Of a stretch of DNA of 58,478 nt, positions 1 through 58,478 are shown piece by piece. The stretch lies in contig MGKV01000008.1 in assembly GCA_001795795.1 (NCBI GenBank), forward strand, positions 1 through 58,478. Direction: 5' to 3'. Each line of letters opens with the position of its first letter. The stretch's first letter is position 1. Source of the stretch: Candidatus Yanofskybacteria bacterium RIFCSPLOWO2_02_FULL_45_18 (GTDB lineage: Bacteria > Patescibacteriota > Minisyncoccia > 2-02-FULL-40-12 > GWA2-44-9). The translations under genes and the position numbers were made by a program. The notes below the pieces were generated by a model. The model was not told the DNA's origin. It was given only the letters and a program-made list of their open reading frames with translations, and did no database searches.

Positions 1-190
1 CCTTGTAGTAGCCGCAATGAAGGCATAAGGTATGGGGTCTGACCGTCTTTTTGCAATGCGAACAGGCCACCAGTTTGAGGGGTTTTAATGCAAGGTGGCT
101 GCGGCGGCGCAGTTGGTGGCCCTTGGCCATGTGATGTCTTGGTACTGCCACGATATAACTTGCTGGTCGCTCCGCCATCTGCTGATGGGC

Positions 191-355
191 GGTACGCTCT
201 TGGCCATCTTCTTCGTTAAAAGCTTTCAGGCGAAGTTTCTTGAGCGTGCTTTAGCCGCTCCAAGAATCGCCTCCGTTTGCTCCTCCGTGTACACTTGGCA
301 CACATCGTCGCAATACTCGCTTTTGTCTCGAATCTGACCAAGCCAGCTGCGTTCT
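191..355. repeat. Dispersed non-coding repeat, copy A (has an extra ~46-bp internal segment relative to copy B)
   Basis: Aligns with 14053..14172: GTACGCTCTYGGCCATCTTCTT...CCGTTTGCTC...GCAATACTCGCTTTTGYCTCGAATCTGRCCAAGCCAGCTGCGTT. Lies upstream of dnaE. Confidence 0.7.
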
Positions 356-418
356 ATTTAGAAACTTTCGTAAACACACAATAACATAAAGCTTGACGGA
401 TTGCAAGAATAAAATGGG

Positions 419-466
419 TTGTCCACATGTTAGTGCCATTGAGGGAAAAAATGGCGGTGGTAAAAT
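419..466 (+). promoter_or_regulatory. Predicted dnaE promoter with upstream DnaA-box-like 9-mer
   Basis: TTGTCCACA (419-427), then 11 nt, -35 TTGAGG (439-444), 16-nt spacer, extended -10 TGgTAAAAT (458-466). Confidence 0.4.
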
Positions 467-477
467 GAATGCATGAT

Positions 478-515
478 ACTCGCGATTACAAAAATAAATT
501 ACCGTAATCGCGAGT
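478..515 (+). promoter_or_regulatory. 12-bp perfect stem-loop in the dnaE 5' leader
   Basis: ACTCGCGATTAC (478-489) pairs with GTAATCGCGAGT (504-515); 14-nt loop; followed by TCTGTTTATT and the dnaE ATG at 529. Confidence 0.4.
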
Positions 516-528
516 TCTGTTTATTCTA

Positions 529-3500
529 ATGTCTAACTTCGTTCATCTTCACACCCACTCCCATTATTCCTTGCTTGACGGCCTGTCAAAAATAGACGGG
601 CTTGTCGCGCGCGCCAAAGAGCTGGGCATGGAAGCGCTGGCCGTTACCGACCACGGCGCAATGTACGGAGCGATTGAGTTTTACGCGGCCTGTAAAAAAG
701 CCGGCATCAAGCCCATCATCGGCGTGGAGGCGTATGTGGCAAACCGGACCCGTTTTGACAAAGAACCCGGCATAGACAACAAACGATACCACCTTACCCT
801 CTTAGCCAAAAATAATATTGGTTATCAAAATCTGGTTAAGCTGGTTACTGCCGCGCATATTGAGGGCTTCTATTATAAACCTCGTGTTGACAAAGAACTT
901 CTTCGCGAACATTCCGAGGGGCTGATCGCTCTTTCAGGGTGTCTGGCGGGCGAATTGGGGAGAAGTATTCAGTCGGGCAATCTTGAAAAAGCCGAGAAGA
1001 TAGCGCGGGAATATCAGGATATTTTAGGGGCTGACAATTATTTTATTGAGATCATGCACCATCCTGAAGTGGAAAATTTCTGGGAATGGCGCAAGTCCCT
1101 GATAACGCTGGCGCATAAACTCAACATTCCGCTGGTAGCCACGCAGGATTCGCATTATCTTAATTCTGATGACAAATTTGCCCACAAAATACTTGTGGCC
1201 ATTTCAACCAACACCGATGTAAGCGACACGGGCATATTTAAGGGTGACGGGAACTATCATTTTACCTCAACCGAAGAAGCGTCGGAGGCGTTCAAAGATA
1301 TTCCGGATGCGGTAGAAAATACGGAAAAGATCGCCCAGCGGTGCAATGTTGAACTGGCATTGGGTAAATTTATTTTCCCCGATTTTGTGCTTGAACCCGG
1401 CAAAACCGCCGACCAGATGCTAAAAGAACTTACCTTGCAAGGCGCTAAGGAGCGCGGGTTGGATGTTAATCCGGAAATTACGGAGCGGTTGTGCTATGAA
1501 TTGGAAATAATCAGGAACAAAAACTACGCCCCCTACTTTCTGGTGGTCGCCGATCTTCTGCGTTTTGCGCGGGAATCCAACATTTATACGACTGTCCGCG
1601 GTTCCGCCGCCGGTTCTCTGGTGGCCCATCTTTCTGGCATAACCAATGTCAATCCGATAGAATTCAAACTTCCTTTTGAACGGTTTCTGAACCCGTTTCG
1701 CCCATCCGCGCCGGATATTGACATGGATTTTGCCGATAACAGGCGCGAAGAAGTGATTGAATATGCCAAAAAGAAATATGGCGCGGACAAAGTAGCCCAA
1801 ATCAGCACTTTCGGCACCATGATGGCCCGCGGGGCGGTTCGCGATGTGGCCCGCGCTCTGGAAAAATCATATGAACTGGGAGATCGGATCGCCAAGCTTA
1901 TTCCGATGGGTTCGCAAGGATTCCCAATGACGATTGACCACGCCATGGAACTTGAGCCGGAGTTAAAGAATTTATATGAGAGAGATTCCGAGGTGCGGCA
2001 GATTCTTGATATTGCCAAAAAACTTGAGGGCACTGTCCGGCATGTGTCGGTTCACGCGGCCGGAGTGGTCATTGCCCCCCAACCGCTGGTTAATTATGTT
2101 CCGATTCAGTTTGATCCTAAAACGGGCGATAAACTGATTACGCAATATGATATGTATACCGTAGGCGAAGATGGCGTTGGGCTGACTAAGTTGGATTTTT
2201 TGGGAATCCGCAATCTGGCGATATTGGAAGATGCGGTGCGGCTGGTGCGCGAACATCGCGGGCTCAATATTGATATTGAAAAAATACCTTTTGACGACAA
2301 GAAAACGTTTATCATGCTGGCCAAAGGCGAAACTGAAGGGTTGTTCCAGTTGAGTGGTTCCGGTATGACCAAGCACCTGATGGAACTCAAGCCCACCACC
2401 GTCCATGACATCAACGCCATGGTCGCGTTGTATCGCCCGGGCCCGATGAACAACATTCCCGAGTATATCGCCCGCAAGCAGGGCCGAAGCAAGATAACCT
2501 ACTTTCATCCCAAGGCCGAAAGTTTTCTTGCCAAATCCTATGGTATTTTGGTTTATCAGGACGACCTGCTGTTTACCGCTCTGGAACTGGCGGGGTATAA
2601 CTGGGAGACGGTGGACAAATTCCGCAAAGCAGTCGGTAAGAAAATTCCGGCGGAAATGGCCAAACAGCACAAAATTTTCGTTGAGGGCTGTCAGACCCAC
2701 AGTGGCATGAGCAAAGACAAAGCGGAAGAAATCTGGAATTTGTTTGAACCGTTTCAGGGTTACGGTTTCAACAAAGCCCATGCCGCCTGTTATGGCCGCG
2801 TAGCCTATCAGACGGCATATATGAAAGCCAATTTTCCGGCCGAATATATGTGCGCCGTGCTTACCGCCGAAGCCGGTGATACCGAAAAGATTGCCGAGAT
2901 TATCACCGAATGCAAGCGGATGAAAATACCGGTGCTGTCTCCGGCCATCAACAGCTCGGCCAAGGATTTTACCGTTGTTAAAACAGCCGGCGCCGAAGAC
3001 CAAATATGTTTCGGGCTGTTGACCATCAAAAATCTGGGAGAAGGGGTGGCTGACGCCATCATTGCCGAACGCGCGGGGCGCGGACCTTACGGGGATATTG
3101 AAAATTTCATCACGCGCATTAATAACAAAGATCTCAACAAAAAGTCTCTTGAAAGTCTTATCAAGTGCGGCGCTCTTGATGAATTTGGCGAACGGAACAC
3201 GCTCTTGTTTAATGTTGAGTCCCTGCTTACTCATGCGCGAGATGAACAAAAGAACGCATCCCAGAAACAAACAAGTCTTTTCGGAGAAAATACTAAAGTT
3301 GTTTTGCCGCCCCTCAAGCTGATGACCACAACCGCGGCCAGCCAGCCGGAGAAACTTATGTGGGAAAAAGAATTGCTGGGATTGTTTGTTTCCGAGCACC
3401 CGTTGAATACCTACCAGACCCAGCTTGCGCTAGAGAGGGTTACAAAAGTCGGCGACCTTAAGGCGACGATATCGGGGGCGGTCAGGATTGGCGGAGTTAT

Positions 3501-3735
3501 CACCAAGACCCAGAAAATTATGACCAAAACCGGCCGACCCATGCTTTTTTCATGGCTGGAAGACCTGTCCTCCAAAATTGAGGTCGTCGTTTTTCCCAAT
3601 GTTTTTGAGCAAAATCCCGATGTCTGGAAAGAAAACAGTATTGTGGTGGTCCAAGGTAAGGTAAACGACCGCGACGGCGTCCTCAAACTCCTCTGCGATA
3701 CGGTTAAACCGTTGGCATTAATGAGCTCGGCGTAG
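529..3735 (+). CDS. dnaE: DNA polymerase III alpha subunit
   Basis: 1068-aa ORF with PHP motif HLHTHSHYSLLDG, pol IIIa core and OB-fold tail. Long antisense ORFs inside it are shadow ORFs. Confidence 0.95.
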   Translation: MSNFVHLHTHSHYSLLDGLSKIDGLVARAKELGMEALAVTDHGAMYGAIEFYAACKKAGIKPIIGVEAYVANRTRFDKEPGIDNKRYHLTLLAKNNIGYQNLVKLVTAAHIEGFYYKPRVDKELLREHSEGLIALSGCLAGELGRSIQSGNLEKAEKIAREYQDILGADNYFIEIMHHPEVENFWEWRKSLITLAHKLNIPLVATQDSHYLNSDDKFAHKILVAISTNTDVSDTGIFKGDGNYHFTSTEEASEAFKDIPDAVENTEKIAQRCNVELALGKFIFPDFVLEPGKTADQMLKELTLQGAKERGLDVNPEITERLCYELEIIRNKNYAPYFLVVADLLRFARESNIYTTVRGSAAGSLVAHLSGITNVNPIEFKLPFERFLNPFRPSAPDIDMDFADNRREEVIEYAKKKYGADKVAQISTFGTMMARGAVRDVARALEKSYELGDRIAKLIPMGSQGFPMTIDHAMELEPELKNLYERDSEVRQILDIAKKLEGTVRHVSVHAAGVVIAPQPLVNYVPIQFDPKTGDKLITQYDMYTVGEDGVGLTKLDFLGIRNLAILEDAVRLVREHRGLNIDIEKIPFDDKKTFIMLAKGETEGLFQLSGSGMTKHLMELKPTTVHDINAMVALYRPGPMNNIPEYIARKQGRSKITYFHPKAESFLAKSYGILVYQDDLLFTALELAGYNWETVDKFRKAVGKKIPAEMAKQHKIFVEGCQTHSGMSKDKAEEIWNLFEPFQGYGFNKAHAACYGRVAYQTAYMKANFPAEYMCAVLTAEAGDTEKIAEIITECKRMKIPVLSPAINSSAKDFTVVKTAGAEDQICFGLLTIKNLGEGVADAIIAERAGRGPYGDIENFITRINNKDLNKKSLESLIKCGALDEFGERNTLLFNVESLLTHARDEQKNASQKQTSLFGENTKVVLPPLKLMTTTAASQPEKLMWEKELLGLFVSEHPLNTYQTQLALERVTKVGDLKATISGAVRIGGVITKTQKIMTKTGRPMLFSWLEDLSSKIEVVVFPNVFEQNPDVWKENSIVVVQGKVNDRDGVLKLLCDTVKPLALMSSA

Positions 3736-3795
3736 TATAGCCGCCCATCAACGGACGGTTTTGATTTATGCCCCCTTCTTTGTTATTCTTTAATC

Positions 3796-5661
3796 ATGGT
3801 TGCGCAACCGCTTGAACATTTGCGTCACTCTTTGGCACACCTCCTAGGCGCGGCGGTTTTGGATTTGTATCCCGGTTCAAAATTGGCCATCGGACCGGCA
3901 ATTGAGGACGGATTTTACTACGATATAGATTTCAGTTCTGCTGAACTGCGCGGACAGACGCGGATTGGTACGCAGACCTACGCGGACCAAAAAATGGTTA
4001 TTTCTGACAGTGATTTGCCGAAGATTGAAAAGAAAATGCGGGAGATTTTAAAGTCATGGGAGGTGTTTGAGAAAATTGATGTCACTCCGGACGAAGCAAG
4101 AAAAATCTACAACGGAAATCAGTATAAGACGGAACTAATTAATGAACTGGAAAAAAACAAACAACCCATAACTCTTTACTACTCCGGCCCCGAAACAAGT
4201 ATCCCCGCCAAGAAGTCCTTGCTACAAGCTACAAGCTATAAGCCACAAGCTGGTTTCTTAGATCTCTGCCGTGGCGGCCATGTTGAAGATGTCAAAGAAA
4301 TAGACCCCGAAGGATTTAAATTGACCCATATCGCCGGAGCGTATTGGCGCGGAAGCGAAAAAAATCCGATGCTTACCCGTATTTACGGACTGGCTTTTTA
4401 TGCCAAAGAAGAGTTGGATGCGCATTTGCGGATGCTGGAGGAAGCCAAAAAGCGCGACCACCGTAAATTGGGCAAAGAGCTGGGGCTTTTTACCATCGCT
4501 GAAGAAGTCGGGCCGGGATTGCCGCTTTTTTATCCCAAAGGAGCGATACTGCGTCGCTTGGTGGAAAATTTTATCACCGAGATACAAGAAAAGCGCGGCT
4601 ATATGCCGATCTGGATTCCTCATGTGACCAAGGGCGAGCTCTACAAGATTTCGGGCCATCTTGAAAAATACGACGCGCTTTACCCGCCGATGCGTCTTCC
4701 CGACGAGGCCGACTACTACATCAAGCCGATGAATTGCCCGCATTTTATGATGTTGTATAAGTCGCTCCCCCATTCTTACCGCGAGTTACCCATTCGTTAT
4801 GTTTGCACCACGACTAATTACCGTTACGAGAAATCGGGAGAGCTCTCCGGATTAACACGGGTGCGTTCGCTGACGCAGGACGACTGCCATGTGTTTGCCA
4901 CATCCGAACAAATAGAAAAAGAGGTCGGATTAATGCTGGACATGATAGAGGAAACTTATAAGGTTTTTGGTTTTAACGATTTTCATGTCCGAGTTTCGAT
5001 TCGGGATATTAAAACGCCTGAAAAATATATCGGCGACTCTGATGTGTGGGAAAAATCCGAGAAGATATTGGAAGGGCTTATAAAAAACAGGAACTGGAAA
5101 TATGATATTGGCGAAGGCGAGGCGGCATTCTACGGTCCGAAGCTTGATTTCATATTCAAAGATGTCATCGGTCGGCCGTGGCAGCTTTCCACGGTTCAGC
5201 TAGATATGAATTTGCCCCAAAGATTCGGGCTTGAATATGTTGATACGGATGGAACTAAAAAACAGCCGGTAGTTATCCATCGGGCGATTCTCGGCTCAAC
5301 GGAACGGTTCCTGGGCATATTGATTGAGCACTACGCCGGAGCGTTTCCGGTATGGCTGGCGCCGGTGCAGGTTGCAGTCCTTTCCGTATCCGACAAACAA
5401 AGCGAGGCGGCCCGGGCGGTGGAACAGCGTCTCAAAAATGCAAGTATTCGCGCGGAGTTAAATAATGAAAACGAAACTTTGGGCAAAAAAATACGCGGAG
5501 CCGAACTTCAAAAGATCCCATATCTTGCGGTAATCGGAGAAAAAGAGGTAGTCAGCGACATGGTAGCAGTTCGCCAGCGGGGTAAAGGAGATTTGGGACA
5601 AATGAGCGTGGAGAGTTTCATTGCGGAGGTAACTCAAGAAGAAAAGGCAAAGTCGCTGTAA
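3796..5661 (+). CDS. thrS: Threonine--tRNA ligase lacking the N-terminal TGS domain
   Basis: Starts directly at the HSLAHLL editing-domain motif. Class II core motifs are present (FYPKG, MNCPHF, TRVRSLTQDD) plus an anticodon-binding tail. Confidence 0.93.
   Translation: MVAQPLEHLRHSLAHLLGAAVLDLYPGSKLAIGPAIEDGFYYDIDFSSAELRGQTRIGTQTYADQKMVISDSDLPKIEKKMREILKSWEVFEKIDVTPDEARKIYNGNQYKTELINELEKNKQPITLYYSGPETSIPAKKSLLQATSYKPQAGFLDLCRGGHVEDVKEIDPEGFKLTHIAGAYWRGSEKNPMLTRIYGLAFYAKEELDAHLRMLEEAKKRDHRKLGKELGLFTIAEEVGPGLPLFYPKGAILRRLVENFITEIQEKRGYMPIWIPHVTKGELYKISGHLEKYDALYPPMRLPDEADYYIKPMNCPHFMMLYKSLPHSYRELPIRYVCTTTNYRYEKSGELSGLTRVRSLTQDDCHVFATSEQIEKEVGLMLDMIEETYKVFGFNDFHVRVSIRDIKTPEKYIGDSDVWEKSEKILEGLIKNRNWKYDIGEGEAAFYGPKLDFIFKDVIGRPWQLSTVQLDMNLPQRFGLEYVDTDGTKKQPVVIHRAILGSTERFLGILIEHYAGAFPVWLAPVQVAVLSVSDKQSEAARAVEQRLKNASIRAELNNENETLGKKIRGAELQKIPYLAVIGEKEVVSDMVAVRQRGKGDLGQMSVESFIAEVTQEEKAKSL
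3949..3988. repeat. Short tandem array of CGCGGA-type units (10-12 nt period) inside thrS
   Basis: CGCGGACAGA CGCGGATTGGTA CGCAGACCTA CGCGGACC. Encodes the odd segment AELRGQTRIGTQTYADQK. Confidence 0.6.
4222..4249. repeat. 7-nt-period tandem array inside thrS
   Basis: CTACAAG CTACAAG CTATAAG CCACAAG. Encodes LLQATSYKPQA just before the conserved DLCRGGH. Confidence 0.75.
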
Positions 5662-5704
5662 ATTTGCGGAGCATACTCGGATTGCGTTCCACAACAAAAG
5701 ACCG

Positions 5705-6349
5705 TCACTTGGTGGCGGTTCTTTTAAATTTTGAAAAAAAATACAACAGAACGATAATTGTGGCCATGGCCGTAATGATTATGATCCGCAGTTCGGTTGA
5801 AATTTGAAAGATATATTGCCAGAACCTAACCATGCCGACCGTTTTGACGATATTGCCAACCAGCAGGACGAAAAATCCTTTTCTCCAACCGCTGATACGG
5901 CAAAATAAGGTGCCGACAATGCGCGAGCCGGGTTCTGGAAAGATTCCAACCAGAAAAATTGCCGGATAACCTCCCCACTTGATAGCTTTGAAGATGCGGA
6001 GATTGGCGTATTGCTCGGGGTTATATTTTTTGGAAAAATAACCGACAATCTCGTCGTAGTAGCCGTTCCTCTTCAGTTTATTCCAAAATTTCTTTAAAAA
6101 ATTTATGTCTTCCCTGATTGATTTCTCTGCGATTTTCTTTTTTGCAATTTTTTTGACAAAACCGTCAATCCAGCCTATTAACCAGTAAACATAAACCAAC
6201 TCACCGGTGGCAAGAATGCAGGCAATTATGGAGGTATGCAAAAATCCGAGACCATGCATCTGCAAATACGGAATAATGCCCAGGTCTATATTCAACAGCC
6301 ACATTAAAGGTAATCCCAAACATGGCCAGAGAGCGAACCATTTTTTCAC
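5705..6349 (-). CDS. Hypothetical multi-pass membrane protein
   Basis: 214-aa ORF with several hydrophobic helices and a basic central loop. No family recognised. Confidence 0.5.
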   Translation of the reverse strand: MKKWFALWPCLGLPLMWLLNIDLGIIPYLQMHGLGFLHTSIIACILATGELVYVYWLIGWIDGFVKKIAKKKIAEKSIREDINFLKKFWNKLKRNGYYDEIVGYFSKKYNPEQYANLRIFKAIKWGGYPAIFLVGIFPEPGSRIVGTLFCRISGWRKGFFVLLVGNIVKTVGMVRFWQYIFQISTELRIIIITAMATIIVLLYFFSKFKRTATK

Positions 6350-6410
6350 AACCGCTCCTTGTTAAGGAACTTTATATTCCCGTCCGAATGTAGTAATACT
6401 AGAGGAAAGT

Positions 6411-7433
6411 ATGGCAGACCGCAAGAAGATAAAAATAATAGTGATATTGGGCCCGACGGCTTCGGGCAAGTCGGGTTTAGCCCTACGACTCGCCAAACTT
6501 ACTCAGGGTAAACCATTCCGAGAGAAATACGGAATAAAAGGGGCTGAAATAATTTCGGCTGACAGTCGGCAGGTTTACCGCGGGATGGATATCGGAACGG
6601 GCAAGGTTGACCAAGACCGAATTCAAAAATCAAAAATCAAAAGTCAAAATTTAGGTCGAGGCCTCTTTTATTCAAGAGGGATTCGGCATTGGCTGATTGA
6701 CGTTGCAAATCCTAAAAAACAATTCACCGCGGCGGATTTTAAGCGGATGGGAGAAAAGGCGATTGAAGAGATTCTTGGCAAAGGCAAGATACCAATTATC
6801 GTCGGCGGGACGGGGTTTTATATTGACGCGCTTTTGAATCGTGTGAATCTTCCTGACGTGCCGCCGGACAGGACATTAAGGGCGAAACTGGAGAAACTAT
6901 CCGCGAAACAGCTTTTTGAGAGGCTTAAGAAACTTGATCCCGTAAGGGCAAAAAATATTGACGCCAAAAACAAAAGACGCCTTGTTAGGGCGATAGAGGT
7001 AGCAAGCGGAAGGTATCGAGTAGCGAGTAGTAAGTATCAAGAAAGTGACTATGATATTTTATGGATTGGGGTTAAATTATCAAAAGAAGAATTGGCGAAA
7101 AGGATAAAAAAACGCCTCAATGAAAGGATAAAACAAGGGATGGTGGCAGAGACGCGAAAACTGCGGGATGGCGGTTTAACCCGGAGACGGCTTTATGATC
7201 TGGGGCTGGAATACCGATGGCTGTCGTTATATCTAAAGCGTGAGACGCAAAGCGCAAAGCGCAAAATCAGAGTCGCCCCCTTCATAAAATCGGAGGAATA
7301 CAAAAATCTTTTGCGCGATATAATCCGCTATTCCAAAAGACAGATGACATGGTTCAAGAGAAATAAAAATGTTGTCTGGGTATCCGGAAAAGAAGCCGCG
7401 CGCGCTCTGGCCAGAAGATGGATGACCGACTAG
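6411..7433 (+). CDS. miaA: tRNA dimethylallyltransferase
   Basis: P-loop GPTASGKS, then ISADSRQVYRGMDIGTGK. Longer than usual because of three repeat-encoded inserts. Confidence 0.9.
   Translation: MADRKKIKIIVILGPTASGKSGLALRLAKLTQGKPFREKYGIKGAEIISADSRQVYRGMDIGTGKVDQDRIQKSKIKSQNLGRGLFYSRGIRHWLIDVANPKKQFTAADFKRMGEKAIEEILGKGKIPIIVGGTGFYIDALLNRVNLPDVPPDRTLRAKLEKLSAKQLFERLKKLDPVRAKNIDAKNKRRLVRAIEVASGRYRVASSKYQESDYDILWIGVKLSKEELAKRIKKRLNERIKQGMVAETRKLRDGGLTRRRLYDLGLEYRWLSLYLKRETQSAKRKIRVAPFIKSEEYKNLLRDIIRYSKRQMTWFKRNKNVVWVSGKEAARALARRWMTD
6623..6650. repeat. 7-nt-period tandem array inside miaA
   Basis: TCAAAAA TCAAAAA TCAAAAG TCAAAAT. Encodes IQKSKIKSQN. Confidence 0.8.
6992..7047. repeat. 7-nt-period tandem array inside miaA (8 units)
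   Basis: GATAGAG GTAGCAA GCGGAAG GTATCGA GTAGCGA GTAGTAA GTATCAA GAAAGTG. Encodes EVASGRYRVASSKYQES. Confidence 0.8.
7234..7275. repeat. 7-nt-period tandem array inside miaA (GCGCAAA family)
   Basis: TAAAGCG TGAGACG CAAAGCG CAAAGCG CAAAATC AGAGTCG. Encodes RETQSAKRKIRV. Confidence 0.8.
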
Positions 7434-7669
7434 TTTTGCAATTTTTTGATATACTCCTCGGTTTCTTTCTCTCCGGTATTTCCAGTGGCATTTCCCGTTT
7501 TCCCCTCCAATTCTATTTGCTTTTCCGCTGATTCCGCAACTTCCCCCTCTTCCGGTTTAAAATAGGTTTCAGGGTTTGGCATAAGCAGAGGCAGGTTATT
7601 TCCAGACGGCTGAATGGTTTCAACATCAGTGGACGTTAATTTGGCCCAAATTTTTTTGAATATGCTCAT
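7430..7669 (-). CDS. Hypothetical small acidic protein
   Basis: 79-aa ORF whose ATG abuts the gatB stop codon (TAAATG), suggesting translational coupling. Confidence 0.45.
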   Translation of the reverse strand: MSIFKKIWAKLTSTDVETIQPSGNNLPLLMPNPETYFKPEEGEVAESAEKQIELEGKTGNATGNTGEKETEEYIKKLQN

Positions 7670-9130
7670 TTAGTCGTTTAATATTTTTTCAATTAGTTCG
7701 GCTACGATTTGGGGATTGGCTTTACCCTTTGTCGCGGCCATGATTCGACCAATAAGGAATTTCAAGGCCCCTTTTTTGCCTTTTTTGTAATCTTCAGCTA
7801 CTTTGCTATTTTCCATAATAACATTTTCCGCGGCTAATTTAAGAGTATCCAGATCGGACACCTGCGCCAGATCTTTTTGACGGATGATATAATCGGGGCT
7901 ATTGCCACTGGCGAACATTTCTTTGAGCAATGTTTGGGCGCCGGAAGAAGAGACTTCTCCTCGGGATACGCGGACAACAAAGTCGGCAAACATTTCGGGC
8001 GTTATCTTGATGTCGTCAATTTCTGCGGAAACATCAGATAGTAATTTTTGCAATTCGGTAATTAAATAATTTGAAGCAAGTTTAAATAATTTTTCCTTAT
8101 GTTCTATGGAGATAAGCTCACTGGCAATCTTTTCAAAATAATTTCCCAGCTTTTTATTGGTGATAAAGAGCGCGATGTCGCTATCCGGCAGTCCGTATTC
8201 TTTTGTAAATCTTTCTCTTCTTTGTTGAGGCAACTCCGGCAGTTTGGATTTGATTTCTTCAATATCTGGTTCGTTGAATTTCAGGGGCGGCAGATCCGGT
8301 TCGGGGAAATATCTGTAATCGCTGGAGCCCTCTTTGGTCCTCTGACTTATGGTTATCAGTTTTTTATCGTCCCACCCACGCGTTTCCTGAACTATCTTCT
8401 CTCCCGCTTCCAGCAATTCAATCTGCCTTTTTGTTTCATAATCCGCGGCTGCGGCGGCCGCTTTGATTGAATTGATGTTTTTGACCTCAACCTTGGTTCC
8501 CAACTTGTCAGTTTTGGAAACTGAAATATTAACCTCAACTCTCATCTGCCCCTTTTCCATATCGGCATCGGAAGCGCCAAGATAACGCAGTATAAGCTGT
8601 AATTCTTCGACAAAGGACTTAATTTCAGAACCGGTCTCAATATCGGGATTAGTAACCAGTTCCATTAAGGGAACGCCCGCGCGATTATAGTCCACCAGAG
8701 AATATTTGCCGTCGGGTGGATGCTGCAGACGACCCGCATCCTCTTCTAGGTGAATTCTCTCGACTCTTATTTTTTTCTTACTTGTCGCCGGTCGCTGGTC
8801 GCTGGTTGCTATTTCCAGCCACCCATTCTCGCACAACGGTTTTTGAAATTGAGAAATTTGGTATCCCTTAGGCAAATCCGGATAGAAATAATTTTTTCTT
8901 TCAAAAAAAGTATCTTGAGAAATTTTGCAGTTCAAAGCTAGACCAATAAGGAGCATTTTGTTTATGGCTTCACGGTTGATTACTGGCAAAGCGCCAGGAT
9001 GACCCATGCAGACGGGGCAAATATTAATGTTGGGATGCTTTTCATCCGGGTCGTTGAGCGAATCGCAAAACATCTTGGTCTTTGTTTTAAGCTCAGCATG
9101 TATTTCCAGTCCAATCGTAGTTTTATACAT
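7670..9130 (-). CDS. gatB: Asp/Glu-tRNA amidotransferase subunit B
   Basis: TIGLEIHAELKTKTKMFC, RIHLEEDAGRL, and a C-terminal YqeY-like tail. Confidence 0.93.
   Translation of the reverse strand: MYKTTIGLEIHAELKTKTKMFCDSLNDPDEKHPNINICPVCMGHPGALPVINREAINKMLLIGLALNCKISQDTFFERKNYFYPDLPKGYQISQFQKPLCENGWLEIATSDQRPATSKKKIRVERIHLEEDAGRLQHPPDGKYSLVDYNRAGVPLMELVTNPDIETGSEIKSFVEELQLILRYLGASDADMEKGQMRVEVNISVSKTDKLGTKVEVKNINSIKAAAAAADYETKRQIELLEAGEKIVQETRGWDDKKLITISQRTKEGSSDYRYFPEPDLPPLKFNEPDIEEIKSKLPELPQQRRERFTKEYGLPDSDIALFITNKKLGNYFEKIASELISIEHKEKLFKLASNYLITELQKLLSDVSAEIDDIKITPEMFADFVVRVSRGEVSSSGAQTLLKEMFASGNSPDYIIRQKDLAQVSDLDTLKLAAENVIMENSKVAEDYKKGKKGALKFLIGRIMAATKGKANPQIVAELIEKILND
8781..8815. repeat. 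7-nt-period tandem array inside gatB (CGACCAG/CGACAAG family)
   Basis: CTTGTCG CCGGTCG CTGGTCG CTGGTTG CTATTTC on the plus strand. Encodes ATSDQRPATS. Confidence 0.8.
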
Positions 9131-10397
9131 TTTCAGTGAATTTTAGGAGATAATTTTTAACTTTTTCCGACTGATCGTATAGGTTTTTGCGGTACTCATT
9201 ATAAACCGCAATTCTTAAGCCAAGATGGGAGCGCCCGTACTCTTTCATGGCGGCGAAATGGTTGGGATAGATGTCGCTGACCCGCCTGATCTTCCTTTCC
9301 TTGTTGTAAACATAGATATCTTCCGGTTCAAATCTGTTTTTGGAAAATGGCGGGATTATCAATAAAAATTTAGCGGGAATTTTGGTCAAATCGGCTATTT
9401 TGTTTTCCAGTTTTTCCAACTCAAACAAATTGTTTACGCGGGGAGAACTGATCAAGCGGTCAAGCGCCCCCGAATCTACTCCGATTGTTTGGATTGTTTT
9501 GTTTACAAAACCGGTATCCGGATTGGCGGATTGATACTTAAACTCTAATGTTAATTTGGGGAAAATTCCAGCCATGAACCTGCTATAATAAAATTTAACC
9601 AGCTTATTCTTGGACAATTCAAATCTTCCAAAAAGACCGGCATCCGTAAGATTAAACAATCCTTTTTCGCTTAGCCCGTCCCCCATTAGTTTATGGGTCA
9701 TTTTTTCAACCAGCCGCTGCAGGATTGCCGCTTTTTTCCGTAGGTAAACATTTTTTGACATTTTTATGTAAAACTCCTGTATCGCTTTGGCCTGATCAAC
9801 CGCCACCTCATTTATGACCAGTTTCCCGTCTATGAAATAGGTGTGTTTGGCCAAAAACTCAACTCCGGGACGCTCGCCCAAAGTGTAAAAAGCGTCCCGC
9901 TCAAGATAATCCAGTTTTTCCGTGCCTAAATTTTTATCAAAAACAGCAAGGTAAAGAGAATTTTTTCTGGAAAAAAGATCGTGGAGGAGATTATAATCGC
10001 ACCCGACGGCAACAAATTTATCTTTTAGGCCTTCTATTATCTTAAGGCCACGCATGTCGTGGTCAATCTTTCCCAGCCGTTCTGTAACATGGGAAAACGG
10101 ACCGTGGCCGATGTCGTGATAAAGGGCGTATACCTGAAGACAAAAGGCCTCGGTTTCTTTTATAAAACCGTGGTGAAGCCAGTCAGCAGTCAATTTTTTA
10201 GTTCGGCCATAAGCGCCTAAAGAATGTTGTTTCCGCGTGTGGGTTGCTGACGGGAAAATGGTTGAGACCAAGCCCAATTGATACTTAAAACCTAAAGACT
10301 GAAACCTTTCTTCGTCTAATAAGAGCAATACTTTTGTTACATCCATCAGTCCCAAAAGAGGGTCAAAAATAAATTTTGGTTTATCAACCGGAGCCAT
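9123..10397 (-). CDS. HD-domain phosphohydrolase (dGTPase/SAMHD1-like dNTP triphosphohydrolase family)
   Basis: HSLGAY, YHDIGHGPFSH and LDYLERDAFY motifs. Overlaps the gatB start by 8 nt. Confidence 0.75.
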   Translation of the reverse strand: MAPVDKPKFIFDPLLGLMDVTKVLLLLDEERFQSLGFKYQLGLVSTIFPSATHTRKQHSLGAYGRTKKLTADWLHHGFIKETEAFCLQVYALYHDIGHGPFSHVTERLGKIDHDMRGLKIIEGLKDKFVAVGCDYNLLHDLFSRKNSLYLAVFDKNLGTEKLDYLERDAFYTLGERPGVEFLAKHTYFIDGKLVINEVAVDQAKAIQEFYIKMSKNVYLRKKAAILQRLVEKMTHKLMGDGLSEKGLFNLTDAGLFGRFELSKNKLVKFYYSRFMAGIFPKLTLEFKYQSANPDTGFVNKTIQTIGVDSGALDRLISSPRVNNLFELEKLENKIADLTKIPAKFLLIIPPFSKNRFEPEDIYVYNKERKIRRVSDIYPNHFAAMKEYGRSHLGLRIAVYNEYRKNLYDQSEKVKNYLLKFTENV

Positions 10398-10420
10398 TTC
10401 TTCATACTACTATAAATAAG

Positions 10421-10449
10421 AGCAAAATAAAGGCCTCCCGAAGGGAGGC
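10421..10449 (-). terminator. Hairpin plus T-rich tract between thyX-like and HD genes
   Basis: GCCTCCC-GAA-GGGAGGC stem-loop followed, on the minus strand, by CTTTATTTTG. Confidence 0.45.
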
Positions 10450-10474
10450 GAGAAAAACTTTGTATTTGCACCGT

Positions 10475-12133
10475 TTAGGATTCTTTGGCCCGCTGGCGGG
10501 CTTCCGACTCCGCCCGAGACCAGTAATAAGTGTTGTGGTCGCAGTTGATAAACTTAGCAAAGCGAGGTAGCCGCTGCATTAGTTCGTTGTGCATAAGCTG
10601 ACAGACCTTGCGATAACTCGGATGCCCCTGCTTGGTAGTTCTAAGCTCTATCAGATGCTGGGCTTCGCGCAAATTCATGCCCATATACCAGCGGATTTTG
10701 AAAGCAAACAGAACGGCATACTGGGCGACTATTGGACCACAGGCCCCTTTGAGCGTTTCAAATAAATTGGCTGATCTTCCGATGCACTCTTCATACTGCT
10801 GGCGCATTCCGATTGCTTCAAATTCTTCCGACATGACCCAGCCCAGATGCGGATTCAACAACTGCCGTTGCTGGGTTAGCTGGCGATGGCGCTGTAAGTC
10901 GCGGTAAATACCGAAATCAGCCACGAAATCAAATGTCAGAGGGTAGCATCCTTCCATGCTTCGGCCCATGCGATTGCGCCTTCCGGTTGGATCGTTATCG
11001 TTTTTGCGGCCATCTAATCCGCAGTATGTTCGGACAACTTTCTCCAGCTCCTCATTGTTGCAGGTTTCTCTCAACAGAGTATAAATGCTTAGGAGAGAAA
11101 GCGGGCAGTAGGGGTAGAGAATATGCGCTATTTGCGAGAGCTCTAAACCGAGATCATTGCCAACAAGAAGATCAACCACGGGGTTGTTGTCAGGCCTTGT
11201 CGGTAGGAATGTTGTCTCTTTCTTGGCAAGCAGGGAAACTAATGGAAGAACCTGCATATCCCGGTCTATGTTTTTGAAGTATGGGTTTTCTTTTCCGCGC
11301 TTCACATACTTCGGGATAACCTTGGAAAGCTCATGTTTTGCGGCAACACCTCTCTCTCGGGCTTCGGTCAGTTCACCGGACAGCAACTTTGTGATAAGGG
11401 CGGTAAAGTATCGTCCATTGCCGAATAATCCAACATTAGTTAGCGTGGCCGCCGGCAACAACAGGCGGTCTATGTCGCAGGCCTTGCTTCTAATATCGGC
11501 AGTATAGGTAGTTTTGAATTTCCTGATATCTTCTTCATCAGTCAGTTGCGCCAGTCGATATTTGGTTTTGTCGTTTGGTTTGAAGGCGTAAGAAGATTTA
11601 TCCGCGCTTTTCAGCGTTTTTAAGAACTCAATCAGTTTTGGCATCGCTGTCGTATAAGTGTCAAAGATAAAATCCATGTCTTTTTCATATTGCGGAAGAA
11701 GACCGGCCCGAACAATTTCCTCGGGTCGTAAATAAGAATATCTTCCCTCCGCGTCTCGCTGGTCGTAAAATACATAACGGGTGGATTGCTCAATAGGACT
11801 GCCTCCGATACGACAATCTTCAACGATTTTTGTAAGCAGATTAGAGATTCTCTCCAAAGCCAGATGAGCGCCTTCCAGTTCGCCCACGCTGTCATCGCCG
11901 AAGGCGTTTAATATCTTTTCCACCAAATCGGCGGCATGGTCAAGATTTAATTTTCCGTCTTTCAGGAACTCTTTTAATAGTGTTTGGCGCAAACTTCCCT
12001 TAGCCCGCGAATAGCGGGCATAGAGCGCGCCTTTAAGGCCGGTCAGTGTGTCCAGTAGCACGAAAGTATCGCCGGCGGGGTCGCTGACATATTTTTCTAA
12101 AACCGAAATTTCTTCGGGCGTAAATTCTGTCAT
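10475..12133 (-). CDS. thyX: Double-length ThyX-type (flavin-dependent) thymidylate synthase-like protein
   Basis: 552 aa. The C-terminal half has LQRHRQLTQQRQ (RHR motif) and NLREAQHLIELRTT. The N-terminal half is a degenerate second ThyX-like repeat (YARYSRAKGS). Confidence 0.7.
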   Translation of the reverse strand: MTEFTPEEISVLEKYVSDPAGDTFVLLDTLTGLKGALYARYSRAKGSLRQTLLKEFLKDGKLNLDHAADLVEKILNAFGDDSVGELEGAHLALERISNLLTKIVEDCRIGGSPIEQSTRYVFYDQRDAEGRYSYLRPEEIVRAGLLPQYEKDMDFIFDTYTTAMPKLIEFLKTLKSADKSSYAFKPNDKTKYRLAQLTDEEDIRKFKTTYTADIRSKACDIDRLLLPAATLTNVGLFGNGRYFTALITKLLSGELTEARERGVAAKHELSKVIPKYVKRGKENPYFKNIDRDMQVLPLVSLLAKKETTFLPTRPDNNPVVDLLVGNDLGLELSQIAHILYPYCPLSLLSIYTLLRETCNNEELEKVVRTYCGLDGRKNDNDPTGRRNRMGRSMEGCYPLTFDFVADFGIYRDLQRHRQLTQQRQLLNPHLGWVMSEEFEAIGMRQQYEECIGRSANLFETLKGACGPIVAQYAVLFAFKIRWYMGMNLREAQHLIELRTTKQGHPSYRKVCQLMHNELMQRLPRFAKFINCDHNTYYWSRAESEARQRAKES

Positions 12134-12840
12134 GGCGTCACCTCTTTGTTGCCTTTATTTTTTGTTGCGATTTCGCCAAATATCAACTGTTTTGACTCCA
12201 AGAAAACTTGTTCTTCTGTCTTAGTGCCGTCTATAATTTTAATGTTATAGACATCGGAATAAGTATTGCAGAAATACTTATAATTTTTATTGATTCGGGC
12301 AAAAGTTTCAGGATTTTCATACTGATCCGGAGTTCTTTTGGACTTGTGCATCCGTTCATAGGATATTTCCGGAGGTATCAGGTAAATCAAAGTCAGATCC
12401 GGCGCGATGAATTGAGTTTTACGTTTGGCAAAAAGGTCAGCTTGCAGGACAATGTATTCATCAACTTCTTTCAGTTCAAATGCCGAATATAGACCCGATA
12501 ACGACCACCGGCTTTGAAGGATTGTTTTGCCGGCTACAAGCCGCGGCAGTATTTCGTCTTTCCAGAATAAGATGCGATTTTCCCAAAAGATTTGCTGATG
12601 CTGATGGGGGCTTAATTTTTCAAAAGCCGTCTTGGTATTCAGAATTGCGCGAATGTGGGGACCCAGCGGGCCGATGTCCGGATCGCGAGTAAATTCAAAA
12701 TTCAATCCGTAAGCGGCATTGTATTTTCCCCAGCGTTCAAGCTGGGTGTCTTTACCGCCGTAGTCAACGCCTTCAAACACGCAGAAAAATCCCGGGTAAG
12801 AATTTTGGCTGAAGAGTTCTTTAACAGTTTTGGAATCCAC
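12130..12840 (-). CDS. Thymidylate kinase-like dNMP kinase (divergent)
   Basis: P-loop FCVFEGVDYGGKDTQ. GTG start preceded by GAGGTG. ATGA overlap with thyX. Confidence 0.55.
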   Translation of the reverse strand: MDSKTVKELFSQNSYPGFFCVFEGVDYGGKDTQLERWGKYNAAYGLNFEFTRDPDIGPLGPHIRAILNTKTAFEKLSPHQHQQIFWENRILFWKDEILPRLVAGKTILQSRWSLSGLYSAFELKEVDEYIVLQADLFAKRKTQFIAPDLTLIYLIPPEISYERMHKSKRTPDQYENPETFARINKNYKYFCNTYSDVYNIKIIDGTKTEEQVFLESKQLIFGEIATKNKGNKEVTP

Positions 12841-12873
12841 TTGTCACCTCGATGTTAAGGTTCTTGCCCACCA

Positions 12874-12910
12874 ATTTTAATGCAATAGTAATTTTAGACA
12901 ATGGGGATAA
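12874..12910 (-). promoter_or_regulatory. Predicted promoter of the tmk-like/thyX/HD/gatB operon with abutting DnaA-box-like 9-mer
   Basis: Minus strand reads TTATCCCCA (12910-12902), -35 TTGTCT (12901-12896), 16-nt spacer, -10 TAAAAT (12879-12874). Confidence 0.4.
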
Positions 12911-12967
12911 CAAAAAGGCGGTCTTCAGACCCTAAAACATTTTGCCGGACAAAATGTTCGGGCGATG

Positions 12968-13393
12968 TTACTTCGTAACGTCTAGTCCCATGCTTCGAGC
13001 CGTTCCTTTGACTATTTGCACAGCTCCCTCAAGGTCATTGGCGTTCAGGTCGCTCATTTTCTTTTCGGCGATTTCGCGGACTTGCGCTTCGGTGACCTTG
13101 CCGACCTTGTTCTTGTTGGGCGTGCCGGAGCCCTTTTCAACGCCGGCGGCTACGCGCAAAAGATATGCCGCGGGAGGGGTTTTAAGCTTAAATTCAAAAG
13201 TCCGGTCTTCGTAAATAGTTATTTCGCATGGGGTAACTTCGCCTTGTTTGTCTTTGGTTGCATCGTTAAACTGGCTTACGAATTGCTGTAAGTTAATGCC
13301 GTGCGGCCCTAAAGCCGTGCCGACCGGCGGAGCCGGCGTAGCCCGACCGCCCTCAACCTGAAGTTTAACTATTGTTTTGATTTTTTTGGCCAC
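12968..13393 (-). CDS. rplK: 50S ribosomal protein L11
   Basis: 141 aa. [31 protein letters not shown] start. Confidence 0.95.
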
Positions 13394-13402
13394 TTTTTAT
13401 GC

Positions 13403-13465
13403 TTTAGGATATTAGGATTTAGGCACTTGGGTTAACGCCTAGAGCCTAGTGCCTGACGGCCTAGA
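13403..13465. repeat. 7-nt-period tandem array filling the nusG-rplK spacer (CCTAGNG/TTAGGA family)
   Basis: TTTAGGA TATTAGG ATTTAGG CACTTGG GTTAACG CCTAGAG CCTAGTG CCTGACG GCCTAGA. Confidence 0.75.
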
Positions 13466-14006
13466 GCTTTTTGATCTGTAAGAAATCCAATTCAACTGGT
13501 GTTTCTCGTCCGAATATTGTTACCAACACCTTAACTCTCCCCTTTTCCACATCAACCTCGGATATCTTGCCGTCAAAATCCTTGAATGGCCCGTCGGTAA
13601 TTTTAACCCGATCATTAACTTGCACATCAATCTTATGTTTGGGCTCCTCAACGCCGGTTCTCTTGAGCAGGGATTCTATTTCAGCATCAGACAAAGGCGT
13701 AGGGACGGTGCCAGCTCCGATAAATCCGGTAACACTGGGCGTATTTCTGACAACATACCACGAATCGTCGTCAACGACCATTTCTACCAAGACATAGCCG
13801 GGGTATATCTTCTCTTCAGTGTTCTCCCTCTTGCCGCTGCGAATTTTGATTTTCTTTTCTTTGGGCACTAAAACATTGAAGATCTTATCTTCAAAACCAA
13901 GCGACTCAACCCGCTGTCTTAAATTTTGGGCGACGGCATCTTCGTAGCCGGAATAAGTATGAATGGCGTACCAGCGACGCTCACCGGTTGTAACTTGTTT
14001 AGGCAT
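13461..14006 (-). CDS. nusG: Transcription termination/antitermination factor NusG
   Basis: 181 aa. WYAIHTYSGYE NGN domain and a C-terminal KOW domain. Confidence 0.95.
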   Translation of the reverse strand: MPKQVTTGERRWYAIHTYSGYEDAVAQNLRQRVESLGFEDKIFNVLVPKEKKIKIRSGKRENTEEKIYPGYVLVEMVVDDDSWYVVRNTPSVTGFIGAGTVPTPLSDAEIESLLKRTGVEEPKHKIDVQVNDRVKITDGPFKDFDGKISEVDVEKGRVKVLVTIFGRETPVELDFLQIKKL

Positions 14007-14052
14007 TTAACTTGCCGGACACTCTGCTATCCCGCCAAAGGCGGGATTAAGC

Positions 14053-14172
14053 AGTACGCTCTCGGCCATCTTCTTTGTTAGAAGCTCCGTTTGCTCATCA
14101 GTGTACTTTTAGTACACTGATGAGCAATACTCGCTTTTGCCTCGAATCTGGCCAAGCCAGCTGCGTTTCTAA
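14053..14172. repeat. Dispersed non-coding repeat, copy B, inserted between secE and nusG
   Basis: Aligns with 191..355. Contains a 13-bp perfect inverted repeat, CTCATCAGTGTAC-TTTTA-GTACACTGATGAG. Confidence 0.7.
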
Positions 14173-14183
14173 ATTATTCAAAA

Positions 14184-14369
14184 TTATCTCAACAGAAACT
14201 TTTGCAAAATGTATCCGAAAACCGCATCCAATGCTCCCAAATAAAAAGCAATAAAAAGACTAATGCCGATGACCACCAGCGTGTATTGGACCGTCTGTTT
14301 GCGGTTTGGCCAGCTTACTTTGGCTAATTCTATTTTGACTTCCTTGAGGAAAGTTATTAACTTTTCCAT
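14184..14369 (-). CDS. secE: Preprotein translocase subunit SecE
   Basis: 61 aa, single C-terminal TM helix, VSWPNRKQT motif, located upstream of nusG. Confidence 0.8.
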   Translation of the reverse strand: MEKLITFLKEVKIELAKVSWPNRKQTVQYTLVVIGISLFIAFYLGALDAVFGYILQKFLLR

Positions 14370-14400
14370 TGATGAGTATTGTACCCCCTTTTAGCGTATC

Positions 14401-14422
14401 TAAAAAGTGCCCGAGGGCACTT
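14401..14422 (-). terminator. Rho-independent terminator after the Lon-like gene
   Basis: AGTGCC-CGAG-GGCACT hairpin followed by TTTTT on the minus strand. Confidence 0.6.
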
Positions 14423-14451
14423 ATGTAATGTAGCAAAAAAATTTTTTAATG

Positions 14452-16326
14452 TCAAATCTTGGCCCTGAAACCGATACTGCATGGCGATTTGTCAATGCTG
14501 ACAAGATTGGGGACATCACGAGCCGTTACCACAACTTTATCCAGCATTTTGCCATGATATTCTCTTGCAACCGCTATTGATTTGAACAGTCCCTTGATTT
14601 TGTGTTCCAGCAGTCTTACTCCGGGTTCCTGTTCGGTGTATTCGGCGATTATGCGGCGTATGGCCTCGGAATCGATCTGGTATTCGGCCAATTGAGCCAG
14701 CCCGGTTTCTTTGGCCCATCGCGGGATAAGATACTTCTGCGCGATATTAAACTTATCTTCTGTTGCGTAGCCGGGTATTTCAAGGACAAGCATGCGGCTG
14801 AGGAGTGCCGGCGGGATACCCGTTAGCGAATTGGCGGTACAGATGAACAATACTTCACCGTAATCAAAGCGGATCGGATCGGGAAAATATTTGTCGCGAA
14901 TCTCGTGATTGCGCACCGGGTCAAGTATTAGCATCAGTTCGGCGCTGGGATCACCCCATGGCCCCCTCATTTTATCTATTTCCTCAAGAGCAATTATCGG
15001 ATTGATAACTCCCGACTGGCTTATGGCTCCGTTGATAAAACTGGGGGTTGAACCGACAAACGTAAATTGTTGGCCGGTGAGGTCTTCTATGCGATTGATT
15101 CCGCCCAGATTGATGCCTTGGTAATGGCGTCCGATGGCGTGAGCCAGAACGATTATTGAAACCGATTTTCCGACTCCCGGCTTGCCGACAAGACACAGAA
15201 TATCGCCCGGTGAGCCGAGGAGATTGGCTTTGCGGCGTTGTTTTAGAACTGCAATGATGCCGTACATCTCCCGCTTCACGGTCTCTAAACCATACAATTC
15301 CTCATCAAATTTCTTGCGGACTTCGTCAAAATCAAAACAATCTTCCGTCCTCTTGCCCCACGGATATTCCAGCACCTTATCTATCAAATCGCAGTATTTT
15401 TGCTGGGCGGCATCGTGCTGGGGGCTGATTTTAGGCGAGCTGTAGTTTTTTATCCACTGCTCCAGTTGAGTTCTGTCTGCGGGCCTAAGATTCGGCGCCA
15501 CTTCGGCACACTTATCTAACCTGGCTTTATGCTGCGGATTTTCAGGCGCTTTTGTTTCTCCCACTTTAACCCCTTGTTCTTGCCCGATCTCTTGCGGTTT
15601 TTGGCTGATTTGGCTTCGCAATCCCTTGCTCAGTAGTCCGTTAAAAACCACCAGTTCTTCTTCAAAAGATTTTTTTGCCAATAATTCCTGAATGGATTCC
15701 ATTCCGGGCACCAGTTTTTTAAGGTATCGGCTGGAGATAAGGTAAATTAATTTACGGATTATATCAATTTCTTTCTGGAAACTGTCGGCATTTTTTAATT
15801 CGCGGGCCAATGCCGTAAAATCTTCATTCTGCAATAACGCTGGCACCTTGTCTGTTAAAGCGGCCAGAGAGATCTTGATGCTGTTAATTTCGGCGCGGGT
15901 TTTTTGTGAATTGGCGGCAACGGCCGGACCGGGTATTTGCCGGATGAGGTCTGTGGCGATAGGTATTTGCATACCGGCTTTTTGCCGTTTTAGGTCAATT
16001 TCTTTGATATGGCACTTAACGAGCCCTTCCAGCTCAAAACAGATCCGCGTATCCGATAATTGCTGGAAGGACCTTACTTTGGCTACGGTGCCAATGCTAT
16101 AAAAACCAAACAATATTTCGGACGGCATATCCTCTTTCGATGTGCTATAGCTCATTTGGGACCCGTCGTATTTTAAGGCGTAAACAACTTCATTCCCGAC
16201 CCTAAGATAGTGGGGCCATTCTGTGTTGGCATTTTGACAGGCCAAATACATCCGCACCGTGACACCGGGGAAAAGAATATAATTATCATGCGAAATTACG
16301 GCAATTCCTTCTTGTTTTGCAAGCAT
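14452..16326 (-). CDS. Lon-like AAA+ ATPase (LON N-domain plus AAA+ module) with no S16 protease domain
   Basis: Start set at ATG 16326 (GGAG 6 nt upstream; the longer ORF would run into the gyrB terminator). Walker A GKPGVGKS, Walker B ALEEIDKM, EPGVRLLE. The ORF ends where the Lon protease domain normally begins. Confidence 0.75.
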   Translation of the reverse strand: MLAKQEGIAVISHDNYILFPGVTVRMYLACQNANTEWPHYLRVGNEVVYALKYDGSQMSYSTSKEDMPSEILFGFYSIGTVAKVRSFQQLSDTRICFELEGLVKCHIKEIDLKRQKAGMQIPIATDLIRQIPGPAVAANSQKTRAEINSIKISLAALTDKVPALLQNEDFTALARELKNADSFQKEIDIIRKLIYLISSRYLKKLVPGMESIQELLAKKSFEEELVVFNGLLSKGLRSQISQKPQEIGQEQGVKVGETKAPENPQHKARLDKCAEVAPNLRPADRTQLEQWIKNYSSPKISPQHDAAQQKYCDLIDKVLEYPWGKRTEDCFDFDEVRKKFDEELYGLETVKREMYGIIAVLKQRRKANLLGSPGDILCLVGKPGVGKSVSIIVLAHAIGRHYQGINLGGINRIEDLTGQQFTFVGSTPSFINGAISQSGVINPIIALEEIDKMRGPWGDPSAELMLILDPVRNHEIRDKYFPDPIRFDYGEVLFICTANSLTGIPPALLSRMLVLEIPGYATEDKFNIAQKYLIPRWAKETGLAQLAEYQIDSEAIRRIIAEYTEQEPGVRLLEHKIKGLFKSIAVAREYHGKMLDKVVVTARDVPNLVSIDKSPCSIGFRAKI

Positions 16327-16385
16327 TTGAGACTCCTTATTTTCAAAGGGCTTCGCTTTATTATTAACACGCTGACAGTCAAAAA

Positions 16386-16414
16386 GCAAAACCCCGCCTT
16401 TGAAGCGGGGTTTT
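16386..16414 (-). terminator. Rho-independent terminator after gyrB
   Basis: AAAACCCCGC-TTCAAA-GCGGGGTTTT hairpin followed by a T-rich run on the minus strand. Confidence 0.65.
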
Positions 16415-18491
16415 AAATATCCAAATTTTGGACTGACTTGGCGTGAGATTGAATGAACTTTTTGCGGGGTAGAACCTCCGAGCCCATGAGGGTGTCAAAA
16501 ACTTTGTCGGCTGCTTCGGCATCGGTAACGGTTACCTGCAACAAGACGCGGTTTTGCGGGTCAAGGGTAGTTTCCCAAAGTTGGGACGGATTCATTTCCC
16601 CTAAACCCTTGTAGCGTTGGATATTAACACCCGCTATTTTTTCCGGTTCGGCGGTTTCGGTCTCTTTTTGTTCCGTCAACGGCATGACTTCCCATTCGGA
16701 ATCGGCTTTTAGCTTTGCCTGTCCAGTCGGGGAGCTTTTAGCTTTGAGCTTTTCACTGCCAAATTCCGCCACAATTTTGTCCTTTTCTTTGTCGTTATAA
16801 GCATATACCGCTTTGGCTCCTTTTTGTATTTTATAAAGCGGGGGCTGGGCGATATAAAGATGGCCACTCTCTATGATTTGCGGAAAATAGCGGTAAAAAA
16901 GAGTCAGCAGAAGGGTGCGGATGTGAGCTCCATCAACATCGGCATCAGCCATAAGAATAATTTTGTGGTAGCGGAGCTTGGAAATATCAAACTCCTCGGC
17001 AATAGCGGTGCCCATGGCAATAATAAGGGCGCGAATTTCTTGGTGGGCCAGCATTTTATCAATGCGAGCCTTTTCAACATTCAGTATCTTGCCCTTGAGC
17101 GGAAGGATAGCTTGTGTTCGGCGATTCCGCCCCTGCTTGGAACTTCCTCCGGCGCTGTCGCCTTCTACTATGAACAACTCTGATTCCGAAGCATCGCGGC
17201 TGGAACAGTCGGCAAGCTTGCCGGGCAGGGTCAGGCCTTCCATGGCACCTTTGCGCAGTACCGTCTCGCGGGCGGCTTTGGCGGCGAGGCGGGCCTTGGA
17301 AGCCAAGATAACTTTTTCTAATATCTGGCGGGCATCAGCCGGATTGCGTTCAAGCCAGTCGGAAAACTCGGTGTTAATGACAGTTTCCACTGCGGTGCGT
17401 GCGTCGGGCGTACCCAGCTTGGCTTTGGTCTGGCCTTCAAACTGCGGCTCGCGCAATTTGAGGGAAATAATGACAGTTAGGCCCTCGCGAACGTCGTCGC
17501 CCGAAAGATTATCGTCTTTTTCTTTGATATACCCATTCTTGCGGGCATAATCGTTAAGAGTGCGGGTAATGGCTGAACGGAAGCCGGTCACATGCATACC
17601 GCCCTCAATCGTATGGATGTTGTTGGCAAAACTGAATTCTCTGTTTTGTAGGTCATCCACATATTGCATGGCAGTTTCCACAAAAATATCCTGCTGTTCC
17701 TTGGCGGTATAAAAGATGGTGTTATGTTTTGCTTCAAGGCCGCGGTTCAGGTATTCAATATATGACACAATTCCTCCTTCAAAATAAAAAGCATGGGCCG
17801 GATACTGGGGTTCTTTGCGGTCTTTAACAACAAGCGGAGTTCTCTTATCTTCAATGATAATTTTGACACCTTTGGTCAGATAAGCCTGTTGGCGCAGGTG
17901 ATTGAGTATCTTTTCCCAATCAAAAGAAATTTCTTTGAAAATCTCGGAGTCGGGCTCAAAAGTCACGATTGTGCCGTGAGATGACTGGCCCCTAGGTACT
18001 TTGCCAACTTTTCTAATTGATTTTTTGGGTTTGCCGCGTTCATACTCCTGTTCGTAAATTTCTCCTTCGCGACGAACTTCGGCCTTTAAATATATGGACA
18101 GCGCGTTGACTACTGATACGCCGACGCCGTGCAAACCGCCGGCGACTTTATAGGCCTCGCCGCCGAACTTTCCGCCGGCATGAAGGGTGGTCATAACCGT
18201 TTCCAAAGCCGAGACACCGGTTTGCTTGTGCTTTTCCACCGGAATGCCGCGGCCGTCGTCTTTGACGCTGACGCGGTTGTCGGGCAAAAGTGTGACAGTG
18301 ATATTTTTGGCATAACCGGCCATTGCCTCGTCCAGTGAATTGTCAAAAACCTCCCATATCAAATGATGGAGGCCGTCAACGCCGGTTGAACCGATATACA
18401 TTCCCGGGCGTTTGCGCACCGGTTCAAGACCTTCAAGGACATAGATATCTTTGGCGGTATAAGATTGTTGTTTTTGTTTTTCTTCAGCCAT
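16413..18491 (-). CDS. gyrB: DNA gyrase subunit B
   Basis: 692 aa with GHKL ATPase, TOPRIM (EGDSAGGS) and C-terminal motifs (RYKGLGEM). Confidence 0.97.
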   Translation of the reverse strand: MAEEKQKQQSYTAKDIYVLEGLEPVRKRPGMYIGSTGVDGLHHLIWEVFDNSLDEAMAGYAKNITVTLLPDNRVSVKDDGRGIPVEKHKQTGVSALETVMTTLHAGGKFGGEAYKVAGGLHGVGVSVVNALSIYLKAEVRREGEIYEQEYERGKPKKSIRKVGKVPRGQSSHGTIVTFEPDSEIFKEISFDWEKILNHLRQQAYLTKGVKIIIEDKRTPLVVKDRKEPQYPAHAFYFEGGIVSYIEYLNRGLEAKHNTIFYTAKEQQDIFVETAMQYVDDLQNREFSFANNIHTIEGGMHVTGFRSAITRTLNDYARKNGYIKEKDDNLSGDDVREGLTVIISLKLREPQFEGQTKAKLGTPDARTAVETVINTEFSDWLERNPADARQILEKVILASKARLAAKAARETVLRKGAMEGLTLPGKLADCSSRDASESELFIVEGDSAGGSSKQGRNRRTQAILPLKGKILNVEKARIDKMLAHQEIRALIIAMGTAIAEEFDISKLRYHKIILMADADVDGAHIRTLLLTLFYRYFPQIIESGHLYIAQPPLYKIQKGAKAVYAYNDKEKDKIVAEFGSEKLKAKSSPTGQAKLKADSEWEVMPLTEQKETETAEPEKIAGVNIQRYKGLGEMNPSQLWETTLDPQNRVLLQVTVTDAEAADKVFDTLMGSEVLPRKKFIQSHAKSVQNLDI
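16704..16752. repeat. 7-nt-period tandem array inside gyrB (AGCTTTT/AGCTTTG family)
   Basis: GGCTTTT AGCTTTG CCTGTCC AGTCGGG GAGCTTT TAGCTTT GAGCTTT. Encodes KLKAKSSPTGQAKLKA. The 13-mer GCTTTTAGCTTTG recurs at 24691 and 32702. Confidence 0.75.
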
Positions 18492-18494
18492 GAC

Positions 18495-18662
18495 TTATCT
18501 TGTAAATAATTTTGTCGCCAGAAAACCCAGATAAATTCCAACTACACCCAGCACTCCGGCCAATGCTCCCGGGGCGGGAATGGGGAACTTTAAAAGACCA
18601 AAAACAAGGCCGACAACCAGCCCCGTAAACAGAGCTTTTATGAGCAGTATCATATCTATCAT
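18495..18662 (-). CDS. Small hydrophobic protein (XapX/DUF1427-like), absent from the ORF track because it is under 60 aa
   Basis: My translation: MIDMILLIKALFTGLVVGLVFGLLKFPIPAPGALAGVLGVVGIYLGFLATKLFTR. Its stop is 3 nt before the gyrB ATG. Confidence 0.45.
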   Translation of the reverse strand: MIDMILLIKALFTGLVVGLVFGLLKFPIPAPGALAGVLGVVGIYLGFLATKLFTR

Positions 18663-18703
18663 TATAGCATTTCGGATACCCTAAGGCAAGGTGTTTTGGA
18701 TAA
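18661..18703 (-). promoter_or_regulatory. Predicted promoter of the small-ORF/gyrB unit with DnaA-box-like 9-mer
   Basis: Minus strand reads TTATCCAAA (18703-18695), 5 nt, -35 TTGCCT (18689-18684), 17-nt spacer, -10 TATAAT (18666-18661). Confidence 0.45.
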
Positions 18704-18746
18704 CAAAAACCTGTGTCATCTTTCGATTTGCGAGGTTGAAAATGCA

Positions 18747-18773
18747 ACAAAAAAACCGGAGAAGATTCTCCGG
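18747..18773 (-). terminator. Rho-independent terminator
   Basis: CCGGAGA-AGAT-TCTCCGG hairpin followed by TTTTTTT on the minus strand. Confidence 0.65.
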
Positions 18774-18776
18774 CAA

Positions 18777-19112
18777 TTAACACTTAGATTCACAACACTG
18801 CTGTTTGATGGAAGATTTTTTGGTGAAAGTGCCGACTCCGGCAAGTTCCCGTCTGATATCCGGATGCACTTCTAATTCCCTAATATCAAAGCCGGGGCCC
18901 TGCATTAGTGGCCACATCTGGCCGTCTCTGTTACCTTGACCGGGCATCTTTCTATACCACTCTTCCATTCTTGCCTCGCCGATCAAATAAATTTTCTCGC
19001 CTGTTTCGGGATGCTTTAAGGGTATTGAATCAACGCCGAAATTATCCGGCAGTTTGTATTTTTCAACAAATTCCATTAGGGTCAGATTTCTCCTAGTAAC
19101 TTTTTTACGCAC
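18777..19112 (-). CDS. Hypothetical protein with Cys-rich C-terminus
   Basis: 111 aa. GTG start with GGAGGAA 5 nt upstream. Overlaps the dCMP deaminase stop by 8 nt. No family recognised. Confidence 0.5.
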   Translation of the reverse strand: MRKKVTRRNLTLMEFVEKYKLPDNFGVDSIPLKHPETGEKIYLIGEARMEEWYRKMPGQGNRDGQMWPLMQGPGFDIRELEVHPDIRRELAGVGTFTKKSSIKQQCCESKC

Positions 19113-19626
19113 TGATTCCTCCTAAATATTTTGGCGATAGTTCAATCAAATCCAACCGTACGCCGGCTTCTTTGAACATAGTTTGCGCCACTTGGAACGA
19201 CTTCTGCCATCGCGTGTCTTTGTCTGGCGGACAAGGTGGCGCGACACAACGTTTAATACCGGTTTGAATAATCGGACCGGCGCAGCGATCACAGGGTTGA
19301 AGGGGATAGGAATAGAGGGTGTAGCCCCGCAAATCTCGTTTAGCAAAAATAATCGCATTTAACTCGCTGTGAATTATCATTGAATACTTTGCATTGCGGT
19401 CGTTGTATCTTTCTGGCAAATCGAGCACTCCTTGCGGAAATCCGTTGTAGCCGGTCGAAACAAGGCGATTGTTTCGATCAATAATTATTGTGCCGACTTT
19501 GGTGGACGGGTCCTTGGACCAGTCGGCGACTTTCTGGGCGATTTCCAGAAAGCGCCTGTCCCATTTGAGTTGACGAGCCAATCGGGCTTCGTCTAATTGG
19601 TTAAGAACTATCGTCTCATCCGCCAT
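19105..19626 (-). CDS. dCMP deaminase (ComEB/CDA zinc deaminase family)
   Basis: HSELNAI and PCDRCAGPI zinc motifs. Start set at the ATG preceded by GGAGG. Confidence 0.85.
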   Translation of the reverse strand: MADETIVLNQLDEARLARQLKWDRRFLEIAQKVADWSKDPSTKVGTIIIDRNNRLVSTGYNGFPQGVLDLPERYNDRNAKYSMIIHSELNAIIFAKRDLRGYTLYSYPLQPCDRCAGPIIQTGIKRCVAPPCPPDKDTRWQKSFQVAQTMFKEAGVRLDLIELSPKYLGGISA

Positions 19627-19698
19627 TTTGACCTCCAAAATTTGTGCTGCTAAGAGTTTAGCAATATCTTAAATTAAGTCAACCAAGGTTATTAACAA

Positions 19699-20862
19699 TT
19701 AACGCAATTCCGCACCAAAAAGAGAAGCGGTTTGATCGTAGATTTTTTTCTGAATCGGGTCTATCTCGTCCGTGGTAAGGGTGCGGTCGGTGGAGCGATA
19801 TACGATGCGATAAGTGTAGCTGATCTTGTCTGTGCCGAACTTTTCGGGGTTTTCGTATTTGTCCAGCAACTTTACTTCTTCCACGATGTTACCGCCGATG
19901 TCGCGGATAAGGTCAAAATAGTTGTTGGGCACGAAGTTCTTGGAAACGACAAACGATATGTCGCGGGTGATGGGAGGATATTTGGAAACCTCCACGAATT
20001 TTTGACCAAGTTTTAGTTGTTTTTTAACTCGAGGATTTTCAGACCACAAAAGGCGGATGTCGGGCAGGTCCATACTGATAATTGCCAAACGTTCAAGTCC
20101 GAATCCGAATGCCCAGCCGGTATATTTGGCCGGATCCATATCCAATTTTTCCATTACCACCGGCTGGACTAATCCCCCGCCCAGCACTTCCAACCAGTTG
20201 CTTCCGACTTGAATCTCCATTTCCAAACTTGTGTGCGTATAGGGAAAATCGTCTGGATTGAAGCGGAATTTTGTTTGCGGGCCGTAAATTCCCCGCGCCA
20301 CTTCGCCGAGAGCTTCCTTCAAGTCGTCTTGGGTAATTTCCTTTTGGCTTCGCGGAGCAAAGTAAAGTCCATCCATTTGATGGAAGATGTTCATGTGGTG
20401 ACGGTCTATCTCATCTTTCCGATACACTTTGCCGTGGCAGAATACGCCAAAAGGCATATTCTTTTCCACTCGTTCTTTAATAATTAGGTGACGGAGATAG
20501 TAATACCACATCACGGTAGTGTGGGTGCGTAAAATATATTCGTCGTTTATAAAATAAGTGTCGGTGCGGAAGCGAGCAGGGTGGTCTTTGGGAAAATTAA
20601 ACAAATCAAAACTTAAATCGGCGCGGACGATATCGGGCACATCAATGGCGTCAAAGCCTTTGAAGTAATCAAGGCCGATAATTTTCTGTACCACCTCATA
20701 AATCGGACTGTCGGGTGCGCGCGAGAGATCGGGCATCTCTAAATAGCGTTTGAGGCGCTGCGAGTCGGCGTCGTTTTTTTGCTCCAGCGATTGGCGGAGT
20801 TTTTGTTCTTCCTCGCGGGGAATTATGATATTTTCTCCCTTTTGTTGTGGTAACAGTGACAT
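19699..20862 (-). CDS. pheS: Single-chain phenylalanine--tRNA ligase (alpha catalytic core fused to an FDX-ACB anticodon-binding domain; mitochondrial type)
   Basis: FNFPKDHPARFRTDTYF and AFGFGLERLA class II motifs. The C-terminal ~95 aa (ITRDISFVV...YFDLIRDIGGNIVEEVKLLDKY...YRIVYRSTDRTLT) resembles the FARS2/PheT FDX-ACB domain. Confidence 0.85.
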   Translation of the reverse strand: MSLLPQQKGENIIIPREEEQKLRQSLEQKNDADSQRLKRYLEMPDLSRAPDSPIYEVVQKIIGLDYFKGFDAIDVPDIVRADLSFDLFNFPKDHPARFRTDTYFINDEYILRTHTTVMWYYYLRHLIIKERVEKNMPFGVFCHGKVYRKDEIDRHHMNIFHQMDGLYFAPRSQKEITQDDLKEALGEVARGIYGPQTKFRFNPDDFPYTHTSLEMEIQVGSNWLEVLGGGLVQPVVMEKLDMDPAKYTGWAFGFGLERLAIISMDLPDIRLLWSENPRVKKQLKLGQKFVEVSKYPPITRDISFVVSKNFVPNNYFDLIRDIGGNIVEEVKLLDKYENPEKFGTDKISYTYRIVYRSTDRTLTTDEIDPIQKKIYDQTASLFGAELR

Positions 20863-20863
20863 A

Positions 20864-21844
20864 CTAGTAAGCTAATTCTATTATACGCGAGATTAACTCT
20901 TTATATGAAATTCCTGTTTCTTGCATTAACATCGGATACATTGAAATATCTGTAAACCCGGGCAAGGTATTAATTTCGCTTAGATAAACGATGCCCTTTT
21001 TCAGGAAAAAATCTACGCGAGCAAAACCACTGCAACCGCAAAGGCGGTAAACCTTTTCTGCAATTTGTTTCATTTCAGCGCCCTCCCTGCTGGTTAATTT
21101 GGCTGGGATTATTGTTTTGGTGCGCCCCAATTTATATTTCTCATCATAATCATAAAATTCACCAGCCACAATAATCTCTCCTGGGGGAGAGAGCTCCAAC
21201 TGGTCATTCCCCAAGATGGCGACCTCCAGTTCTCTGTGATTCGTCAACCCTTCCTCGATTATAACTTTTGAGTCGTGTTCCTTTGCGGTTTTAATGGCCT
21301 GATCAAGATTTGCGAAATTGTCCACTTTTGTAATACCAACCGATGAGCCGGAATTAGCAGGCTTTACGAATAACGGCAGAGAAAAAATAGATGCTTGTTT
21401 CATTCTGGCACTTTGTTCTGACTTGTCGTGCAAATTAAAATCTACGTAGGTATATCGAACTTGTTGTATGCCATGTCCAGCTAGAAGATCTTTAAAAATT
21501 GCTTTATCCATACACAAAGCCGAACTTAACACATGACATCCCACATAGGGAATCTTTTCCTTTTCAAGAATGGCCTGCAGTATGCCGTCTTCCCCATATT
21601 TTCCGTGAGTTACGGGAAACGCGACATTAAAATATTTATTGAAATCTTCCGGATAGATTTTCTTGTCAGGGTTTGATTTTTCTATGCTTGATGCCAAGTA
21701 AAAGCATCCATCCTTGCCCCAAAAAATCAGAACCAAATCATATTTCGCGCGATCCATGTTTCGGGCAACATTGACAGCTGAGGATATTGAAACCTCATGC
21801 TCGTTGCTCATTCCGCCAAAAAATAATCCCACCCTTTTCTTCAT
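20864..21844 (-). CDS. ddl: D-alanine--D-alanine ligase
   Basis: 326 aa. GGMSNEHEVSISSA and an ATP-grasp core. Confidence 0.92.
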   Translation of the reverse strand: MKKRVGLFFGGMSNEHEVSISSAVNVARNMDRAKYDLVLIFWGKDGCFYLASSIEKSNPDKKIYPEDFNKYFNVAFPVTHGKYGEDGILQAILEKEKIPYVGCHVLSSALCMDKAIFKDLLAGHGIQQVRYTYVDFNLHDKSEQSARMKQASIFSLPLFVKPANSGSSVGITKVDNFANLDQAIKTAKEHDSKVIIEEGLTNHRELEVAILGNDQLELSPPGEIIVAGEFYDYDEKYKLGRTKTIIPAKLTSREGAEMKQIAEKVYRLCGCSGFARVDFFLKKGIVYLSEINTLPGFTDISMYPMLMQETGISYKELISRIIELAY

Positions 21845-22200
21845 GGAGTGATTTTAGAGAATTTTTTGCTAGTTACCTTTTGGTGTTGCCTATCTATCAA
21901 TTCCGTGGAATTAGGATCTACGCATTCGGTATTTTTGCAGATATCCGGCCGATTTTCATAGTCCGTGCACTTTCCAGTTGCAGAATCGTAATTCTTACAA
22001 TAATAAGTTTCCAGTTTTGTTTGGGAATCTTCGGGTACGAGCAGTTCTTTTCTTTTGGTCCACAACGGTTGCCCTCCTTTATCTTTCGGGAGTTTATCCG
22101 GCGGTAAGAACCGCGGTACTTTAACCGGATTACAGCACCACGAGCAGTTTTTATCTAAGCAAGGGCTCTTGTGTTCGGGATTAAATTTTTCTTGTGCCAT
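21841..22200 (-). CDS. YkgJ-family cysteine-cluster (zinc/iron-chelating) protein
   Basis: CSWCCNP and CKNYDSATGKCTDYENRPDIC cysteine clusters. Confidence 0.65.
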   Translation of the reverse strand: MAQEKFNPEHKSPCLDKNCSWCCNPVKVPRFLPPDKLPKDKGGQPLWTKRKELLVPEDSQTKLETYYCKNYDSATGKCTDYENRPDICKNTECVDPNSTELIDRQHQKVTSKKFSKITP

Positions 22201-22440
22201 TTTGGGTATTAATTTTAGTTGCTTGATAATGCTTGGCGAGTATATAAATTATGCTTACTAAGCTGATGAGAGTCAAAGCTAGTGTGGTGAAAAATAGAAT
22301 TTTTAGGGTTAGGGATGCGGTATAGGGGTCAATACGAAATAAAATAAAGCCGAAGCCGAAGATTGAACAGATGGTTGGGTAATAGCGGCGAGGAGGTAGT
22401 TGCGCATCAGTAAAATATTAGCAATTTGCGCTGTTAAAAT

Positions 22441-22469
22441 CAAAACCCCACTATGCTGGCGGGGTTTTG
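22441..22469 (-). terminator. Rho-independent terminator after tRNA-Asp
   Basis: CAAAACCCC...GGGGTTTTG stem (9 bp) followed by a T-rich tract on the minus strand. Confidence 0.6.
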
Positions 22470-22486
22470 ATTAGACTACGACTTTG

Positions 22487-22560
22487 CGCGGGCGGCCGGA
22501 TTTGAACCGGTGACCTCTTCCGTGACAGGGAAGCGCTCTAACCAGCTGAGCTACGCCCGC
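22487..22560 (-). tRNA. tRNA-Asp (anticodon GTC), no encoded CCA
   Basis: Manual cloverleaf: GCGGGCG TA GCTC AGCTGGTTA GAGC G CTTCC CTGTCAC GGAAG AGGTC ACCGG TTCAAAT CCGGC CGCCCGC G. Confidence 0.88.
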
Positions 22561-22647
22561 AATGTCGTTACAATTGGTAATGCTACTAACTAAAATTATG
22601 AGCAGACTTTACAGATAATACCACGATATTAGACGACTTAAAAGGGT

Positions 22648-22684
22648 GTGTTATTCTGTGTGCGTACGAGCATGGAATAACACA
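22648..22684. repeat. 37-bp hairpin-forming repeat, copy 1 (downstream of the regulator gene, 88 nt upstream of tRNA-Asp)
   Basis: GTGTTATTC-TGTGTGCGTACGAGCATG-GAATAACAC(A). One mismatch to copy 2. Confidence 0.85.
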
Positions 22685-22779
22685 CAATCCATAGACGATA
22701 AAAATGTAAATGTAAACGATAAAAGTGCAGTGATTAGTTTGCTTATTCCAATATTTATCCCAAATCCCAGGTGCTAGAA

Positions 22780-23310
22780 TTAAAGACCAAAGGTATCTTT
22801 TAACTTTGATTCATATTGTCCGACGGAACTAGCTATCAGCATTGAGACATAGTCGCCGATTTCAAGGCGGTTAATTAACTCGGATATCTCATCTTGACAT
22901 GGATATGGGTAAGCGAAAACGCTTTTTTGGAGCATATAAAATCCAAGTTTCTTTAAGTTTCTTTGAAAAGCGACCCGTTTATTGTGGAATTCTTGGGGAA
23001 CATCAAACAAAATTATTCGCCATTTTTTATCCCAAGATCTATAGATGCTTTTTTTGTGCTGGAGAAGAGGTTTTTTAAGCCACGCCCTCCCCTTCGGTGT
23101 GAAGGCGTAACAATTTTTGTTTGCGGTAAGCAGACCACGCTTCTTTAAATTGCTGATACCCAAGTAAAAAGTTCTTGGGTCAATGCCACCCATACGGAGG
23201 TTCTTGCGGGCCATGGATTCATAGACTAGAAGATTGCTAATAGTCCGAGGTGCTTCTTGGACCATCTCCCAAAGTATTTGGAAGAATCTGGTTATGAATT
23301 TGGTTTTCAT
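22780..23310 (-). CDS. PaaX-like/Cas2-fold small regulator (winged-helix N-terminus plus ferredoxin-like C-terminal domain)
   Basis: WDKKWRIILFDVPQEFHNKRVAFQRNLKKLGFYMLQKSVFAYPYPC matches the W..W..v.FDiPe...R...r..L..lGF..lQ.SV. signature of this family. Confidence 0.6.
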   Translation of the reverse strand: MKTKFITRFFQILWEMVQEAPRTISNLLVYESMARKNLRMGGIDPRTFYLGISNLKKRGLLTANKNCYAFTPKGRAWLKKPLLQHKKSIYRSWDKKWRIILFDVPQEFHNKRVAFQRNLKKLGFYMLQKSVFAYPYPCQDEISELINRLEIGDYVSMLIASSVGQYESKLKDTFGL

Positions 23311-23347
23311 GTGTTATTCTGTGTGCGTACGAGCATAGAATAACACA
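23311..23347. repeat. 37-bp hairpin-forming repeat, copy 2 (abuts the regulator ATG)
   Basis: GTGTTATTC-TGTGTGCGTACGAGCATA-GAATAACAC(A), starting 1 nt upstream of the start codon at 23310. Confidence 0.85.
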
Positions 23348-23384
23348 GAAAGATGTTTATTAAAAGGCAAAAAGACAATACTGC

Positions 23385-23450
23385 AATGGGGTGGTGAAAT
23401 GGAACGGTGTAATGGAAATGGTGCAGTGGAATAACGGTGGAGCGAGCGGA
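23385..23450. repeat. 7/14-nt-period tandem array, intergenic (AATGGAA family)
   Basis: AATGGGGTGGTGA AATGGAACGGTGT AATGGAAATGGTGC AGTGGAATAACGGTGG. Confidence 0.6.
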
Positions 23451-23511
23451 GAGGTTTTCAAAAATACCACGCGCCTAGGCGCAGAAATCCTAGCATGTTT
23501 CAGCCCAAAAC

Positions 23512-23541
23512 AAACCCCCCCCGCCATCCGGCGGGGGGTTT
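23512..23541 (-). terminator. Rho-independent terminator after the 355-aa surface protein gene
   Basis: GC-rich stem (CCCCCCGCC-ATCC-GGCGGGGGG) followed by TTTGTTTTG on the minus strand. Confidence 0.65.
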
Positions 23542-23598
23542 GGGGGAATTGCCGTGGGTTTCGTCCTGAAAAGAAAGAGCGGCAATGCCGGCGAGGTG

Positions 23599-24666
23599 TT
23601 ACAATGTGTAATCACATACTGCCTTCGGATAGGCGTTGCAGCCATAAGTGTCGCACGCGGGTCTTGTAAGAACGGCGCAATCGGTATCGGGCAAATTGTC
23701 AGTTCCCTTGAAACATCTTGTCACATTGCTTCTGGTATAGCCGCAAAGGGTGTTGCTAACTGGAGGAACAGTGTCTAATATGTTAACCTTGACCACTTTT
23801 TTCACAACTTTTCCATTAAAGCCGGTGGCTTCAACAGTAAACACCGCTTTACCTTTCTTGGTTGCCTTGAATGTCGCATTTCCATCCGGCAATTTGGTAG
23901 CGTTGGCGAAATTCAATTTCGTTACTGGTCCGCTGGAGCTTATTTTCACTTTCTTTGCGTTTCCTATGGTCCAAGCCACATTTATGATTTGATTTTTTCC
24001 CACTTCGGTTATGTCGCAGATGCCCCCTGAACAGACCGTGAGCTTGGTGAATGTCGGACGCAAGCTTCGCGCCTCCATGGTTACATAGGTGCTGGTGATG
24101 GCATGTTGGGCGAATACTGCTAGGTTTAGATAGCGATAGGGTGTTTTATCGGTATCGTCTATTTCAAGAATACCAGTACTTTTTTTTGTGATGAAATCAG
24201 ATGACTTTTTATAGAAAAAAGGAGGAGATAAACATTTCCCTGATGCTTGATTAGGAATGGCACTTATACACATAGATAAACTAACCGCTCGATCGGCAGG
24301 GTTCAATAATTCGAAAAGACGACGTATCGATTCTATAAAAAGATCCCCGAAGTGAGTACCGCCGAGCCCAGTACCTATCTGATGTCCCCTGTAGTTAAAA
24401 GTATATGTAACCTTACTAATCTGGTAGTCATTTCCACCTATCATTGGAAAAGAGATCTTGCAGAGCTTATTGCTAGTTTGTTCAATGCAGTTATACGGCC
24501 CCAACTTTTGGACTAATGTTTCGGGCGGCGATCCGGCGGCTTTGCTTCTAAGAAATTCCGGAATGAATGGCAGTTTGTTCCGATATGCGTAACCGACTCC
24601 TCCGGCGACTACCGCGGCAATTACTATGATTGGTACGAGATGGACGATACCGCGTTGAGAACGCAT
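23599..24666 (-). CDS. N-terminally anchored surface protein with beta-sandwich-like middle and Cys-rich C-terminus
   Basis: Leader MRSQRG-IVHLVPIIVIAAVVAGG, paralogous to 31571..32686. Ig-like segment (KVKISSSGPVTKLNF...FTVEATGFNGKVV). Confidence 0.6.
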   Translation of the reverse strand: MRSQRGIVHLVPIIVIAAVVAGGVGYAYRNKLPFIPEFLRSKAAGSPPETLVQKLGPYNCIEQTSNKLCKISFPMIGGNDYQISKVTYTFNYRGHQIGTGLGGTHFGDLFIESIRRLFELLNPADRAVSLSMCISAIPNQASGKCLSPPFFYKKSSDFITKKSTGILEIDDTDKTPYRYLNLAVFAQHAITSTYVTMEARSLRPTFTKLTVCSGGICDITEVGKNQIINVAWTIGNAKKVKISSSGPVTKLNFANATKLPDGNATFKATKKGKAVFTVEATGFNGKVVKKVVKVNILDTVPPVSNTLCGYTRSNVTRCFKGTDNLPDTDCAVLTRPACDTYGCNAYPKAVCDYTL

Positions 24667-24795
24667 ATGGTGTAGGGCTTATGGCGTATAGCTTTTAGCT
24701 TTGAATGCGAAAAACCTTGCCAACAAGCCGATTAGGATGACACTCTTATTATGCTCCTCGCTTGACAGGGTGTTAAGGGGGGGTGTGGATAACTG
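24611..24795 (-). repeat. Promoter-leader-anchor module, copy 1 (paralogous to 32631..32805)
   Basis: About 185 bp that I estimate by eye at ~85-90% identical to copy 2. Covers the DnaA-box-like 9-mer, -35/-10, a ~80-nt leader with a heptamer array, and the first ~18 codons. Confidence 0.75.
24748..24792 (-). promoter_or_regulatory. Predicted promoter with perfect DnaA-box consensus upstream
   Basis: Minus strand reads TTATCCACA (24792-24784), CCCCCCC, -35 TTAACA (24776-24771), 17-nt spacer, -10 CATAAT (24753-24748). Confidence 0.45.
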
Positions 24796-24798
24796 GAA

Positions 24799-24822
24799 AC
24801 AAAAACCGACCCGAGGGTCGGT
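24799..24822 (-). terminator. Rho-independent terminator after the OMP-like gene
   Basis: CCGACC-CGAG-GGTCGG hairpin followed by TTTTTGTTT on the minus strand. Confidence 0.6.
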
Positions 24823-24825
24823 AAA

Positions 24826-25461
24826 CTAGAATTCGTAGGCGGTGCCGAATGAAAACATTTTGCCGTTTTTGAAGCCGAATTCGTTTTCGGCGAGAAAATG
24901 CCAAATACGGAACTGGTTCAGAATCGTCAGTTTGCCGCCATAGTAGGGTCCCTCGCGTTTGACCGTCAAGGTTTGGTCAAGGTCTTCAAAAACCTGCATG
25001 CGCAGATTTTCTTTATAGCGATAATGTCCCATCTGTCCGCCTATGCCGATGAACATCCGGTATCTGGCAATTTTCAGCGGCGACATGTAGATGTTGAACC
25101 CGGCTGCTTTGATGATAACTTGCCTTGAGAGATGGTCTTTCAGATCAGGTATACCCAGTTCGGGGTCAAAACCATAAACCAGCTCTTTCTCTGTTGAGAA
25201 ACGGCCTTGCACATACTCAAGCCCCAGCATTAGGCGGTCATCGGGAAAAGCGAAGCGAAGCTCAAGCGATGGCGTCAGAGCGGGCCGATTCAAATTATTT
25301 ATCTCTTCGGCCAGCGACTTATCAATTTCCCTGACAAACGGTTTGAACAGCGTAAAATTGTGTTCGCCTTTTACGGAAAGCTGTATCTGGGCCTTGTCTT
25401 GGGCATTGGCCGTAAATGGCAACAGGGCAACAATTACCAGCATCAGCACGCATATTTTCAT
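24826..25461 (-). CDS. Outer-membrane-type beta-barrel-like protein
   Basis: Signal peptide MKICVLMLVIVALLPFTANA-QD, alternating amphipathic strands, and a C-terminal beta-signal-like FSFGTAYEF ending in Phe. Confidence 0.5.
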   Translation of the reverse strand: MKICVLMLVIVALLPFTANAQDKAQIQLSVKGEHNFTLFKPFVREIDKSLAEEINNLNRPALTPSLELRFAFPDDRLMLGLEYVQGRFSTEKELVYGFDPELGIPDLKDHLSRQVIIKAAGFNIYMSPLKIARYRMFIGIGGQMGHYRYKENLRMQVFEDLDQTLTVKREGPYYGGKLTILNQFRIWHFLAENEFGFKNGKMFSFGTAYEF

Positions 25462-25474
25462 TTTTTCCTCCTTT

Positions 25475-26833
25475 TTACTGTTTGGAAAACTGTTTTAATG
25501 CTTCCAAGTCGGCAAGACCATAGGTTTCGGTGCGCTCAACCGTAGTCCCCTCCCAGAGCTCGTTCCATGTTCCGATATTAACGAACCCGGGCAGATTGAA
25601 ACGCCTAACCAAAGCGGAGATTGCCCGCAGATAAATCAAGCGGTTTTCGTTATTGGTGCAGAAAAGCGGCGGATGCATGGGGCTGCCGTCGCTATTTATT
25701 CTGTCCGGAATTTTGGTGTCATCCATGTGGAAAGTCAGCGGCGGAATCAGCGTTACATGGGGGACGTTCTTTTGAAGATAATCAAACCATTTTACCTGTG
25801 ACAGGGCATAGGCTTCAATGTATTCTTTGGTCAGTTCGTTGCCGCTCTGAACGGCCATTTCTTCGGAATACGCGACATAACTTGATACGGCGTCCATATA
25901 GAGCAATTGTTCTTTGAGTTTGGCGTCGGTACTGCCGAAGTTGGGCGGGGAAAATGTTCCCAAGCAATTTACGAGAAACACTCCGGTTCCCGTAATGTGG
26001 TCGGCAATGGCCTTGGCGTAGCGCATATTCAGGCCTATCGGAACCCAGAACATCAGGACCGGCTTGCCGTTGATCTTCAGAAAGTCGTCTCGGTCAAAAT
26101 GATTGGCCTTGAGATATGCGAGATCGCGCGCCCACAGTTTCTGATTAAAGGGCTTGGCGAAGTCAATCCAATAGCTGTCGCCTCGAGGCGTTTTTTCAAC
26201 GGTATATTCGTAGCCCTTGGGATTGTTCGGAAACCAAGCCAACTCGTAGAGGAAAGCATATTTAATATTGCCCGCCGGCTCTCCATCGGCCGCAAGCTCT
26301 TTTTTGGCTTCCAGAAAGCCGGTCATGAAATTGATTTCTTCGTATCCGCAACTGCCCGGTTCCTCTCTTGGAGGGTTGAACCAGCTTGCCAGTACCGCGG
26401 CGTTGGGTCCGAGATATTCCGCCATGTCGCGCAGCTGCCACTTGGCGATTTCCTTGTCGCAGGAATTATAGATTGAGCCGCCGTAGGGAATTGTTCCCAT
26501 CTGGCCGATGTTCCTGTTTTGATTGGGGTGGTACCAGGTGTAAAAACTGGTCAGGTAAGTTAGTGTGCCGTCGGAATTGGTTGAATTGGCGGACGCAAGC
26601 CCGGATTTGTCCAAAGCGGACTGTCGGCCGTAGATTATTGAACGGATTTCTTTTGCGAGGTCGCCATAACCGGATTTGTCCGTTTCGCGGCGCAAAAGGC
26701 TGATACTGGTGTGCTTATTTTGCTTCTGGCGTTTTGCCGCGCCGTTTGCCGCCCCGTCAAAAATATCGGGGCTGGCCAAAAGAATTAGGATAGCTAGGGT
26801 CAGAATGCATTTCGGGGCGATTCCTCGGTTCAT
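25475..26833 (-). CDS. Secreted glycoside-hydrolase-like TIM-barrel protein (GH99-like; family uncertain)
   Basis: Signal anchor. FYTWYHP and a C-terminal NIGTWNELWEGTTVE resemble the YY.WY and SFNEWHEGT signatures. AAAGGAG RBS. Confidence 0.4.
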   Translation of the reverse strand: MNRGIAPKCILTLAILILLASPDIFDGAANGAAKRQKQNKHTSISLLRRETDKSGYGDLAKEIRSIIYGRQSALDKSGLASANSTNSDGTLTYLTSFYTWYHPNQNRNIGQMGTIPYGGSIYNSCDKEIAKWQLRDMAEYLGPNAAVLASWFNPPREEPGSCGYEEINFMTGFLEAKKELAADGEPAGNIKYAFLYELAWFPNNPKGYEYTVEKTPRGDSYWIDFAKPFNQKLWARDLAYLKANHFDRDDFLKINGKPVLMFWVPIGLNMRYAKAIADHITGTGVFLVNCLGTFSPPNFGSTDAKLKEQLLYMDAVSSYVAYSEEMAVQSGNELTKEYIEAYALSQVKWFDYLQKNVPHVTLIPPLTFHMDDTKIPDRINSDGSPMHPPLFCTNNENRLIYLRAISALVRRFNLPGFVNIGTWNELWEGTTVERTETYGLADLEALKQFSKQ

Positions 26834-26908
26834 ATACGCTCCTTTTTGTGAAAGAACACAAAATTTCCTTTGGGAAGGAGATTAGCATTTATAAAAACTT
26901 AATGCAAG

Positions 26909-28216
26909 TTAGAGATTTTCCGTGAGATGAGATGCTAATTTTTCGCCGGGAAGGCGGATTTGCTTGGTCGTGTCGCGGTTGCGGACGGTGACGGTGTTGT
27001 CTTCAAGCGTTTGAAAATCCACGGTGATGCAAAAAGGTGTGCCGATCTCGTCCTGCGAGTAATAGCGTTTGCCGATGTTTCCGCGGTCGTCCCAGGCGAT
27101 GGGAACAATTGACGAGCTACCATTAACCAGTGACTTGTAGATTTCGCGAGCCTTGGCGACAAGGTCTGGTTTATTGGCGAGGAGCGGGAAAATGGCGGCT
27201 TTGTAGGGAGCGAGAGACGGTTTTAATTTCAAAATTTTTCTCTCCCCGTCTTCCGCATAGGTTTCACATAAAACCGCCAGCGCCGAACGGTCAACGCCCC
27301 AGGTTGGTTCAATTACATGGGGCCAATAACTGTCGCCGGTTTGCCCGTCCCTATACGGCGGCTGGCTGAAGTGATTTTTTAAGTCAAAGTCGGTGCGGTA
27401 GGCCAAGCCGTAGAGTTCTTTGTGGCCAAAGGGAAAGTCGTATTCAAAATCAATGGTGCGTTTGGAGTAATGCGCCCTCTCCCCTTCCGGAACTTCCAAC
27501 TCGTGGATATGAGCCAAGTCAAGGCCGATTGCTTCCATCCATGAGCGCATTTCTTCCCGCCACATATCAAAAACACTCTGCCAGTCGTTGTCGTCTTTGG
27601 GCGGAGCGATAAAATACTCTATTTCCATCTGCTCAAACTCGCGGGTGCGGAAGATAAAATTACCGGGAGTAATCTCGTTGCGGAAGGCCTTGCCGATCTG
27701 GGCGATGCCGAAGGGGACAGTTGTGCGTGAGGTGTCCAGAACATTTTTAAAGTCAACAAACATACCTTGCGCCGTTTCAGGGCGCAGATAGGCGATATTG
27801 GCTTTTTCCTCGGCCGGACCGATGAATGTTTTGAACATCAGGTTAAATTGCTTGGGTTCGGTGAAGACATCCTTCTTATCGCAGTTTGGACAGGCCTTAT
27901 CATTTTCAATCTGGTCGGCGCGAAATCGCTCATGGCAGTTTTTGCATTCCACCAGCTGGTCGGAAAAACCGGCCGAAAGATGGCCTGATGCCTCCCACAC
28001 CTTGGGATTCATAATTAAAGCGGCATCAAGGCCGACGATATCCTGCCGCTGATGGACAAAACGGCTCCACCAGAGCTTTTTGATATTATTCTTCAGCTCA
28101 ACGCCGAGTGGGCCGTAGTCCCACGAGTTGGCCAGTCCGCCATAAATCTCCGACCCGGGGAATATAAACCCCCTTCTTTTGCACAAACTTACGATTTTTT
28201 CTATTGAATCCGTCAT
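26909..28216 (-). CDS. glyQS: Glycine--tRNA ligase (alpha2 dimeric type)
   Basis: 435 aa. RRGFIFPGSEIYGGLANSWDYGPLG. Confidence 0.93.
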   Translation of the reverse strand: MTDSIEKIVSLCKRRGFIFPGSEIYGGLANSWDYGPLGVELKNNIKKLWWSRFVHQRQDIVGLDAALIMNPKVWEASGHLSAGFSDQLVECKNCHERFRADQIENDKACPNCDKKDVFTEPKQFNLMFKTFIGPAEEKANIAYLRPETAQGMFVDFKNVLDTSRTTVPFGIAQIGKAFRNEITPGNFIFRTREFEQMEIEYFIAPPKDDNDWQSVFDMWREEMRSWMEAIGLDLAHIHELEVPEGERAHYSKRTIDFEYDFPFGHKELYGLAYRTDFDLKNHFSQPPYRDGQTGDSYWPHVIEPTWGVDRSALAVLCETYAEDGERKILKLKPSLAPYKAAIFPLLANKPDLVAKAREIYKSLVNGSSSIVPIAWDDRGNIGKRYYSQDEIGTPFCITVDFQTLEDNTVTVRNRDTTKQIRLPGEKLASHLTENL

Positions 28217-28219
28217 AGA

Positions 28220-30031
28220 TTATTGAACTTTTCCCTCTTTGGGCCTGTCAATTAAATTATCCGAAGTAAGGTCACGCGCTTTTATCAGCAAATTTGCATT
28301 GGTAAAGCTGTCCGTGCCAGAGAATTGGACACCCTTTATTAATGTTATTTTATCCCCCATTTGCAAGCTTGAAGGCGTAGCGCCAATCTGGAAGGACGCT
28401 TCATATTTTTCTGAATTGATTCCGATGCCTTGCGGCAGATCATCTACGGCCCATGTAACAGTAGAGGTGTTGGGGTCAAAAACTAGGGTCGGCGCGCCGA
28501 CGGTGTCGGCCAGGTTTTTCCAGCTGATGCCCGTCGGAAGAATGCCGACCACCTTCGTGTCCCGAAGAGCGTTGCCTGGATTAGACAACTGCCAATGAAT
28601 GGTAAAAAGTGTTTCCTTGCCGACCTGCGGCGGCAAAGGGCCGCTTGAGCCGAATTGTGGATCATTATAATAGCCCAGTTGTCTTATTGTTGGTTTAGAG
28701 GTGATTTTGGTTATATTGCTGGCCGAGGTTGAAATTTCATCTGTCGGGAAATCAGATGGCACATTGATGGTGATTAACTGGGAGTCGGCTCTAACCGAGA
28801 ATTCGCGTCCGCTGTCCGTATTTTCCGGAAACGCAGTTTTGAGCTTAACGAAAAACCTGATTTCTCCCAAAGCGTTAGGTTGCAGATTGCCGAACAGCGG
28901 AACTGATCCCGAGTTCCAGGTTATTGTTTTGGTTGTGTCATTGAAAAAACCGCCTTGGGTATTAATGCTAGGGTAATCATACATATCGCCGGATAGTTTT
29001 ACGGTGAGGTTTAATCCGGAAAGACTGTAAGTAGAGATATTTTTGTATTTAATAATGTAGGTAATCTTTTCTCCCGGATTGGCTATGTAGTCCGTGTCGC
29101 CGTTAGCGGTAACAGCCAAACCTAACAATGGGCTGGAAATGACAGTATCAGAAAAGGCCTTTTCGTAAGGTATGTAGGTGTCCATAAGTTTTCTTTGCAG
29201 GTTGACGGTGATGGTTTTGGCGTCCCCCTCTCTGCCATTAAGAATGCCCTGAATGCTGATGCGTCCACGGCCGTCTTTTTTAACTTTCGCAATATCCCAA
29301 ACATTATTTCCCGAAGTTGGAGCCATATCAGCCGAAATGAAAGTGAAACCATCAGGGAAAGAAAACTCAAAGCGCAAGTTGTTAATTTCATTGTCAGATT
29401 CATTGCGATAATCAAGGATATAAGTCAACTTTTGTCCGCCGACAAAAGAGGGCGGAGCAACCAGAGATAGAGCTACGGGGGTTTTGGTTATTGTGGTGGA
29501 AACTTCTTCGGTTTTTTCAAATTGAGACTTGAAAGTTCCAGCTTTGAAAACGAGGTTTACTTTGGCTTTCTTGATGTCACCCCGATTACCCACAAGGAAT
29601 GCTTTTAATTCTTTTTCCTCCGACTGCCCCGCGTTCAAAGAATCAACAACAAAGGTATCGGTCTGGTCTTCCTGCAAAGCGCCGTCCTTGATAATAGCTG
29701 ACCCGTCAGGATAGAAAAATACAAAGCTTAAATTCTTGAGTGTAATATTGGTGTTGTTGGCATAGGTTACTTTATAAGAAACTTCGTCACCGGCGCTGGC
29801 TTCTGCCGGACCTTCAAGTTTAAGTTGGACATTCTTGTCGCTGAAAGACTGGCGGCTGAACCAAAAAGACAGAATGGCAATGATAAATAAAAGCAAAGCA
29901 ATTAAAATCAGCCAACGAGTCACGTGGCTACTTAAGCCGAGGATCTTTTGAGAAACATAAAATAGGGGCGATTTGCTCGCTTCGGGTACTGACGGCGCTT
30001 GAATTGGGGGAGGAATTATTCCGTTAACCAC
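28220..30031 (-). CDS. Membrane-anchored surface protein with repeated DUF11/CARDB-like beta-sandwich domains
   Basis: N-terminal TM helix, then about 4 repeats of the GxxVxYxVxYxNxxN...LxNL type. Confidence 0.55.
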   Translation of the reverse strand: MVNGIIPPPIQAPSVPEASKSPLFYVSQKILGLSSHVTRWLILIALLLFIIAILSFWFSRQSFSDKNVQLKLEGPAEASAGDEVSYKVTYANNTNITLKNLSFVFFYPDGSAIIKDGALQEDQTDTFVVDSLNAGQSEEKELKAFLVGNRGDIKKAKVNLVFKAGTFKSQFEKTEEVSTTITKTPVALSLVAPPSFVGGQKLTYILDYRNESDNEINNLRFEFSFPDGFTFISADMAPTSGNNVWDIAKVKKDGRGRISIQGILNGREGDAKTITVNLQRKLMDTYIPYEKAFSDTVISSPLLGLAVTANGDTDYIANPGEKITYIIKYKNISTYSLSGLNLTVKLSGDMYDYPSINTQGGFFNDTTKTITWNSGSVPLFGNLQPNALGEIRFFVKLKTAFPENTDSGREFSVRADSQLITINVPSDFPTDEISTSASNITKITSKPTIRQLGYYNDPQFGSSGPLPPQVGKETLFTIHWQLSNPGNALRDTKVVGILPTGISWKNLADTVGAPTLVFDPNTSTVTWAVDDLPQGIGINSEKYEASFQIGATPSSLQMGDKITLIKGVQFSGTDSFTNANLLIKARDLTSDNLIDRPKEGKVQ

Positions 30032-30045
30032 GATACCTTATTCTA

Positions 30046-30567
30046 TCAGATGCGGCCGTTTTTCAAAAGAGGCAACGAATGGAATTTAACATTGGCATGG
30101 TATTCAAAATATGGGCCGGGGTTAATAATGCTGGCTTCGTGGAAGTAACCCAGTATTTCCAGCAGTTTAATTTGCCGGCGCTTAAAAGTTGCCGCGTCAT
30201 ATCCGTTTTTATCAAGATTTTCCAGAGTTTCAACAAGAAATTTCCAGAGTATCGGATCGCTGTCATTTTCAAAAACAAGCTTGTCTATCGTCTCAAGAAA
30301 GAAGTATGCGGCGGCGATGCTTTTGTAGGATGACTTGAGGTTGCGATAAGAGTTTTCAACCTGGGCGGCGGAGATGATGGGCATGCCACGCCCCGAAATC
30401 AGCTCAAAATCAACCAAATTCAAAACATCAAGGTGCATGCCTTGAATGGAGCCTGGTTTTAAAACGCTTTTGGCGACCGCGGTTAATTTGCCGAACTCTT
30501 TTGTGTAGCAGGTAACCCACTGGTCGTATTCGTTGGTATCCTGTTTTTTGAGGATAATGGCGCGCAT
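30046..30567 (-). CDS. recO: DNA repair protein RecO (short form)
   Basis: Start set at MRAIILKKQDTNEYDQ. OB-fold N-terminus typical of RecO. The 40-codon upstream extension is rejected. Confidence 0.75.
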   Translation of the reverse strand: MRAIILKKQDTNEYDQWVTCYTKEFGKLTAVAKSVLKPGSIQGMHLDVLNLVDFELISGRGMPIISAAQVENSYRNLKSSYKSIAAAYFFLETIDKLVFENDSDPILWKFLVETLENLDKNGYDAATFKRRQIKLLEILGYFHEASIINPGPYFEYHANVKFHSLPLLKNGRI

Positions 30568-30806
30568 CGCGGAGTGGGCTCCCCGAAGTTGTCCGCGAGG
30601 GTTCCCATTTGTCAATATCCGTTCAAGCTCGCGAGATGGACAAATGGGATACGCGTAGGCAACGAAAAGGGAACTCTGTCTAAGCATAAAGTAAAAAATG
30701 AAAAATTGATGAACCGAAATTTTAGTCTAACATTGTACGGACAAAATCAAAAACCGCCCTGAACTTGTTGAAGGACGGTTTTTGATTTTGTCATTCCAGC
30801 CGCTGT

Positions 30807-31343
30807 TTAATCGCTTTGAGCCGCTGTTGGATCAACTATATTGAAAACCTCGCTTGATCCGGTATAACTTGAGCCACCGGTAGTCATAATTGCTTTGACC
30901 ACATAACTGCCGATGGGAAGAATGCTTAAAGTGCCGTTAGCGGAATACACCTTGCCCACTGTCCACAAGTAGGGTGTGTTGCCCGAACTGCAACGCTGAA
31001 TCCCCGACTGGCCGGCGATATTGCCCATGATGCGGCCCAAGATAGTAGTTCCGGTTGAGTCCCACAAACTCAAATTGACCACTGCCGTCTTTCTATTGGC
31101 TTTGCTCACATTCTGACTGCAATATCGGATATTTTTGATATTGCCCAGACGCCACTTGGAGGATGCGCTAGGTTTGTTGATCTTTATTATGGGCGCGCCG
31201 GCCGCTTCGCTTTCTTTCAATCCGGCCGAATAATTCTTCCATGCCCAATACCCTCCGGTCGCCGCCGCGGCGATTATTACGATTAATATGAGATGGGCAA
31301 AGCCCTTTTGTCTGCTCTGAACGGGATCGAATGACTTAGTCAT
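30807..31343 (-). CDS. N-terminally anchored small surface protein
   Basis: Start set at MTKSFDPVQSRQKG-FAHLILIVIIAAAATGGYWAWKNY. The anchor-coding DNA looks by eye ~90% identical to 32590..32660. Confidence 0.55.
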   Translation of the reverse strand: MTKSFDPVQSRQKGFAHLILIVIIAAAATGGYWAWKNYSAGLKESEAAGAPIIKINKPSASSKWRLGNIKNIRYCSQNVSKANRKTAVVNLSLWDSTGTTILGRIMGNIAGQSGIQRCSSGNTPYLWTVGKVYSANGTLSILPIGSYVVKAIMTTGGSSYTGSSEVFNIVDPTAAQSD

Positions 31344-31469
31344 CGTTTGTTCTCGTTGTCTAAGGGGGGGGCAAATTTTGCCGCCCGGACGCATAAACAA
31401 AAAGAGATTATAATACTTGTTTTCATGATACCTCTTTTTGACGGGACTTATTTATGTGGGTGTGGACAA

Positions 31470-31522
31470 CTACTTTTTGATGCCGACCCAGATTGGCATT
31501 TGCGGAGCGAGTTCAAGTTCTT
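31470..31522. repeat. 53-bp direct repeat, copy 1 (orphan copy of the ileS 3' end)
   Basis: Identical to 32872..32924: CTACTTTTTGATGCCGACCCAGATTGGCATTTGCGGAGCGAGTTCAAGTTCTT. Confidence 0.95.
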
Positions 31523-31570
31523 GCAAACTGCCAAAAGCCACAAAATTATTTACACTTTGTCAGGCCTCCT

Positions 31571-32686
31571 TTATTGTCCTGCCAATGTCTGAATCTCGAT
31601 TTCACTTAAGGCGCGGTTATATATCTGAACATCATCAAGGAGGCCGTTAAAACTTCTGACGGAAGAGTATTTGTCTCTACCAATGTTAAGATTCTCTGTA
31701 TTGTAGAGTATGCCATGGTAAGCGATGCCCTGCAGAACGCCATCAAGATAAAGTTTCATTTCCCCTCCTCCCACAGCAGAGTCCCATGTTCCCGCCACAT
31801 GATGCCATGCGCCCGTAGAGATTGTATTAGATGACTGAACCCGACTCCATGTGGGGGTGCCGGCGTTTCCTATATAAAAACTCAATTTTTGATCTCCCCC
31901 AAGACCGAGTAAATATCCCTTTAAATTTGTCGGTGAGCGGAAATGCTCAATAATGCCCGGGGAATTGGTCCAATTTGGACTGCCGCTATCAATCTTAATC
32001 CATGCCGAGAGTGTAAGAGCGGTTGTCGGTCTTAATAGTGCCGTATCCGCAACACTGACATAATCAGTGTTGGAGGGGTTGAGAAGAGTTATCGCGCCAT
32101 TATTATGACCAGCCGTCCACGGATTTGGAACGGTATTTGTGGGTGTACCATTGTGACCGTTTCCACTTGAATCATTGCCATTATTATCAAGTTTCCACCA
32201 GCCGACCAAAGACCTGTCTATGCGGAAGAAGTTATCGCTTGAATCTTTGCTGATGACGGTAGTGACTCCGGCATAGACGCTTACCAAAACGACATTGAAT
32301 TTATACGCTCCGTTTGGCAGGGTTGACACAGATGGAAGCGTCCAATTGTAAGTAAATTCGCTGGCAGTTCCGACACCAAGCGGATTATCAAAAATTTGAG
32401 TTGTCTGGCCATCTTTGTTTTCTACCGATCCTTTCCAGCGATATACCATTGGCGGAACGATGGTAATTGGCTGGTCTAGAGCCCACCGCAGGGTATATGA
32501 AACGCTTAATATTTCATTGCTATTATTCGGAGCGACCACATGAACCCGGGGAGCGCCAGCCGCCTTAGGCCTTGCTATCTCGGCGCCGTAATTCTTCCAT
32601 GCCCAATACCCCCCTATCGCCGCCGCGGCGATTATTATGATTAATATGAGGTGGACAATTCCGCGTTGAGAACGCATATGGCGCAT
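31571..32686 (-). CDS. N-terminally anchored surface protein with LamG/concanavalin-A-like lectin domain
   Basis: LVGWWKLDNNGNDSSGNGHNG...LSAWIK...WHHVAGTW...MKLYLDGVL...FNGLLDDVQIYNRALS is a classic Laminin_G_3 pattern. Confidence 0.75.
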   Translation of the reverse strand: MRHMRSQRGIVHLILIIIIAAAAIGGYWAWKNYGAEIARPKAAGAPRVHVVAPNNSNEILSVSYTLRWALDQPITIVPPMVYRWKGSVENKDGQTTQIFDNPLGVGTASEFTYNWTLPSVSTLPNGAYKFNVVLVSVYAGVTTVISKDSSDNFFRIDRSLVGWWKLDNNGNDSSGNGHNGTPTNTVPNPWTAGHNNGAITLLNPSNTDYVSVADTALLRPTTALTLSAWIKIDSGSPNWTNSPGIIEHFRSPTNLKGYLLGLGGDQKLSFYIGNAGTPTWSRVQSSNTISTGAWHHVAGTWDSAVGGGEMKLYLDGVLQGIAYHGILYNTENLNIGRDKYSSVRSFNGLLDDVQIYNRALSEIEIQTLAGQ

Positions 32687-32805
32687 AGCTTATGGCGTAT
32701 AGCTTTTAGCTTTCAAAGCGAAAAACCTTGCCGACAAGCCGATTAGGACGACACTCTTATTATACTCCTCGCTTGACAGGGTGTTAATGGGGGGTGTGGA
32801 TAAGT
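32631..32805 (-). repeat. Promoter-leader-anchor module, copy 2
   Basis: Paralogous to 24611..24795. Confidence 0.75.
32759..32803 (-). promoter_or_regulatory. Predicted promoter with perfect DnaA-box consensus upstream
   Basis: Minus strand reads TTATCCACA (32803-32795), CCCCCCA, -35 TTAACA (32787-32782), 17-nt spacer, -10 TATAAT (32764-32759). Confidence 0.5.
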
Positions 32806-32810
32806 GCAAG

Positions 32811-32852
32811 GCGAAAAATACAAAGCGTAAAGCGCAAAATGCAAAATTAAAG
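32811..32852. repeat. 7-nt-period tandem array, intergenic (GCGCAAA family)
   Basis: GCGAAAA ATACAAA GCGTAAA GCGCAAA ATGCAAA ATTAAAG. Confidence 0.7.
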
Positions 32853-32871
32853 AGCGGACTCTTAAATGGCG

Positions 32872-32924
32872 CTACTTTTTGATGCCGACCCAGATTGGCA
32901 TTTGCGGAGCGAGTTCAAGTTCTT
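32872..32924. repeat. 53-bp direct repeat, copy 2 (ileS stop codon plus last ~17 codons)
   Basis: Identical to 31470..31522. Confidence 0.95.
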
Positions 32925-35900
32925 TTTCCACATCATATTTCTTTTTGTCGTGAGGGCCGTTGATGAAATCGGAGAGCAGTGTGTCCCCCTCTATCATATC
33001 AGACCACTTCAAGATAGCGGCGGAGAGCTCTTTGCTGTCGCTGTGCCACTGGCAGTAAATTTTTTGGTCTAGCTTATATCCAGCTTCTTTACGCATATCC
33101 TGTATCTGGCGCATCAATTCGCGCGCATAACCCTCGGCGGCCAGTTCTGCCGTAACTTCCACATCTAATTCTACTAATGGTCTGGTCGCTTGTCGCTTGT
33201 CGCTGGTCGCATAGCTTATCCCCCTCACATTCAGTTCTTCCTTGATAAGTTCTTCCAAATCATTTTCCAGTTTATCGCTGGCTATCGCGGCGGATTTAAG
33301 TGGTTGGCGGACTTTTATCTGCTTTTCTTTTCTGATTGCCAGACCGGCCGTAATTATTTCCCTGATGTGGGACATTTTTTCTTCTAGTTTGATATTGCGG
33401 GTTTTCTTTTGCAGCTTCGGCCAGTCATGGAGATGGATGCTTTCGGTTGAGGGTTTCGCGCCAATATGCAGGCGCGTATGAATATCTTCGGCCGTGAAAG
33501 GAATAAACGGTGCGAGGATTTTAGCTAGTTCCAGAAGCAATACCCGCAAAAGCGGCAGGGCCTCTTTGCGTTTGCGCGAACGGCGTAGCCACCACTGGGA
33601 GAAGTCATCAACGACAAATTTCTCTATGGCCCGCGAAGCGGTTGTGGGATCATATGCGTCCAGTTTTTCAGTTACTTCCGACAGTAACTCTTGGAATCGC
33701 GAGATAATCCACTTATCCAGCAAATTTTTCACTGCTCCCAAGTTCTCGGAGGTAATTTCCGTCTTGTCGCTTGTCGCTTGTCGCTTGTCGCCAGATTGAT
33801 ACAATTCATAAAACCTGACGCAATTTTCCAGCGTCATGGTAAAACCCTTGAGTTGTTCCCGCGCGGCTTGAATGGAGATGGATTTGAAATCGCCCGGTTC
33901 ATTCAGCGTGTAAAGATACCAGCGGGTGGCATCTGCGCCGACTTGGTCCATGATTTCATCAGGCGTGATGACATTGCCGATGGACTTTGACATTTTTTTG
34001 CCTTTTTCATCCAAAGCCAATCCGAGAGCCATCACATTTTTATAAGGCGCGTCTTTTCCAAGGAGCGTTGAGACGGCAAGAAGCGTATAGAACCAGCCAC
34101 GGGTCTGGTCAATGCCTTCCACGATGAAATCCGCCGGAAATTGTTTCTTGAATATGTCTTTGTTCTCAAACGGCCAATGCCATTGGGCGTAAGGCATAGC
34201 GCCGGAATCAAACCAAACGTCGGCTATGTCGGGTATTCTTTTCATTTCCGCCCGGCATTTGCCGCATCTTAAGACGATGCTGTCAATATAGGGACGATGA
34301 AGGTCAAGTTCGCCCAGCTCATTGCGGGGAATCTGAATCCAGCTGAGTTTTTTCAGTTCCGCAAAAGACGGATACCAATCCTCTCCCCTCTCTCTGCGAG
34401 CCAGCACCTCGTTATCGGTTCTGCCTTCAGCTATCTGGGCAAGAAGCCAAAGCGGGTCGCCGTGGCTGACGATGAGGATCTTTTTATTGTGGTAAGTTGA
34501 TTCAATCTCCTGCATAAAATCCATTATTCTTTGGCGAACGTCGTTCCAGCTCTCCCCTCCGTCCTCCTTGAATTCAAAATTCTTTTTCACATCTTTGAAC
34601 GGACAGGCGCTGTGCTTTTTGCCCTCGCAGGCAAAACCATGGCGAATTTCAGTCAATCGGTTATCAATCTTCGCTTCCCGATGGAGCATTTTACCCGCGA
34701 TTTCGGCAGTTTCCCGCGTGCGCAAAAACGGAGAGCAGTAAATGGCGTCAACGTTTTCACCGCGGGCAAAGTTGCCGACAGCGTTTTCAACAATCATTTT
34801 CCCCTCGGTTGTCAGGTGATACCCGTCGCTATTTTTTTCGGAATTAATGATAATGTCATTTTTCTCGTCGCGCTCGCTAATGCCATGGCGCATGAGATAA
34901 TATGTATTTTTGCGCCCGACCGCCTGTTTGGCTATTTCTTTAACCGCTCCGACTGTTCTGGCATGGCCGCATTTTACGCACTGCCAAATCGGAAGTGGCG
35001 TGCCCCAATAGCGTTCTCGCGATATTGCCCAGTCCTTAAGTTCTTTCAGCCATTGTCCAAAGCGCCCCTCCTTTATGTGGGCGGGCACCCAGTTTATTTT
35101 TCCGTTATTTGTAATCAACTCATCTTTGACGGCGGTGGTTTTAATGAACCATGAGTTTTTGGCGTAATAAAGCAAAGCCGTTCCGCAGCGCCAGCAAAAA
35201 GGATACTCATGCTCGTATGGCTCTACCTTGAAAAGATTGCCGTTCGCCCGAAGATGATCCAGTATTTTTTCTTCTGTTTCCGCGTTTTTAACGTAAAGAC
35301 CATCAAAACCGCCACCCACTCCGGTGAACCGCCCGCCCTCGTCTACTGTGTGGATCTTCGGCAATCCGACCGCCGTTCCCAGCTTATAGTCGTCATCGCC
35401 GTACATCACCGCCGTATGGACGATACCCGTTCCTTCGGAAGTTGAAACGAAGTCGGCGGCATAGACCTTGTGTGACTGCGGCGATTTAAACGCTTCAACG
35501 TCAAACAGCGACTCATATTCTAGACCGATCAGATCAGAACCGGAAATAGTATTATGTATTATGTATTCCGTATTAAGGACTTTGGAAACCAGCTCCTCCG
35601 CCAAAATATATCTCTCGTCTTTACCCTTGATACTTACTACCTGATACTTAATACTCTCTCCGACTGCGAGAGCCACGTTGCCCGGCAATGTCCACGGCGT
35701 TGTTGTCCAAGCCAATAAATAAACGTCCCCTTCCGAAACTTTGCGCTTTGCGCTTTGAACTTTAAACTTAATTATGGCCGATATATCGGTTATGGTGCGA
35801 TATCCTTGCGCAACTTCGTGAGATGAAAGAGCCGTGCCACAGCGAGTGCAAAAAGGCACGACCTTGTGGGCGTGGTAGAAAAGTTTTTTATCCCATATTT

Positions 35901-36378
35901 TTTTGAATATCCGCCAAAGCGACTCAATGTATGGGTTCTCGTAAGTCACGTAAGGATGGCCCATATCTATCCAGAAGCCCATTCGTTCGGTCATTTCTTC
36001 CCACTCTTTTTTGTATTTCCAAACGCTTTCTTTGGCTTTTTTGTTGAATTCTGCGATTCCGTACTCTTCAATGTCTTTCTTGCTTTTGAATCCCAGCTGT
36101 TTTTCCACTTCAAGCTCAACCGGCAAGCCGTGGGTATCCCAGCCGGCTTTTCTTAATACAAAAAATCCCCGCATGGTTTTGTAGCGTCCATAGAGGTCTT
36201 TGTATATTCGGGTCAAAAAATGGCCGATATGGGGCAGGCCGTTCGCGGTGGGCGGCCCCTCAAAGAAAACAAATCTTTTCTTGCCGCGCCTTTGCTCCAG
36301 ACTCTTTTGGAAAATCTTTCCTTTCTCCCAAAAATCCAGTATTTCCTTCTCTTTTTTTTGAAAATCAAGGGTTGCCAT
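32872..36378 (-). CDS. ileS: Isoleucine--tRNA ligase (type 2) with an inserted histidine-phosphatase domain
   Basis: 1168 aa. PPTANGLPHIGH (HIGH), KMSKS, CP1 editing domain (WTTTPWTLPGN). Extra block at about residues 489-688 (nt 34315-34914). Confidence 0.95.
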   Translation of the reverse strand: MATLDFQKKEKEILDFWEKGKIFQKSLEQRRGKKRFVFFEGPPTANGLPHIGHFLTRIYKDLYGRYKTMRGFFVLRKAGWDTHGLPVELEVEKQLGFKSKKDIEEYGIAEFNKKAKESVWKYKKEWEEMTERMGFWIDMGHPYVTYENPYIESLWRIFKKIWDKKLFYHAHKVVPFCTRCGTALSSHEVAQGYRTITDISAIIKFKVQSAKRKVSEGDVYLLAWTTTPWTLPGNVALAVGESIKYQVVSIKGKDERYILAEELVSKVLNTEYIIHNTISGSDLIGLEYESLFDVEAFKSPQSHKVYAADFVSTSEGTGIVHTAVMYGDDDYKLGTAVGLPKIHTVDEGGRFTGVGGGFDGLYVKNAETEEKILDHLRANGNLFKVEPYEHEYPFCWRCGTALLYYAKNSWFIKTTAVKDELITNNGKINWVPAHIKEGRFGQWLKELKDWAISRERYWGTPLPIWQCVKCGHARTVGAVKEIAKQAVGRKNTYYLMRHGISERDEKNDIIINSEKNSDGYHLTTEGKMIVENAVGNFARGENVDAIYCSPFLRTRETAEIAGKMLHREAKIDNRLTEIRHGFACEGKKHSACPFKDVKKNFEFKEDGGESWNDVRQRIMDFMQEIESTYHNKKILIVSHGDPLWLLAQIAEGRTDNEVLARRERGEDWYPSFAELKKLSWIQIPRNELGELDLHRPYIDSIVLRCGKCRAEMKRIPDIADVWFDSGAMPYAQWHWPFENKDIFKKQFPADFIVEGIDQTRGWFYTLLAVSTLLGKDAPYKNVMALGLALDEKGKKMSKSIGNVITPDEIMDQVGADATRWYLYTLNEPGDFKSISIQAAREQLKGFTMTLENCVRFYELYQSGDKRQATSDKTEITSENLGAVKNLLDKWIISRFQELLSEVTEKLDAYDPTTASRAIEKFVVDDFSQWWLRRSRKRKEALPLLRVLLLELAKILAPFIPFTAEDIHTRLHIGAKPSTESIHLHDWPKLQKKTRNIKLEEKMSHIREIITAGLAIRKEKQIKVRQPLKSAAIASDKLENDLEELIKEELNVRGISYATSDKRQATRPLVELDVEVTAELAAEGYARELMRQIQDMRKEAGYKLDQKIYCQWHSDSKELSAAILKWSDMIEGDTLLSDFINGPHDKKKYDVEKELELAPQMPIWVGIKK
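33183..33210. repeat. 7-nt-period tandem array inside ileS (CGACAAG family)
   Basis: TGGTCGC TTGTCGC TTGTCGC TGGTCGC. Encodes ATSDKRQATRP. Confidence 0.8.
33763..33790. repeat. 7-nt-period tandem array inside ileS (4 perfect CTTGTCG units)
   Basis: CTTGTCG x4. Encodes GDKRQATSDKT. Confidence 0.85.
34315..34914 (-). other. Histidine phosphatase (PGAM/His_Phos_1-like) domain inserted in ileS
   Basis: YLMRHGISE (RHG), LTTEGKMIVENAV...VDAIYCSPFLRTRETAEI, LTEIRHG, GESWNDVRQRI, ILIVSHGDP. Confidence 0.75.
35737..35771. repeat. 7-nt-period tandem array inside ileS (GCGCAAA family, opposite orientation)
   Basis: AACTTTG CGCTTTG CGCTTTG AACTTTA AACTTAA. Encodes KFKVQSAKRKVS. Confidence 0.8.
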
Positions 36379-36385
36379 AATGCTG

Positions 36386-36420
36386 GCCTAATGCCTAAAG
36401 CCTAGCGCCTAGGGCTTGAC
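36386..36420. repeat. 7-nt-period tandem array directly upstream of the ileS start (GCCTANN family)
   Basis: GCCTAAT GCCTAAA GCCTAGC GCCTAGG GCTTGAC. Confidence 0.8.
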
Positions 36421-36508
36421 CAGTATGCGGATTATACCGATTTTAACGCCCTAAAGCAATTCCCGCCTTTAAAAAAAATGATTTAAATGCTATGTTGTGT
36501 AAAATATT

Positions 36509-36910
36509 ATGCGCATCAGAACAAATGTCATTATTCTGGGAATCCTTTTTATTTCTGCCTATGCCGGCAATTATTTAGGTTTGGGCGACCGTTTTTGGTG
36601 GCTTGACGTGGCACTTCACTTTTTAGGCGGGTTTTTCATTGCCGTACTGATTCGCGAGTATTACAAAAGCCATCTGGAGAAGATGGCCAAACCAGTCAGG
36701 ATATTATTTTTGGTTGCCAGCGTAGCATTGGTGGGCCTCTTGTGGGAGTTTTACGAATATCTGGTTTGGACTTTTTTTGACAGATTTCCGCAATGGGACC
36801 TCTTCAACATAGGTTTTGATTTGCCTGATTATTTTGACGCTCTTTCGGATTTACTTATGGACCTTTTGGGCACCATAGCATTGGTTTTACTAAATAAAAA
36901 GTCAGATTAA
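36509..36910 (+). CDS. Hypothetical membrane protein
   Basis: 133 aa with four predicted TM helices. No family recognised. Confidence 0.5.
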   Translation: MRIRTNVIILGILFISAYAGNYLGLGDRFWWLDVALHFLGGFFIAVLIREYYKSHLEKMAKPVRILFLVASVALVGLLWEFYEYLVWTFFDRFPQWDLFNIGFDLPDYFDALSDLLMDLLGTIALVLLNKKSD

Positions 36911-37464
36911 AACCTCCTGTTCCTTTCCGTCTTTATGTAAAATCTCCACAACCGGTCTTTCCACTTGCCGGCGTAATCAACTCCGATGCGCTTGCCGTAC
37001 TTGATGACGCGTCTCGGCACTTTAATTCCCCGAGCTTCTATCCACAGACGGCTGTTGCCAATAGGCAGTCCGTTAAGCCGCCGGTCTATTCGCAGGACGC
37101 GGCACAGCTTCCCCGGACCGTTGAGATGGGCACTAGGTGCTAGGTTGTTAGACGTTAGGATGACGGAACGGATGAGGACAGCGGCGGGAAATCTCTTGCG
37201 CCCGGTGACAAAATTAAGGCAATGATATATGCCGTAGATCATGTATACATAGATGTATCCCGGTGGGCCGAACATTATTTTTGTTCGCGGCGTCAGGCCG
37301 CGCGATGCGTGGCTGGCTCTGTCATGCGGGCCGTGATAAGCCTCTGTTTCGGTTATCATGGCAAAAACGATCTTCCGACCGATTTTCCGCACCAGAAACT
37401 TGCCAAGCAGATCTTTTGCCACGATTGCGGTGTTGCGATTGAAAAATTTTTTTGTAAGCCGCAT
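36907..37464 (-). CDS. mpg: DNA-3-methyladenine glycosylase (MPG/AAG family)
   Basis: ITETEAYHGPHDRASHASRG and MFGPPGYIYVYMIYGIYHCLNFVTG. Confidence 0.88.
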   Translation of the reverse strand: MRLTKKFFNRNTAIVAKDLLGKFLVRKIGRKIVFAMITETEAYHGPHDRASHASRGLTPRTKIMFGPPGYIYVYMIYGIYHCLNFVTGRKRFPAAVLIRSVILTSNNLAPSAHLNGPGKLCRVLRIDRRLNGLPIGNSRLWIEARGIKVPRRVIKYGKRIGVDYAGKWKDRLWRFYIKTERNRRF

Positions 37465-37489
37465 AATAGATACAGTTTAAATTAAATTA

Positions 37490-37552
37490 GCGACTGACAA
37501 CTGACAACCAACAACCATGTTGTGCGTTGTGAGTCGTTAGTTGTAAGTTTCC
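37490..37552. repeat. 7-nt-period array forming an imperfect palindrome between mpg and htrA
   Basis: GCGACTG ACAACTG ACAACCA ACAACCA | TGTTGTG CGTTGTG AGTCGTT AGTTGTA AGTTTCC. Confidence 0.75.
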
Positions 37553-37554
37553 AA

Positions 37555-38589
37555 ATGACCCCTCACGACTATGACAAATTAACAGTGGAGTCGGTAAAAA
37601 AGATCCTGCCGTCGGTGGTAAGTATTGTTATATCAAAACATTTGCCCAAGGGAAACGCCTTGTTTCAGATGCCCTTTTTGAGCCCTTTTGTTCCCATGGA
37701 ATCTGATGGCAAAGGCGGCGAAGCAGTAAAAATTGGCGGAGGTTCTGGCGTTGTTGTCCATTCCAGCGGACTGATACTTACCAATAAGCATGTTGTTTTT
37801 GATCCCGATTCGGAATATACGGTCATTTTGAGCAACGGCAAGGAATATCCGGGCAAGGTTTTGTCGCGCGATCCGATCAACGATATTGCCGTTCTTAAGA
37901 TTGATGCCAAAGAGTTGCTGGCGGCGGAGTTGGGCAACTCTTCGAGCCTTGATCTAGGGCAGACGGTCATTGCTATCGGCAACGCGCTGGGGATGTTTTC
38001 CAATTCTGTTTCGCGTGGCATTGTTTCGGGGCTTTCCCGCAGTATCTCAGCTTCTTTGGGGACGGGAGAAGAAACCGAAGAGCTGAGGGGGGTTATCCAA
38101 ACGGATGTTGCCATTAATCAAGGCAACTCCGGCGGGCCGTTGATTGATCTTGGGGGCAAGATCGTCGGCATTAATACGGCGGTTATTTTCGGCGCGCAAA
38201 ATATCGGCTTTGCCATCCCCGTTAACTGGGCCAAGGATGACCTCAAGGATATTGTTGAACACGGCCGCATAATTAAGCCCTATCTCGGCCTTCAATTTAT
38301 TATGCTAACCAAAGAAATGAGCAAGAAATACAATTTGGCGGTAGATTATGGGGCATTGGTAATGAAAGACCACGTTCCCAATTCAGTGGCAGTTGTTCCT
38401 CACTCTCCCGCCCACAAGGCCGGTGTAAGGGAAAATGACATAATCTTGGCTCTTAACGATGAGGACCTGAAGGGTAAGGATTTGCGTGATTTACTGCAAA
38501 AGTGTGAAGTCGGGCAAGAAATCGAACTAACTATTTTGCGGGGTAAAGATAAAATTAAAGTTAAAGCCAAGCTGGAAGAAAGAAAATGA
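37555..38589 (+). CDS. HtrA/DegP-family serine protease with PDZ domain
   Basis: TNKHVV, D.AVLKI and GNSGGPL catalytic triad context, with a C-terminal PDZ domain. Start set at the ATG after the repeat array. Confidence 0.88.
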   Translation: MTPHDYDKLTVESVKKILPSVVSIVISKHLPKGNALFQMPFLSPFVPMESDGKGGEAVKIGGGSGVVVHSSGLILTNKHVVFDPDSEYTVILSNGKEYPGKVLSRDPINDIAVLKIDAKELLAAELGNSSSLDLGQTVIAIGNALGMFSNSVSRGIVSGLSRSISASLGTGEETEELRGVIQTDVAINQGNSGGPLIDLGGKIVGINTAVIFGAQNIGFAIPVNWAKDDLKDIVEHGRIIKPYLGLQFIMLTKEMSKKYNLAVDYGALVMKDHVPNSVAVVPHSPAHKAGVRENDIILALNDEDLKGKDLRDLLQKCEVGQEIELTILRGKDKIKVKAKLEERK

Positions 38590-38590
38590 T

Positions 38591-39034
38591 ATGGCCGAAT
38601 ACGCTTCCAATTCGCGAGCCGGTTTTGACTATGAGATATTAGAAACCCTAGAGGCGGGATTAGCGCTGAAGGGTTATGAGGTTAAATCAATCAAGACGGG
38701 GAAAGTGTCTTTGCGCGGGTCATATGTAAAAATAATCAACGGCGAGCCGACGCTGATAGGCGCAACAATTTCTCCGTATCAGGCTCAGAATACGCCGTCC
38801 GATTACGATCCCCAGTCTTCCCGCAAACTCCTCTTGTCAAGAAAACAAATTGCCACATTGATCGGCCTCTCCCAAGCTCACGGACTGACTCTTATACCGC
38901 TCAAGCTTTATGACAAGCGCGGTTTAATTAAGTTACTGGTTGGCGTGGCTAAGGGCAAGAAAAAATACGACAAGCGGGAAGCAATAAAAAAACGCGAGTT
39001 TGAACGCCGCGTTTTGCATGGACAGGAGGAGTGA
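38591..39034 (+). CDS. smpB: SsrA-binding protein
   Basis: 147 aa. FDYEILETLEAGLALKGYEVKSIK. Confidence 0.93.
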   Translation: MAEYASNSRAGFDYEILETLEAGLALKGYEVKSIKTGKVSLRGSYVKIINGEPTLIGATISPYQAQNTPSDYDPQSSRKLLLSRKQIATLIGLSQAHGLTLIPLKLYDKRGLIKLLVGVAKGKKKYDKREAIKKREFERRVLHGQEE

Positions 39035-39041
39035 CCTGCTG

Positions 39042-39248
39042 TCAGTTGCCGTAAACTTTTGCTATCCCGAGTCGTTCACGCAGAGTTTGTTCGATTTCTT
39101 TAATCTGTTCTTCGGAGTAATTTCCGGAACTGCGCAAACCTTTCAGTACGGACCCAACGACGCTGTTTGCATTTTCAATGTTTTGGAGTTTTTTTAATTG
39201 CTTGTTTTCCGGCGACTCTATCTTGGATGGAATTTCTTTGTTTTTCAT
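39042..39248 (-). CDS. Hypothetical small protein
   Basis: 68-aa ORF in a gap between convergent and divergent genes. No family recognised. Confidence 0.35.
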   Translation of the reverse strand: MKNKEIPSKIESPENKQLKKLQNIENANSVVGSVLKGLRSSGNYSEEQIKEIEQTLRERLGIAKVYGN

Positions 39249-39307
39249 AATTATTCCAGTATATATTTCCTGTTTGAGTTGTCAATTTTATTATATAATG
39301 ACAAAAC

Positions 39308-41647
39308 ATGAATGAGGACGTTGAGAAAATAAAAAAATATGTGCGGGCGGCAAATTATATCACCGCCGCCCAGATATACCTTAAGGATAATTTTTTGCTT
39401 GAACGCAAGCTGTCGTTTGACGACATCAAGCCGCGTCTTTTGGGTCATTGGGGCACCTGTCCGGGTATAAATTTTATTTATGCCAACTTAAATTACCTCG
39501 TCACAAAACACCGGCTGGATATGATGTTTGTTCTTGGCCCGGGCCACGGTTTTCCGGCGCTTCAAGCCAATTTATTTATGGAAGGTACATTGGGTAAGTT
39601 CTATCCAAATGCCAGCCAGAACGAAGCCGGTCTGGGTTATGTTTGCAAGAATTTCAGCTGGCCGGGCGGATTCCCCAGCCATTCCAACCCGGGAACGCCG
39701 GGAGTGATCCTTGAAGGCGGAGAGTTGGGTTATGCTCTCTCAACTTCTTACGGTGCTGTGCTGGATAATCCGGACTTAATTGTGGCTTGTATGATTGGCG
39801 ACGGCGAAGCCGAAACCGGCCCCACTGCCACGGCTTGGCATCTGAACAAATTCATCAATCCAGCGAGCAGTGGCGCTGTTCTGCCGATTTTGCACCTCAA
39901 CGGCTACAAAATTTCGGGGCCGACAATTTTGGGGCGCATGTCCAATCGCGAACTGAAAGCGCTTTTTACTGGCTATGGCTATAAGCCGTATATTGTGGAG
40001 GGCAAAAATGTCTATGAAAAAATGCCTGCCGCGCTGGAAGAATGCTATCAACTGATAAAAACAATCCAGAGTAATGCTCGCGGCGGCGATACTCCCAGTC
40101 TGCTACCGATGCCGATGATTATTCTTAAAACCCCCAAAGGGTGGACCGGCATTAAAAAACTGAACGGCAAAAAAATTGAGGACAATTTTGCTTCGCATCA
40201 GGTGGTAGCGCCCAATGCCAAGACCGAACGGGCGGAACTTCGGGCGGTTGAAAAATGGCTCCGCTCCTACAAGATTGAAGAACTTTTTGACAAAGACGGC
40301 GGTCTTGCCACGGATGTAAGAGAATTAATTCCGGAACCGGGCTATTGTTTAGGAGAGAATAAGCATACGCTTGGCGGACCGGTTTCTAAAGATTTAGTCC
40401 TGCCTCCGGCGGAAAAATTTGCCGAGGACGCTTCTCAACCCGGCATTATCGGTTCTTCCAGTATGCGCCGCTCCGGCCTTTATCTTAAAGAAGTTTTTCA
40501 GCTTAACGCCGAAAATAAAAATTTCCGTCTGATGTCGCCCGATGAAACATATTCCAACAAACTGGATGCAATTTTTGAGACAACCTCGCGGGCTTTTATG
40601 CTGCCGGTAAAAGAGTGGGATAAGGACTTAAGTCCGAACGGCCGAGTAATGGAGATGCTAAGCGAACACTCTCTGCAAGGCCTGATGCAGGGTTATGTTC
40701 TGACTGGCCGGCATGCCGTCTTCGCTTCCTATGAGGCGTTTATCCCGATTGTAACCAGTATGGTTGACCAGTATGCCAAATTTTTGAGCCAAGCCCGCGA
40801 GGTGACATGGCGCGGCGCCGTCCCCTCTCTTAATTATATTCTGACTTCATCCGGCTGGCGGCAGGAGCACAATGGTTTTTCGCACCAGAATCCTGGTTTT
40901 ATCAATGACATGCTCCAACGGCAGGGCAATTTTACAAAGGTCTACATGCCGCCCGACGGGAATAGCGCTTTGGCTGTGTTGAAAAAATGCCTTGAATCAA
41001 AGAATGGCATCAATGTCATTGTTGCCGGCAAGACACTTGAACCAAGATGGCTGACGCCGGAGCTGTCCCAGAAGGAACTTCAGCAGGGGTTGATGGTCTG
41101 GGATTTTGCCAGTGATGCTGAACCGGATGTTGTGGTTTCGGCCGCGGGCGATTATATGACCAAAGAGGCGTTGGCGGCGATTGACACAGTTAAAAAAGAC
41201 GCGCCCGAAATAAAAATAAGGTTTGTGAATATTATGGAACTTTCATCCTTGGGCATCGGAGCGGGCAAGCGTCAGGATATTGATTTTGACAACTATTTTA
41301 CTAGCGACAAACCGGTTATTTTTAATTTTCACGGTTATCCGGATACGCTGAAACAAAATCTTTTCCACCATTGCCACGGCCACCAGAGGTTTTTTGTCCA
41401 CGGCTATATTGAAAACGGTTCTACCACCACGCCTTTTGATATGCAAGTGCGCAACAAAACCAGCCGTTATCATCTAGCCATGGAGATTGTTGCTTCGGCC
41501 GCTGAAAAGAATGTTATCGGTTCCGAAAAAAGCAAGGCATTGATTGAACGATATGACGGTGTGTTGAAAAAACACGCGGAATATATAAAACAAAACGGGT
41601 TAGATATGCCGGAAATAGAAAATTGGACATTTTCGCTAAAAAAATGA
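39308..41647 (+). CDS. xfp: Xylulose-5-phosphate/fructose-6-phosphate phosphoketolase
   Basis: 779 aa. RLLGHWGTCPGINFIYANLN, GPGHG, and TPP-binding GDGEAETG. Confidence 0.93.
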   Translation: MNEDVEKIKKYVRAANYITAAQIYLKDNFLLERKLSFDDIKPRLLGHWGTCPGINFIYANLNYLVTKHRLDMMFVLGPGHGFPALQANLFMEGTLGKFYPNASQNEAGLGYVCKNFSWPGGFPSHSNPGTPGVILEGGELGYALSTSYGAVLDNPDLIVACMIGDGEAETGPTATAWHLNKFINPASSGAVLPILHLNGYKISGPTILGRMSNRELKALFTGYGYKPYIVEGKNVYEKMPAALEECYQLIKTIQSNARGGDTPSLLPMPMIILKTPKGWTGIKKLNGKKIEDNFASHQVVAPNAKTERAELRAVEKWLRSYKIEELFDKDGGLATDVRELIPEPGYCLGENKHTLGGPVSKDLVLPPAEKFAEDASQPGIIGSSSMRRSGLYLKEVFQLNAENKNFRLMSPDETYSNKLDAIFETTSRAFMLPVKEWDKDLSPNGRVMEMLSEHSLQGLMQGYVLTGRHAVFASYEAFIPIVTSMVDQYAKFLSQAREVTWRGAVPSLNYILTSSGWRQEHNGFSHQNPGFINDMLQRQGNFTKVYMPPDGNSALAVLKKCLESKNGINVIVAGKTLEPRWLTPELSQKELQQGLMVWDFASDAEPDVVVSAAGDYMTKEALAAIDTVKKDAPEIKIRFVNIMELSSLGIGAGKRQDIDFDNYFTSDKPVIFNFHGYPDTLKQNLFHHCHGHQRFFVHGYIENGSTTTPFDMQVRNKTSRYHLAMEIVASAAEKNVIGSEKSKALIERYDGVLKKHAEYIKQNGLDMPEIENWTFSLKK

Positions 41648-42807
41648 AAAAAATTCTAATTGTAAACACGGGCAGTGCATCGGTTAAATACGGCCTTTAT
41701 GAAGGCGAAGCAGAACTTTCCCGCGCTCACTTTGAGATGGAAGATGGCAGTTTTGTTGTTACGCTAACCGTTGAAAGCAAAACGGAGAGAAAACAAATTA
41801 GCGTGGAAGATTATAAAAATTCTCTTGAATACCTGCTTGAATATCGGAAACTTGATGGTTCCGATCTTGAGGCCGCGGGCGTGCGAATCGTCTCTCCGGG
41901 CGATTATTTTCTATGCAACCGCCAAATTGACGGCGATTATATTGAGCGATTAAGCGAAAAACGGGAGGAAACGCCTTTACACATAGAACCGGCGCTTGAA
42001 CTGGTCTCAAAAATACGCGAAAAAATGCCTTCCGTGCCGCTTTACGGCATTTCCGACAGCGCTTTTCACGCTTCTCTGCCGGCGCAATCGCGCCAGTATG
42101 CCATTCCCTACGCCACCGCTTCGCAACACGAGATATACCGATATGGCTACCATGGCATCTCAATACAATCAGTTTTGCATAAAGCCGAAAAAATGCTTGG
42201 CGCTTTGCCGGCCAAAATAATTGTCTGCCATTTGGGCAGCGGCGCTAGTATTACCGCCGTTAAAGACGGTAACAGTTTTGACACCTCCATGGGCTATACC
42301 CCGCTGGAAGGTCTGGTTATGGCGACACGTGGCGGAGACATTGACCCGGGCGTGATAGTGCATCTGGCCGAGAAGCTCGGCTTGGACCATGATGATATGA
42401 AAAGCTATCTTAACAATGAGTGCGGCCTTTTGGGACTATCGGGCAAGAGTAATGATGTTCGCGAGCTTTTAAAGCTTGAGAAAGGCGGCGATACGCACGC
42501 GACTCTTGCTTTGGAAGCATGGGTTTACCGGATTAAAAAATACATCGGCGCATACACGGCGGCATTGAATGGGTTAGATCTTTTGATATTCACCGCCACT
42601 ATCGGAGAGCGGTCATTTGTAATGCGCGGAAGAATTTTAAAGGAGCTGGATATTTTAGGTATTTCGGTTGATGAAGCTAATAACAATGCAACCGAAAACA
42701 ACGGAGCGCTTATTAACACGCCCGATTCTAAAGTTAAAATAGCCGTCATTCCCACTGACGAAATGGCGCAAATGGCGCGGGATACACGGCAACTTATGGC
42801 AATTTAA
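41644..42807 (+). CDS. ackA: Acetate kinase
   Basis: Start MKKILIVNTGSASVKY in an ATGA overlap with the xfp stop. YGYHGIS and HLGSGASI motifs. Confidence 0.92.
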   Translation: MKKILIVNTGSASVKYGLYEGEAELSRAHFEMEDGSFVVTLTVESKTERKQISVEDYKNSLEYLLEYRKLDGSDLEAAGVRIVSPGDYFLCNRQIDGDYIERLSEKREETPLHIEPALELVSKIREKMPSVPLYGISDSAFHASLPAQSRQYAIPYATASQHEIYRYGYHGISIQSVLHKAEKMLGALPAKIIVCHLGSGASITAVKDGNSFDTSMGYTPLEGLVMATRGGDIDPGVIVHLAEKLGLDHDDMKSYLNNECGLLGLSGKSNDVRELLKLEKGGDTHATLALEAWVYRIKKYIGAYTAALNGLDLLIFTATIGERSFVMRGRILKELDILGISVDEANNNATENNGALINTPDSKVKIAVIPTDEMAQMARDTRQLMAI

Positions 42808-42827
42808 ACCGGATTCCTCCTCTCCCA

Positions 42828-42996
42828 AAATGGGGGGCGGGATTCGGTCACAACTCAAAATTGCTTCCGTAATTTTGGTCGCGACCCCAGCTTACTAGCT
42901 CACTGTTTTGTTCGCCATTTGCTCACAAAACAACGTTCCGCTTTTCGAATCCCGCCGGAAGCCGAGTAGTCGGCTTCCTCCCCGCGCGAACATATG
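42828..42996 (-). ncRNA. Candidate structured RNA or tRNA-derived remnant (unclassified)
   Basis: GGCGGGATTCG (42836-42846) is complementary to CGAATCCCGCC (42946-42956). On the minus strand there is a long hairpin GGUCGCGAC-CAAAAUUAC-GGAA-GCAAUUUUG-A-GUUGUGACC with a GNRA loop. A GGAAGCCGA-CUAC-UCGGCUUCC hairpin is also present. Confidence 0.25.
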
Positions 42997-43043
42997 CAGT
43001 AAAATGCAAAACACCCCGCGATGGGGTGCTCTGCATTTTACTG
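42997..43043 (-). terminator. Nested hairpin/terminator 4 nt downstream of tRNA-Met
   Basis: Inner CACCCC-AUCGC-GGGGUG followed by UUUUGCAUUUU. Outer 12-bp stem CAGTAAAATGCA/TGCATTTTACTG. Confidence 0.55.
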
Positions 43044-43046
43044 ATG

Positions 43047-43118
43047 TTGCGGGGGCGGGATTCGAACCCGCGACCTTCAGGTTATGAGCCTGACGAGCTG
43101 CCGCTGCTCTACCCCGCG
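43047..43118 (-). tRNA. tRNA-Met (CAT), initiator-like (C1-A72 mismatch), no encoded CCA
   Basis: CGCGGGG TA GAGC AGCGGCA GCTC G TCAGG CTCATAA CCTGA AGGTC GCGGG TTCGAAT CCCGC CCCCGCA A. Close to E. coli tRNA-fMet. Confidence 0.85.
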
Positions 43119-43249
43119 ATATTTTTGACAGCAGAATGATTATATCATGGCATTAAGCATATTGACAACCGCTTGACAACCGTACTAATTGGCGCTACTA
43201 CCCTAATTATCCTTGAAAATTTAAGCAAGGGGCATTATGGAGGCGCTGT

Positions 43250-44479
43250 ATGCGACTGTCAAAACATATCGGATGTGTTGGATTTTTTGTTGCCGTAGGA
43301 TTCTTTGTTCTTTACGGTCAAAAAGACGGATTTGCGGAGTTTGCCAATAAGTACCGTAATGGTGGCAATCAGATATCTTCGGTTGGAAACCTGTATACCT
43401 ATTGTAACGGCACTTTTGTTGCCGTAGACAGCGAGGGGGCAGTTTACGGTGGAACGAAAATTAGTACAGCTGATGTCAACAGGCCGGTATTCAATGACAT
43501 CTACAAAAATTATGTGGTCGGGAAGTTTGTTAGTAATGTGGGGCCGGACGCTTGGATCTTCCAAGTGGACTACGACACGCATAATTTAATTTTCCAGAAA
43601 AGGTTGTATTGGACGCATAAAGAGGATTTTTCAGTTATCCGAGCAATGGCGACTACGGGCGGACTTCTTGTCGGCGGAACCGGCACGGTTCCCGGATATG
43701 ATCCCTATATTTCCCCGTTCATTGTTGCCATGACTACTACTGGAGATGTGTTGTGGACCGTGACAAGCGTGAGCTATAACTTTTTAGGCACTCTTAAAGA
43801 TATGATGCAGACATCCGACGGGAAATATCTTTTATTGATGACTGGTGCCGCGGGTAACCAAATCGTCAAATGGTATTTTGACGGATCGGGAAATCCGACA
43901 GTGGAGCGCGCCTACATGTATACCGGCTTATCGGCAATGAGCTCGTTGGTTGAGTCGGGCGGATATTATTTTGTGGCCGGAAAAGGTTTCGGTGAAAATT
44001 CCGCCATATTGTTAAAACTAAACCCTGACCTTACGGTTCGGGCGGCAAAGAGCTATCATTTTGACTCATCGGCATCTAATTTTAGCAGAATTTCGGTAAG
44101 CCCGACGGACGGCGCCATTCTTGCCGCAATTACACAAGGCAATAACGCCGTTCTGGCCAAAATCGACATTGATCTGTCAGTAATATGGTCAAAAAAGTAT
44201 ACCGGGGAAAACAGCTCATCGGGAAACGACATCATCACACTTGAAGGAACCCCTTCCAGCATCGGGCTGATTAGTCCCGTTAATAATCTGCTCATCGGAA
44301 CAGGTAAGACATCTCCCCCGCCAACTTGTTTGTTGCCCGTGTCTTCTGTAACGACAAGCACCCCCAAAATTAGGACGACCGCAGTTGTTGGAACCTTATT
44401 CGCAACAAATATCCTGACTACTGACAGTGATGCTGTGGCGACGGAAGTTGATGTGGCCAGTTCCGCCAACTGTCCATAA
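43250..44479 (+). CDS. Secreted/anchored repeat protein (beta-propeller-like), hypothetical
   Basis: 409 aa. N-terminal hydrophobic segment. GGAGG RBS. Followed by a hairpin plus TTTTT at 44485-44511. Confidence 0.5.
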   Translation: MRLSKHIGCVGFFVAVGFFVLYGQKDGFAEFANKYRNGGNQISSVGNLYTYCNGTFVAVDSEGAVYGGTKISTADVNRPVFNDIYKNYVVGKFVSNVGPDAWIFQVDYDTHNLIFQKRLYWTHKEDFSVIRAMATTGGLLVGGTGTVPGYDPYISPFIVAMTTTGDVLWTVTSVSYNFLGTLKDMMQTSDGKYLLLMTGAAGNQIVKWYFDGSGNPTVERAYMYTGLSAMSSLVESGGYYFVAGKGFGENSAILLKLNPDLTVRAAKSYHFDSSASNFSRISVSPTDGAILAAITQGNNAVLAKIDIDLSVIWSKKYTGENSSSGNDIITLEGTPSSIGLISPVNNLLIGTGKTSPPPTCLLPVSSVTTSTPKIRTTAVVGTLFATNILTTDSDAVATEVDVASSANCP

Positions 44480-44599
44480 CACAACGCGGCGTGATGAACT
44501 CGGCCGCTTTTTAATTTGTTGAACCCCAAATTCCAGTCTATGGACAAATTTAAAATATTGTTTTATACTATGAGTGATTCTTTAAAAAAAGGAGTTGAT

Positions 44600-45466
44600 G
44601 TGAAAAAAGATACTGTTTCTGGCGAAAAAACCGCGCAAGGCGGACACGAGATGTCCCTTTATTTGAAAGACATCAAGGGTATTCCCCTCCTGACAGTGCA
44701 GGAAGAGTGGGAACTTGGCCGGAGGATACAGAAAGGTGACAAGGAAGCGCTTAAGAAACTTGTTGAAAGTAATCTTCGCTTTGTTATCAAGATTGCTAAG
44801 AGGTATGCCAACTACGGCATAGAGCTGATGGATTTAATCAATGAGGGCAACCTTGGACTCATTGAAGCGGCAAAGCGGTTTGATCCGGACAGAAACGTGA
44901 GGTTTACGTCTTACGCTGTCTGGTGGATCCGCCAAGCAATTTTTAAACACCTTTCCGACAGCCGGTTTATCTGTAGGATTTCTCCTAAAATTGCGCAGAT
45001 CAACTATCAAGCCGCTACGGCGCTGGCCAGACACAAAAGCGCAGCCGATTCAGTGGAATTGAAAGATTTGGCCGAGGAGATCGGCGTAAGCGAAATTAAT
45101 CTGAAAAACGCTCTCTCTGTCGTCCGCGAAACAACTTCTCTGGATGAAATTGTTGTGGACAGAAACGGCAGAGCGGACGAATTGTTTTTGAAAGATATTA
45201 TCCCCGACTCCAGACCTTTGCCGGATGAAGAAACGGTAAAAACCGAGCGGCGGCGGCTGGTTGAAAGCGCGTTGAGGGGCTTGACCACCAGAGAAGAAAA
45301 AATCATGCGTCTGCGGTTTGGTTTTGACGGTCCGGGGCTGACTTTGTTTGAAATCGGAAAGCGGTTGGGCCTATCCCGTGAACGGATAAGGCAAATTGAA
45401 AAAATTGCTTTGAATAAAATAAGAAAGCTGAAAAATCCGGCGCTAAAAGATTACGCGACCGTTTAA
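44600..45466 (+). CDS. Sigma-70 family RNA polymerase sigma factor (RpoD-like, no region 1.1)
   Basis: Start set at a GTG with AAGGAG 5 nt upstream. Region 2 is NLRFVIKIAKRY...EGNLGLIEAAKRFD...FTSYAVWWIRQAI. Region 4 is LSRERIRQIE. Confidence 0.85.
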   Translation: MKKDTVSGEKTAQGGHEMSLYLKDIKGIPLLTVQEEWELGRRIQKGDKEALKKLVESNLRFVIKIAKRYANYGIELMDLINEGNLGLIEAAKRFDPDRNVRFTSYAVWWIRQAIFKHLSDSRFICRISPKIAQINYQAATALARHKSAADSVELKDLAEEIGVSEINLKNALSVVRETTSLDEIVVDRNGRADELFLKDIIPDSRPLPDEETVKTERRRLVESALRGLTTREEKIMRLRFGFDGPGLTLFEIGKRLGLSRERIRQIEKIALNKIRKLKNPALKDYATV

Positions 45467-45508
45467 TGGCAGGAGGCATTCCGCTTACAGTTTATGCTGT
45501 GAGCGGTT

Positions 45509-45970
45509 TTATTTTTGAAGCAATATCTTGCCGACATTTACGGCGCTGCCGCAGTTTAAGGTGTAGGTTTGAGGCAGGGTTGTTGAAGACAAAGAAACAA
45601 GTTTGTAACCATAGCCGGCAAGATTATATGATTTGCCGTCAACTTGAACAATGCGCGGATCGCCGGAGCGGTTGTCCAGCATTATTGTGGTTCCGTTTTT
45701 GTAAGTTGAACTGACGGGGTTGGCTTGGCAGTATTGGTCAAACTGAATGCGCCGGCCTTCATATTGCTTGACTGCTTCTGAATAACCGGAAACGCTGGGG
45801 AGCGGCGTCGGATACTTTGTCACGCCGGGCGCTTTGTATTTGGCTTTTGCCGGAGTAGCCGTCGGGCTGACGCTGGATAAGGGACCGCCGCCCTCATACC
45901 CCCCGCCCCTTAAAAATAAAAACGTCATTACAACCGCTATGGCAACAAGAAACCAATACTTTTTCAACAT
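45509..45970 (-). CDS. Hypothetical membrane-anchored protein
   Basis: Start set at MLKKYWFLVAIAVVMTFLFL, giving a single N-terminal TM helix. Confidence 0.45.
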   Translation of the reverse strand: MLKKYWFLVAIAVVMTFLFLRGGGYEGGGPLSSVSPTATPAKAKYKAPGVTKYPTPLPSVSGYSEAVKQYEGRRIQFDQYCQANPVSSTYKNGTTIMLDNRSGDPRIVQVDGKSYNLAGYGYKLVSLSSTTLPQTYTLNCGSAVNVGKILLQK

Positions 45971-46127
45971 GGCAAATAAGGTTAGTTTATACCAAGATAT
46001 TATAACATTTGACTCTCTCGGAGGCATATTGACTTATGCACAGCCAACTTTTGGGTGATATGATGACTAAGAAAGAGTGAAGTTGACACAAATTTGCGAA
46101 AGTAAGAAAATAGGTCCTTGGAGGTGC

Positions 46128-46643
46128 ATGTTGTTTAAAAATACGGTTTCCGCATTGTTTATTTTGCTTATGTCGCTGGGCTTTGTTTTTGCTCAAGAAA
46201 GCGCGCCGGTTCCGCCGGTGCAGGATGTTGAAACGGCGCAGGTTTTGCTTTATGCCGAGAGGATGCATAAAGGTTTGGATGCCTGGTCAGACGATATTGA
46301 AAGGAGCATTGATTCCGAGATTAAACTCTTCAGCTCCCCCCACCCAGGCTTTGCGGTTAGAGAGATTGGCGGCCAGATTGTTGTCGGTCTCGTGGTAAAA
46401 GGCGGTCCTGCCGAAAAAGCGGGAATCACTCCTGGTGATATCGTCAGAGAGATTAACGGTCAGACCATAACCGATATGAAGTCCATCCCCGATTCGGTTT
46501 TGCAAGAAGACAAGATGGAATTTGTCGTTGAAAGAACCGTGGCGGGGGAAAAGGCCATAGTGCGGGTTTCTTTAAAGTCTGAAGTGATTCCTTGCCTCAA
46601 AAACTATTCGGATATTCTAACTCAAAACAAAGCCGTTTACTGA
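46128..46643 (+). CDS. Secreted PDZ-domain protein
   Basis: Signal peptide MLFKNTVSALFILLMSLGFVFA. PDZ core GLVVKGGPAEKAGITPGDIVREINGQ. GGAGG RBS. Confidence 0.65.
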   Translation: MLFKNTVSALFILLMSLGFVFAQESAPVPPVQDVETAQVLLYAERMHKGLDAWSDDIERSIDSEIKLFSSPHPGFAVREIGGQIVVGLVVKGGPAEKAGITPGDIVREINGQTITDMKSIPDSVLQEDKMEFVVERTVAGEKAIVRVSLKSEVIPCLKNYSDILTQNKAVY

Positions 46644-46837
46644 AAGAAGTTCCCGGTATTGTCCAAAGGAGCCACGACGCGCTTAATAATCTGCAAAAGA
46701 TATGTCGGGAAAACGGTTGTTTTGCTGCTGATTTAAAGAAGGTCGCGAGCGGCATTGATGCCGACATGAGCTCCAAGATTTATAATGATACGAAGACTTA
46801 TTTCAGCGAATCCTGTTCTGGGGTTCTGGAACAGTAA
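46592..46837 (+). CDS. Overlapping ORF, possibly a frameshifted continuation of the PDZ protein
   Basis: 81-aa ORF in another frame overlapping the last 52 nt of the PDZ gene. The terminator lies after this ORF, not after the PDZ stop. Confidence 0.25.
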   Translation: MPQKLFGYSNSKQSRLLKEVPGIVQRSHDALNNLQKICRENGCFAADLKKVASGIDADMSSKIYNDTKTYFSESCSGVLEQ

Positions 46838-46847
46838 AGCAAATTCT

Positions 46848-46879
46848 CCCGGCGTCAACTAGCGCCGGGTTTCATTTTC
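46848..46879 (+). terminator. Rho-independent terminator
   Basis: CCCGGCG-TCAACTAG-CGCCGGG followed by TTTCATTTT. Confidence 0.6.
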
Positions 46880-46926
46880 CGGTAGGATTAGGATATAAGT
46901 TGTTGTCAGTACGCGGAGGAGATAAC

Positions 46927-47637
46927 ATGAACAAAAAGAACATGGTTTTAAAACTTAGCGGCGAAGCCGTCGGTGACGCAAGCAACCATTTTAGTCCTGA
47001 TAAAATGGAATTTATCGCCGATGAGATTGTGCCGCTAACCGAAGATTTCGGCATTGCGCTTGTTTTGGGCGGAGGCAATATAAGCCGCGGCGCGGAGATC
47101 AGAAAACGGCTTGGGCGCGAATCTACGGCGTCAGATTATGTCGGTATGCTCAATACTTTGGACAACGGTCTGATGCTTCAGGAGAATATTGAAATCAAGC
47201 TTGGCAGTGAAACAACCCGCGTTATGAGCAGACTGCCGGTAAGCGACTTGTGCGAACCGTATATTCCGCGCAAAGCATTAAGCCATTTGGCCAAAGGGCG
47301 GATTGTTATAATCGTTGGAGGTCTGGGAGAACCCGGATTTTCAACCGATTTTACGATGGTCCAGCGGGCAAAACAGCTTCACTCGCCCGTAGCGCTAAAA
47401 GGCACAAAAGTAGACGGCATTTACGACAGGGATCCCACAACCGATTCTTCGGCGCAATTTATACCCAAAATTAAGCACCTAGATTATATCAGCCGCGGTT
47501 TGAAAGTCGTTGATGCTGATGCTGTCGGACAAGCCATGAAGTATGGCATGGAAATCAAGGTTTTCAACTTCTTCAAAAAAGGCAATCTGCGCCGCATATT
47601 ATTGGATGAAAATATCGGCTCGGTAATTCACAAATAA
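46927..47637 (+). CDS. pyrH: UMP kinase
   Basis: Start MNKKNMVLKLSGEAVG with GGAGGAG upstream. GGGNISRG motif. Confidence 0.92.
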   Translation: MNKKNMVLKLSGEAVGDASNHFSPDKMEFIADEIVPLTEDFGIALVLGGGNISRGAEIRKRLGRESTASDYVGMLNTLDNGLMLQENIEIKLGSETTRVMSRLPVSDLCEPYIPRKALSHLAKGRIVIIVGGLGEPGFSTDFTMVQRAKQLHSPVALKGTKVDGIYDRDPTTDSSAQFIPKIKHLDYISRGLKVVDADAVGQAMKYGMEIKVFNFFKKGNLRRILLDENIGSVIHK

Positions 47638-47654
47638 TCTATGACAAGGAATAG

Positions 47655-47680
47655 TCCGCCGGAATGTTGGCGGAGTTTTA
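47655..47680 (+). terminator. Terminator hairpin after pyrH
   Basis: TCCGCC-GGAATGTT-GGCGGA followed by GTTTTA. Confidence 0.5.
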
Positions 47681-47725
47681 ATTATCTCAAATTCCAGCGT
47701 ACGCTGGAATTTGAGATAATTAAAA
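47676..47725. repeat. 50-bp perfect palindrome between convergent pyrH and glutamine synthetase genes
   Basis: TTTTAATTATCTCAAATTCCAGCGT|ACGCTGGAATTTGAGATAATTAAAA. Both 25-nt arms were checked base by base. Confidence 0.9.
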
Positions 47726-47785
47726 AGGGAAACATGCCGTGTTTCCCAAGATTTCGATTAAGAATGGAACTGATTCAATTTCAGA

Positions 47786-48955
47786 TCAAATTATACAGTC
47801 AGGTCTCCAACCGTAAGCAGACGGATCAAATCCGTTTCCGCAAATTGTTTCCAGTAATGCGGTGCAAACTTTGTAGGGGTCAATGTTCGCCGCTGGCCGG
47901 CGGTCTTCAAGATAACCCTTGCCAGCATTATGGACGGGTGTGGGAATGCGGATAGACGCTCCTCTGTCGCCCACGCCGTAGCGGAAAGTTTCTATGCCGC
48001 AGGTTTCATGTTTGCCAGTGAGACGCTTTTGATTGCCGTCCCCATAGACGGCGATGTGCTGTTTGTGGCGCGTGCCTAATTTTTCACAGGCCTTAAGTAT
48101 CGCTTTGATGCCTCCCTCTCTGCGCATCGTTTTGGTGGAAAAATTAGTATGGGCACCGGCGCCATTCCAATTGCCTGACATTGGCTTGGGGTCTAACTTG
48201 GCATAGGCGTTGTAATCCTCGCCAATCCTATAAAGCAGCCAGCGCGCCAGCCAGAGCTGGTCGGCAACTTCAAGCGGTCCCGACGGTCCGACTTGGAACT
48301 CCCACTGAGCGGGCATGACTTCGGCATTAATGCCAGCGAATCCCGCGTCCAGGCACTTTTTCAAGTGATCCTCAATAAGGGGACGGCCATGAACTTCGTC
48401 AAATCCGACTCCGCAATAAAATCTTCCCTGCGGGGGCGGGTAGCCCTTTTTAAGACCAAGTTTATTGAGCCACCGTAAGAATTTGGGCCAAGGTTTGGGC
48501 CAGCCATGCGGCCAGTCGTTCTTTCCGTAGAGAGTATACTCTTGTTCAATACCAAACAGAGGTTCCTCATTGGTATATTGGGCGACGGCTTTTCTCAAAA
48601 TGGCGCGAGTGTTGCTTATATGCGGCGAACCATCCGTGTTCATAACTTCGTTTAGGACAAGGATATTTTGTCCGCCTCTAATGGGGTCGGGTAGCGCTTG
48701 TACCGGCACAAGTATGCAATCGCTGAAGCGCCCTTCGGCCTGTTCTGTGCTGGAACCGTCAAAACTCCAGTATGGGATGGAAAGCGGGTCTACCTCGTTG
48801 TCTTCTTCACTCGGTATTATTTGGGTAAACCCGTTGTCGCTCCAAGACTCAAATTTCATTTGCTCCAGATCTAATATTTTTGTCTTAGAACGCAATTTGG
48901 CGGTTGGTCTTTGGCCGTCAATCCAGATATACTCTGCGCATATTTTTTTGTTCAT
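47786..48955 (-). CDS. glnII: Glutamine synthetase, type II (eukaryote-like)
   Basis: 389 aa. CAEYIWIDG...KLRSKTK, GAGAHTNFS, RLTGKHET. Confidence 0.88.
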   Translation of the reverse strand: MNKKICAEYIWIDGQRPTAKLRSKTKILDLEQMKFESWSDNGFTQIIPSEEDNEVDPLSIPYWSFDGSSTEQAEGRFSDCILVPVQALPDPIRGGQNILVLNEVMNTDGSPHISNTRAILRKAVAQYTNEEPLFGIEQEYTLYGKNDWPHGWPKPWPKFLRWLNKLGLKKGYPPPQGRFYCGVGFDEVHGRPLIEDHLKKCLDAGFAGINAEVMPAQWEFQVGPSGPLEVADQLWLARWLLYRIGEDYNAYAKLDPKPMSGNWNGAGAHTNFSTKTMRREGGIKAILKACEKLGTRHKQHIAVYGDGNQKRLTGKHETCGIETFRYGVGDRGASIRIPTPVHNAGKGYLEDRRPAANIDPYKVCTALLETICGNGFDPSAYGWRPDCII

Positions 48956-49073
48956 TTCAGCGCCTCCTTATTTATCATTGTCAAACAACAATCGTCCATT
49001 TTAACATCAAATGTTGTCGTATCAAAATACGGCTGTGGACAACTCGGCTTTTATTTGGTAACATATCTGGCAT

Positions 49074-49310
49074 ATGAATAATGAGATTCACCCTAAATAT
49101 TATCCCGATGCCAAAGCCAAATGCGTCTGTGGCAACAAGTGGGCAACCGGCTCTACAATGCCGGAAATTTCCACGGGCATTTGCTCAAATTGCCATCCTT
49201 TTTATAGCGGCAAAAAAACCATTGTTGACACTCAAGGCCGCGTGGACAAGTTCAAGAAGCGGCTTGAGAAATCCGCGAAGCGGATTTCTAAGAATAAAAA
49301 GAATAAGTAG
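49074..49310 (+). CDS. rpmE: 50S ribosomal protein L31
   Basis: IHPKYY...CVCGN...CSNCHPFYSGK...GRVDKFKKR. Confidence 0.92.
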   Translation: MNNEIHPKYYPDAKAKCVCGNKWATGSTMPEISTGICSNCHPFYSGKKTIVDTQGRVDKFKKRLEKSAKRISKNKKNK

Positions 49311-49338
49311 AATTATATTGTTCTAATTATTCTTTCTT

Positions 49339-50124
49339 ATGAACTACGATTGGAAACAATGGCAGAACCACCAAGAGCCGGCGAAGCAAAAAAGCAACCC
49401 TCAAAATGAGGCCATAGTTGAAATCCGCGCTGGTGTGGGCGGCGATGAAGCCGCTCTTTTTGCTACGAATCTTTTTGAAATGTATAAGCGCTATGGCGCG
49501 ACAGTCGGCTGGAAAGTTGCGGTGGTTGATTCCAGTCAGAACTCTATCGGGGGCTACAAATATATTTCTTTTGAAATTCGCGGGTCGGACGCCTACGCCA
49601 AAATGAAAAACGAGTCGGGGGTGCATCGTGTCCAGCGCGTGCCCAAGACCGAGAAATCGGGCCGGGTGCATACTTCTACCGCGACCGTAGCGGTGCTGGC
49701 AAAAGCAACTGAACAAGATATCCAAATCAACCCCAGCGATATTGAAGTGTCATTTTCTCGTGCCGGTGGGCCGGGCGGACAGAATGTCAATAAAGTTGAA
49801 ACGGCAGTCCGAGTTACGCACAAGCCGACTGGTATTGTAATTTCTTCTCGTGAGGAGCGTAGCCAGTCGGCTAACCGCGACCGGGCGATGGAAATCCTGC
49901 GCGCCAAACTCTACGCCATCAAGATTGAGGAGCAGACCGGCAATATTACCGAGGAGCGCCGTAGACAGATTGGCACCGGCGACCGCTCGGAAAAAATTCG
50001 CACCTACAACTTCCCCCAAGACCGTATCACCGACCATCGCATTAAAAAGTCGTGGTCAAATATTGAAAAGATTATGAACGGTAATCTTGATCCTATTTTT
50101 GAGACCCTCGCCACGCAAAACTAA
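49339..50124 (+). CDS. prfA: Class I peptide chain release factor, RF1-type (PKT tripeptide), lacking domain 1
   Basis: 261 aa. Begins ~25 residues before [32 protein letters not shown] (PxT) and [10 protein letters not shown] (GGQ). Only 28 nt separate it from rpmE. Confidence 0.82.
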
Positions 50125-50160
50125 AATACAAGACCCGGCCTTGTATTACTTATATTTTTC
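50125..50160 (+). terminator. Terminator hairpin after the release factor gene
   Basis: AATACAAG...CTTGTATT stem followed by ACTTATATTTTT. Confidence 0.45.
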
Positions 50161-50185
50161 TTTAGCGGCAAATTCAATTAAACCA

Positions 50186-50845
50186 CTAATTGAATTTAAT
50201 AGAGTTCACAATAGACCGAAAGTCGGATAAATATTGAGAGTAATCATCAATCTGTACCGACTGGCCGTAAGGAGGTGATTCGCTGTAGCTTCTAAAAACA
50301 AAATAAACCATAGTGCCTTTATCGGCGACAGCGTAGTAATAATCAGTGTACGCATTCGGAGCAACTGATTTTACAAATGTAGCAGAATATCCGTTGATTG
50401 TAATCTGTTTATCTTCTGCAAATGTTCCACCGCCAATAATTGTGCCGAGCCATTCTCTGGGAGTTTGATTTGTCTTGTGCGCGCTAAATCCAGCTAACGA
50501 CAAAGAATCATTACCATATTTCTGTTTGTAATACGCTATGGCAGCAGCTGGAGCCAAGTTAATGCAATCAGTACCTCCCATATCGGAACAGCTGTGATTT
50601 TGAATAACCCAACTCTTTGGATAGCTCACGCTAAACCCAGTGCCTTTGTAATTTTGAGTCGTAGAAGTTACCGGCGTAGGAGTAGGTATCGGAGATACAG
50701 GAGTTTTTGTTTGAGTAGGGGTTGGTGTTGGTTGTTGAGCAACTTCTGGAGATTTCTTCACCAAGAAAAAATAACCTGCAACGCCAGCAAGTATCACGAC
50801 CAAAACTACGACCAAAATTATATTCGCAAAACCTTTCTGATTCAT
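50186..50845 (-). CDS. N-terminally anchored surface protein with Pro/Thr linker
   Basis: MNQKG-FANIILVVVLVVILAGVAGYFF leader, then a PTPTPTQTKTPVSPIPTPTP linker and a globular domain. Confidence 0.55.
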   Translation of the reverse strand: MNQKGFANIILVVVLVVILAGVAGYFFLVKKSPEVAQQPTPTPTQTKTPVSPIPTPTPVTSTTQNYKGTGFSVSYPKSWVIQNHSCSDMGGTDCINLAPAAAIAYYKQKYGNDSLSLAGFSAHKTNQTPREWLGTIIGGGTFAEDKQITINGYSATFVKSVAPNAYTDYYYAVADKGTMVYFVFRSYSESPPYGQSVQIDDYSQYLSDFRSIVNSIKFN

Positions 50846-50917
50846 ACGGCAAGCGCTAAGAGTTTAAATTTTTATACTCCCCCATCTTACTCCCCCCCTA
50901 AATATGGCAAGGGCGAG

Positions 50918-50926
50918 TTATCCACA
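50918..50926 (+). promoter_or_regulatory. Isolated perfect DnaA-box consensus in a divergent intergenic region
   Basis: TTATCCACA, 73 nt from the start at 50845 and 144 nt from the start at 51070. I could not place an adjacent -35/-10 convincingly. Confidence 0.3.
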
Positions 50927-51069
50927 CTTCGTGCTACTGCGCTCAGTATTTTGTACATTCAGCCTGCTGGCTTCAGTATTTCCTTATTCTCATTCGGTCA
51001 TTGCCTGCGCTCCTCAACAGTCTAGGAGTGCAGGTAGATTCCAAAGAGAGAAACTGCTAGAATAAACAA

Positions 51070-51417
51070 ATGGCAATTACCATCATCAAAGAACCAATAA
51101 CTCGATTCCACCTAAGACAAATTGCGCAGGAGAGATTCGGCGACTTGGTGAAAGTGGCCGTAGATATTGAGCAAGAGATTATGGCTTTGGGCGGAGAACT
51201 TCATATTGACGAAGAGGTTTTTTTGATTGAAGAAGCGGGGTCAAAAGGTGAGAACGTCTGGGGCATCAACCTTTATCCGGACGAGAAAGGCGAGAATTTT
51301 ATTGAGTTTGATTCAATGATCAATATAAAGCCGAATTTTGGCAATCGGACTCGCGGGGTGGATAATAATAAAATCAAAAACAAGATAACGGACATCGTAA
51401 ATAAATTAATAAAATGA
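51070..51417 (+). CDS. Hypothetical protein (DUF5674-like, from memory)
   Basis: 115 aa. ATGA overlap with the next ORF. Confidence 0.45.
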   Translation: MAITIIKEPITRFHLRQIAQERFGDLVKVAVDIEQEIMALGGELHIDEEVFLIEEAGSKGENVWGINLYPDEKGENFIEFDSMINIKPNFGNRTRGVDNNKIKNKITDIVNKLIK

Positions 51418-51746
51418 CCACGCAATTTTTGCACAAAGAACTTGCCGATGGCCGATGGCAGAAGATGTTACTGATGGAACAGCTTGGCAATATCGGCAGT
51501 GAGGTGGGGCGGGCCAGAATTTATCAGGAGAAATGTGATGAAGAAAGAATGCAAAAGGCATTTGAGCGGGGCCTTGAGCTTTTTGATCTGACACTTAATG
51601 ATCCGCGCTGGCGCGGACGGCTTCTGGAGATCGGCCGCGCGCGGGATGTATTCTGCGATGCAGTATTGGGTGGTAAGGAGTACAAAAGTGACCTAGCAGG
51701 CCTGGAAAAATATTTAATGCAATTTGCGATTGCCGCGCGAAGATAA
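51414..51746 (+). CDS. Hypothetical helical protein
   Basis: 110 aa. EQLGNIGSEVGRA...ELFDLTLNDPRW...LEIGRARDVF. Probably a helical bundle. No named family recognised. Confidence 0.45.
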   Translation: MTTQFLHKELADGRWQKMLLMEQLGNIGSEVGRARIYQEKCDEERMQKAFERGLELFDLTLNDPRWRGRLLEIGRARDVFCDAVLGGKEYKSDLAGLEKYLMQFAIAARR

Positions 51747-51792
51747 CTTCCCCCAAAACCGCACTAAAACATAAGGCCGAGCCTTGTATTGA

Positions 51793-51820
51793 CCTAAAAC
51801 CGCCGAGAGGCGGTTTTAGG
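51793..51820. terminator. Bidirectional terminator between convergent genes
   Basis: CCTAAAACCGCC-GAGA-GGCGGTTTTAGG, a perfect 12-bp stem. Confidence 0.65.
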
Positions 51821-51841
51821 TACGTTTCACTCTCTAACATC

Positions 51842-52561
51842 CTACTCCTTCTTCGCCGCTTCCTTGGCAGGAACAGGAGCTTTGGCTTCGCCTTCCTCGC
51901 CTTCGGCGGCAACTTCCTCTTCTTTTTCGCGCTTAATAACCTCAACTTCAGCGGCTTCAACCGGAGCTTCAAGCGAGGCCTTAAGTTCTTCTTCGGAAAT
52001 TGGTTCCTGTATGGTGGCGATAATTTCGTTTTCTTCGCCCAATACTTTAACGCCGGATATGGCGGGGATGTCTTTCAATAGCACCTGATCGCCGAAATTA
52101 ATCAGCCGCGAGATGTCTATTTTTATTTCATGCGGCAAGTCCTGCGGCAGGGCCTCCACTTCCAGCTCGTTAACGTTGCGGACAAAGATACCCTGTAGCT
52201 CTTTGATCGCCGGCGCTTCACCGATGAATTCCACCGGAACTTTGGCTTTAATTTTTTCGGAAAGATTTACTTTATAAAAGTCAGCATGGAGAATATTGTC
52301 CCGAACCGGGTCACGGGATACGTCATGGATAATGGTCGGATAAGCGTTACCGGCGACATTTAAGTAAATAAGGGACGACTCTCCCGCCATTTTCAAGACC
52401 TTTTCAAAATCCTTAACAGGCATTTGTAGCGGCATGGTCTCAATGCCCTTGCCATATAAAACCGCCGGAATCAAACCGGAAACGCGAAGATGCCTGACCT
52501 TGCCCCCCAATATTTCACGGGGTTGGGCGGAAAGTTCAATTTTTTGCGCTTTAGTTACCAT
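51842..52561 (-). CDS. ctc: 50S ribosomal protein L25/general stress protein Ctc
   Basis: Start set at MVTKAQKIELSAQPREILGGKVRHLRVSGLIPAVLYGKG. Acidic C-terminal tail. Confidence 0.9.
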   Translation of the reverse strand: MVTKAQKIELSAQPREILGGKVRHLRVSGLIPAVLYGKGIETMPLQMPVKDFEKVLKMAGESSLIYLNVAGNAYPTIIHDVSRDPVRDNILHADFYKVNLSEKIKAKVPVEFIGEAPAIKELQGIFVRNVNELEVEALPQDLPHEIKIDISRLINFGDQVLLKDIPAISGVKVLGEENEIIATIQEPISEEELKASLEAPVEAAEVEVIKREKEEEVAAEGEEGEAKAPVPAKEAAKKE

Positions 52562-52630
52562 AACAATGTTAGAAATAATATCTAAAACCAAGCTAAAAGT
52601 CAAACCTGCTTTGCCACATCCCCTTGCTAG

Positions 52631-53485
52631 TTAATGTCCCATGAAGAGTGTGGTTTTTTGGATGACAAGTTGTTTAACAGCTTCAGCCGCTGGAGCGAGA
52701 TATTTGTAGGGAGCGGCTTCGGACGGTTTTTCGTGAAGGGCTTTGTCCACCGCTTCTTTATACGCCACACGAAGCTCGGTATTGTAATGAACATTGACAA
52801 TACCAGCTTTAATCGCGGCGCTAACATCGCCATCAGACAGGCCCGAAGCGCCGTGGAGAACCAGAAAGACATCTGGCGCGGCCTTTGCTATTTTTTTAAG
52901 ATGCCCCAAGTCCAGTTTTTCTTTTTGTTCGGTGACAATACCGTGGATATTGCCGGAAACAACAGCCAGACGGTCAACAAGGGTCTGCGTCACAAAATCG
53001 GCCGCTTCCTGCGGATCGGTATAATCGGCGGATGAGATTTCAATTTTCCGTTGAACCTCGGATGCACCCCGCAGATATCCCAATTCCCCCTCCACCGAAA
53101 TGTTGCTCTTCAGCTTTGCGTAATCCCACGTTTTTTTGGTTATCGCGATGTTGTCTTCATGCGACAATCTTGAGCCGTCTATTAAAATGGAGTCGTATCC
53201 TGTGTCAATGGCTTCTTTGCATTTTTCAAAACTTTTGAAGTGATCGGCATTGAGGAATACGGGAAATTGAAGATCGTTGCTCACGGCTTTTACCATAGCC
53301 ACCGCTTCCTTCATCCCGATAAAATCCGCTTCGCCTTCGGATGTGCCGACCATCACGCATGGCGCGCCGGCTTCTTTCGAACCCTTAACAATCGCTTTTA
53401 GCACGTCTGCGGCGGCGAAATTAAAATGGCCGATGGCGTATTTTCCGTTTCTTGCTTCTTTTAGGTAATCGTTAAGTGTAGCCAT
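52631..53485 (-). CDS. fba: Class II fructose/ketose-bisphosphate aldolase
   Basis: 284 aa. GKYAIGHFNF, FLNADH, LVLHGASG. Confidence 0.9.
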   Translation of the reverse strand: MATLNDYLKEARNGKYAIGHFNFAAADVLKAIVKGSKEAGAPCVMVGTSEGEADFIGMKEAVAMVKAVSNDLQFPVFLNADHFKSFEKCKEAIDTGYDSILIDGSRLSHEDNIAITKKTWDYAKLKSNISVEGELGYLRGASEVQRKIEISSADYTDPQEAADFVTQTLVDRLAVVSGNIHGIVTEQKEKLDLGHLKKIAKAAPDVFLVLHGASGLSDGDVSAAIKAGIVNVHYNTELRVAYKEAVDKALHEKPSEAAPYKYLAPAAEAVKQLVIQKTTLFMGH

Positions 53486-53557
53486 TAGGACTTAGCCAGT
53501 AGAACTTAGCCATTAGGACTTAGAATGCTCTAATTTCTAGTGGCTAATAAATAGTGG
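53486..53557. repeat. 7-nt-period tandem array making up the entire orf429-fba spacer
   Basis: TAGGACT TAGCCAG TAGAACT TAGCCAT TAGGACT TAGAATG CTCTAAT TTCTAGT GGCTAAT AAATAGT GG. Confidence 0.8.
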
Positions 53558-54847
53558 CTAAAGTTCAATGAAGCCATCAATAATATGTTCCTCAACAAGC
53601 CGGTTCATGGCATCCCGACCCAGATATTCTATAAAAATTTTATTCCACAGCGCCTCCTCTTGGTGGTAGAGGTATTTGACCTCACTTTTCTTGACGAGGG
53701 ACATTATGAGGTCAATTAAGTCAAAGCTGACCAGCTGATCAACACCATCCTTGTTCTTAAAGAAATCGCCAACATGATCGAGGCCGGTCCAGTAACCGAG
53801 ATTCAATTCGCGCTCCTCCTTGACCAGCATCCGCGCCAGCCGGCCCAGATCTTCCTCTGCCTGATACCAGTGTTCAGCTTCGGGGTTTACATGCGGTTCA
53901 AATAAACGGAAATCATTTTCATCATCTTTTGCAAGGTAGCGCTGAATAATGCGCCAAACCGTCTTTTGGCTGTCAGGAAGCGGGCCCCGTGGCACATCTC
54001 CACGCAGGAGCGAGTTGAATTTGGCCGCGAAATCCGTATCGTTCAAAAACTTGCGGAACAGATTAGCATAGAACGGAACTTCGTGCAGGTAATGGAGCAT
54101 CAAAGTAAACATGCGCATAGTTTCGCCGGGGGAGTCTAATTTTAAGGGAATAAGAAAAATGACCCCGTATTCTTTAAGGTGGCTGACGTTATGATATTTT
54201 TTCTCAAGGAATTTTTCCGCTGCCTCAAGCCATTTGTTTTCAAGGACTATCAGTTTGACGCTTCGTTCTTCAAAATCATCTGGTTTTAATGAGAGGTATG
54301 CTTTATCAAAAAATTCATGCATCCATTTTTCATCCTGGGTGAAGCGCAGGCCGCTTACGACTGGTGCGAACCCTTCTTTTTCAACAAGATCGCGGGTGTT
54401 GGAATAGCCAAAATGGTTTAACATGTTGGCGGGAGGGTATTTTTCCAGCAGTTCAGCCACCTTTTCCGGTTTGATGAAAAGGCCCTTCGGCGGCGTGTAA
54501 ATTTTAAGGGCAGTTTCACAGAGTTTAGCGCAGGCGACGGGGCCCTTGGTTAAATCGGGATGACCCAGTAGCTCAAAAAGGTGCTGGTCTATGTGGACAA
54601 GTCGTTCAACCAATGCTTCATAAACATCTTCGGCCTTGGAATTGCGGTCCAATCCCAGATTTAATAATGTCTGGTCAACCAATTTTTCGTTGCCGATCAC
54701 AATATCATCTAAAACCCGCTCCTGGCCGGTAATGGAGCGCATTTTTTTGTCCATTTCCAAAAGGACCTCGGGAGAAGTTCGCAGAATATGGGCTAGTTTG
54801 TAGGCGGCGTCGGTCATAAAAATAGTAGAAAGTGTAAAGTATTTCAT
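53558..54847 (-). CDS. Conserved-looking hypothetical protein, function unknown
   Basis: 429-aa ORF between a PfkB kinase and class II aldolase on the same strand. No motif recognised. Confidence 0.55.
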   Translation of the reverse strand: MKYFTLSTIFMTDAAYKLAHILRTSPEVLLEMDKKMRSITGQERVLDDIVIGNEKLVDQTLLNLGLDRNSKAEDVYEALVERLVHIDQHLFELLGHPDLTKGPVACAKLCETALKIYTPPKGLFIKPEKVAELLEKYPPANMLNHFGYSNTRDLVEKEGFAPVVSGLRFTQDEKWMHEFFDKAYLSLKPDDFEERSVKLIVLENKWLEAAEKFLEKKYHNVSHLKEYGVIFLIPLKLDSPGETMRMFTLMLHYLHEVPFYANLFRKFLNDTDFAAKFNSLLRGDVPRGPLPDSQKTVWRIIQRYLAKDDENDFRLFEPHVNPEAEHWYQAEEDLGRLARMLVKEERELNLGYWTGLDHVGDFFKNKDGVDQLVSFDLIDLIMSLVKKSEVKYLYHQEEALWNKIFIEYLGRDAMNRLVEEHIIDGFIEL

Positions 54848-54886
54848 TCTGATTCCGACTTCTTACTTTTCACTTTGAACTTTTGA
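54848..54886. repeat. 7-nt-period tandem array making up the entire pfkB-orf429 spacer
   Basis: TCTGATT CCGACTT CTTACTT TTCACTT TGAACTT TTGAC. Confidence 0.75.
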
Positions 54887-55882
54887 CTATCTCGTTAATG
54901 TTGAAATCTCAACATTAACGAGTGGCCAGGGACCCCAATCATCTTTCTTCAATATTCCCGCTTTGGCCCCATATTGGGTGACGACTGATGAAGCGTTGGC
55001 CGTTGCGAACTGAATTGCTTTTACGATATCTCCGCTATGGGCGTATTCTACGATAAATCCTGAACTGAAGGCATCGCCAGCCCCAGCTCTCTCAACAATC
55101 GGAGAATCGGGCACGCCTGCGTGATAGATTGTCTTTCCGTCAGATACTGCTACCCCATCATGACCTTTGGTCATAACGAAAATTCCGTCAATCAACTCGT
55201 CCATTTTTTTAAAAATGGCACCCTCGTCTTTATAATCTAATCCTGTTAGTCCTGCCGCTTCTTCCTGATTGGTAATTACGATATTTAACTTCTTAAGTAG
55301 CGGCGCCAATTTGGCAAGCCCATGTTCAAGTTCTTTGCTTCCCGGGTTAGTTGCGATTTTGATGCCCTTGGACGCGGCCCATTCAATGGACTTCTTCAAA
55401 ATTTCAAAATGTCCGCCCAGACTATCCAAAAAAAGCCAATCGGTCTCCAGCGCGTCAAAATCTATTTTATTGACATCAAAATGGTAACCTTCGCCTTTGT
55501 AAGACAAAATGGATCGTTCGCCGTTCGGGTGGACCAAAATTACCGAGTAGGCGGTAAAATCGTCATCGTGTTCTTGTAAATGCGGGTCAATCCCCTCGCG
55601 TTTTAATTCGGCTTCAATCTCTTTGCCGTTCAAATCCCGTCCGACCACTCCGACAAATGCCGTTTTAAGTCCTTGTCGCGCAAAAGTTACTGCGGCGTTA
55701 GTTCCTCCGCCTCCGGCGGTGAATACTATCTTTTTGATTTCCGCTTTTGAACCCAAGCCAAAACACAATCCGGCGCCGGTTTTGAATTTGTCGCTGGCTA
55801 TCGACTGAATCTGGTCGCTGGCGATAAAAACATCGCGCGTAGCCGAGCCAATTGATACAATGCCGTATTTATCGTTTTTCAA
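54887..55882 (-). CDS. PfkB/ribokinase-family carbohydrate (sugar-phosphate) kinase
   Basis: GGGGTNAAVTF and GAGDAFSSGF signatures. Confidence 0.85.
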   Translation of the reverse strand: MKNDKYGIVSIGSATRDVFIASDQIQSIASDKFKTGAGLCFGLGSKAEIKKIVFTAGGGGTNAAVTFARQGLKTAFVGVVGRDLNGKEIEAELKREGIDPHLQEHDDDFTAYSVILVHPNGERSILSYKGEGYHFDVNKIDFDALETDWLFLDSLGGHFEILKKSIEWAASKGIKIATNPGSKELEHGLAKLAPLLKKLNIVITNQEEAAGLTGLDYKDEGAIFKKMDELIDGIFVMTKGHDGVAVSDGKTIYHAGVPDSPIVERAGAGDAFSSGFIVEYAHSGDIVKAIQFATANASSVVTQYGAKAGILKKDDWGPWPLVNVEISTLTR

Positions 55883-55893
55883 TCTATATAATT

Positions 55894-58478
55894 TTATTCT
55901 CTTTCGGGGCGTAACTCAAATTCCATATATGCCGCGGTATGACCCAGCCAATCAGGAATCTTTTCTTTTAATTCAAAGCCCAAGCGGGCTAGGATTCTAT
56001 TTAATCTGGGGTTGATGCCGTGCATTGAAATTTTGCGATAGCCGGCTTCTCGGGCTTTTTGTTTCAGGATATTCAGAAGCTGAAAAGGATCAGTTTTGCC
56101 CGCGACCGACTCCACATACAAGACATCACTGCTTCCGTCGTAGCTGTCGTGCCTTACATTCGGGATGAATGTGTCGGCGGGCCGAGAAGAAAGATAGCCG
56201 ACGATTTTACCGTTTTCTTTAATCAAAAACTGAACTCCCAGTGTATTGGCGAGGGTGTCCAGAACCTCCTCTATCGGTTGAGCCGATGTTCCGAATTTCT
56301 TATTCTCTACTTCCTCAATCTGGTCAAGGTCATTCTGATTGAGAATACTGCTTCTTCCGGAAACAATTTCATCCACCAACTCTTGAGTCAGAGGCAGGGA
56401 TGAAACCCGCCCGTCAAGTTCTATGATGTTTAAAGATCCGAAACGGGGAATCTCCAACGGGGGCGGAAGATTTGTTTCTTTCTCTGCTTCTCTCGCGAAA
56501 TATTCCGGCAAAATCCCTCCCAGCCGGTTATGATTATATGCCTCAAAGTAATATCGGCCTGTCCGTCCCCCGATGTCCGAGGTATATTCCTTTAAGTATC
56601 CGGAAATTGAGTCAACTGGCGGGACATTCATTCGCGGCAGGTCGTCATACGGAATATCATTAGTGAAAACTAATCCCAGTCCGGCTCCAGCTAGACCAAT
56701 ATCTTTGGAAAATTGAGCGAGGAACCGGAAGAGATTTTCACGAATAACTCTTTTGATATGCGGATCGGCCGTGTAATCTTTATGAATTTCAACATTGTCG
56801 ATTACCAGAATCGGTTCGCCCAGCTCGTTTTTAGATATGAAAAGCCAAGCATTGCCGATGGGATTTCGCCATTCCTGGTCATATATCTCCGCTACATTAA
56901 TTCCCGTATCAGCCAGAAATTGCATTACTGTTGATGGGTCATGAGTGGTCAACCCGCCTTCGGGCGGAGCATCCTTGACTCCGACAGCAATACAGCATTG
57001 GGAGTAATTTCCCTCAAAGAGGTCTTTCTTTGGATCGCGGTCCCAAAGCTTTATCCTAAATCCCTTTTCCCGAGATTCCGTTTTTTTGTCAGCCGTATTA
57101 TCTAGAAGATTAACCGCTTCCCGAAGATGGCCCATGTATTCATAGACGGTGTCCCAAGCCGGTTGCCATGTTGTTTTTGAATATTCAGATTCAAGTTTTT
57201 GTTCTAGCTTGTTTTTTATGGTTGTCAACCTTTCCTCCAGAGTTTGAAGTTTTGTTTTTAGCTCCTGCCCTTCCAGACTTTTAATTCCCTTTTTGTGGCC
57301 AGAACCGGTCAGGAGATGGGTCAAGGGTTCGTATTCGCGGTTGGTCAGAATTTCTTTCAATGGCGCGATTGCGTTGAGAACCCCCTGGGCTGTTTCGGCC
57401 AGGGTTTTAAGGTGGTCTGCCCGGCGGTCAACCTTGACTTCGGCGGAAACTAGAAAGTCGGTTGTTCCTTTGTAATCTAACCAACCTTCGTAGTTAATGC
57501 TATTTTTGAGAAAGACATCCCGAACTGCCTTATTATGCCGAGCGACATCGCGTCCGGTTTGATCTTCTTGGTTTGGATTAGAGATGAAATCTCTGAATTT
57601 ATTTCGGAAAGTTGCTTTTAGGATTGCCCGGTAAAGTTCGCGGGCGGCATCCATTCCTCTGGCCTCCATCATCTGGTCGTTAGACACCAGATTGGGCAGA
57701 AATTCAGTTCTCCAAGCGGAAAGATCGTCATCCGAAATCTCGTCTTCCGAAATGCCCACCTCTCCGGCTATCAGAGCCAGAAGCTTTCGGGATGCTTTGG
57801 AGATTATCTGGCCGCCTTTTTCTACTATTTCCCGCAGGGCATCCAGCTTTTTGAATTTAAGGTAAGCGTTGGCAATCTCAAGGAATTTACCTAAATCAGG
57901 AGGATTTTTGAAATGGCCGGCGTCAAGGACCTTTTTTGTTATATCGAAGGATGCGGGGTCGCTAACAGGATTTTTCCAGACGCTAATGTGTCCATTAAGA
58001 GCGGGGATGCCGCCAGCTAACCGATCTCTGATTAAGGCCGGAGCCAGCGTATTGTTCAAGGCCAGGAATGAACCAAAAAATTCTGCTTGGTCCTGCCACC
58101 ATTTTGAAGGGTCATTAATCCTTTTTGTTTCATCAGTAATTGTCTCATTGATTTTCAGCCCCGTTTCGCGCAGAGAGAGAAAGGTTTGGTAGGACCCAGT
58201 TTCTTTATGGAAATCAAGTAGAGATTGGCCGTTTCTTAAAAGAGATGCGATATTTGAGACGGCAAATTGATGATTTTCTGACGGCAGACCCCGAATGTGT
58301 TTTGAGATTCGGAGATATTGGTTATTTTTGAAATCTATTTTTCCCAGCTCGGCCATTTTGACCAAAAGCAAGGCGTAATCACCCCACCGCCCGTTATTGG
58401 CGCATCTCTCCAATCCTTGCGCTAACTGTTGGCCGGTATTGTCCGGAAGTTTTTTCCCCAGCTCGGCCATTTTGACCA
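55894..58478 (-). CDS. Large multidomain protein with C-terminal GNAT acetyltransferase domain; 5' end probably beyond the window
   Basis: At least 858 aa. The C-terminus (VGYLSSRP...LYVESVAG...KAREAGYRKISMHGINPRLNRILARLGFE) is GNAT-like. The central block with NYSQCCIAVG is unrecognised. The 22-nt repeat TGGTCAAAATGGCCGAGCTGGG at the window edge implies the ORF continues upstream. Confidence 0.6.
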   Translation of the reverse strand, partial: VKMAELGKKLPDNTGQQLAQGLERCANNGRWGDYALLLVKMAELGKIDFKNNQYLRISKHIRGLPSENHQFAVSNIASLLRNGQSLLDFHKETGSYQTFLSLRETGLKINETITDETKRINDPSKWWQDQAEFFGSFLALNNTLAPALIRDRLAGGIPALNGHISVWKNPVSDPASFDITKKVLDAGHFKNPPDLGKFLEIANAYLKFKKLDALREIVEKGGQIISKASRKLLALIAGEVGISEDEISDDDLSAWRTEFLPNLVSNDQMMEARGMDAARELYRAILKATFRNKFRDFISNPNQEDQTGRDVARHNKAVRDVFLKNSINYEGWLDYKGTTDFLVSAEVKVDRRADHLKTLAETAQGVLNAIAPLKEILTNREYEPLTHLLTGSGHKKGIKSLEGQELKTKLQTLEERLTTIKNKLEQKLESEYSKTTWQPAWDTVYEYMGHLREAVNLLDNTADKKTESREKGFRIKLWDRDPKKDLFEGNYSQCCIAVGVKDAPPEGGLTTHDPSTVMQFLADTGINVAEIYDQEWRNPIGNAWLFISKNELGEPILVIDNVEIHKDYTADPHIKRVIRENLFRFLAQFSKDIGLAGAGLGLVFTNDIPYDDLPRMNVPPVDSISGYLKEYTSDIGGRTGRYYFEAYNHNRLGGILPEYFAREAEKETNLPPPLEIPRFGSLNIIELDGRVSSLPLTQELVDEIVSGRSSILNQNDLDQIEEVENKKFGTSAQPIEEVLDTLANTLGVQFLIKENGKIVGYLSSRPADTFIPNVRHDSYDGSSDVLYVESVAGKTDPFQLLNILKQKAREAGYRKISMHGINPRLNRILARLGFELKEKIPDWLGHTAAYMEFELRPERE

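Follow-up and report, generated by a model that had tools for sequence, protein, structure and literature searches.

Knowledge of heptanucleotide repeats in bacteria goes back to the cyanobacterial STRRs, which occur in heterocystous cyanobacteria and have the units CCCCAGT (STRR1), TTGGTCA (STRR2) and CAACAGT (STRR3). Two further kinds of element bear on repeats inside genes: Rickettsia palindromic elements (RPEs), which are conserved, palindromic and mobile, measure about 100-150 bp and exist in many copies, and phase-variable SSR loci, which lie, mostly close to the 5' end, in genes for surface features, virulence or restriction-modification. In the summary given in PMC4679880, the survey of Mrazek (2007) identified heptanucleotides as the most abundant class of long SSR in many bacteria, proposed a 7-nt polymerase contact that favors slippage, and reported in-gene repeat units that are mostly multiples of 3. 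GGGNATC heptamers of Xanthomonas and Nostoc show a preference for four units, attributed to G-quadruplex formation (PMC4692102), and TAACTGA repeats of marine Beggiatoaceae and some cyanobacteria come in two to six copies, frequently placed directly 5' of a gene (PMC4679880). Repeat units within Borg ORFs are all divisible by three and evolve fast (PMC9879509). The arrays described here, from an ultra-small Candidatus Yanofskybacteria bacterium and its relatives, represent a form, located in coding regions, of the heptanucleotide repeats that other bacteria are known to carry between genes; a literature search, with most subscription journals outside its scope, returned no account of heptamer repeats in Patescibacteria/CPR.

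The window, i.e. the whole 58,478-nt stretch of DNA that was analyzed, contains an intact ORF at 6411-7433 (+) encoding a 340-aa MiaA (tRNA dimethylallyltransferase). The protein matches PF01715 and aligns end to end with the solved structures from B. halodurans, S. epidermidis and E. coli, with E values of 6e-41 to 6e-27. Its closest database relatives are MiaA proteins of Candidatus Yanofskybacteria and other Patescibacteria at 61% identity or less, and the protein collection held no MiaA homologue between 61% and 100% identity. An earlier note on this DNA had described three tandem arrays of 7-nt period in frame within miaA, and the ORF is indeed open through all of them; one example of a MiaA peptide that includes array-encoded residues is IQKSKIKSQNLGR. 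The arrays were delimited with TRF and with a sliding test requiring at least 16 of 21 matches at lag 7:

6623-6649 (+), array 1: TCAAAAA x3.9, 95% matches in TRF, encoding QKSKIKSQN (aa 71-80)
7013-7041 (+), array 2: degenerate GTAKCRA x4, from the sliding lag-7 test, encoding YRVASSKYQ (aa 201-211)
7238-7266 (+), array 3: CGCAAAG, about four units with degenerate flanks, encoding ETQSAKRKI (aa 276-286)

Array 1 corresponds closely to the four TCAAAAA units reported before at 6623-6650, and the other two proved shorter than had been claimed. Array 2 had been given as eight units at 6992-7047, a span in which just 24 of 49 positions match at lag 7; its real extent is four units, in the order GTATCGA GTAGCGA GTAGTAA GTATCAA, which TRF at score 30 did not pick up. 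Array 3, previously six units at 7234-7275, consists of a perfect core of CGCAAAG x2.9 at 7246-7265 found by TRF, extended by the sliding test to the degenerate span listed above. Each miaA array therefore comprises about four units.

Similar arrays occur in other genes and in spacers of the window; most genes in the window are housekeeping genes. Units of minus-strand genes are given in the sense orientation:

4221-4250 (+), thrS: GCTACAA x4.4, inside a 21-aa (63-nt) insertion that is missing in three relatives
8784-8810 (-), gatB: CAGCGAC x3.9, encoding ATSDQRPATS after the GWLEI motif
16733-16752 (-), gyrB: AAAGCTC x2.9
33185-33210 (-), ileS: AAGCGAC x3.7, encoding ATSDKRQAT
33763-33791 (-), ileS: AAGCGAC x4.1, perfect, encoding GDKRQATSDK
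35549-35574 (-), ileS: AATACAT x3.9, encoding NTEYIIHNT, gapless against solved IleRS structures
35739-35769 (-), ileS: AAAGTTC/AAAGCGC x4.4, encoding KFKVQSAKRK, +6 aa against solved IleRS
13437-13467, nusG-rplK spacer: GCCTAGA x4.3, adjoining an inverted TTTAGGA array at 13403-13423
32822-32847, intergenic, downstream of ileS: AAAGCGY array
36386-36412, directly upstream of the ileS start: GCCTARN array
37493-37549, between mpg and htrA-like genes: two inverted heptamer arrays (ACTGACA/ACCAACA and TTGTGMG)
53479: a further spacer array

To quantify the periodicity, runs were scored +1/-2 with a cut-off of at least 10, and lags 3-15 were compared with shuffles. The window contains 12 lag-7 arrays, with 0.1 found in shuffles, an excess of more than 100-fold that places the period-7 signal far above chance. 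At the 16/21 threshold, lag 7 yielded 16 segments and lag 14 yielded 7, with 0-1 for each remaining lag; within lags 3-15 the enrichment is thus restricted to 7 and 14. The arrays have the unit size (5-11 nt) and the length beyond chance for the genome by which LSSRs are defined. Some units recur, in line with the unit families proposed before: CGCAAAG was found again at 7246, 35739 (as reverse complement) and 32822, and AGCGAC at 8784, 33185 and 33763. Unit similarity within genomes is weakly above that between genomes (permutation p ~0.025), a difference that unit GC content could explain. Array units are very diverse, and no motif is common to them; what the arrays have in common is the period (7) and the size (~4 units), not a sequence. 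The idea of a dispersed repeat family has to be given up on these grounds. Its companion, that this is something other than ordinary protein low complexity, holds, since the 7-nt period is a property of the DNA that extends through the genome and the lineage, in genes and in spacers.

All three miaA arrays had been thought to lie where homologues have only short loops. This applies to two of them: solved MiaA structures show a 17-aa gap where array 1 aligns and a gap of ~12 aa where array 3 aligns. At site 2 the array residues pair with homologous residues in distant MiaA proteins and there is no net gain in length, which is the observation that the earlier note had named as speaking against insertion and which pertains to this site alone. 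The site 2 loop of the window MiaA is 19 aa long, the baseline length among 121 close homologues; at each of the three sites, ~28-32 of the 121 have the short baseline form. Anchor-to-anchor loop lengths in the same 121 homologues are modestly periodic, with a period of 7 aa, at site 1 but not at the other two sites. In an AlphaFold2 model of MiaA built with 27 homologues (mean pLDDT 78.9), residues 54-85 (site 1) are predicted with pLDDT <50, block 201-210 (site 2) as coil with a mean pLDDT of 58, and residues 279-287 (site 3) as coil with lowered pLDDT, the low-confidence stretch there lying at about 281-290; the three lowest-confidence coil stretches of the model are the three array sites.

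Array sites in other proteins behave similarly. Compared with solved structures, the four IleRS sites differ by +6, 0, +8 and +1 aa, and the array loop of GatB is 5 aa longer than in T. maritima GatB; this loop measures 7 aa in Patescibacteria lacking the array and 13-18 aa in those with an array or its remnants. DnaE has a site at which the relatives L094 and L095 carry an array and exceed the window by 7 aa. The net length change relative to array-free homologues is often not a multiple of 7 aa (0, +1, +5, +6, +8, +9), and pairwise indel lengths in 11 syntenic genes peak only weakly at 14 and 21 aa, with no peak at 7 aa; as tests of indel-length quantization, neither this result nor that on MiaA loop lengths was used as evidence. 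Relative to solved structures or relatives, the arrays at MiaA sites 1 and 3 and at the GatB, ThrRS and IleRS sites constitute in-frame insertions into conserved ORFs that remain intact.

Four relatives, found by exact-protein look-up and with MiaA proteins 51-59% identical to that of the window, share the gene order dnaE-thrS-hyp-miaA-small ORF-gatB-thyX(-tmk)-rplK-nusG-secE-gyrB; the L096 contig stops at thyX. A contig scan for relatives gave none closer than 50% MiaA identity among the matches listed. All four syntenic relatives have an excess at lag 7 only, with 7, 7, 5 and 3 arrays per 15-21 kb. Orthologous loop sites, namely miaA sites 1-3 and sites in gatB, dnaE and gyrB, carry arrays in different species, usually with different units. 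At miaA site 1, units in relatives are TCAAAAG, AAATCCT plus CAAAATT, and AAAAGTT; related units (TCAAAAG/AAAAATC) occur in L093, L018 and L082 and other units in L094-L096. Arrays at the orthologous position of site 2 are found in L093 (ACCTAWA), L095 (CAAATTC) and L013, and at site 3 in L095 (CAATCCG) and L096 (CAATTTT). The unit at the GatB site after GWLEI differs in L094, L095, L096 and L084, and the gyrB of L095 contains AAAGCGC x3.3 roughly as far from the C-terminus as the array in the window gyrB. Although the host proteins share just 50-60% identity between species, several arrays are perfect across 27-31 nt, so these arrays are probably far younger than the species splits. The TCAAAAR-type units shared at miaA site 1 by the window, L093, L018 and L082 suggest reseeding from older remnants.

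In a wider sample of genome fragments from 80 other Patescibacteria loci (1.22 Mb), 47 runs were counted at lag 7, 4-8 at lags 4, 5, 8, 10 and 11, and 22-26 at lags 6, 9 and 12, indicating a lag-7 excess weaker than in the syntenic relatives. Arrays in this sample are gathered in some lineages, e.g. Wolfebacteria L034 and Parcubacteria L018. The genome-wide, lineage-specific over-representation that belongs to the definition of LSSRs was seen on fragments, in the four relatives and the 80 loci.

Within the species, the arrays are stable. Twelve independent same-species assemblies from several Rifle aquifer samples (e.g. SAMN03842431, 03842435, 03842437 and 03842439), including GCA_001795665.1, cover window positions 1-17433 (17.4 kb) and are 99.67-99.96% identical to it; they contain zero indels over this region at the consensus level, and the same arrays appear in independent assemblies with the ORFs intact. 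At this level the arrays are therefore not polymorphic in copy number. Variable sites fall in arrays in 0 of 119 cases, compared with 1.3 expected, numbers too small to inform.

Comparison of coding and non-coding arrays (1.35 Mb) reveals how the coding context affects them. Array density is 0.30 per kb outside long ORFs and 0.038 per kb within them, a difference of ~8-fold, and in 23 of 34 spacer arrays stop trinucleotides are present whichever strand is read. Of the 46 coding arrays, 42 have more A than T on the sense strand; non-coding arrays display neither skew nor orientation bias. The A bias and the resulting K/S/Q/N-rich peptides are therefore due to coding selection and are not a property of the generator. 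As 7 and 3 have no common factor, successive copies of each unit fall into all three frames, giving the peptide a period of 7 residues. Programmed-frameshift slippery sites were considered and rejected on inspection: the units do not fit X XXY YYZ, and the ORFs read straight through.

We regard it as probable that the miaA arrays are products of a heptanucleotide SSR process, slipped or reiterative copying, acting together with a coding filter and with turnover at permissive loops, and that this process operates across the whole genome of the Candidatus Yanofskybacteria bacterium and across related Paceibacteria. The generating step is one that we infer: a local 7-nt unit would be amplified to about four tandem copies, most likely during replication or repair, when copying slips or reiterates in a 7-nt register. 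Inside genes, selection would retain only frame-preserving arrays, a net three-unit gain amounting to 21 nt or 7 codons. The survivors would be stop-free, with an A-rich sense strand giving K/S/Q/N/T-rich peptides, and would lie in loops that tolerate extra residues. Arrays would then decay by point mutation and be regenerated or homogenized at the same permissive loops, which would account for near-perfect arrays with different units at orthologous sites. Ongoing slippage is not reflected in any copy-number change among the 12 same-species assemblies, and this counts against the explanation, as do the net length changes that are often not multiples of 7 aa and the pairwise indel lengths with no peak at 7 aa; given this stability within the species, the arrays can be viewed as slowly remodeling protein loops and building spacer hairpins, and not as phase switches.

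The sizes of the arrays raise the question of how the copying proceeds. Simple stepwise slippage predicts a monotonic fall in unit number. The length mode is 26-32 nt in coding and non-coding arrays alike; among non-coding arrays, 24 of 34 measure 24-32 nt and 4 of 34 measure 17-21 nt, which makes three-unit tracts rare in spacers, and at 14-16 nt (two full units) perfect lag-7 runs are no more frequent than runs at other lags. In coding arrays a secondary peak lies at 20 nt, and arrays of 35-75 nt are also present. In essential genes, stepwise slippage cannot pass through viable intermediates, since one or two added units shift the frame. This frame shift, the mode at about four units and the lack of an excess at two units count against open-ended stepwise slippage.

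Motivated by the preference for four units, an alternative holds that a single event of replication or repair produces a patch of fixed length, ~28 nt, by reiterative copying of a 7-nt template, either as a seed plus three copies or as an overwrite of fixed length, so that survival in frame is largely automatic and not selected. Besides the common length mode and the missing excess at two units, it could explain why the loops at miaA site 2 and at ileS 35549 were replaced with no change in length, and a preference for four units is likewise reported for the unrelated GGGNATC heptamers of Xanthomonas and Nostoc (PMC4692102). The G-quadruplex account offered for those heptamers cannot apply to the A/T-rich units of the Yanofskybacteria arrays. 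However, the sample of 34 non-coding arrays is small, the 20-nt peak in coding arrays and the arrays of 35-75 nt do not fit a fixed patch, and no enzyme or signature for such an event was identified; the length mode could also arise where expansion, contraction and decay offset one another, or from a detection threshold. We consider this alternative possible but unlikely, and the same tentative standing applies to its extension, namely that Paceibacteria, and perhaps heptamer-rich bacteria generally, write about four copies in one step (~28 nt, as a net +21 nt or an overwrite).

A function at the protein level, in which flexible K/S/Q/R-rich loops make, for example, RNA or DNA contacts in MiaA, GatB, ThrRS, IleRS, GyrB and DnaE, appears improbable. 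All array-hosting genes seen do encode nucleic-acid enzymes, the arrays recur in the same loops across species, and the motif KSK(V/I)K(S/N)Q is seen at miaA site 1 in many homologues, yet the window consists mostly of housekeeping genes anyway. The peptide at a single site can be wholly different from one species to the next: the GatB site encodes ATSDQRPATS, PNPKSQIP, ETRDKRQETG or ITNYQLPITQ. Moreover, the inserts are missing in about a quarter of close MiaA homologues, some arrays are perfect at the DNA level although selection on the peptide cannot hold third-codon positions identical, and arrays are much denser in spacers.

The arrays could instead be cis-elements at the nucleic-acid level, such as multimeric sites for a protein with a footprint of ~7 nt, such as a cold-shock or OB-fold protein, or RNA-structure modules, placed wherever the host protein tolerates them. 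RNA folding of the spacer arrays gave a significant signal for inverted pairs alone. The inverted arrays at 37493-37549 fold into a predicted hairpin with a stem of ~30 bp (dG -27.3 kcal/mol, z -5.3); z reaches -4.2 in a further case, and the inverted pairs predicted to form such hairpins include those in the nusB-rnc spacer of two relatives, with differing units. According to the summary in PMC4679880, CspB binds heptamer repeats with one protein per unit. Nevertheless, the units are highly diverse with no common motif, the in-gene arrays (20-31 nt) are direct repeats and not palindromic, single spacer arrays have no fold signal, and orientation in spacers is unbiased, so that we hold this reading to be quite doubtful. 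The remaining candidates, phase-variable contingency loci, in-frame mobile elements resembling RPEs, and chance or assembly artifacts, are very improbable and largely refuted: a unit length that is not a multiple of 3 recalls phase-variable SSRs, but there is no unit-number polymorphism and no SNP in the arrays of the 12 assemblies and the hosts are essential housekeeping genes (miaA, gatB, thrS, ileS, gyrB and dnaE) with arrays at internal loop positions; the position in frame within ORFs recalls RPEs, but the arrays have neither a common sequence nor an inverted-repeat structure; and artifact or chance is contradicted by the recurrence in independent assemblies, the intact ORFs and the excess over shuffles.

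The heptanucleotide SSR process, filtered in coding regions and renewed at permissive loops, has several implications. Since the arrays lie in conserved essential genes, orthologous sites can be compared across species, making birth, unit turnover and decay visible, and comparison with spacer arrays separates the coding filter (frame, stop codons, hydrophilicity) from the underlying process. The four-unit preference is seen here in units with no potential to form G-quadruplexes. A good part of the low-complexity inserts that are specific to lineages in CPR proteins, and that complicate alignment and annotation, may derive from this process. If writing in fixed patches were true, the frame would be kept by construction, surface loops of essential proteins would be continually rewritten and spacer hairpins built, and the four-unit preference of the Xanthomonas and Nostoc heptamers, earlier attributed to G-quadruplexes, would be explained as well.

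The arrays work like a heptanucleotide LSSR/STRR system and stand outside the named families. As far as the LSSRs of Mrazek are described in PMC4679880 and PMC4692102, the two share tandem 7-nt units longer than chance, a lineage-specific excess, a favored period of 7, a higher density between genes than within them and polymerase slippage as the proposed origin; unlike those described there, the Yanofskybacteria heptamers are in frame within essential housekeeping genes, where they occupy conserved loop sites with unit turnover, and their host is a CPR bacterium. The earlier comparison with cyanobacterial STRRs is apt in kind, as both consist of a heptanucleotide unit in tandem, although the Yanofskybacteria arrays have no defined consensus units and their host belongs to Patescibacteria and not to heterocystous cyanobacteria. 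The STRR, GGGNATC and TAACTGA families each have defined units and lie essentially between genes, and no tandem STRR1-3, TAACTGA or GGGNATC was found in the window, whose units are diverse, A/T-rich, incapable of forming G-quadruplexes and in many cases translated, unlike STRR and GGGNATC repeats (PMC4692102). TAACTGA repeats are likewise short heptamer direct repeats, built from a single unit that contains forward stop codons (PMC4679880). The comparison with RPEs extends to the position in frame in conserved ORFs, with a surface peptide added and function retained, and breaks down beyond that, because RPEs are palindromic, whereas the arrays are 20-31 nt of local 7-nt units with no common sequence or palindrome. 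Borg tandem repeats resemble the arrays in being genome-specific, in encoding hydrophilic, probably disordered segments within ORFs and in an A bias that differs between genic and intergenic copies (PMC9879509); in contrast to them, the Yanofskybacteria unit is 7 nt, its peptide period of 7 aa arises through 21-nt super-units, and the arrays are invariant within the species. Three features distinguish the Yanofskybacteria arrays from the named families: they lie in frame in essential genes, they occupy orthologous loops with turnover of the unit, and they occur in a CPR host.

The 63-nt insertion specific to ThrRS (window 4189-4251) is a composite of two stretches: the older, in its 5' part, has a degenerate 14-nt period (CCCCGAAACAAGTA / TCCCCGCCAAGAAG), and the younger, which follows it, is the GCTACAA x4 array. 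This arrangement suggests that the two arose by successive events at one site.

Domain matches were noted in three genes, in the window and in L093 and L094, the loci of two relatives:

Window 32872-36378, minus strand: ileS, isoleucyl-tRNA synthetase of 1168 aa with a histidine-phosphatase domain
Window 10475-12133, minus strand: ThyX ORF of 552 aa, with a Thy1 domain match confined to about aa 399-523
L093 18905-21047 and L094 17653-21129: gyrB intein (PF14890)

In IleRS, the PF00300 match (aa 494-654, E 2e-27) is an insertion, as the regions flanking it are contiguous in solved IleRS structures (residues 478 and 486). The large N-terminal region of the window ThyX gave no match in the Pfam search, and ThyX orthologues of the relatives vary in length between 303 and 582 aa. 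The intein-bearing GyrB proteins are 1127-1158 aa long; that of the window has 692 aa and is without intein.

A 14-nt motif, TATGGCG[CT]ATAGCT, has three copies in the window (24680-24693 and 32677-32704, one pair being tandem), placed at, or a short way upstream of, the beginnings of two ORFs on the minus strand, one without assigned function and the other LamG-like. The motif may be a regulatory element common to both.

Strains of the same species are wholly different in a segment immediately left of the window, made up of the spacer between rnc and rpsP and the opening codons of rpsP:

L002 2001-2171: allele of 171 nt
L005 103-189: allele of 87 nt

In the 171-nt allele, a TTNNCAA array of four units is accompanied by a copy in inverted orientation. 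At this spacer, the scaffolds L001 and L003 each contain a 100-N gap, and three contig ends lie within about 0.7 kb of it.

RNA folding indicated that inverted pairs of heptamer arrays form long hairpins in some spacers of the window and relatives:

Window 37484-37550: inverted-pair spacer
Window 13390-13480: inverted-pair spacer
L093 1855-1975: inverted-pair spacer
L094 3900-4030: inverted-pair spacer

For the mpg/htrA spacer of the window, folding yielded z = -5.3 and a dG of -27.3 kcal/mol. Two relatives have an inverted-array hairpin in the nusB-rnc spacer (z = -4.2 and -2.5), built from units unlike each other. This hairpin could be a substrate for RNase III autoregulation, an idea modelled on the E. 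coli rnc leader.

What the first reader, a model, noticed from the sequence alone, without database searches (positions are those of the whole stretch)
8781..8815. The same CGACAAG/CGACCAG heptamer family is inserted in gatB and twice in ileS
gatB carries CTTGTCG CCGGTCG CTGGTCG CTGGTTG, encoding ATSDQRPATS. ileS carries TGGTCGC TTGTCGC TTGTCGC TGGTCGC (33183-33210, ATSDKRQATRP) and four perfect CTTGTCG units (33763-33790, GDKRQATSDKT). Near-identical nucleotide arrays in unrelated essential genes produce near-identical peptides. That argues for a DNA-level process (insertion or expansion of a repeat element) rather than selection on protein sequence.
Basis: seen in the sequence. Interest (0 to 1): 0.65.

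Follow-up and report, generated by a model that had tools for sequence, protein, structure and literature searches.

The report
Seven-base repeats inside essential genes
Short runs of a repeated 7-letter DNA word have expanded inside essential genes of a tiny groundwater bacterium (Candidatus Yanofskybacteria), adding floppy 7-10-residue surface loops to the proteins; this looks like a DNA-copying stutter that selection tolerates, a known repeat type in an unusual place, not a designed protein feature.

Summary
gatB (7670-9130, -) and ileS (32872-36378, -) each carry four-unit arrays of GCGACAA-type heptamers on the coding strand, encoding ATSDQRPATS, ATSDKRQATRP and GDKRQATSDKT.

These arrays are part of a wider pattern. 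Period-7 tandem arrays are the only enriched repeat class in the window (8 arrays against 0.07 expected). They also sit in thrS, miaA, gyrB and at two further ileS sites. The same excess appears in 223 kb from Patescibacteria (CPR) relatives.

GatB and IleRS orthologues either lack the inserts or carry other heptamer units (GAGACAA, CCTACAA and others) in the same loops. AlphaFold models place all three inserts in the lowest-confidence loops.

A near-identical strain differs from the window by one indel in 8.65 kb. That indel is the loss of exactly one unit from the perfect ileS array, and it frameshifts ileS.

Units are A-rich on the coding strand (59 against 5) and encode hydrophilic peptides.

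Best reading: these are heptanucleotide simple-sequence repeats made by replication slippage, filtered by reading frame, stop codons and loop tolerance. Units within a genome are more alike than chance, and a rare variant unit is shared by gatB and ileS. This leaves room for exchange between arrays. It is a known repeat class in an unusual coding, essential-gene setting.

The parts
7670..9130 (-). gatB (Asp/Glu-tRNA amidotransferase subunit B, 486 aa), host gene of the first array
   Evidence: Translation. Orthologues carry PF02934 and PF02637 and are named GatB.
8781..8808 (-). Four-unit imperfect heptamer array. Coding strand GCAACCA GCGACCA GCGACCG GCGACAA. Encodes ATSDQRPATS (residues 108-117), the tip of a beta-hairpin.
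   Evidence: The AlphaFold model's only segment with pLDDT below 50 is residues 112-114. The site is a hotspot for inserts in orthologues.
32872..36378 (-). ileS (isoleucyl-tRNA synthetase with an internal His_Phos_1 domain, 1168 aa), host of four period-7 arrays
   Evidence: Translation. Pfam families precomputed for the product.
33183..33210 (-). ileS array 1. Coding strand GCGACCA GCGACAA GCGACAA GCGACCA. Encodes ATSDKRQATRP (residues 1057-1067), a loop between two strands.
   Evidence: pLDDT is below 50 at residues 1061-1063. Orthologues have a shorter 'D-x-x-Q-K-E' at this site.
33763..33791 (-). ileS array 2. Four perfect GCGACAA units plus G. Encodes GDKRQATSDKT (residues 863-873), the linker before the anticodon-binding domain. 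Varies in unit number between strains.
   Evidence: pLDDT is below 50 at residues 865-872. Locus L001 has 3 units, which is the only indel in 8.65 kb and splits ileS into 880 + 286 aa. The linker is hypervariable in orthologues.
35739..35757 (-). ileS array of CGCAAAG-type units, about 2.7 perfect copies (QSAKRK), in the loop before 'AWTTTPW'. A Woesearchaeota IleRS (L101) carries a GCGACAA array in the same loop.
35549..35567 (-). ileS period-7 stretch, AATACAT x2.7 (EYIIHN). It lies in a modelled beta-strand and the peptide is shared by some orthologues, so it is probably native sequence or a proto-array and not an insert.
4221..4250 (+). thrS array, GCTACAA x4 (LLQATSYKPQ). Same NNNACAA unit type.
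   Evidence: Identical in all cluster members of at least 90% identity.
6623..6649 (+). miaA array, TCAAAAA x4 (IQKSKIKSQ)
   Evidence: miaA also carries several arrays in relatives L003 and L004.
7246..7265 (+). miaA array, CGCAAAG x3
16733..16752 (-). gyrB array, AAAGCTN x3 on the coding strand (EKLKAKS)
   Evidence: The gyrB of relative L003 carries a CGCAAAG array.
36386..36404 (.). Intergenic period-7 array, GCCTAAT/GCCTAAA, just upstream of the ileS start codon
   Evidence: Also present in L001.
37493..37508 (.). Intergenic period-7 array, ACTGACA x2.3, upstream of the HtrA-like protease gene

Best explanation
The arrays are heptanucleotide simple-sequence repeats (microsatellite-like tandem duplications of a 7-nt word). 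They are generated by strand slippage during DNA synthesis. This mutational mode dominates indel formation in this Candidatus Yanofskybacteria genome and in many other Patescibacteria and DPANN genomes.

The genome is about 90% coding, so most arrays arise inside genes. Three filters decide which survive:
(i) The net length change must keep the reading frame. That typically means about three extra units, or +21 nt, which gives arrays of roughly four units.
(ii) The unit must read without stops and as mostly hydrophilic residues in all three frames. This favours A-rich, T-poor units on the coding strand, such as GCGACAA = A-T-S-D-K-R-Q.
(iii) The site must be a surface loop or linker that tolerates 7-10 extra disordered residues.

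The same permissive loops of GatB, IleRS, ArgRS and similar enzymes are therefore hit again and again in different lineages, with different units or the same one.

The arrays remain slippage-prone. Gain or loss of a single unit frameshifts the essential host gene.

Shown here: tandem heptamer structure, the period-7 excess, presence/absence and unit turnover among orthologues, one unit-number variant, loop location, and strand and composition bias. Inferred: slippage as the enzymatic cause, the 'one native unit plus three added' frame logic, and neutrality of the peptides.
For: - Period-7-specific excess in the window: 8 arrays against 0.07 expected, with no comparable excess at any other period from 4 to 21.
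- The same excess in 223 kb of CPR loci: 38 arrays at period 7 and 19 at period 14, against 0-4 at every other period, excluding the arrays that were used to find the loci.
- In GatB orthologues the same loop is either empty or carries arrays of GCGACAA, GAGACAA or CCTACAA.
- The IleRS linker and loops behave the same way.
- A strain 99.9% identical over 8.65 kb differs by one indel, exactly one GCGACAA unit of the perfect array. No indel was seen in about 186 kb of other strain comparisons.
- AlphaFold puts all three inserts in the lowest-confidence coil segments.
- Among 69 arrays confidently inside coding sequence, 59 units have A>T on the coding strand and 5 have T>A (p = 9e-13).
- Sense translations average 1.6 hydrophobic residues per 7, against 3.6 for antisense. 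In antisense orientation 21 of 47 units would introduce stops.
- Coding-region arrays in CPR/DPANN loci cluster at 27-35 nt and none exceeds 35 nt. Arrays of the same unit elsewhere, many of them intergenic or in high-GC genomes, reach 111 nt.
- (GCGACAA)3 occurs in at least 119 genome stretches across many phyla, against about 0.3 expected by my own estimate. Sense arrays start in every phase of the reading frame.
[quoted passage not shown] 2007, as summarised in PMC4679880 and PMC4692102).
Against: - Units within a genome are more alike than units between genomes: mean cyclic Hamming distance 2.56 against 3.18 under permutation, p < 0.0002.
- The variant unit GCGACCA makes up only 2 of 90 single-mismatch variants beside GCGACAA arrays in other genomes, yet it occurs in both the gatB array and ileS array 1 here.
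- Three ArgRS proteins only 51-56% identical carry perfect GCGACAA arrays in the same loop. In L122 the first unit looks native (CGAAAAG) but the added units are CGACAAG, so they are not plain copies of the local sequence.
- GCGACAA is 3-4 times commoner than composition-matched heptamers with equally hydrophilic translations: 19 against 5, 5 and 7 stretches in viral contigs.
- These four points suggest sequence preference or exchange between arrays beyond simple local slippage.
- Only one unit-number variant was found. No clean pair of empty and filled sites between close relatives could be obtained.
- Why the period is 7 remains unexplained. The pattern also occurs in archaea, whose replicative polymerases differ from bacterial ones.
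Confidence: 0.65

Rival explanations
1. Copy-and-paste between arrays. Once a heptamer array exists in a genome, nascent strands that end in a short matching word elsewhere switch template to that array (or undergo ectopic gene conversion) and copy a few units back. A genome-specific unit family would then spread into new loops. This is the closest form of the reader's 'insertion of a repeat element'. It could act together with local slippage.
For: - Units within a genome are more similar than units between genomes. Examples are L026, with GCGACAA, GCGGCAA x2, GCGGCAG and GCGACAT, and the window's GCGACAA, GCGACCA, GCGACCG and GCAACCA.
- The generally rare GCGACCA variant is shared by the gatB and ileS arrays.
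- ArgRS arrays in three phylum-level lineages carry CGACAAG units next to a native-looking CGAAAAG.
- GCGACAA is in 3-4-fold excess over matched controls.
- Several genomes were hit repeatedly in the genome scan.
Against: - The window holds at least 8 different units among about 13 arrays, so no single family dominates.
- Some within-genome similar pairs are adjacent pieces of a single array (L119, L004).
- The similarity could equally reflect genome-specific base composition, codon preference or context-dependent mutation.
- No donor-recipient event has been observed.
- The same unit occurs across unrelated phyla and in both domains, so independent origin must happen anyway.
Confidence: 0.2
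2. The inserts are selected for a function. Either the peptides serve as flexible, charged loops that alter interactions of aminoacyl-tRNA synthetases and GatCAB, or the arrays act as an RNA/DNA motif, for example tandem heptamers bound by cold-shock-type OB-fold proteins. On this view the heptamer arrays are maintained and not merely tolerated.
For: - Recurrence at identical loops in distant lineages and in both domains.
- Perfect nucleotide repeats persist beside flanks that are saturated at synonymous sites.
- Arrays are stable across 10 assemblies of the species.
- Literature notes that CspB binds heptamer direct repeats (PMC4679880).
Against: - About half of the orthologues do without any insert, and the rest carry unrelated peptides in the same loop.
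- The inserts are predicted to be disordered.
- Host genes are functionally unrelated: aminoacyl-tRNA synthetases, gyrB, miaA, ligA, secA, ftsY, polA, recG.
- A functional peptide would not need to be encoded by a 7-nt DNA repeat read in three frames.
Confidence: 0.08
3. Assembly or polishing artefact, or a chance similarity of low-complexity coding sequence.
For: Short tandem repeats can be mis-assembled. The single unit-number variant (L001) comes from one MEGAHIT assembly.
Against: - The arrays (28-29 nt) are far shorter than sequencing reads and assembly k-mers.
- Identical arrays occur on 15-22 contigs from independent projects in NCBI, JGI and ENA.
- The chance expectation is 0.07-0.43 against 8 observed.
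- Homologous arrays exist in related genomes.
Confidence: 0.02

Closest known systems
Heptanucleotide long simple-sequence repeats of prokaryotes (Mrazek, Guo & Shah 2007, as summarised in PMC4679880 and PMC4692102)
   Same: Head-to-tail repeats of a 7-nt unit, far longer than chance allows. Period 7 is the dominant class among 5-11-nt repeats. Distribution is scattered across phyla. Polymerase slippage is the proposed cause. Unit number varies between strains.
   Different: The survey noted that coding regions hold mainly units whose length is a multiple of three. The genomes it found richest in 5-11-nt repeats were Burkholderia, Xanthomonas, cyanobacteria and actinobacteria. Here the arrays sit in frame inside essential housekeeping genes of a small, gene-dense CPR genome. 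They are strongly sense-biased and confined to about 3-5 units.
GGGNATC / GGGGA(C/T)T heptamer repeats of Xanthomonas and Nostoc (PMC4692102)
   Same: [quoted passage not shown]
   Different: Those repeats are G-rich and form G-quadruplexes. [quoted passage not shown] The arrays here are A-rich, cannot form G-quadruplexes, and lie on the coding strand. The four-unit preference here is better explained by the reading frame (my inference).
TAACTGA repeats of Beggiatoaceae and cyanobacteria, and cyanobacterial STRR heptamers (PMC4679880)
   Same: One specific heptamer recurs as short direct-repeat sets in phylogenetically scattered genomes, with no evident transfer mechanism.
   Different: TAACTGA contains stop codons in forward orientation, is overwhelmingly intergenic (upstream of start codons), and is proposed to regulate translation. 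The arrays here are translated.
Rickettsia palindromic elements, selfish DNA inserted in frame in protein-coding genes (Ogata et al. 2000; cited from my own knowledge, not checked here)
   Same: Short repeated DNA tolerated in frame within housekeeping genes, encoding surface-exposed peptide segments. A DNA-level origin produces similar peptides in unrelated proteins.
   Different: RPEs are palindromic dispersed elements of roughly 100-150 bp. The heptamer arrays show no hairpin potential and are 28-nt tandem repeats. A hairpin-forming insert that is more RPE-like does occupy the same GatB loop in other Parcubacteria (L173).
Tandem repeats of Borg elements that create intrinsically disordered regions (PMC9879509)
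   Same: Rapidly evolving, recently formed nucleotide tandem repeats inside ORFs that add disordered, hydrophilic peptide segments.
   Different: As I recall the paper (not re-checked here), Borg repeat units inside ORFs have lengths divisible by three and can reach many copies. Here the unit is 7 nt, so only steps of three units keep the frame, and single-unit changes are frameshifts.
Contingency loci (phase-variable SSRs, e.g. Haemophilus; PMC2651432)
   Same: A tandem repeat inside a coding region whose unit gain or loss shifts the reading frame.
   Different: Contingency loci sit in surface or virulence genes and switch reversibly as an adaptive strategy. Here the hosts are essential single-copy enzymes and the arrays are stable in 10 of 11 assemblies. 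A frameshift is a cost, not a switch.

Membership tests
Heptanucleotide simple-sequence repeat (long SSR) | Head-to-tail copies of one 7-nt unit | tested here: met
   TRF gives period 7 with 3.7-4.1 copies and 90-100% matches. The units can be read directly from the sequence.
Heptanucleotide simple-sequence repeat (long SSR) | Longer and more frequent than expected from the genome's composition | tested here: met
   8 arrays against 0.07 expected at period 7. 8 two-unit matches against 0.43 expected.
Heptanucleotide simple-sequence repeat (long SSR) | Period 7 is the dominant tandem period genome-wide, not a one-off | tested here: met
   The window, loci L001-L004, and 223 kb of CPR loci with 38 arrays at period 7 against 0-4 at other periods.
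Heptanucleotide simple-sequence repeat (long SSR) | Unit-number variation between strains, the signature of slippage | tested here: met
   One case: 3 against 4 GCGACAA units in ileS array 2. It is the sole indel in 8.65 kb. The other arrays are invariant in 10 assemblies, so the evidence is thin.
Phase-variable contingency locus | Repeat sits in a dispensable surface, virulence or restriction gene, or its promoter, where on/off switching is tolerated | tested here: not met
   The hosts are gatB, ileS, thrS, miaA and gyrB.
Phase-variable contingency locus | Frequent reversible length variants within populations | not testable with these tools
   This needs raw reads. At assembly level only 1 variant appeared in 11 assemblies.
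In-frame palindromic mobile element (RPE / MITE-like) | Inverted-repeat (hairpin) structure | tested here: not met
   DNA folds of the three arrays with flanks give z-scores of -1.2, -0.45 and +0.2 against shuffles.
In-frame palindromic mobile element (RPE / MITE-like) | Dispersed copies that share a full-length consensus beyond the simple repeat | tested here: not met
   The flanks of the three arrays share nothing beyond the heptamer units.
Intergenic regulatory heptamer repeats (TAACTGA / STRR type) | Predominantly intergenic, close to start codons | tested here: not met
   69 of 88 arrays in CPR/DPANN loci lie confidently inside coding sequence. 9 of about 13 in the window lie inside genes.
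Borg-type coding tandem repeats | Unit length divisible by three inside ORFs | tested here: not met
   The unit is 7 nt.

The most novel reading that the evidence does not exclude
A sequence-directed process shared by ultra-small prokaryotes (Patescibacteria, DPANN archaea, Omnitrophota) installs and propagates roughly four-unit NNNACAA arrays, above all GCGACAA, into the same surface loops of aminoacyl-tRNA synthetases, GatB/GatE and other core enzymes. It would work by template switching or gene conversion between arrays, or by a still unidentified enzyme or element, and not by independent local slippage. If so, arrays in unrelated genes of one genome would be evolutionarily linked. The signs here are the shared rare GCGACCA variant in gatB and ileS, and identical units in homologous loops across phyla and domains.
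Probability: 0.12. Interest if true: 0.75.

Novelty: new variant of a known kind. Interest (0 to 1): 0.5.

Why it matters
If the reading is right, a single mutational quirk, 7-nt stutter, is a main source of the length variation and small disordered inserts that are common in CPR and DPANN housekeeping proteins. That has three practical consequences.

- Such inserts should not be read as lineage-specific functional motifs, or as shared ancestry when they recur at one site.
- They create homoplasy in alignments used for deep phylogeny.
- They plant frameshift hotspots inside essential single-copy genes of organisms with minimal genomes and reduced repair. The window's species shows one such allele, which splits IleRS exactly at a domain boundary.

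The pattern also bears on an old unanswered question: why heptamers are the favoured long SSR of prokaryotes. The same unit and the same array size occur in bacteria and archaea, whose replicative polymerases differ. That argues against an explanation tied to one polymerase.

The statistical signs that arrays within a genome are not independent are a small but testable lead.

Tried and rejected
1. Metagenome scan for unit-number alleles of ileS array 2, using the pattern flank-N{7,37}-flank. It found 0 hits. The species appears to be absent from that collection, so the result says nothing either way.

2. 'Recent gain' pairs among GatB orthologues: P0016 against P0052 (94.8% identical, +9 aa) and P0076 against P0056 (92.5%, +7 aa). 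I rejected both. P0016 is a mosaic: its N-terminal ~125 residues including the insert match the P0036 type, and the rest is nearly identical to P0052. By eye P0076 also differs from P0056 immediately beside the insert, which suggests the same, but I did not test it. No DNA is on record for either protein. So no clean pair of empty and filled sites was obtained.

3. Protein lag-k autocorrelation across the orthologue sets. It was confounded by conserved motifs and told me nothing.

4. Strain-level clusters (ThrRS, MiaA, GatB, GyrB). They show no array variation.

5. Hairpin or palindromic element: rejected.

6. Phase variation: rejected because the host genes are essential.

7. A simple 'one native unit plus three copies' origin. 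The array length mode of 29-34 nt fits it. The exact insert sizes relative to orthologues (+5, +8 or +9 aa) do not fit cleanly, and at 65-72% identity the boundaries cannot be resolved.

8. A resemblance of the + strand of the gatB array (GCTGGTCG) to the E. coli Chi site. I considered it from memory only and did not pursue it.

9. Literature searches for heptamer repeats in Patescibacteria/CPR found nothing.
Full report
OBSERVATION.

On the coding (-) strand, gatB (7670-9130) reads GCAACCA GCGACCA GCGACCG GCGACAA at + strand 8781-8808. This encodes ATSDQRPATS.

ileS (32872-36378) reads GCGACCA GCGACAA GCGACAA GCGACCA at 33183-33210, encoding ATSDKRQATRP. It also reads four perfect GCGACAA units plus G at 33763-33791, encoding GDKRQATSDKT.

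Two-unit GCGACAA-like matches number 8 in the window against 0.43 expected. All lie on the coding strand of thrS, gatB or ileS.

THE WIDER PATTERN IN THE WINDOW. The three arrays are not a special pair of genes. Among tandem periods 4-21, only period 7 is enriched: 8 arrays with at least 10 self-matching bases against 0.07 expected from Markov simulations, and 6 against 0 at 12 or more bases.

About 13 period-7 arrays occur:
- GCTACAA x4 in thrS.
- TCAAAAA x4 and CGCAAAG x3 in miaA.
- AAAGCTN x3 in gyrB.
- CGCAAAG and AATACAT stretches in ileS, in addition to the two reported arrays.
- Three arrays in or overlapping intergenic DNA.

Gene identities come from Pfam. The window is about 90% coding.

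ORGANISM AND REPRODUCIBILITY. The closest GatB and IleRS relatives are 63-67% identical, and those that carry a source name are Patescibacteria (Candidatus Yanofskybacteria, Taylorbacteria, Paceibacterota). ThrRS cluster members are named Candidatus Yanofskybacteria.

The exact GatB and IleRS proteins occur on 22 and 15 contigs from NCBI, JGI and ENA. Ten independent assemblies match window 1-19130 at 99.70-99.96% identity with no indel at all. The arrays are therefore not assembly artefacts.

ORTHOLOGUE COMPARISON.

GatB. In 120 orthologues the insert site lies between 'G-x-L-E-I' and 'K-K-I-R-I-T-R-I-H-L-E-E-D-A-G'. About half the proteins have nothing there. Many of the others carry 7-residue-periodic peptides: ATSDKQQGIS, ETRDKRQETG, QPTTYNLQP, KSEARNPKSEI.

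The DNA of three relatives shows that these are heptamer arrays with different units at the same place:
- L002: GCGACAA GCGACAA GCAACAA GGGATAA.
- L003: GAGACAA GAGATAA GAGACAA GAGACGG.
- L004: CCTACAA x4.7.

An orthologue with an empty site (L162) reads GAG AAT AAG there, which looks like roughly one degenerate unit. The L003 GatB has three heptamer-type inserts relative to L162.

IleRS. The linker after N-C-V-R-F-Y-E-L-Y (the window's array 2) is hypervariable in all 120 orthologues. Many carry heptamer-derived peptides such as SELQATSYKLQ, SDLQPTTYDPK, SEIRNPK and IGNWKLEIGNS. At the array 1 site the orthologues have a short D-x-x-Q-K-E.

STRUCTURE. AlphaFold models built with orthologue alignments are confident overall (mean pLDDT 85.8 and 85.5).

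In GatB the only segment below pLDDT 50 is residues 112-114. This is the centre of the insert, at the tip of a beta-hairpin.

In IleRS the only segments below 50 are 735-739, 865-872 (array 2) and 1061-1063 (array 1), all coil. The inserts are therefore surface loops or linkers.

SLIPPAGE SIGNATURE. In the 90%-identity IleRS cluster, one ENA contig encodes ileS as two ORFs of 880 and 286 residues, broken inside array 2.

That contig (L001) aligns to the window over 8650 nt with 2 mismatches and a single gap. The gap is exactly one CGACAAG unit, leaving 3 units instead of 4. No other indel was seen in any strain comparison, about 195 kb in total. Arrays make up roughly 0.5% of the window, so this location is unlikely by chance.

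The break falls in the linker before the anticodon-binding domain. Whether this allele is viable is unknown.

BEYOND THE WINDOW. By my own estimate from the database size, chance would give about 0.3.

The hits spread over many phyla: Streptomyces, Xanthomonas, Burkholderia, Planctomycetota and others. They include 17 Patescibacteria, 8 DPANN archaea and 13 Omnitrophota, and several genomes were hit repeatedly. The scan was truncated, so taxon enrichment cannot be normalised.

In low-GC loci with long spanning ORFs the arrays are almost all in sense orientation and start in every phase.

I identified the host proteins by eye from the translations. They are housekeeping enzymes: ValRS, LeuRS, IleRS, three ArgRS, GatB, archaeal GatE/B, LigA, SecA, PolA, RecG, FtsY and PheT.

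Some loops recur:
- Three ArgRS proteins only 51-56% identical (Azambacteria, Saccharibacteria, Harrisonbacteria) carry perfect arrays in the same loop after Y-V-Q-Y-A-H-A-R-x-x-x-I-L. Their flanks are saturated at synonymous sites, and one of the three is in a different phase.
- A Woesearchaeota IleRS has a GCGACAA array in the loop where the window's IleRS has its CGCAAAG array.

THE SELECTION FILTER. The CPR and DPANN loci held 88 period-7 arrays, of which 69 lie confidently inside coding sequence.

Coding-strand units are 41% A and 13% T. Units with A>T outnumber units with T>A by 59 to 5 (p = 9e-13). Leaving out the ascertained GCGACAA unit, the count is 38 to 4.

Sense translations average 1.6 hydrophobic residues per 7 against 3.6 for antisense. 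In antisense orientation 21 of 47 units would contain a stop. A simple filter (no stop, at most one hydrophobic residue) reproduces the T depletion and part of the A enrichment.

Array lengths in coding sequence cluster at 27-35 nt, with a second group near the detection limit, and none exceeds 35 nt. Arrays of the same unit in other genomes, often intergenic or in high-GC DNA, reach 111 nt. This fits a frame constraint of about +21 nt together with selection against long inserts. That fit is inference, and the insert sizes relative to distant orthologues do not fit it cleanly.

SIGNS THAT ARRAYS ARE NOT FULLY INDEPENDENT.
- Units within a genome are more alike than units between genomes: mean cyclic Hamming distance 2.56 against 3.18 under permutation (p < 0.0002), and 17% against 5% of pairs within one mismatch. 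Some of these pairs are adjacent pieces of a single array.
- The variant GCGACCA accounts for only 2 of 90 single-mismatch units beside GCGACAA arrays elsewhere, yet it is present in both the gatB array and ileS array 1.
- In viral contigs (GCGACAA)3 occurs in 19 stretches. Three composition-matched heptamers with equally hydrophilic translations occur in 5, 5 and 7 stretches, and CGCAAAG in 2.
- In the Harrisonbacteria ArgRS a native-looking CGAAAAG is followed by CGACAAG units.

They leave open exchange between arrays or an intrinsic sequence preference.

WHAT IT IS NOT.
- The arrays have no hairpin potential, so they are not palindromic elements.
- A different, hairpin-forming 30-40-nt insert (peptide NPPSHKASEGS) occupies the same GatB loop in other Parcubacteria.
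- They are not contingency loci, because the host genes are essential.
- They are not Borg-type repeats, because the unit length is not a multiple of three.

COMPARISON WITH WHAT IS KNOWN. Heptanucleotide repeats were reported as the most abundant long SSR class in most prokaryotic genomes surveyed, with polymerase slippage over a roughly 7-nt contact proposed as the cause. Repeats in coding regions were noted to be mainly multiples of three (Mrazek et al. 2007, as summarised in PMC4679880; see also PMC4692102, which states that no detailed study of heptameric repeats existed in 2015).

Searches for heptamer or tandem repeats in Patescibacteria/CPR returned nothing.

The window therefore shows a known repeat class in an unusual setting. 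The arrays are in frame, sense-biased and short, and they sit in the permissive loops of essential enzymes. The pattern recurs across CPR and DPANN lineages.

VERDICT. A DNA-level origin is supported. The 'single inserted element' and 'no role for protein-level selection' readings are not supported.

The best explanation is slippage-generated heptanucleotide SSRs filtered by frame, stop codons, hydrophilicity and loop tolerance (confidence about 0.65). Exchange between arrays is a live add-on (about 0.2).

Interest is moderate at 0.5. The mechanism class is ordinary, but the scale of the coding-region pattern in CPR/DPANN genomes, the frameshift hazard in essential genes and the non-independence signals deserve a proper census.

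Noticed in passing
window 32872-36378 (-), IleRS residues ~490-665: IleRS carries a complete histidine-phosphatase (PF00300 His_Phos_1) domain inserted in its middle. All 120 closest orthologues (55-63% identical, Parcubacteria) have it too. By eye, a Liptonbacteria ValRS (L014) has a similar insert (RHGETDWN...THGGPIR).
   Followed up: partly
window 31470-31522 and 32872-32924: An exact 53-nt direct repeat. The last 53 nt of ileS, including its stop codon, are duplicated 1402 nt away, downstream of the Laminin_G_3 gene (31571-32686). This looks as if that gene was inserted at the 3' end of ileS with duplication of the target.
   Followed up: partly
window 24612-24798 / 32623-32809 and 31231-31300 / 32589-32658: Repeats of 187 nt (89% identical) and 70 nt (91% identical) cover the 5' ends and upstream regions of three neighbouring genes (23599-24666, 30807-31400, 31571-32686). 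They include the 14-nt tandem TATGGCG(T/C)A(G/T)AGCT x2 at each start. Probably paralogous N-termini or promoters.
   Followed up: no
window 22647-22687 and 23310-23350: Two copies (95% identical) of a 41-nt sequence that is itself an inverted repeat (TGTGTTATTC...GAATAACACA). They flank the 176-aa ORF 22780-23310.
   Followed up: no
window 53479-53523: A 14-nt tandem repeat, TAGCCATTAGGACT x3.2, the highest-scoring TRF hit in the window. It spans the start codon of ORF 52631-53485 (-) and the intergenic DNA upstream of it, before ORF 53558-54847.
   Followed up: no
L173 2089-3663 (GatB of a Patescibacteria relative) and many GatB orthologues: A second, non-heptamer class of in-frame insert occupies the same GatB loop. 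The peptide family is NPPSHKASEGS / DPSSREATKGS / NPSTNAQGS. In L173 it is encoded by a hairpin-forming palindrome, GGGAACCCTCCTTCGCATAAAGCTTCGGAGGGCTCTC (the 69-nt region containing it folds at -21 kcal/mol, RNA parameters). This is reminiscent of Rickettsia palindromic elements.
   Followed up: partly
L001 3001-6500 (ENA ERZ27254759, same species): ileS is split into 880-aa and 286-aa ORFs by loss of one heptamer unit, exactly at the linker before the anticodon-binding domain. It is unknown whether this is a viable split synthetase, a dead-end allele or an error.
   Followed up: partly
L162 2475-6116 and 15947-20437 (Yanofskybacteria relative): gyrB and dnaE of this relative each carry an intein with a LAGLIDADG endonuclease domain (PF14890, PF14528). 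The window's gyrB (692 aa) and dnaE (1068 aa) do not.
   Followed up: no
P0016 and P0076 (GatB proteins derived from sequencing runs): P0016 is a mosaic of two co-occurring Yanofskybacteria GatB types, with the switch point just after the insert loop. It is either a chimeric assembly or a natural recombinant. P0076 shows a similar local divergence beside the insert but was judged by eye only.
   Followed up: partly
window 10475-12133 (-): The ThyX (PF02511 Thy1) gene product is 552 aa. It looks about twice the usual ThyX length (from memory), which suggests a duplicated or fused form. The same length is seen in all 10 strain loci, and relative L173 has a 556-aa version.
   Followed up: no

What the first reader, a model, noticed from the sequence alone, without database searches (positions are those of the whole stretch)
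34315..34914. Apparently intact histidine-phosphatase (PGAM-type) domain inserted inside isoleucyl-tRNA synthetase
In ileS (minus strand), residues ~489-688 form a ~200-aa block between the first CxxC (WQCVKCGH) and the LDLHRPYID...CGKC...DVWFDSG segment. From my memory of IleRS alignments, only a short linker normally separates these. The block carries, in order, every hallmark of the histidine phosphatase superfamily: YLMRHGISE (RHG), LTTEGKMIVENAV...VDAIYCSPFLRTRETAEI, LTEIRHG, GESWNDVRQRI and ILIVSHGDP (second catalytic His). The catalytic Arg/His/Arg/Glu/His set therefore looks conserved. HIGH, KMSKS and the CP1 editing domain are also intact, so this looks like a working synthetase with an added hydrolase. 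I know of no described IleRS with this architecture. Possible roles are speculative: phosphatase action on a nucleotide by-product (Ap4A or (p)ppGpp-like), on a phosphorylated inhibitor, or on the tRNA 3' end.
Basis: partly seen in the sequence, partly recalled or inferred. Interest (0 to 1): 0.8.

Follow-up and report, generated by a model that had tools for sequence, protein, structure and literature searches.

The report
Phosphatase domain built into isoleucyl-tRNA synthetase
An essential enzyme that loads isoleucine onto tRNA carries a complete, apparently active phosphatase domain spliced into its catalytic core; this turns out to be a conserved but undescribed trait of a large group of ultra-small (Patescibacteria) bacteria, and its purpose is unknown.

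Summary
ORF 32872-36378 (-) encodes a 1168-aa type-2 IleRS (TIGR00392, 868 bits against a cutoff of 621). About 204 residues (487-690) replace the 7-residue turn of a zinc-knuckle hairpin. This block is a His_Phos_1 domain (E = 2e-27).

It is neither a misassembly nor a one-off. All 120 closest IleRS homologues carry the domain. Of 80 species-level genomes examined, 64 have it inserted in ileS.

New here:
- In sister lineages the closest relatives of the insert are free-standing ~190-aa genes immediately upstream of an insert-less ileS (13 of 80 genomes; argS-hisphos-ileS-recO).
- Other IleRS carry two tandem copies, or copies in other surface loops.
- ValRS of Gracilibacteria/Peregrinibacteria carry 1-4 His_Phos domains at the equivalent loop. 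One ArgRS fusion was also seen.
- The catalytic set Arg497/His498/Arg553/Glu577/His639 is invariant across orthologues, although the insert averages only 44% identity.
- Structure models are confident, and the linkers look ordered.

Best reading: an active phosphomonoesterase functionally coupled to class-Ia aminoacylation. The substrate is unknown. I found no paper describing it. I score novelty as a new variant of a known kind and interest at 0.72.

The parts
32872..36378 (-). ileS: 1168-aa type-2 (eukaryote-like) isoleucyl-tRNA synthetase with an internal phosphatase domain; coordinates include the stop codon
   Evidence: ORF. TIGR00392 scores 868.5 bits against a cutoff of 621.4. Pfam finds tRNA-synt_1, Anticodon_1 and DUF5915. 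The model superposes on PmIleRS2 (TMt 0.82) and 1ILE (TMt 0.91).
34921..36378 (-). Residues 1-486: first Rossmann half (HIGH 50-53), CP1 editing domain (WTTTPWTLP 224-232; GTGIVHTAVMYGDDDY 316-331), WGTPLPIW 458-465, and the first CxxC of the zinc knuckle (C467, C470)
   Evidence: Aligns to 8C8V residues 11-478. Motif positions. These residues are invariant in 62 orthologues.
34309..34920 (-). Residues 487-690: the inserted block, made of linker, His_Phos_1 domain and linker; it replaces a 7-aa hairpin turn of ordinary IleRS2
   Evidence: Boundaries. The full-length model gives linker pLDDT of 88-93. The domain model has pLDDT 86.7 and pTM 0.85.
34417..34899 (-). Residues 494-654: Pfam His_Phos_1 core
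   Evidence: E = 2.2e-27. Foldseek gives probability 1.0 and TM about 0.75 to PspA, PhoE, GpgP and CobC.
34885..34890 (-). Arg497-His498 of the RHG motif; His498 is the predicted phospho-accepting nucleophile
   Evidence: 100% conserved in 120 orthologues. Invariant in the free-standing relatives as well.
34720..34722 (-). Arg553, the second phosphate-pocket arginine (SPFLRTRET)
   Evidence: 100% conserved.
34648..34650 (-). Glu577, the predicted general acid (LTEIRHG)
   Evidence: 100% conserved in fused orthologues. Glu or Asp in free-standing relatives.
34462..34464 (-). His639, the second catalytic histidine (SHGDP)
   Evidence: 100% conserved.
34969..34980 (-). CVKC (C467/C470), the first half of the zinc knuckle that hosts the insert
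   Evidence: C467 is invariant and C470 is at least 90% conserved. Position.
34255..34266 (-). CGKC (C705/C708), the second half of the zinc knuckle
   Evidence: At least 90% conserved. Position.
32875..34308 (-). Residues 691-1168: second Rossmann half (DVWFDSG 720-726, KMSKS 795-799), anticodon-binding domain, and type-2 C-terminal domain
   Evidence: Aligns to 8C8V residues 486-865 and beyond. Pfam finds Anticodon_1 at 888-1028 and DUF5915 at 1014-1143.
30046..30687 (-). recO, the downstream marker of the syntenic block shared with genomes where the phosphatase is a separate gene
   Evidence: Pfam RecO_N and RecO_C. tblastn with the L002 RecO.

Best explanation
The gene encodes the organism's housekeeping type-2 IleRS. 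A complete branch-1 histidine phosphatase has been grafted onto the tip of the zinc-knuckle hairpin that lies between the WGTPLPIW strand and the amino-acid-binding DVWFDSG strand.

The synthetase part should work normally: Ile activation, transfer to the 2'-OH of A76, and CP1 editing.

The inserted domain should work as a phosphomonoesterase by the family's standard chemistry. Arg497, Arg553 and His639 would hold a terminal phosphate. His498 would attack it to form a phospho-histidine intermediate. Glu577 would protonate the leaving group, and water would then release phosphate.

The domain descends from, or shares an origin with, a free-standing phosphatase gene that sits directly upstream of ileS in sister lineages. 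The pairing is functional rather than accidental: the phosphatase acts beside the synthetic site on a phosphorylated species relevant to class-Ia aminoacylation.

My favoured substrate, which is inference only, is a terminal 3'(2')-phosphate or pyrophosphate on the tRNA acceptor end; I put this at about 0.2 absolute. An adenine-nucleotide or PPi by-product comes next at about 0.15.

What is shown: the architecture, the boundaries, catalytic-residue invariance, the fold, the lineage-wide spread, and the operon/fusion linkage. What is inferred: enzymatic activity, action in cis, and substrate identity.
For: Domain identity and fold.

Selection on catalysis:
- The five catalytic residues are 100% conserved in 120 orthologues. 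The insert averages 44% identity, against 58-65% for the synthetase body.
- 163 of 171 single fused domains read RHREH, and every complete tandem copy is intact.

Functional linkage:
- All 120 closest IleRS carry PF00300.
- Of 80 species-level genomes, 64 have the domain inserted and 13 have it as a separate gene -3 to 87 nt upstream of ileS (one at 640 nt). Only 2 evaluable cases are unlinked.
- Free-standing homologues P0007, P0004, P0033 and P0031 all lie in argS-hisphos-ileS-recO.
- In fused genomes argS abuts the fused ileS directly.

Recurrent capture:
- Tandem doubles, and copies in other IleRS loops at about 731-747 and 864-887.
- A parallel in ValRS at the equivalent loop in another Patescibacteria class, in 71 of 120 hits.
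- One ArgRS fusion.

Other support:
- Ordered linkers (pLDDT 88-93) and pTM 0.75 suggest a docked domain.
- Synthetase motifs are intact.
Against: - No activity, substrate or geometry was measured.
- The closest solved relatives are small-molecule phosphatases (PspA, PhoE, GpgP, CobC, and the riboflavin-pathway HFP) with caps of similar size.
- The inserted domains are near neutral, with a median pI of 6.4. This does not favour direct RNA binding.
- The argS-ileS-recO block is itself syntenic across these genomes, so gene adjacency alone is weak evidence.
- A more distant free-standing clade (P0063) is unlinked to any synthetase, and P0071 has lost ileS adjacency.
- In ValRS about a quarter of copies have lost the acid residue, and 9 of 85 have lost the second His. 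Catalysis is therefore not always required in the parallel system.
Confidence: 0.55

Rival explanations
1. Hitch-hiking housekeeping phosphatase. The domain is an ordinary small-molecule phosphatase (PspA/PhoE-like). It started as the neighbouring gene and was captured into ileS. It is kept only because the cell needs the activity and the fusion guarantees expression. There is no mechanistic connection to aminoacylation.
For: The closest solved relatives by sequence and fold are small-molecule phosphatases. The inserted domains have a neutral pI. The domain works as a separate protein in sister lineages. Gene order in this region is generally conserved. A distant clade is unlinked to synthetases.
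Against: The same kind of domain has entered IleRS at several different loops. It has also entered ValRS at the equivalent loop in another class, from a different subfamily at only 24% identity. It may have fused to ArgRS as well. That much recurrence on class-Ia synthetases is hard to credit to chance. 77 of 79 evaluable genomes keep the domain in or next to ileS.
Confidence: 0.2
2. Non-catalytic module. The domain serves as a structural brace, an extra tRNA- or phosphate-binding surface, or a phosphometabolite sensor that tunes IleRS. Hydrolysis is not the point.
For: Some ValRS copies have lost Glu and the second His but keep the Arg-His-Arg phosphate pocket. Multi-copy arrays of 2-4 domains look more like avidity than catalysis. 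The linkers are ordered.
Against: In the IleRS lineage all five catalytic residues are invariant while the rest of the domain drifts to 44% identity. Every tandem copy keeps them. That pattern is the signature of selection on chemistry.
Confidence: 0.12
3. Cis-acting protein phosphatase. The domain removes an inhibitory phosphate from the synthetase itself, for example from a serine in or near the KMSKS loop placed there by a HipA-type toxin kinase. This would make the enzyme self-repairing.
For: All observed insertion sites (487-690, about 731-747, about 864-887) flank the KMSKS segment in sequence. The target enzymes are all class I. From my own knowledge, not tested here: HipA and HipT phosphorylate class-I synthetases at this loop, and the superfamily includes protein phosphatases (SixA, PGAM5, Sts-1).
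Against: No kinase was looked for or found. The nearest relatives are small-molecule enzymes, and SixA scores only 27-34 bits against a cutoff of 74.5. A constitutive, lineage-wide trait fits a housekeeping need better than defence against a sporadic toxin.
Confidence: 0.08
4. Artefact: chimeric assembly, frameshift-joined genes, or an intein-like element that is removed from the mature protein.
For: None beyond the a priori oddity of the architecture.
Against: The same insertion occurs in one frame in 60 independent assemblies from many projects, with IleRS identity down to 38%. An identical protein was already recorded from another source (P0081). GC content is continuous. The junctions lack intein hallmarks: there is no conserved Cys/Ser/Thr at either splice position (the junctions read ...AKQA|VGRKN... 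and ...NELGE|LDLHRP...), and Pfam finds no Hint or intein domain.
Confidence: 0.01

Closest known systems
Bacterial type-2 IleRS (Priestia megaterium IleRS2, PDB 8C8U/8C8V; Thermus thermophilus IleRS, 1ILE)
   Same: Same domain order, HIGH and KMSKS motifs, CP1 editing motifs, two CxxC...CxxC zinc sites, and type-2 C-terminal domain. Phmmer E = 1.6e-249 and TMt 0.82-0.91.
   Different: The solved enzymes have a 7-residue turn where this protein has a 204-residue phosphatase block. No solved IleRS has any domain at that position.
Small branch-1 histidine phosphatases: PspA phosphoserine phosphatase (4IJ5), PhoE/YhfR (1H2E, 1EBB), GpgP Rv2419c (4QIH), CobC (6E4B), riboflavin-pathway HFP (9MMH)
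   Same: Same fold (TM about 0.72-0.75, probability 1.0), same size (about 190-210 aa), and the same catalytic residues (Arg-His, Arg, Glu, His).
   Different: Only 16-25% identical. The domain fails every NCBIfam equivalog cutoff: PspA 46-50 against 350, CobC 58-63 against 163, dPGM_arch 69-74 against 225, and SixA 27-34 against 74.5. Those enzymes are free-standing, whereas this domain is embedded in a synthetase. It has its own signature motifs, GESWNDV and SHGDPLWLL.
Free-standing Patescibacteria 'histidine phosphatase family protein' (e.g. P0001, P0004, P0007, P0031, P0033)
   Same: The closest relatives of the insert, at 35-43% identity over the whole length. They share the signature motifs and catalytic residues. 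They are genetically tied to the same partner, since the gene sits directly upstream of ileS.
   Different: They are separate ~190-aa proteins. The acid residue is Asp in about half of them. They are basic rather than neutral. They lack the Cys584/Cys592 pair found in the window-type inserts.
IleRS with an inserted N-acetyltransferase domain (NCBIfam NF040702, ileS_w_GNAT)
   Same: It is a precedent for an extra catalytic domain inserted inside IleRS.
   Different: The extra domain is different (GNAT, not a phosphatase). Judging from HMM coordinates, the site is also different: profile positions about 285-447, inside the CP1/editing region. The window protein scores 308 bits against a cutoff of 1999.
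ValRS with 1-4 His_Phos_1 domains in Gracilibacteria/Peregrinibacteria (e.g. P0347, P0349, P0353, P0201)
   Same: The same kind of domain at the topologically equivalent loop of the sister class-Ia synthetase, between the WGxPIP strand and the DxWFxS strand. Copy number is variable.
   Different: The host enzyme and bacterial class are different. The phosphatase subfamily is different (median 24% identity to the window insert). There is no zinc knuckle. Catalytic residues are partly lost in some copies. This architecture is also undescribed, as far as my searches show.

Membership tests
Isoleucyl-tRNA synthetase (TIGR00392 equivalog) | Whole-protein score above the curated cutoff | tested here: met
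   868.5 bits against a cutoff of 621.4, despite the insert splitting the match.
Isoleucyl-tRNA synthetase (TIGR00392 equivalog) | Class-I signature motifs HIGH and KMSKS | tested here: met
   HIGH at 50-53 and KMSKS at 795-799. H53, K795, S797 and K798 are invariant in 62 orthologues.
Isoleucyl-tRNA synthetase (TIGR00392 equivalog) | CP1 editing domain with the Thr-rich motif and the GTG..H..D motif | tested here: met
   WTTTPWTLP at 224-232 and GTGIVHTAVMYGDDDY at 316-331, invariant in orthologues. The region aligns to editing-domain structures 1WK8 and 1UE0.
Isoleucyl-tRNA synthetase (TIGR00392 equivalog) | Ile-specific aminoacylation of tRNA-Ile | not testable with these tools
   Needs enzyme assays. 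Orthology to the housekeeping gene is supported by shared synteny (smpB...ileS...recO) with insert-less ileS.
Type-2 (eukaryote-like) IleRS | Type-2 C-terminal domain instead of the C-terminal zinc-binding domain of type 1 | tested here: met
   Pfam DUF5915 at 1014-1143. The best PDB matches are PmIleRS2 and T. thermophilus IleRS, and type-1 enzymes score far lower.
MupA/MupB mupirocin-resistance IleRS (NF000257/NF000258) | Score above the exception-model cutoff | tested here: not met
   821 and 811 bits against a cutoff of 1900.
Histidine phosphatase superfamily, branch 1 (PF00300) | Significant profile match above the gathering score | tested here: met
   96-101 bits against 21.7; E = 2e-27 to 7.5e-29.
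Histidine phosphatase superfamily, branch 1 (PF00300) | RHG nucleophile His, plus two Arg and a second His forming the phosphate pocket, plus an acidic proton donor | tested here: met
   R497, H498, R553, E577 and H639 are present and 100% conserved in 120 orthologues.
Histidine phosphatase superfamily, branch 1 (PF00300) | Alpha/beta/alpha fold of the family | tested here: met
   AlphaFold2 model with pLDDT 86.7 and pTM 0.85. Foldseek gives probability 1.0 and TM 0.72-0.75 to PspA, PhoE, GpgP and CobC. This is a prediction, not an experimental structure.
Histidine phosphatase superfamily, branch 1 (PF00300) | Phosphomonoesterase activity via a phospho-histidine intermediate | not testable with these tools
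   Requires biochemistry.
Cofactor-dependent phosphoglycerate mutase (dPGM) | Equivalog-level score and mutase-length protein (~230-250 aa) | tested here: not met
   dPGM_arch scores 69-74 bits against 225, and TIGR01258 scores 20 against 81.7. The domain is about 190 aa. dPGM structures superpose poorly, with rmsd of 7-8 A.
PspA-type phosphoserine phosphatase (NF045917) | Equivalog-level score | tested here: not met
   46-50 bits against 350. PspA is nevertheless the best structural neighbour and shares the E-I-x-H-G motif.
SixA phosphohistidine phosphatase (TIGR00249) | Equivalog-level score; minimal ~155-aa domain | tested here: not met
   27-34 bits against 74.5, and only the N-terminal half matches.
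IleRS with GNAT insert (NF040702) | Score above the cutoff; presence of an N-acetyltransferase domain | tested here: not met
   308 bits against 1999. Pfam finds no acetyltransferase domain.
Intein | Hint domain; nucleophilic residues at both splice junctions; terminal His-Asn | tested here: not met
   Pfam finds no Hint or intein family. The junction residues are not Cys/Ser/Thr and there is no His-Asn.

The most novel reading that the evidence does not exclude
Patescibacteria have evolved a previously unrecognised accessory activity of class-Ia aminoacyl-tRNA synthetases. A histidine phosphatase is physically built into IleRS and, in parallel, into ValRS. It acts in cis on a phosphorylated form of a synthetase ligand. 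The likeliest target is a 3'-phosphorylated or 3'-pyrophosphorylated tRNA acceptor end; a phosphorylated active-site loop is another possibility. On this reading, repair or de-blocking is coupled directly to charging. That would be a third kind of built-in quality-control or maintenance function for synthetases, alongside the synthetic and editing sites.
Probability: 0.25. Interest if true: 0.9.

Novelty: new variant of a known kind. Interest (0 to 1): 0.72.

Why it matters
Aminoacyl-tRNA synthetases are among the most studied and most conserved enzymes. Extra catalytic domains inside the catalytic core are very rare outside the editing domain.

Here an apparently active phosphatase is a fixed part of the essential IleRS across a large, deeply diverging bacterial lineage. 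Three further arrangements point the same way: an operon partner in sister lineages, extra copies in other loops, and a parallel insertion in ValRS of another class. Together they say that a phosphatase activity is wanted right next to class-Ia aminoacylation in these reduced-genome, host-dependent bacteria.

Nobody appears to have asked why. The answer could reveal one of three things:
- a new tRNA or synthetase maintenance step;
- a new regulatory link between phosphate or energy metabolism and translation;
- a counter-measure to toxins that phosphorylate the translation apparatus.

The system is directly testable with one recombinant protein and a point mutant.

There is also a practical point. 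Automated pipelines may count this domain as a 'phosphoglycerate mutase-family' gene when they reconstruct the sparse metabolism of Patescibacteria.

Tried and rejected
- **Misassembly or frameshift.** Rejected. Sixty independent assemblies show the same in-frame architecture, and GC content is continuous.
- **Intein or mobile insertion.** Rejected. There is no Hint domain and no splice-junction residues.
- **Real phosphoglycerate mutase.** Rejected. All dPGM models score far below cutoff, the domain is too short, and superposition is poor.
- **Antisense ORF 34531-35154 (+).** This is a mechanical ORF inside the coding region, with no support for a gene.
- **Charge as a hint of RNA binding.** Uninformative. 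Free-standing forms are basic, but so are their neighbours, and inserted forms are neutral.
- **Distance tree to decide whether fusion or fission came first.** Free-standing and inserted forms interleave without support values, so the direction is unresolved. The only usable result is that the tandem d1 and d2 copies are old paralogues.
- **Word-indexed search with the insert alone.** It missed the fused orthologues entirely, returning only P0052 and P0079 fragments. This would have wrongly suggested rarity. The full-length search corrected it.
- **Second phosphatase copy or argS in the window.** None found.
- **Literature.** Eight full-text searches, plus targeted reading of two IleRS/aaRS evolution papers and one CCA-enzyme preprint, found no description of a phosphatase-bearing IleRS or ValRS.
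- **Geometry of the phosphatase relative to the synthetic site.** Could not be obtained, because model coordinates and PAE are not returned by the tools.
Full report
**1. The observation**

The window holds one uninterrupted 1168-aa ORF on the minus strand at 32872-36378.
- Pfam finds tRNA-synt_1 (E = 7e-122), Anticodon_1 and DUF5915. Between the two halves of tRNA-synt_1 it finds His_Phos_1 at residues 494-654 (E = 2e-27, 96 bits against a gathering score of 21.7). The 200-residue block alone gives E = 7.5e-29.
- NCBIfam scores the whole protein at 868 bits on the IleRS equivalog TIGR00392, whose cutoff is 621.
- Against P. megaterium IleRS2 (PDB 8C8V), query 7-486 aligns to chain 11-478 and query 691-1073 to chain 486-865. 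So 204 query residues (487-690, window 34309-34920) stand where the reference has a 7-residue turn.
- That turn is the tip of a zinc-knuckle hairpin: C467/C470 on one side and C705/C708 on the other. The hairpin lies between the WGTPLPIW strand and the DVWFDSG strand.
- GC content runs evenly through the insert.

**2. Not an artefact and not unique**

The full-length search returned an identical protein from another source (P0081). It also returned 119 further IleRS at 55-63% identity. Every one carries PF00300 together with tRNA-synt_1. Source names include Candidatus Yanofskybacteria, Taylorbacteria, Paceibacterota and Pacebacteria.

A scan of one genome per species with the peptide ILIVSHGDP found 211 genomes. 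I classified the best 80, all from different assemblies:
- 64 have the domain inside ileS. In 60 of these the N-part, insert and C-part lie in one uninterrupted frame. The IleRS N-part identity to the window ranges from 74% down to 38%.
- 13 have it as a separate gene directly upstream of ileS.
- 3 show no ileS nearby, and one of these is at a contig end and cannot be evaluated.

A chimeric assembly is excluded. The architecture is old and lineage-wide in Paceibacteria-type Patescibacteria.

**3. The domain looks catalytically competent**

In an alignment of 120 fused orthologues, Arg497, His498, Arg553, Glu577 and His639 are 100% conserved, as are Ser549 and Arg617. The insert as a whole averages only 44% identity to the window, compared with 58-65% for the synthetase parts.

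Over a wider set, 163 of 171 single fused domains read R-H-R-E-H and 5 read R-H-R-D-H.

The AlphaFold2 model of the domain is confident (pLDDT 86.7, pTM 0.85), with low confidence only in the two specificity loops. Foldseek places it among small branch-1 phosphatases at TM about 0.72-0.75: PspA, a mycobacterial hydrolase, PhoE, GpgP, CobC and the riboflavin-pathway HFP. Mutases superpose poorly.

It fails every NCBIfam equivalog cutoff for dPGM, PspA, CobC and SixA. It is therefore a phosphatase-type member of the superfamily whose specificity cannot be assigned.

**4. The synthetase looks functional and is the housekeeping copy**

HIGH, KMSKS, the Thr-rich and GTG..H..D editing motifs, and both zinc sites are present and invariant among orthologues.

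The full-length model (pLDDT 84.9, pTM 0.75) superposes on PmIleRS2 (TMt 0.82) and T. thermophilus IleRS (TMt 0.91). The two linkers are predicted with pLDDT of 88-93. This suggests a docked domain rather than a loosely tethered one. I could not obtain coordinates or PAE, so the orientation is unknown.

The window keeps the same gene neighbourhood as genomes with an ordinary ileS: smpB, then ileS, recO, a DUF11/CLIPPER protein and a class-II synthetase. This supports orthology with the sole housekeeping gene.

**5. Where the domain came from, and the key new evidence**

The closest relatives of the insert (35-43% identity) are free-standing ~190-aa Patescibacteria proteins. They share its signature motifs GESWNDV and ILIVSHGDPLWLLEG.

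All four that I looked up on long contigs lie between argS and an insert-less ileS of 938-946 aa. The gap to ileS is 2-57 nt, or the genes overlap by 20 nt. recO follows. The downstream gene in L001 scores 851 bits on TIGR00392.

In fused genomes argS often abuts the fused ileS directly, with no separate phosphatase gene between them. Examples are L050, L074, L077, L063 and L017.

So the same phosphatase subfamily is either the operon partner of ileS or a piece of it. This is a classical fusion/neighbourhood signal of functional linkage.

The linkage is specific to this subfamily. A more distant clade (P0063) sits among unrelated genes. One Moranbacteria member keeps argS but is followed by a NUDIX gene.

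A rough distance tree interleaves free-standing and inserted forms, so I cannot tell which state came first.

**6. Recurrent capture**

A profile search of 1.84 billion representatives found 805 clusters at E <= 1e-30. Among the best 150, I classified 146:
- 85 are free-standing.
- 53 contain IleRS segments.
- 1 is an ArgRS with a C-terminal phosphatase (P0214). This is a single representative and could be a lost-stop artefact.
- 7 are longer phosphatase-only proteins, including tandem doubles.

Some IleRS carry two tandem copies at the zinc-knuckle site (P0225, P0244, P0248). Others carry copies in different surface loops. P0237 has one at the knuckle and one at window-equivalent 864-887. P0265 has copies at 731-747 and 864-887 and none at the knuckle. 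P0231 has copies at about 709 and about 750. These loops match low-confidence loops of the window model at 733-747 and 866-872. All complete copies keep the catalytic pentad.

P0201 proved to be a ValRS (411 bits on valS against 199 on ileS) with at least four copies. A search with it showed that 71 of the 120 best ValRS hits carry 1-3 His_Phos domains. They come mostly from Gracilibacteria and Peregrinibacteria, on contigs up to 1.37 Mb. In these proteins the phosphatase block ends about 18 residues before the D-T-W-F-S-S strand. This is the loop equivalent to the IleRS site.

These ValRS domains are only about 24% identical to the window insert. 58 of 85 keep the full pentad, about 20 have lost the acid residue, and 9 have lost the second His as well. 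This looks like a parallel acquisition by the sister enzyme in a different class of Patescibacteria.

**7. How it most likely works**

*Shown:* the protein combines an intact IleRS with an intact histidine-phosphatase active site. Selection preserves that site. The pairing of this phosphatase family with class-Ia synthetases recurs in several independent forms.

*From established knowledge of the superfamily:* the domain should hydrolyse a terminal phosphate through a phospho-His498 intermediate. Arg497, Arg553 and His639 would form the phosphate pocket and Glu577 would act as the acid.

*From established knowledge of class-I synthetases:* the host hairpin immediately precedes the DVWFDSG strand, which lines the amino-acid pocket. 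The domain is therefore probably near the mouth of the synthetic site.

*Inference:* the phosphatase acts in cis on a phosphorylated species tied to aminoacylation. I estimate functional coupling at about 0.55-0.7 overall. My absolute estimates for the candidates are:
- a blocked 3'(2')-phosphate or pyrophosphate on the tRNA end, about 0.2. Class-I enzymes use the 2'-OH, and IleRS and ValRS editing needs the 3'-OH.
- nucleotide or PPi by-products, about 0.15.
- a phosphorylated KMSKS-region residue, about 0.08.

*Against RNA or protein substrates:* the nearest relatives are small-molecule enzymes with normal-sized caps. The inserted domains are not basic.

*Main rivals:* a hitch-hiking housekeeping phosphatase (0.2) and a non-catalytic binding or sensing module (0.12). 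The degenerate ValRS copies hint at the second, but the invariant IleRS pentad argues against it.

**8. Comparison with what is known, and novelty**

As a synthetase it is a regular member of type-2 IleRS. As a phosphatase it is a member of His_Phos branch 1, but of none of the characterised equivalog families.

The nearest precedent for an extra catalytic domain inside IleRS is the NCBIfam model for IleRS with a GNAT insert. That insert lies at a different site, inside the CP1 region, as judged from HMM coordinates.

Eight full-text searches and targeted reading found no mention of a phosphatase in IleRS or ValRS. The reading included a 2026 survey of 96,219 IleRS sequences that annotated only canonical domains.

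The sequences are already in public databases under generic names. What is new is the recognition and the context, not the sequence. I rate it a new variant of a known kind, namely a synthetase with an accessory catalytic domain, with interest 0.72. It is surprising to a specialist, conserved, paralleled in ValRS, and directly testable, but its function is unresolved.

Noticed in passing
Related proteins P0201 and P0347-P0464 (not in the window): ValRS of Gracilibacteria/Peregrinibacteria carry 1-4 His_Phos_1 domains at the loop equivalent to the IleRS insertion site. Some copies have lost the acid residue and the second histidine while keeping the Arg-His-Arg pocket.
   Followed up: partly
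Related protein P0214 (not in the window): A 689-aa ArgRS with a C-terminal phosphatase of the same subfamily. argS and the phosphatase gene are only 1 nt apart in L002, so this single representative could be a true fusion or a lost-stop or sequencing artefact.
   Followed up: no
window 34603-34629 (-), residues C584 and C592, with H580 at 34639-34641: A Cys pair plus a His in the specificity (cap) loop of the inserted domain. It is 82-83% conserved among 120 close orthologues but absent from free-standing relatives. It may be a metal site or a disulfide.
   Followed up: partly
Related proteins P0237, P0265, P0231; window-equivalent loops 731-747 and 864-887 (window 34138-34188 and 33718-33789): In other IleRS the same phosphatase domain sits in different surface loops, and these loops coincide with the low-confidence loops of the window protein model.
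   Followed up: partly
NCBIfam NF040702 (ileS_w_GNAT), seen: A curated model exists for IleRS with an inserted N-acetyltransferase. From HMM coordinates the GNAT occupies profile positions of about 285-447, inside the CP1/editing region, which is a different site from the phosphatase.
   Followed up: partly
window 39308-41647 (+): A full-length phosphoketolase (XFP_N, XFP, XFP_C; E = 5e-140) lies near ileS. It is a central carbon-metabolism enzyme in an otherwise reduced genome.
   Followed up: no
window 26909-32686 (-): Downstream of ileS lie a LamG/concanavalin-like protein (31571-32686), an unassigned 197-aa ORF, recO (30046-30687), a DUF11/CLIPPER protein (28220-30031) and a class-II synthetase (26909-28216). 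The order recO, CLIPPER, class-II synthetase is shared with genomes that have the unfused arrangement.
   Followed up: partly
window 43046-43118 (-): A tRNA gene with a CAT anticodon. It could be an initiator or elongator tRNA-Met, or the precursor of the lysidine-modified tRNA-Ile2 that this IleRS would charge. It was not examined.
   Followed up: no
Loci L010, L013, L017-L019 and many others: Many third-party MAG records titled 'uncultured Candidatus Saccharibacteria bacterium' encode IleRS 60-74% identical to the Yanofskybacteria-type enzyme, with the same synteny. The taxon label is probably generic or wrong.
   Followed up: no
window 34531-35154 (+): A 207-aa antisense ORF lies entirely inside the insert region of ileS. 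Nothing suggests it is a gene.
   Followed up: no
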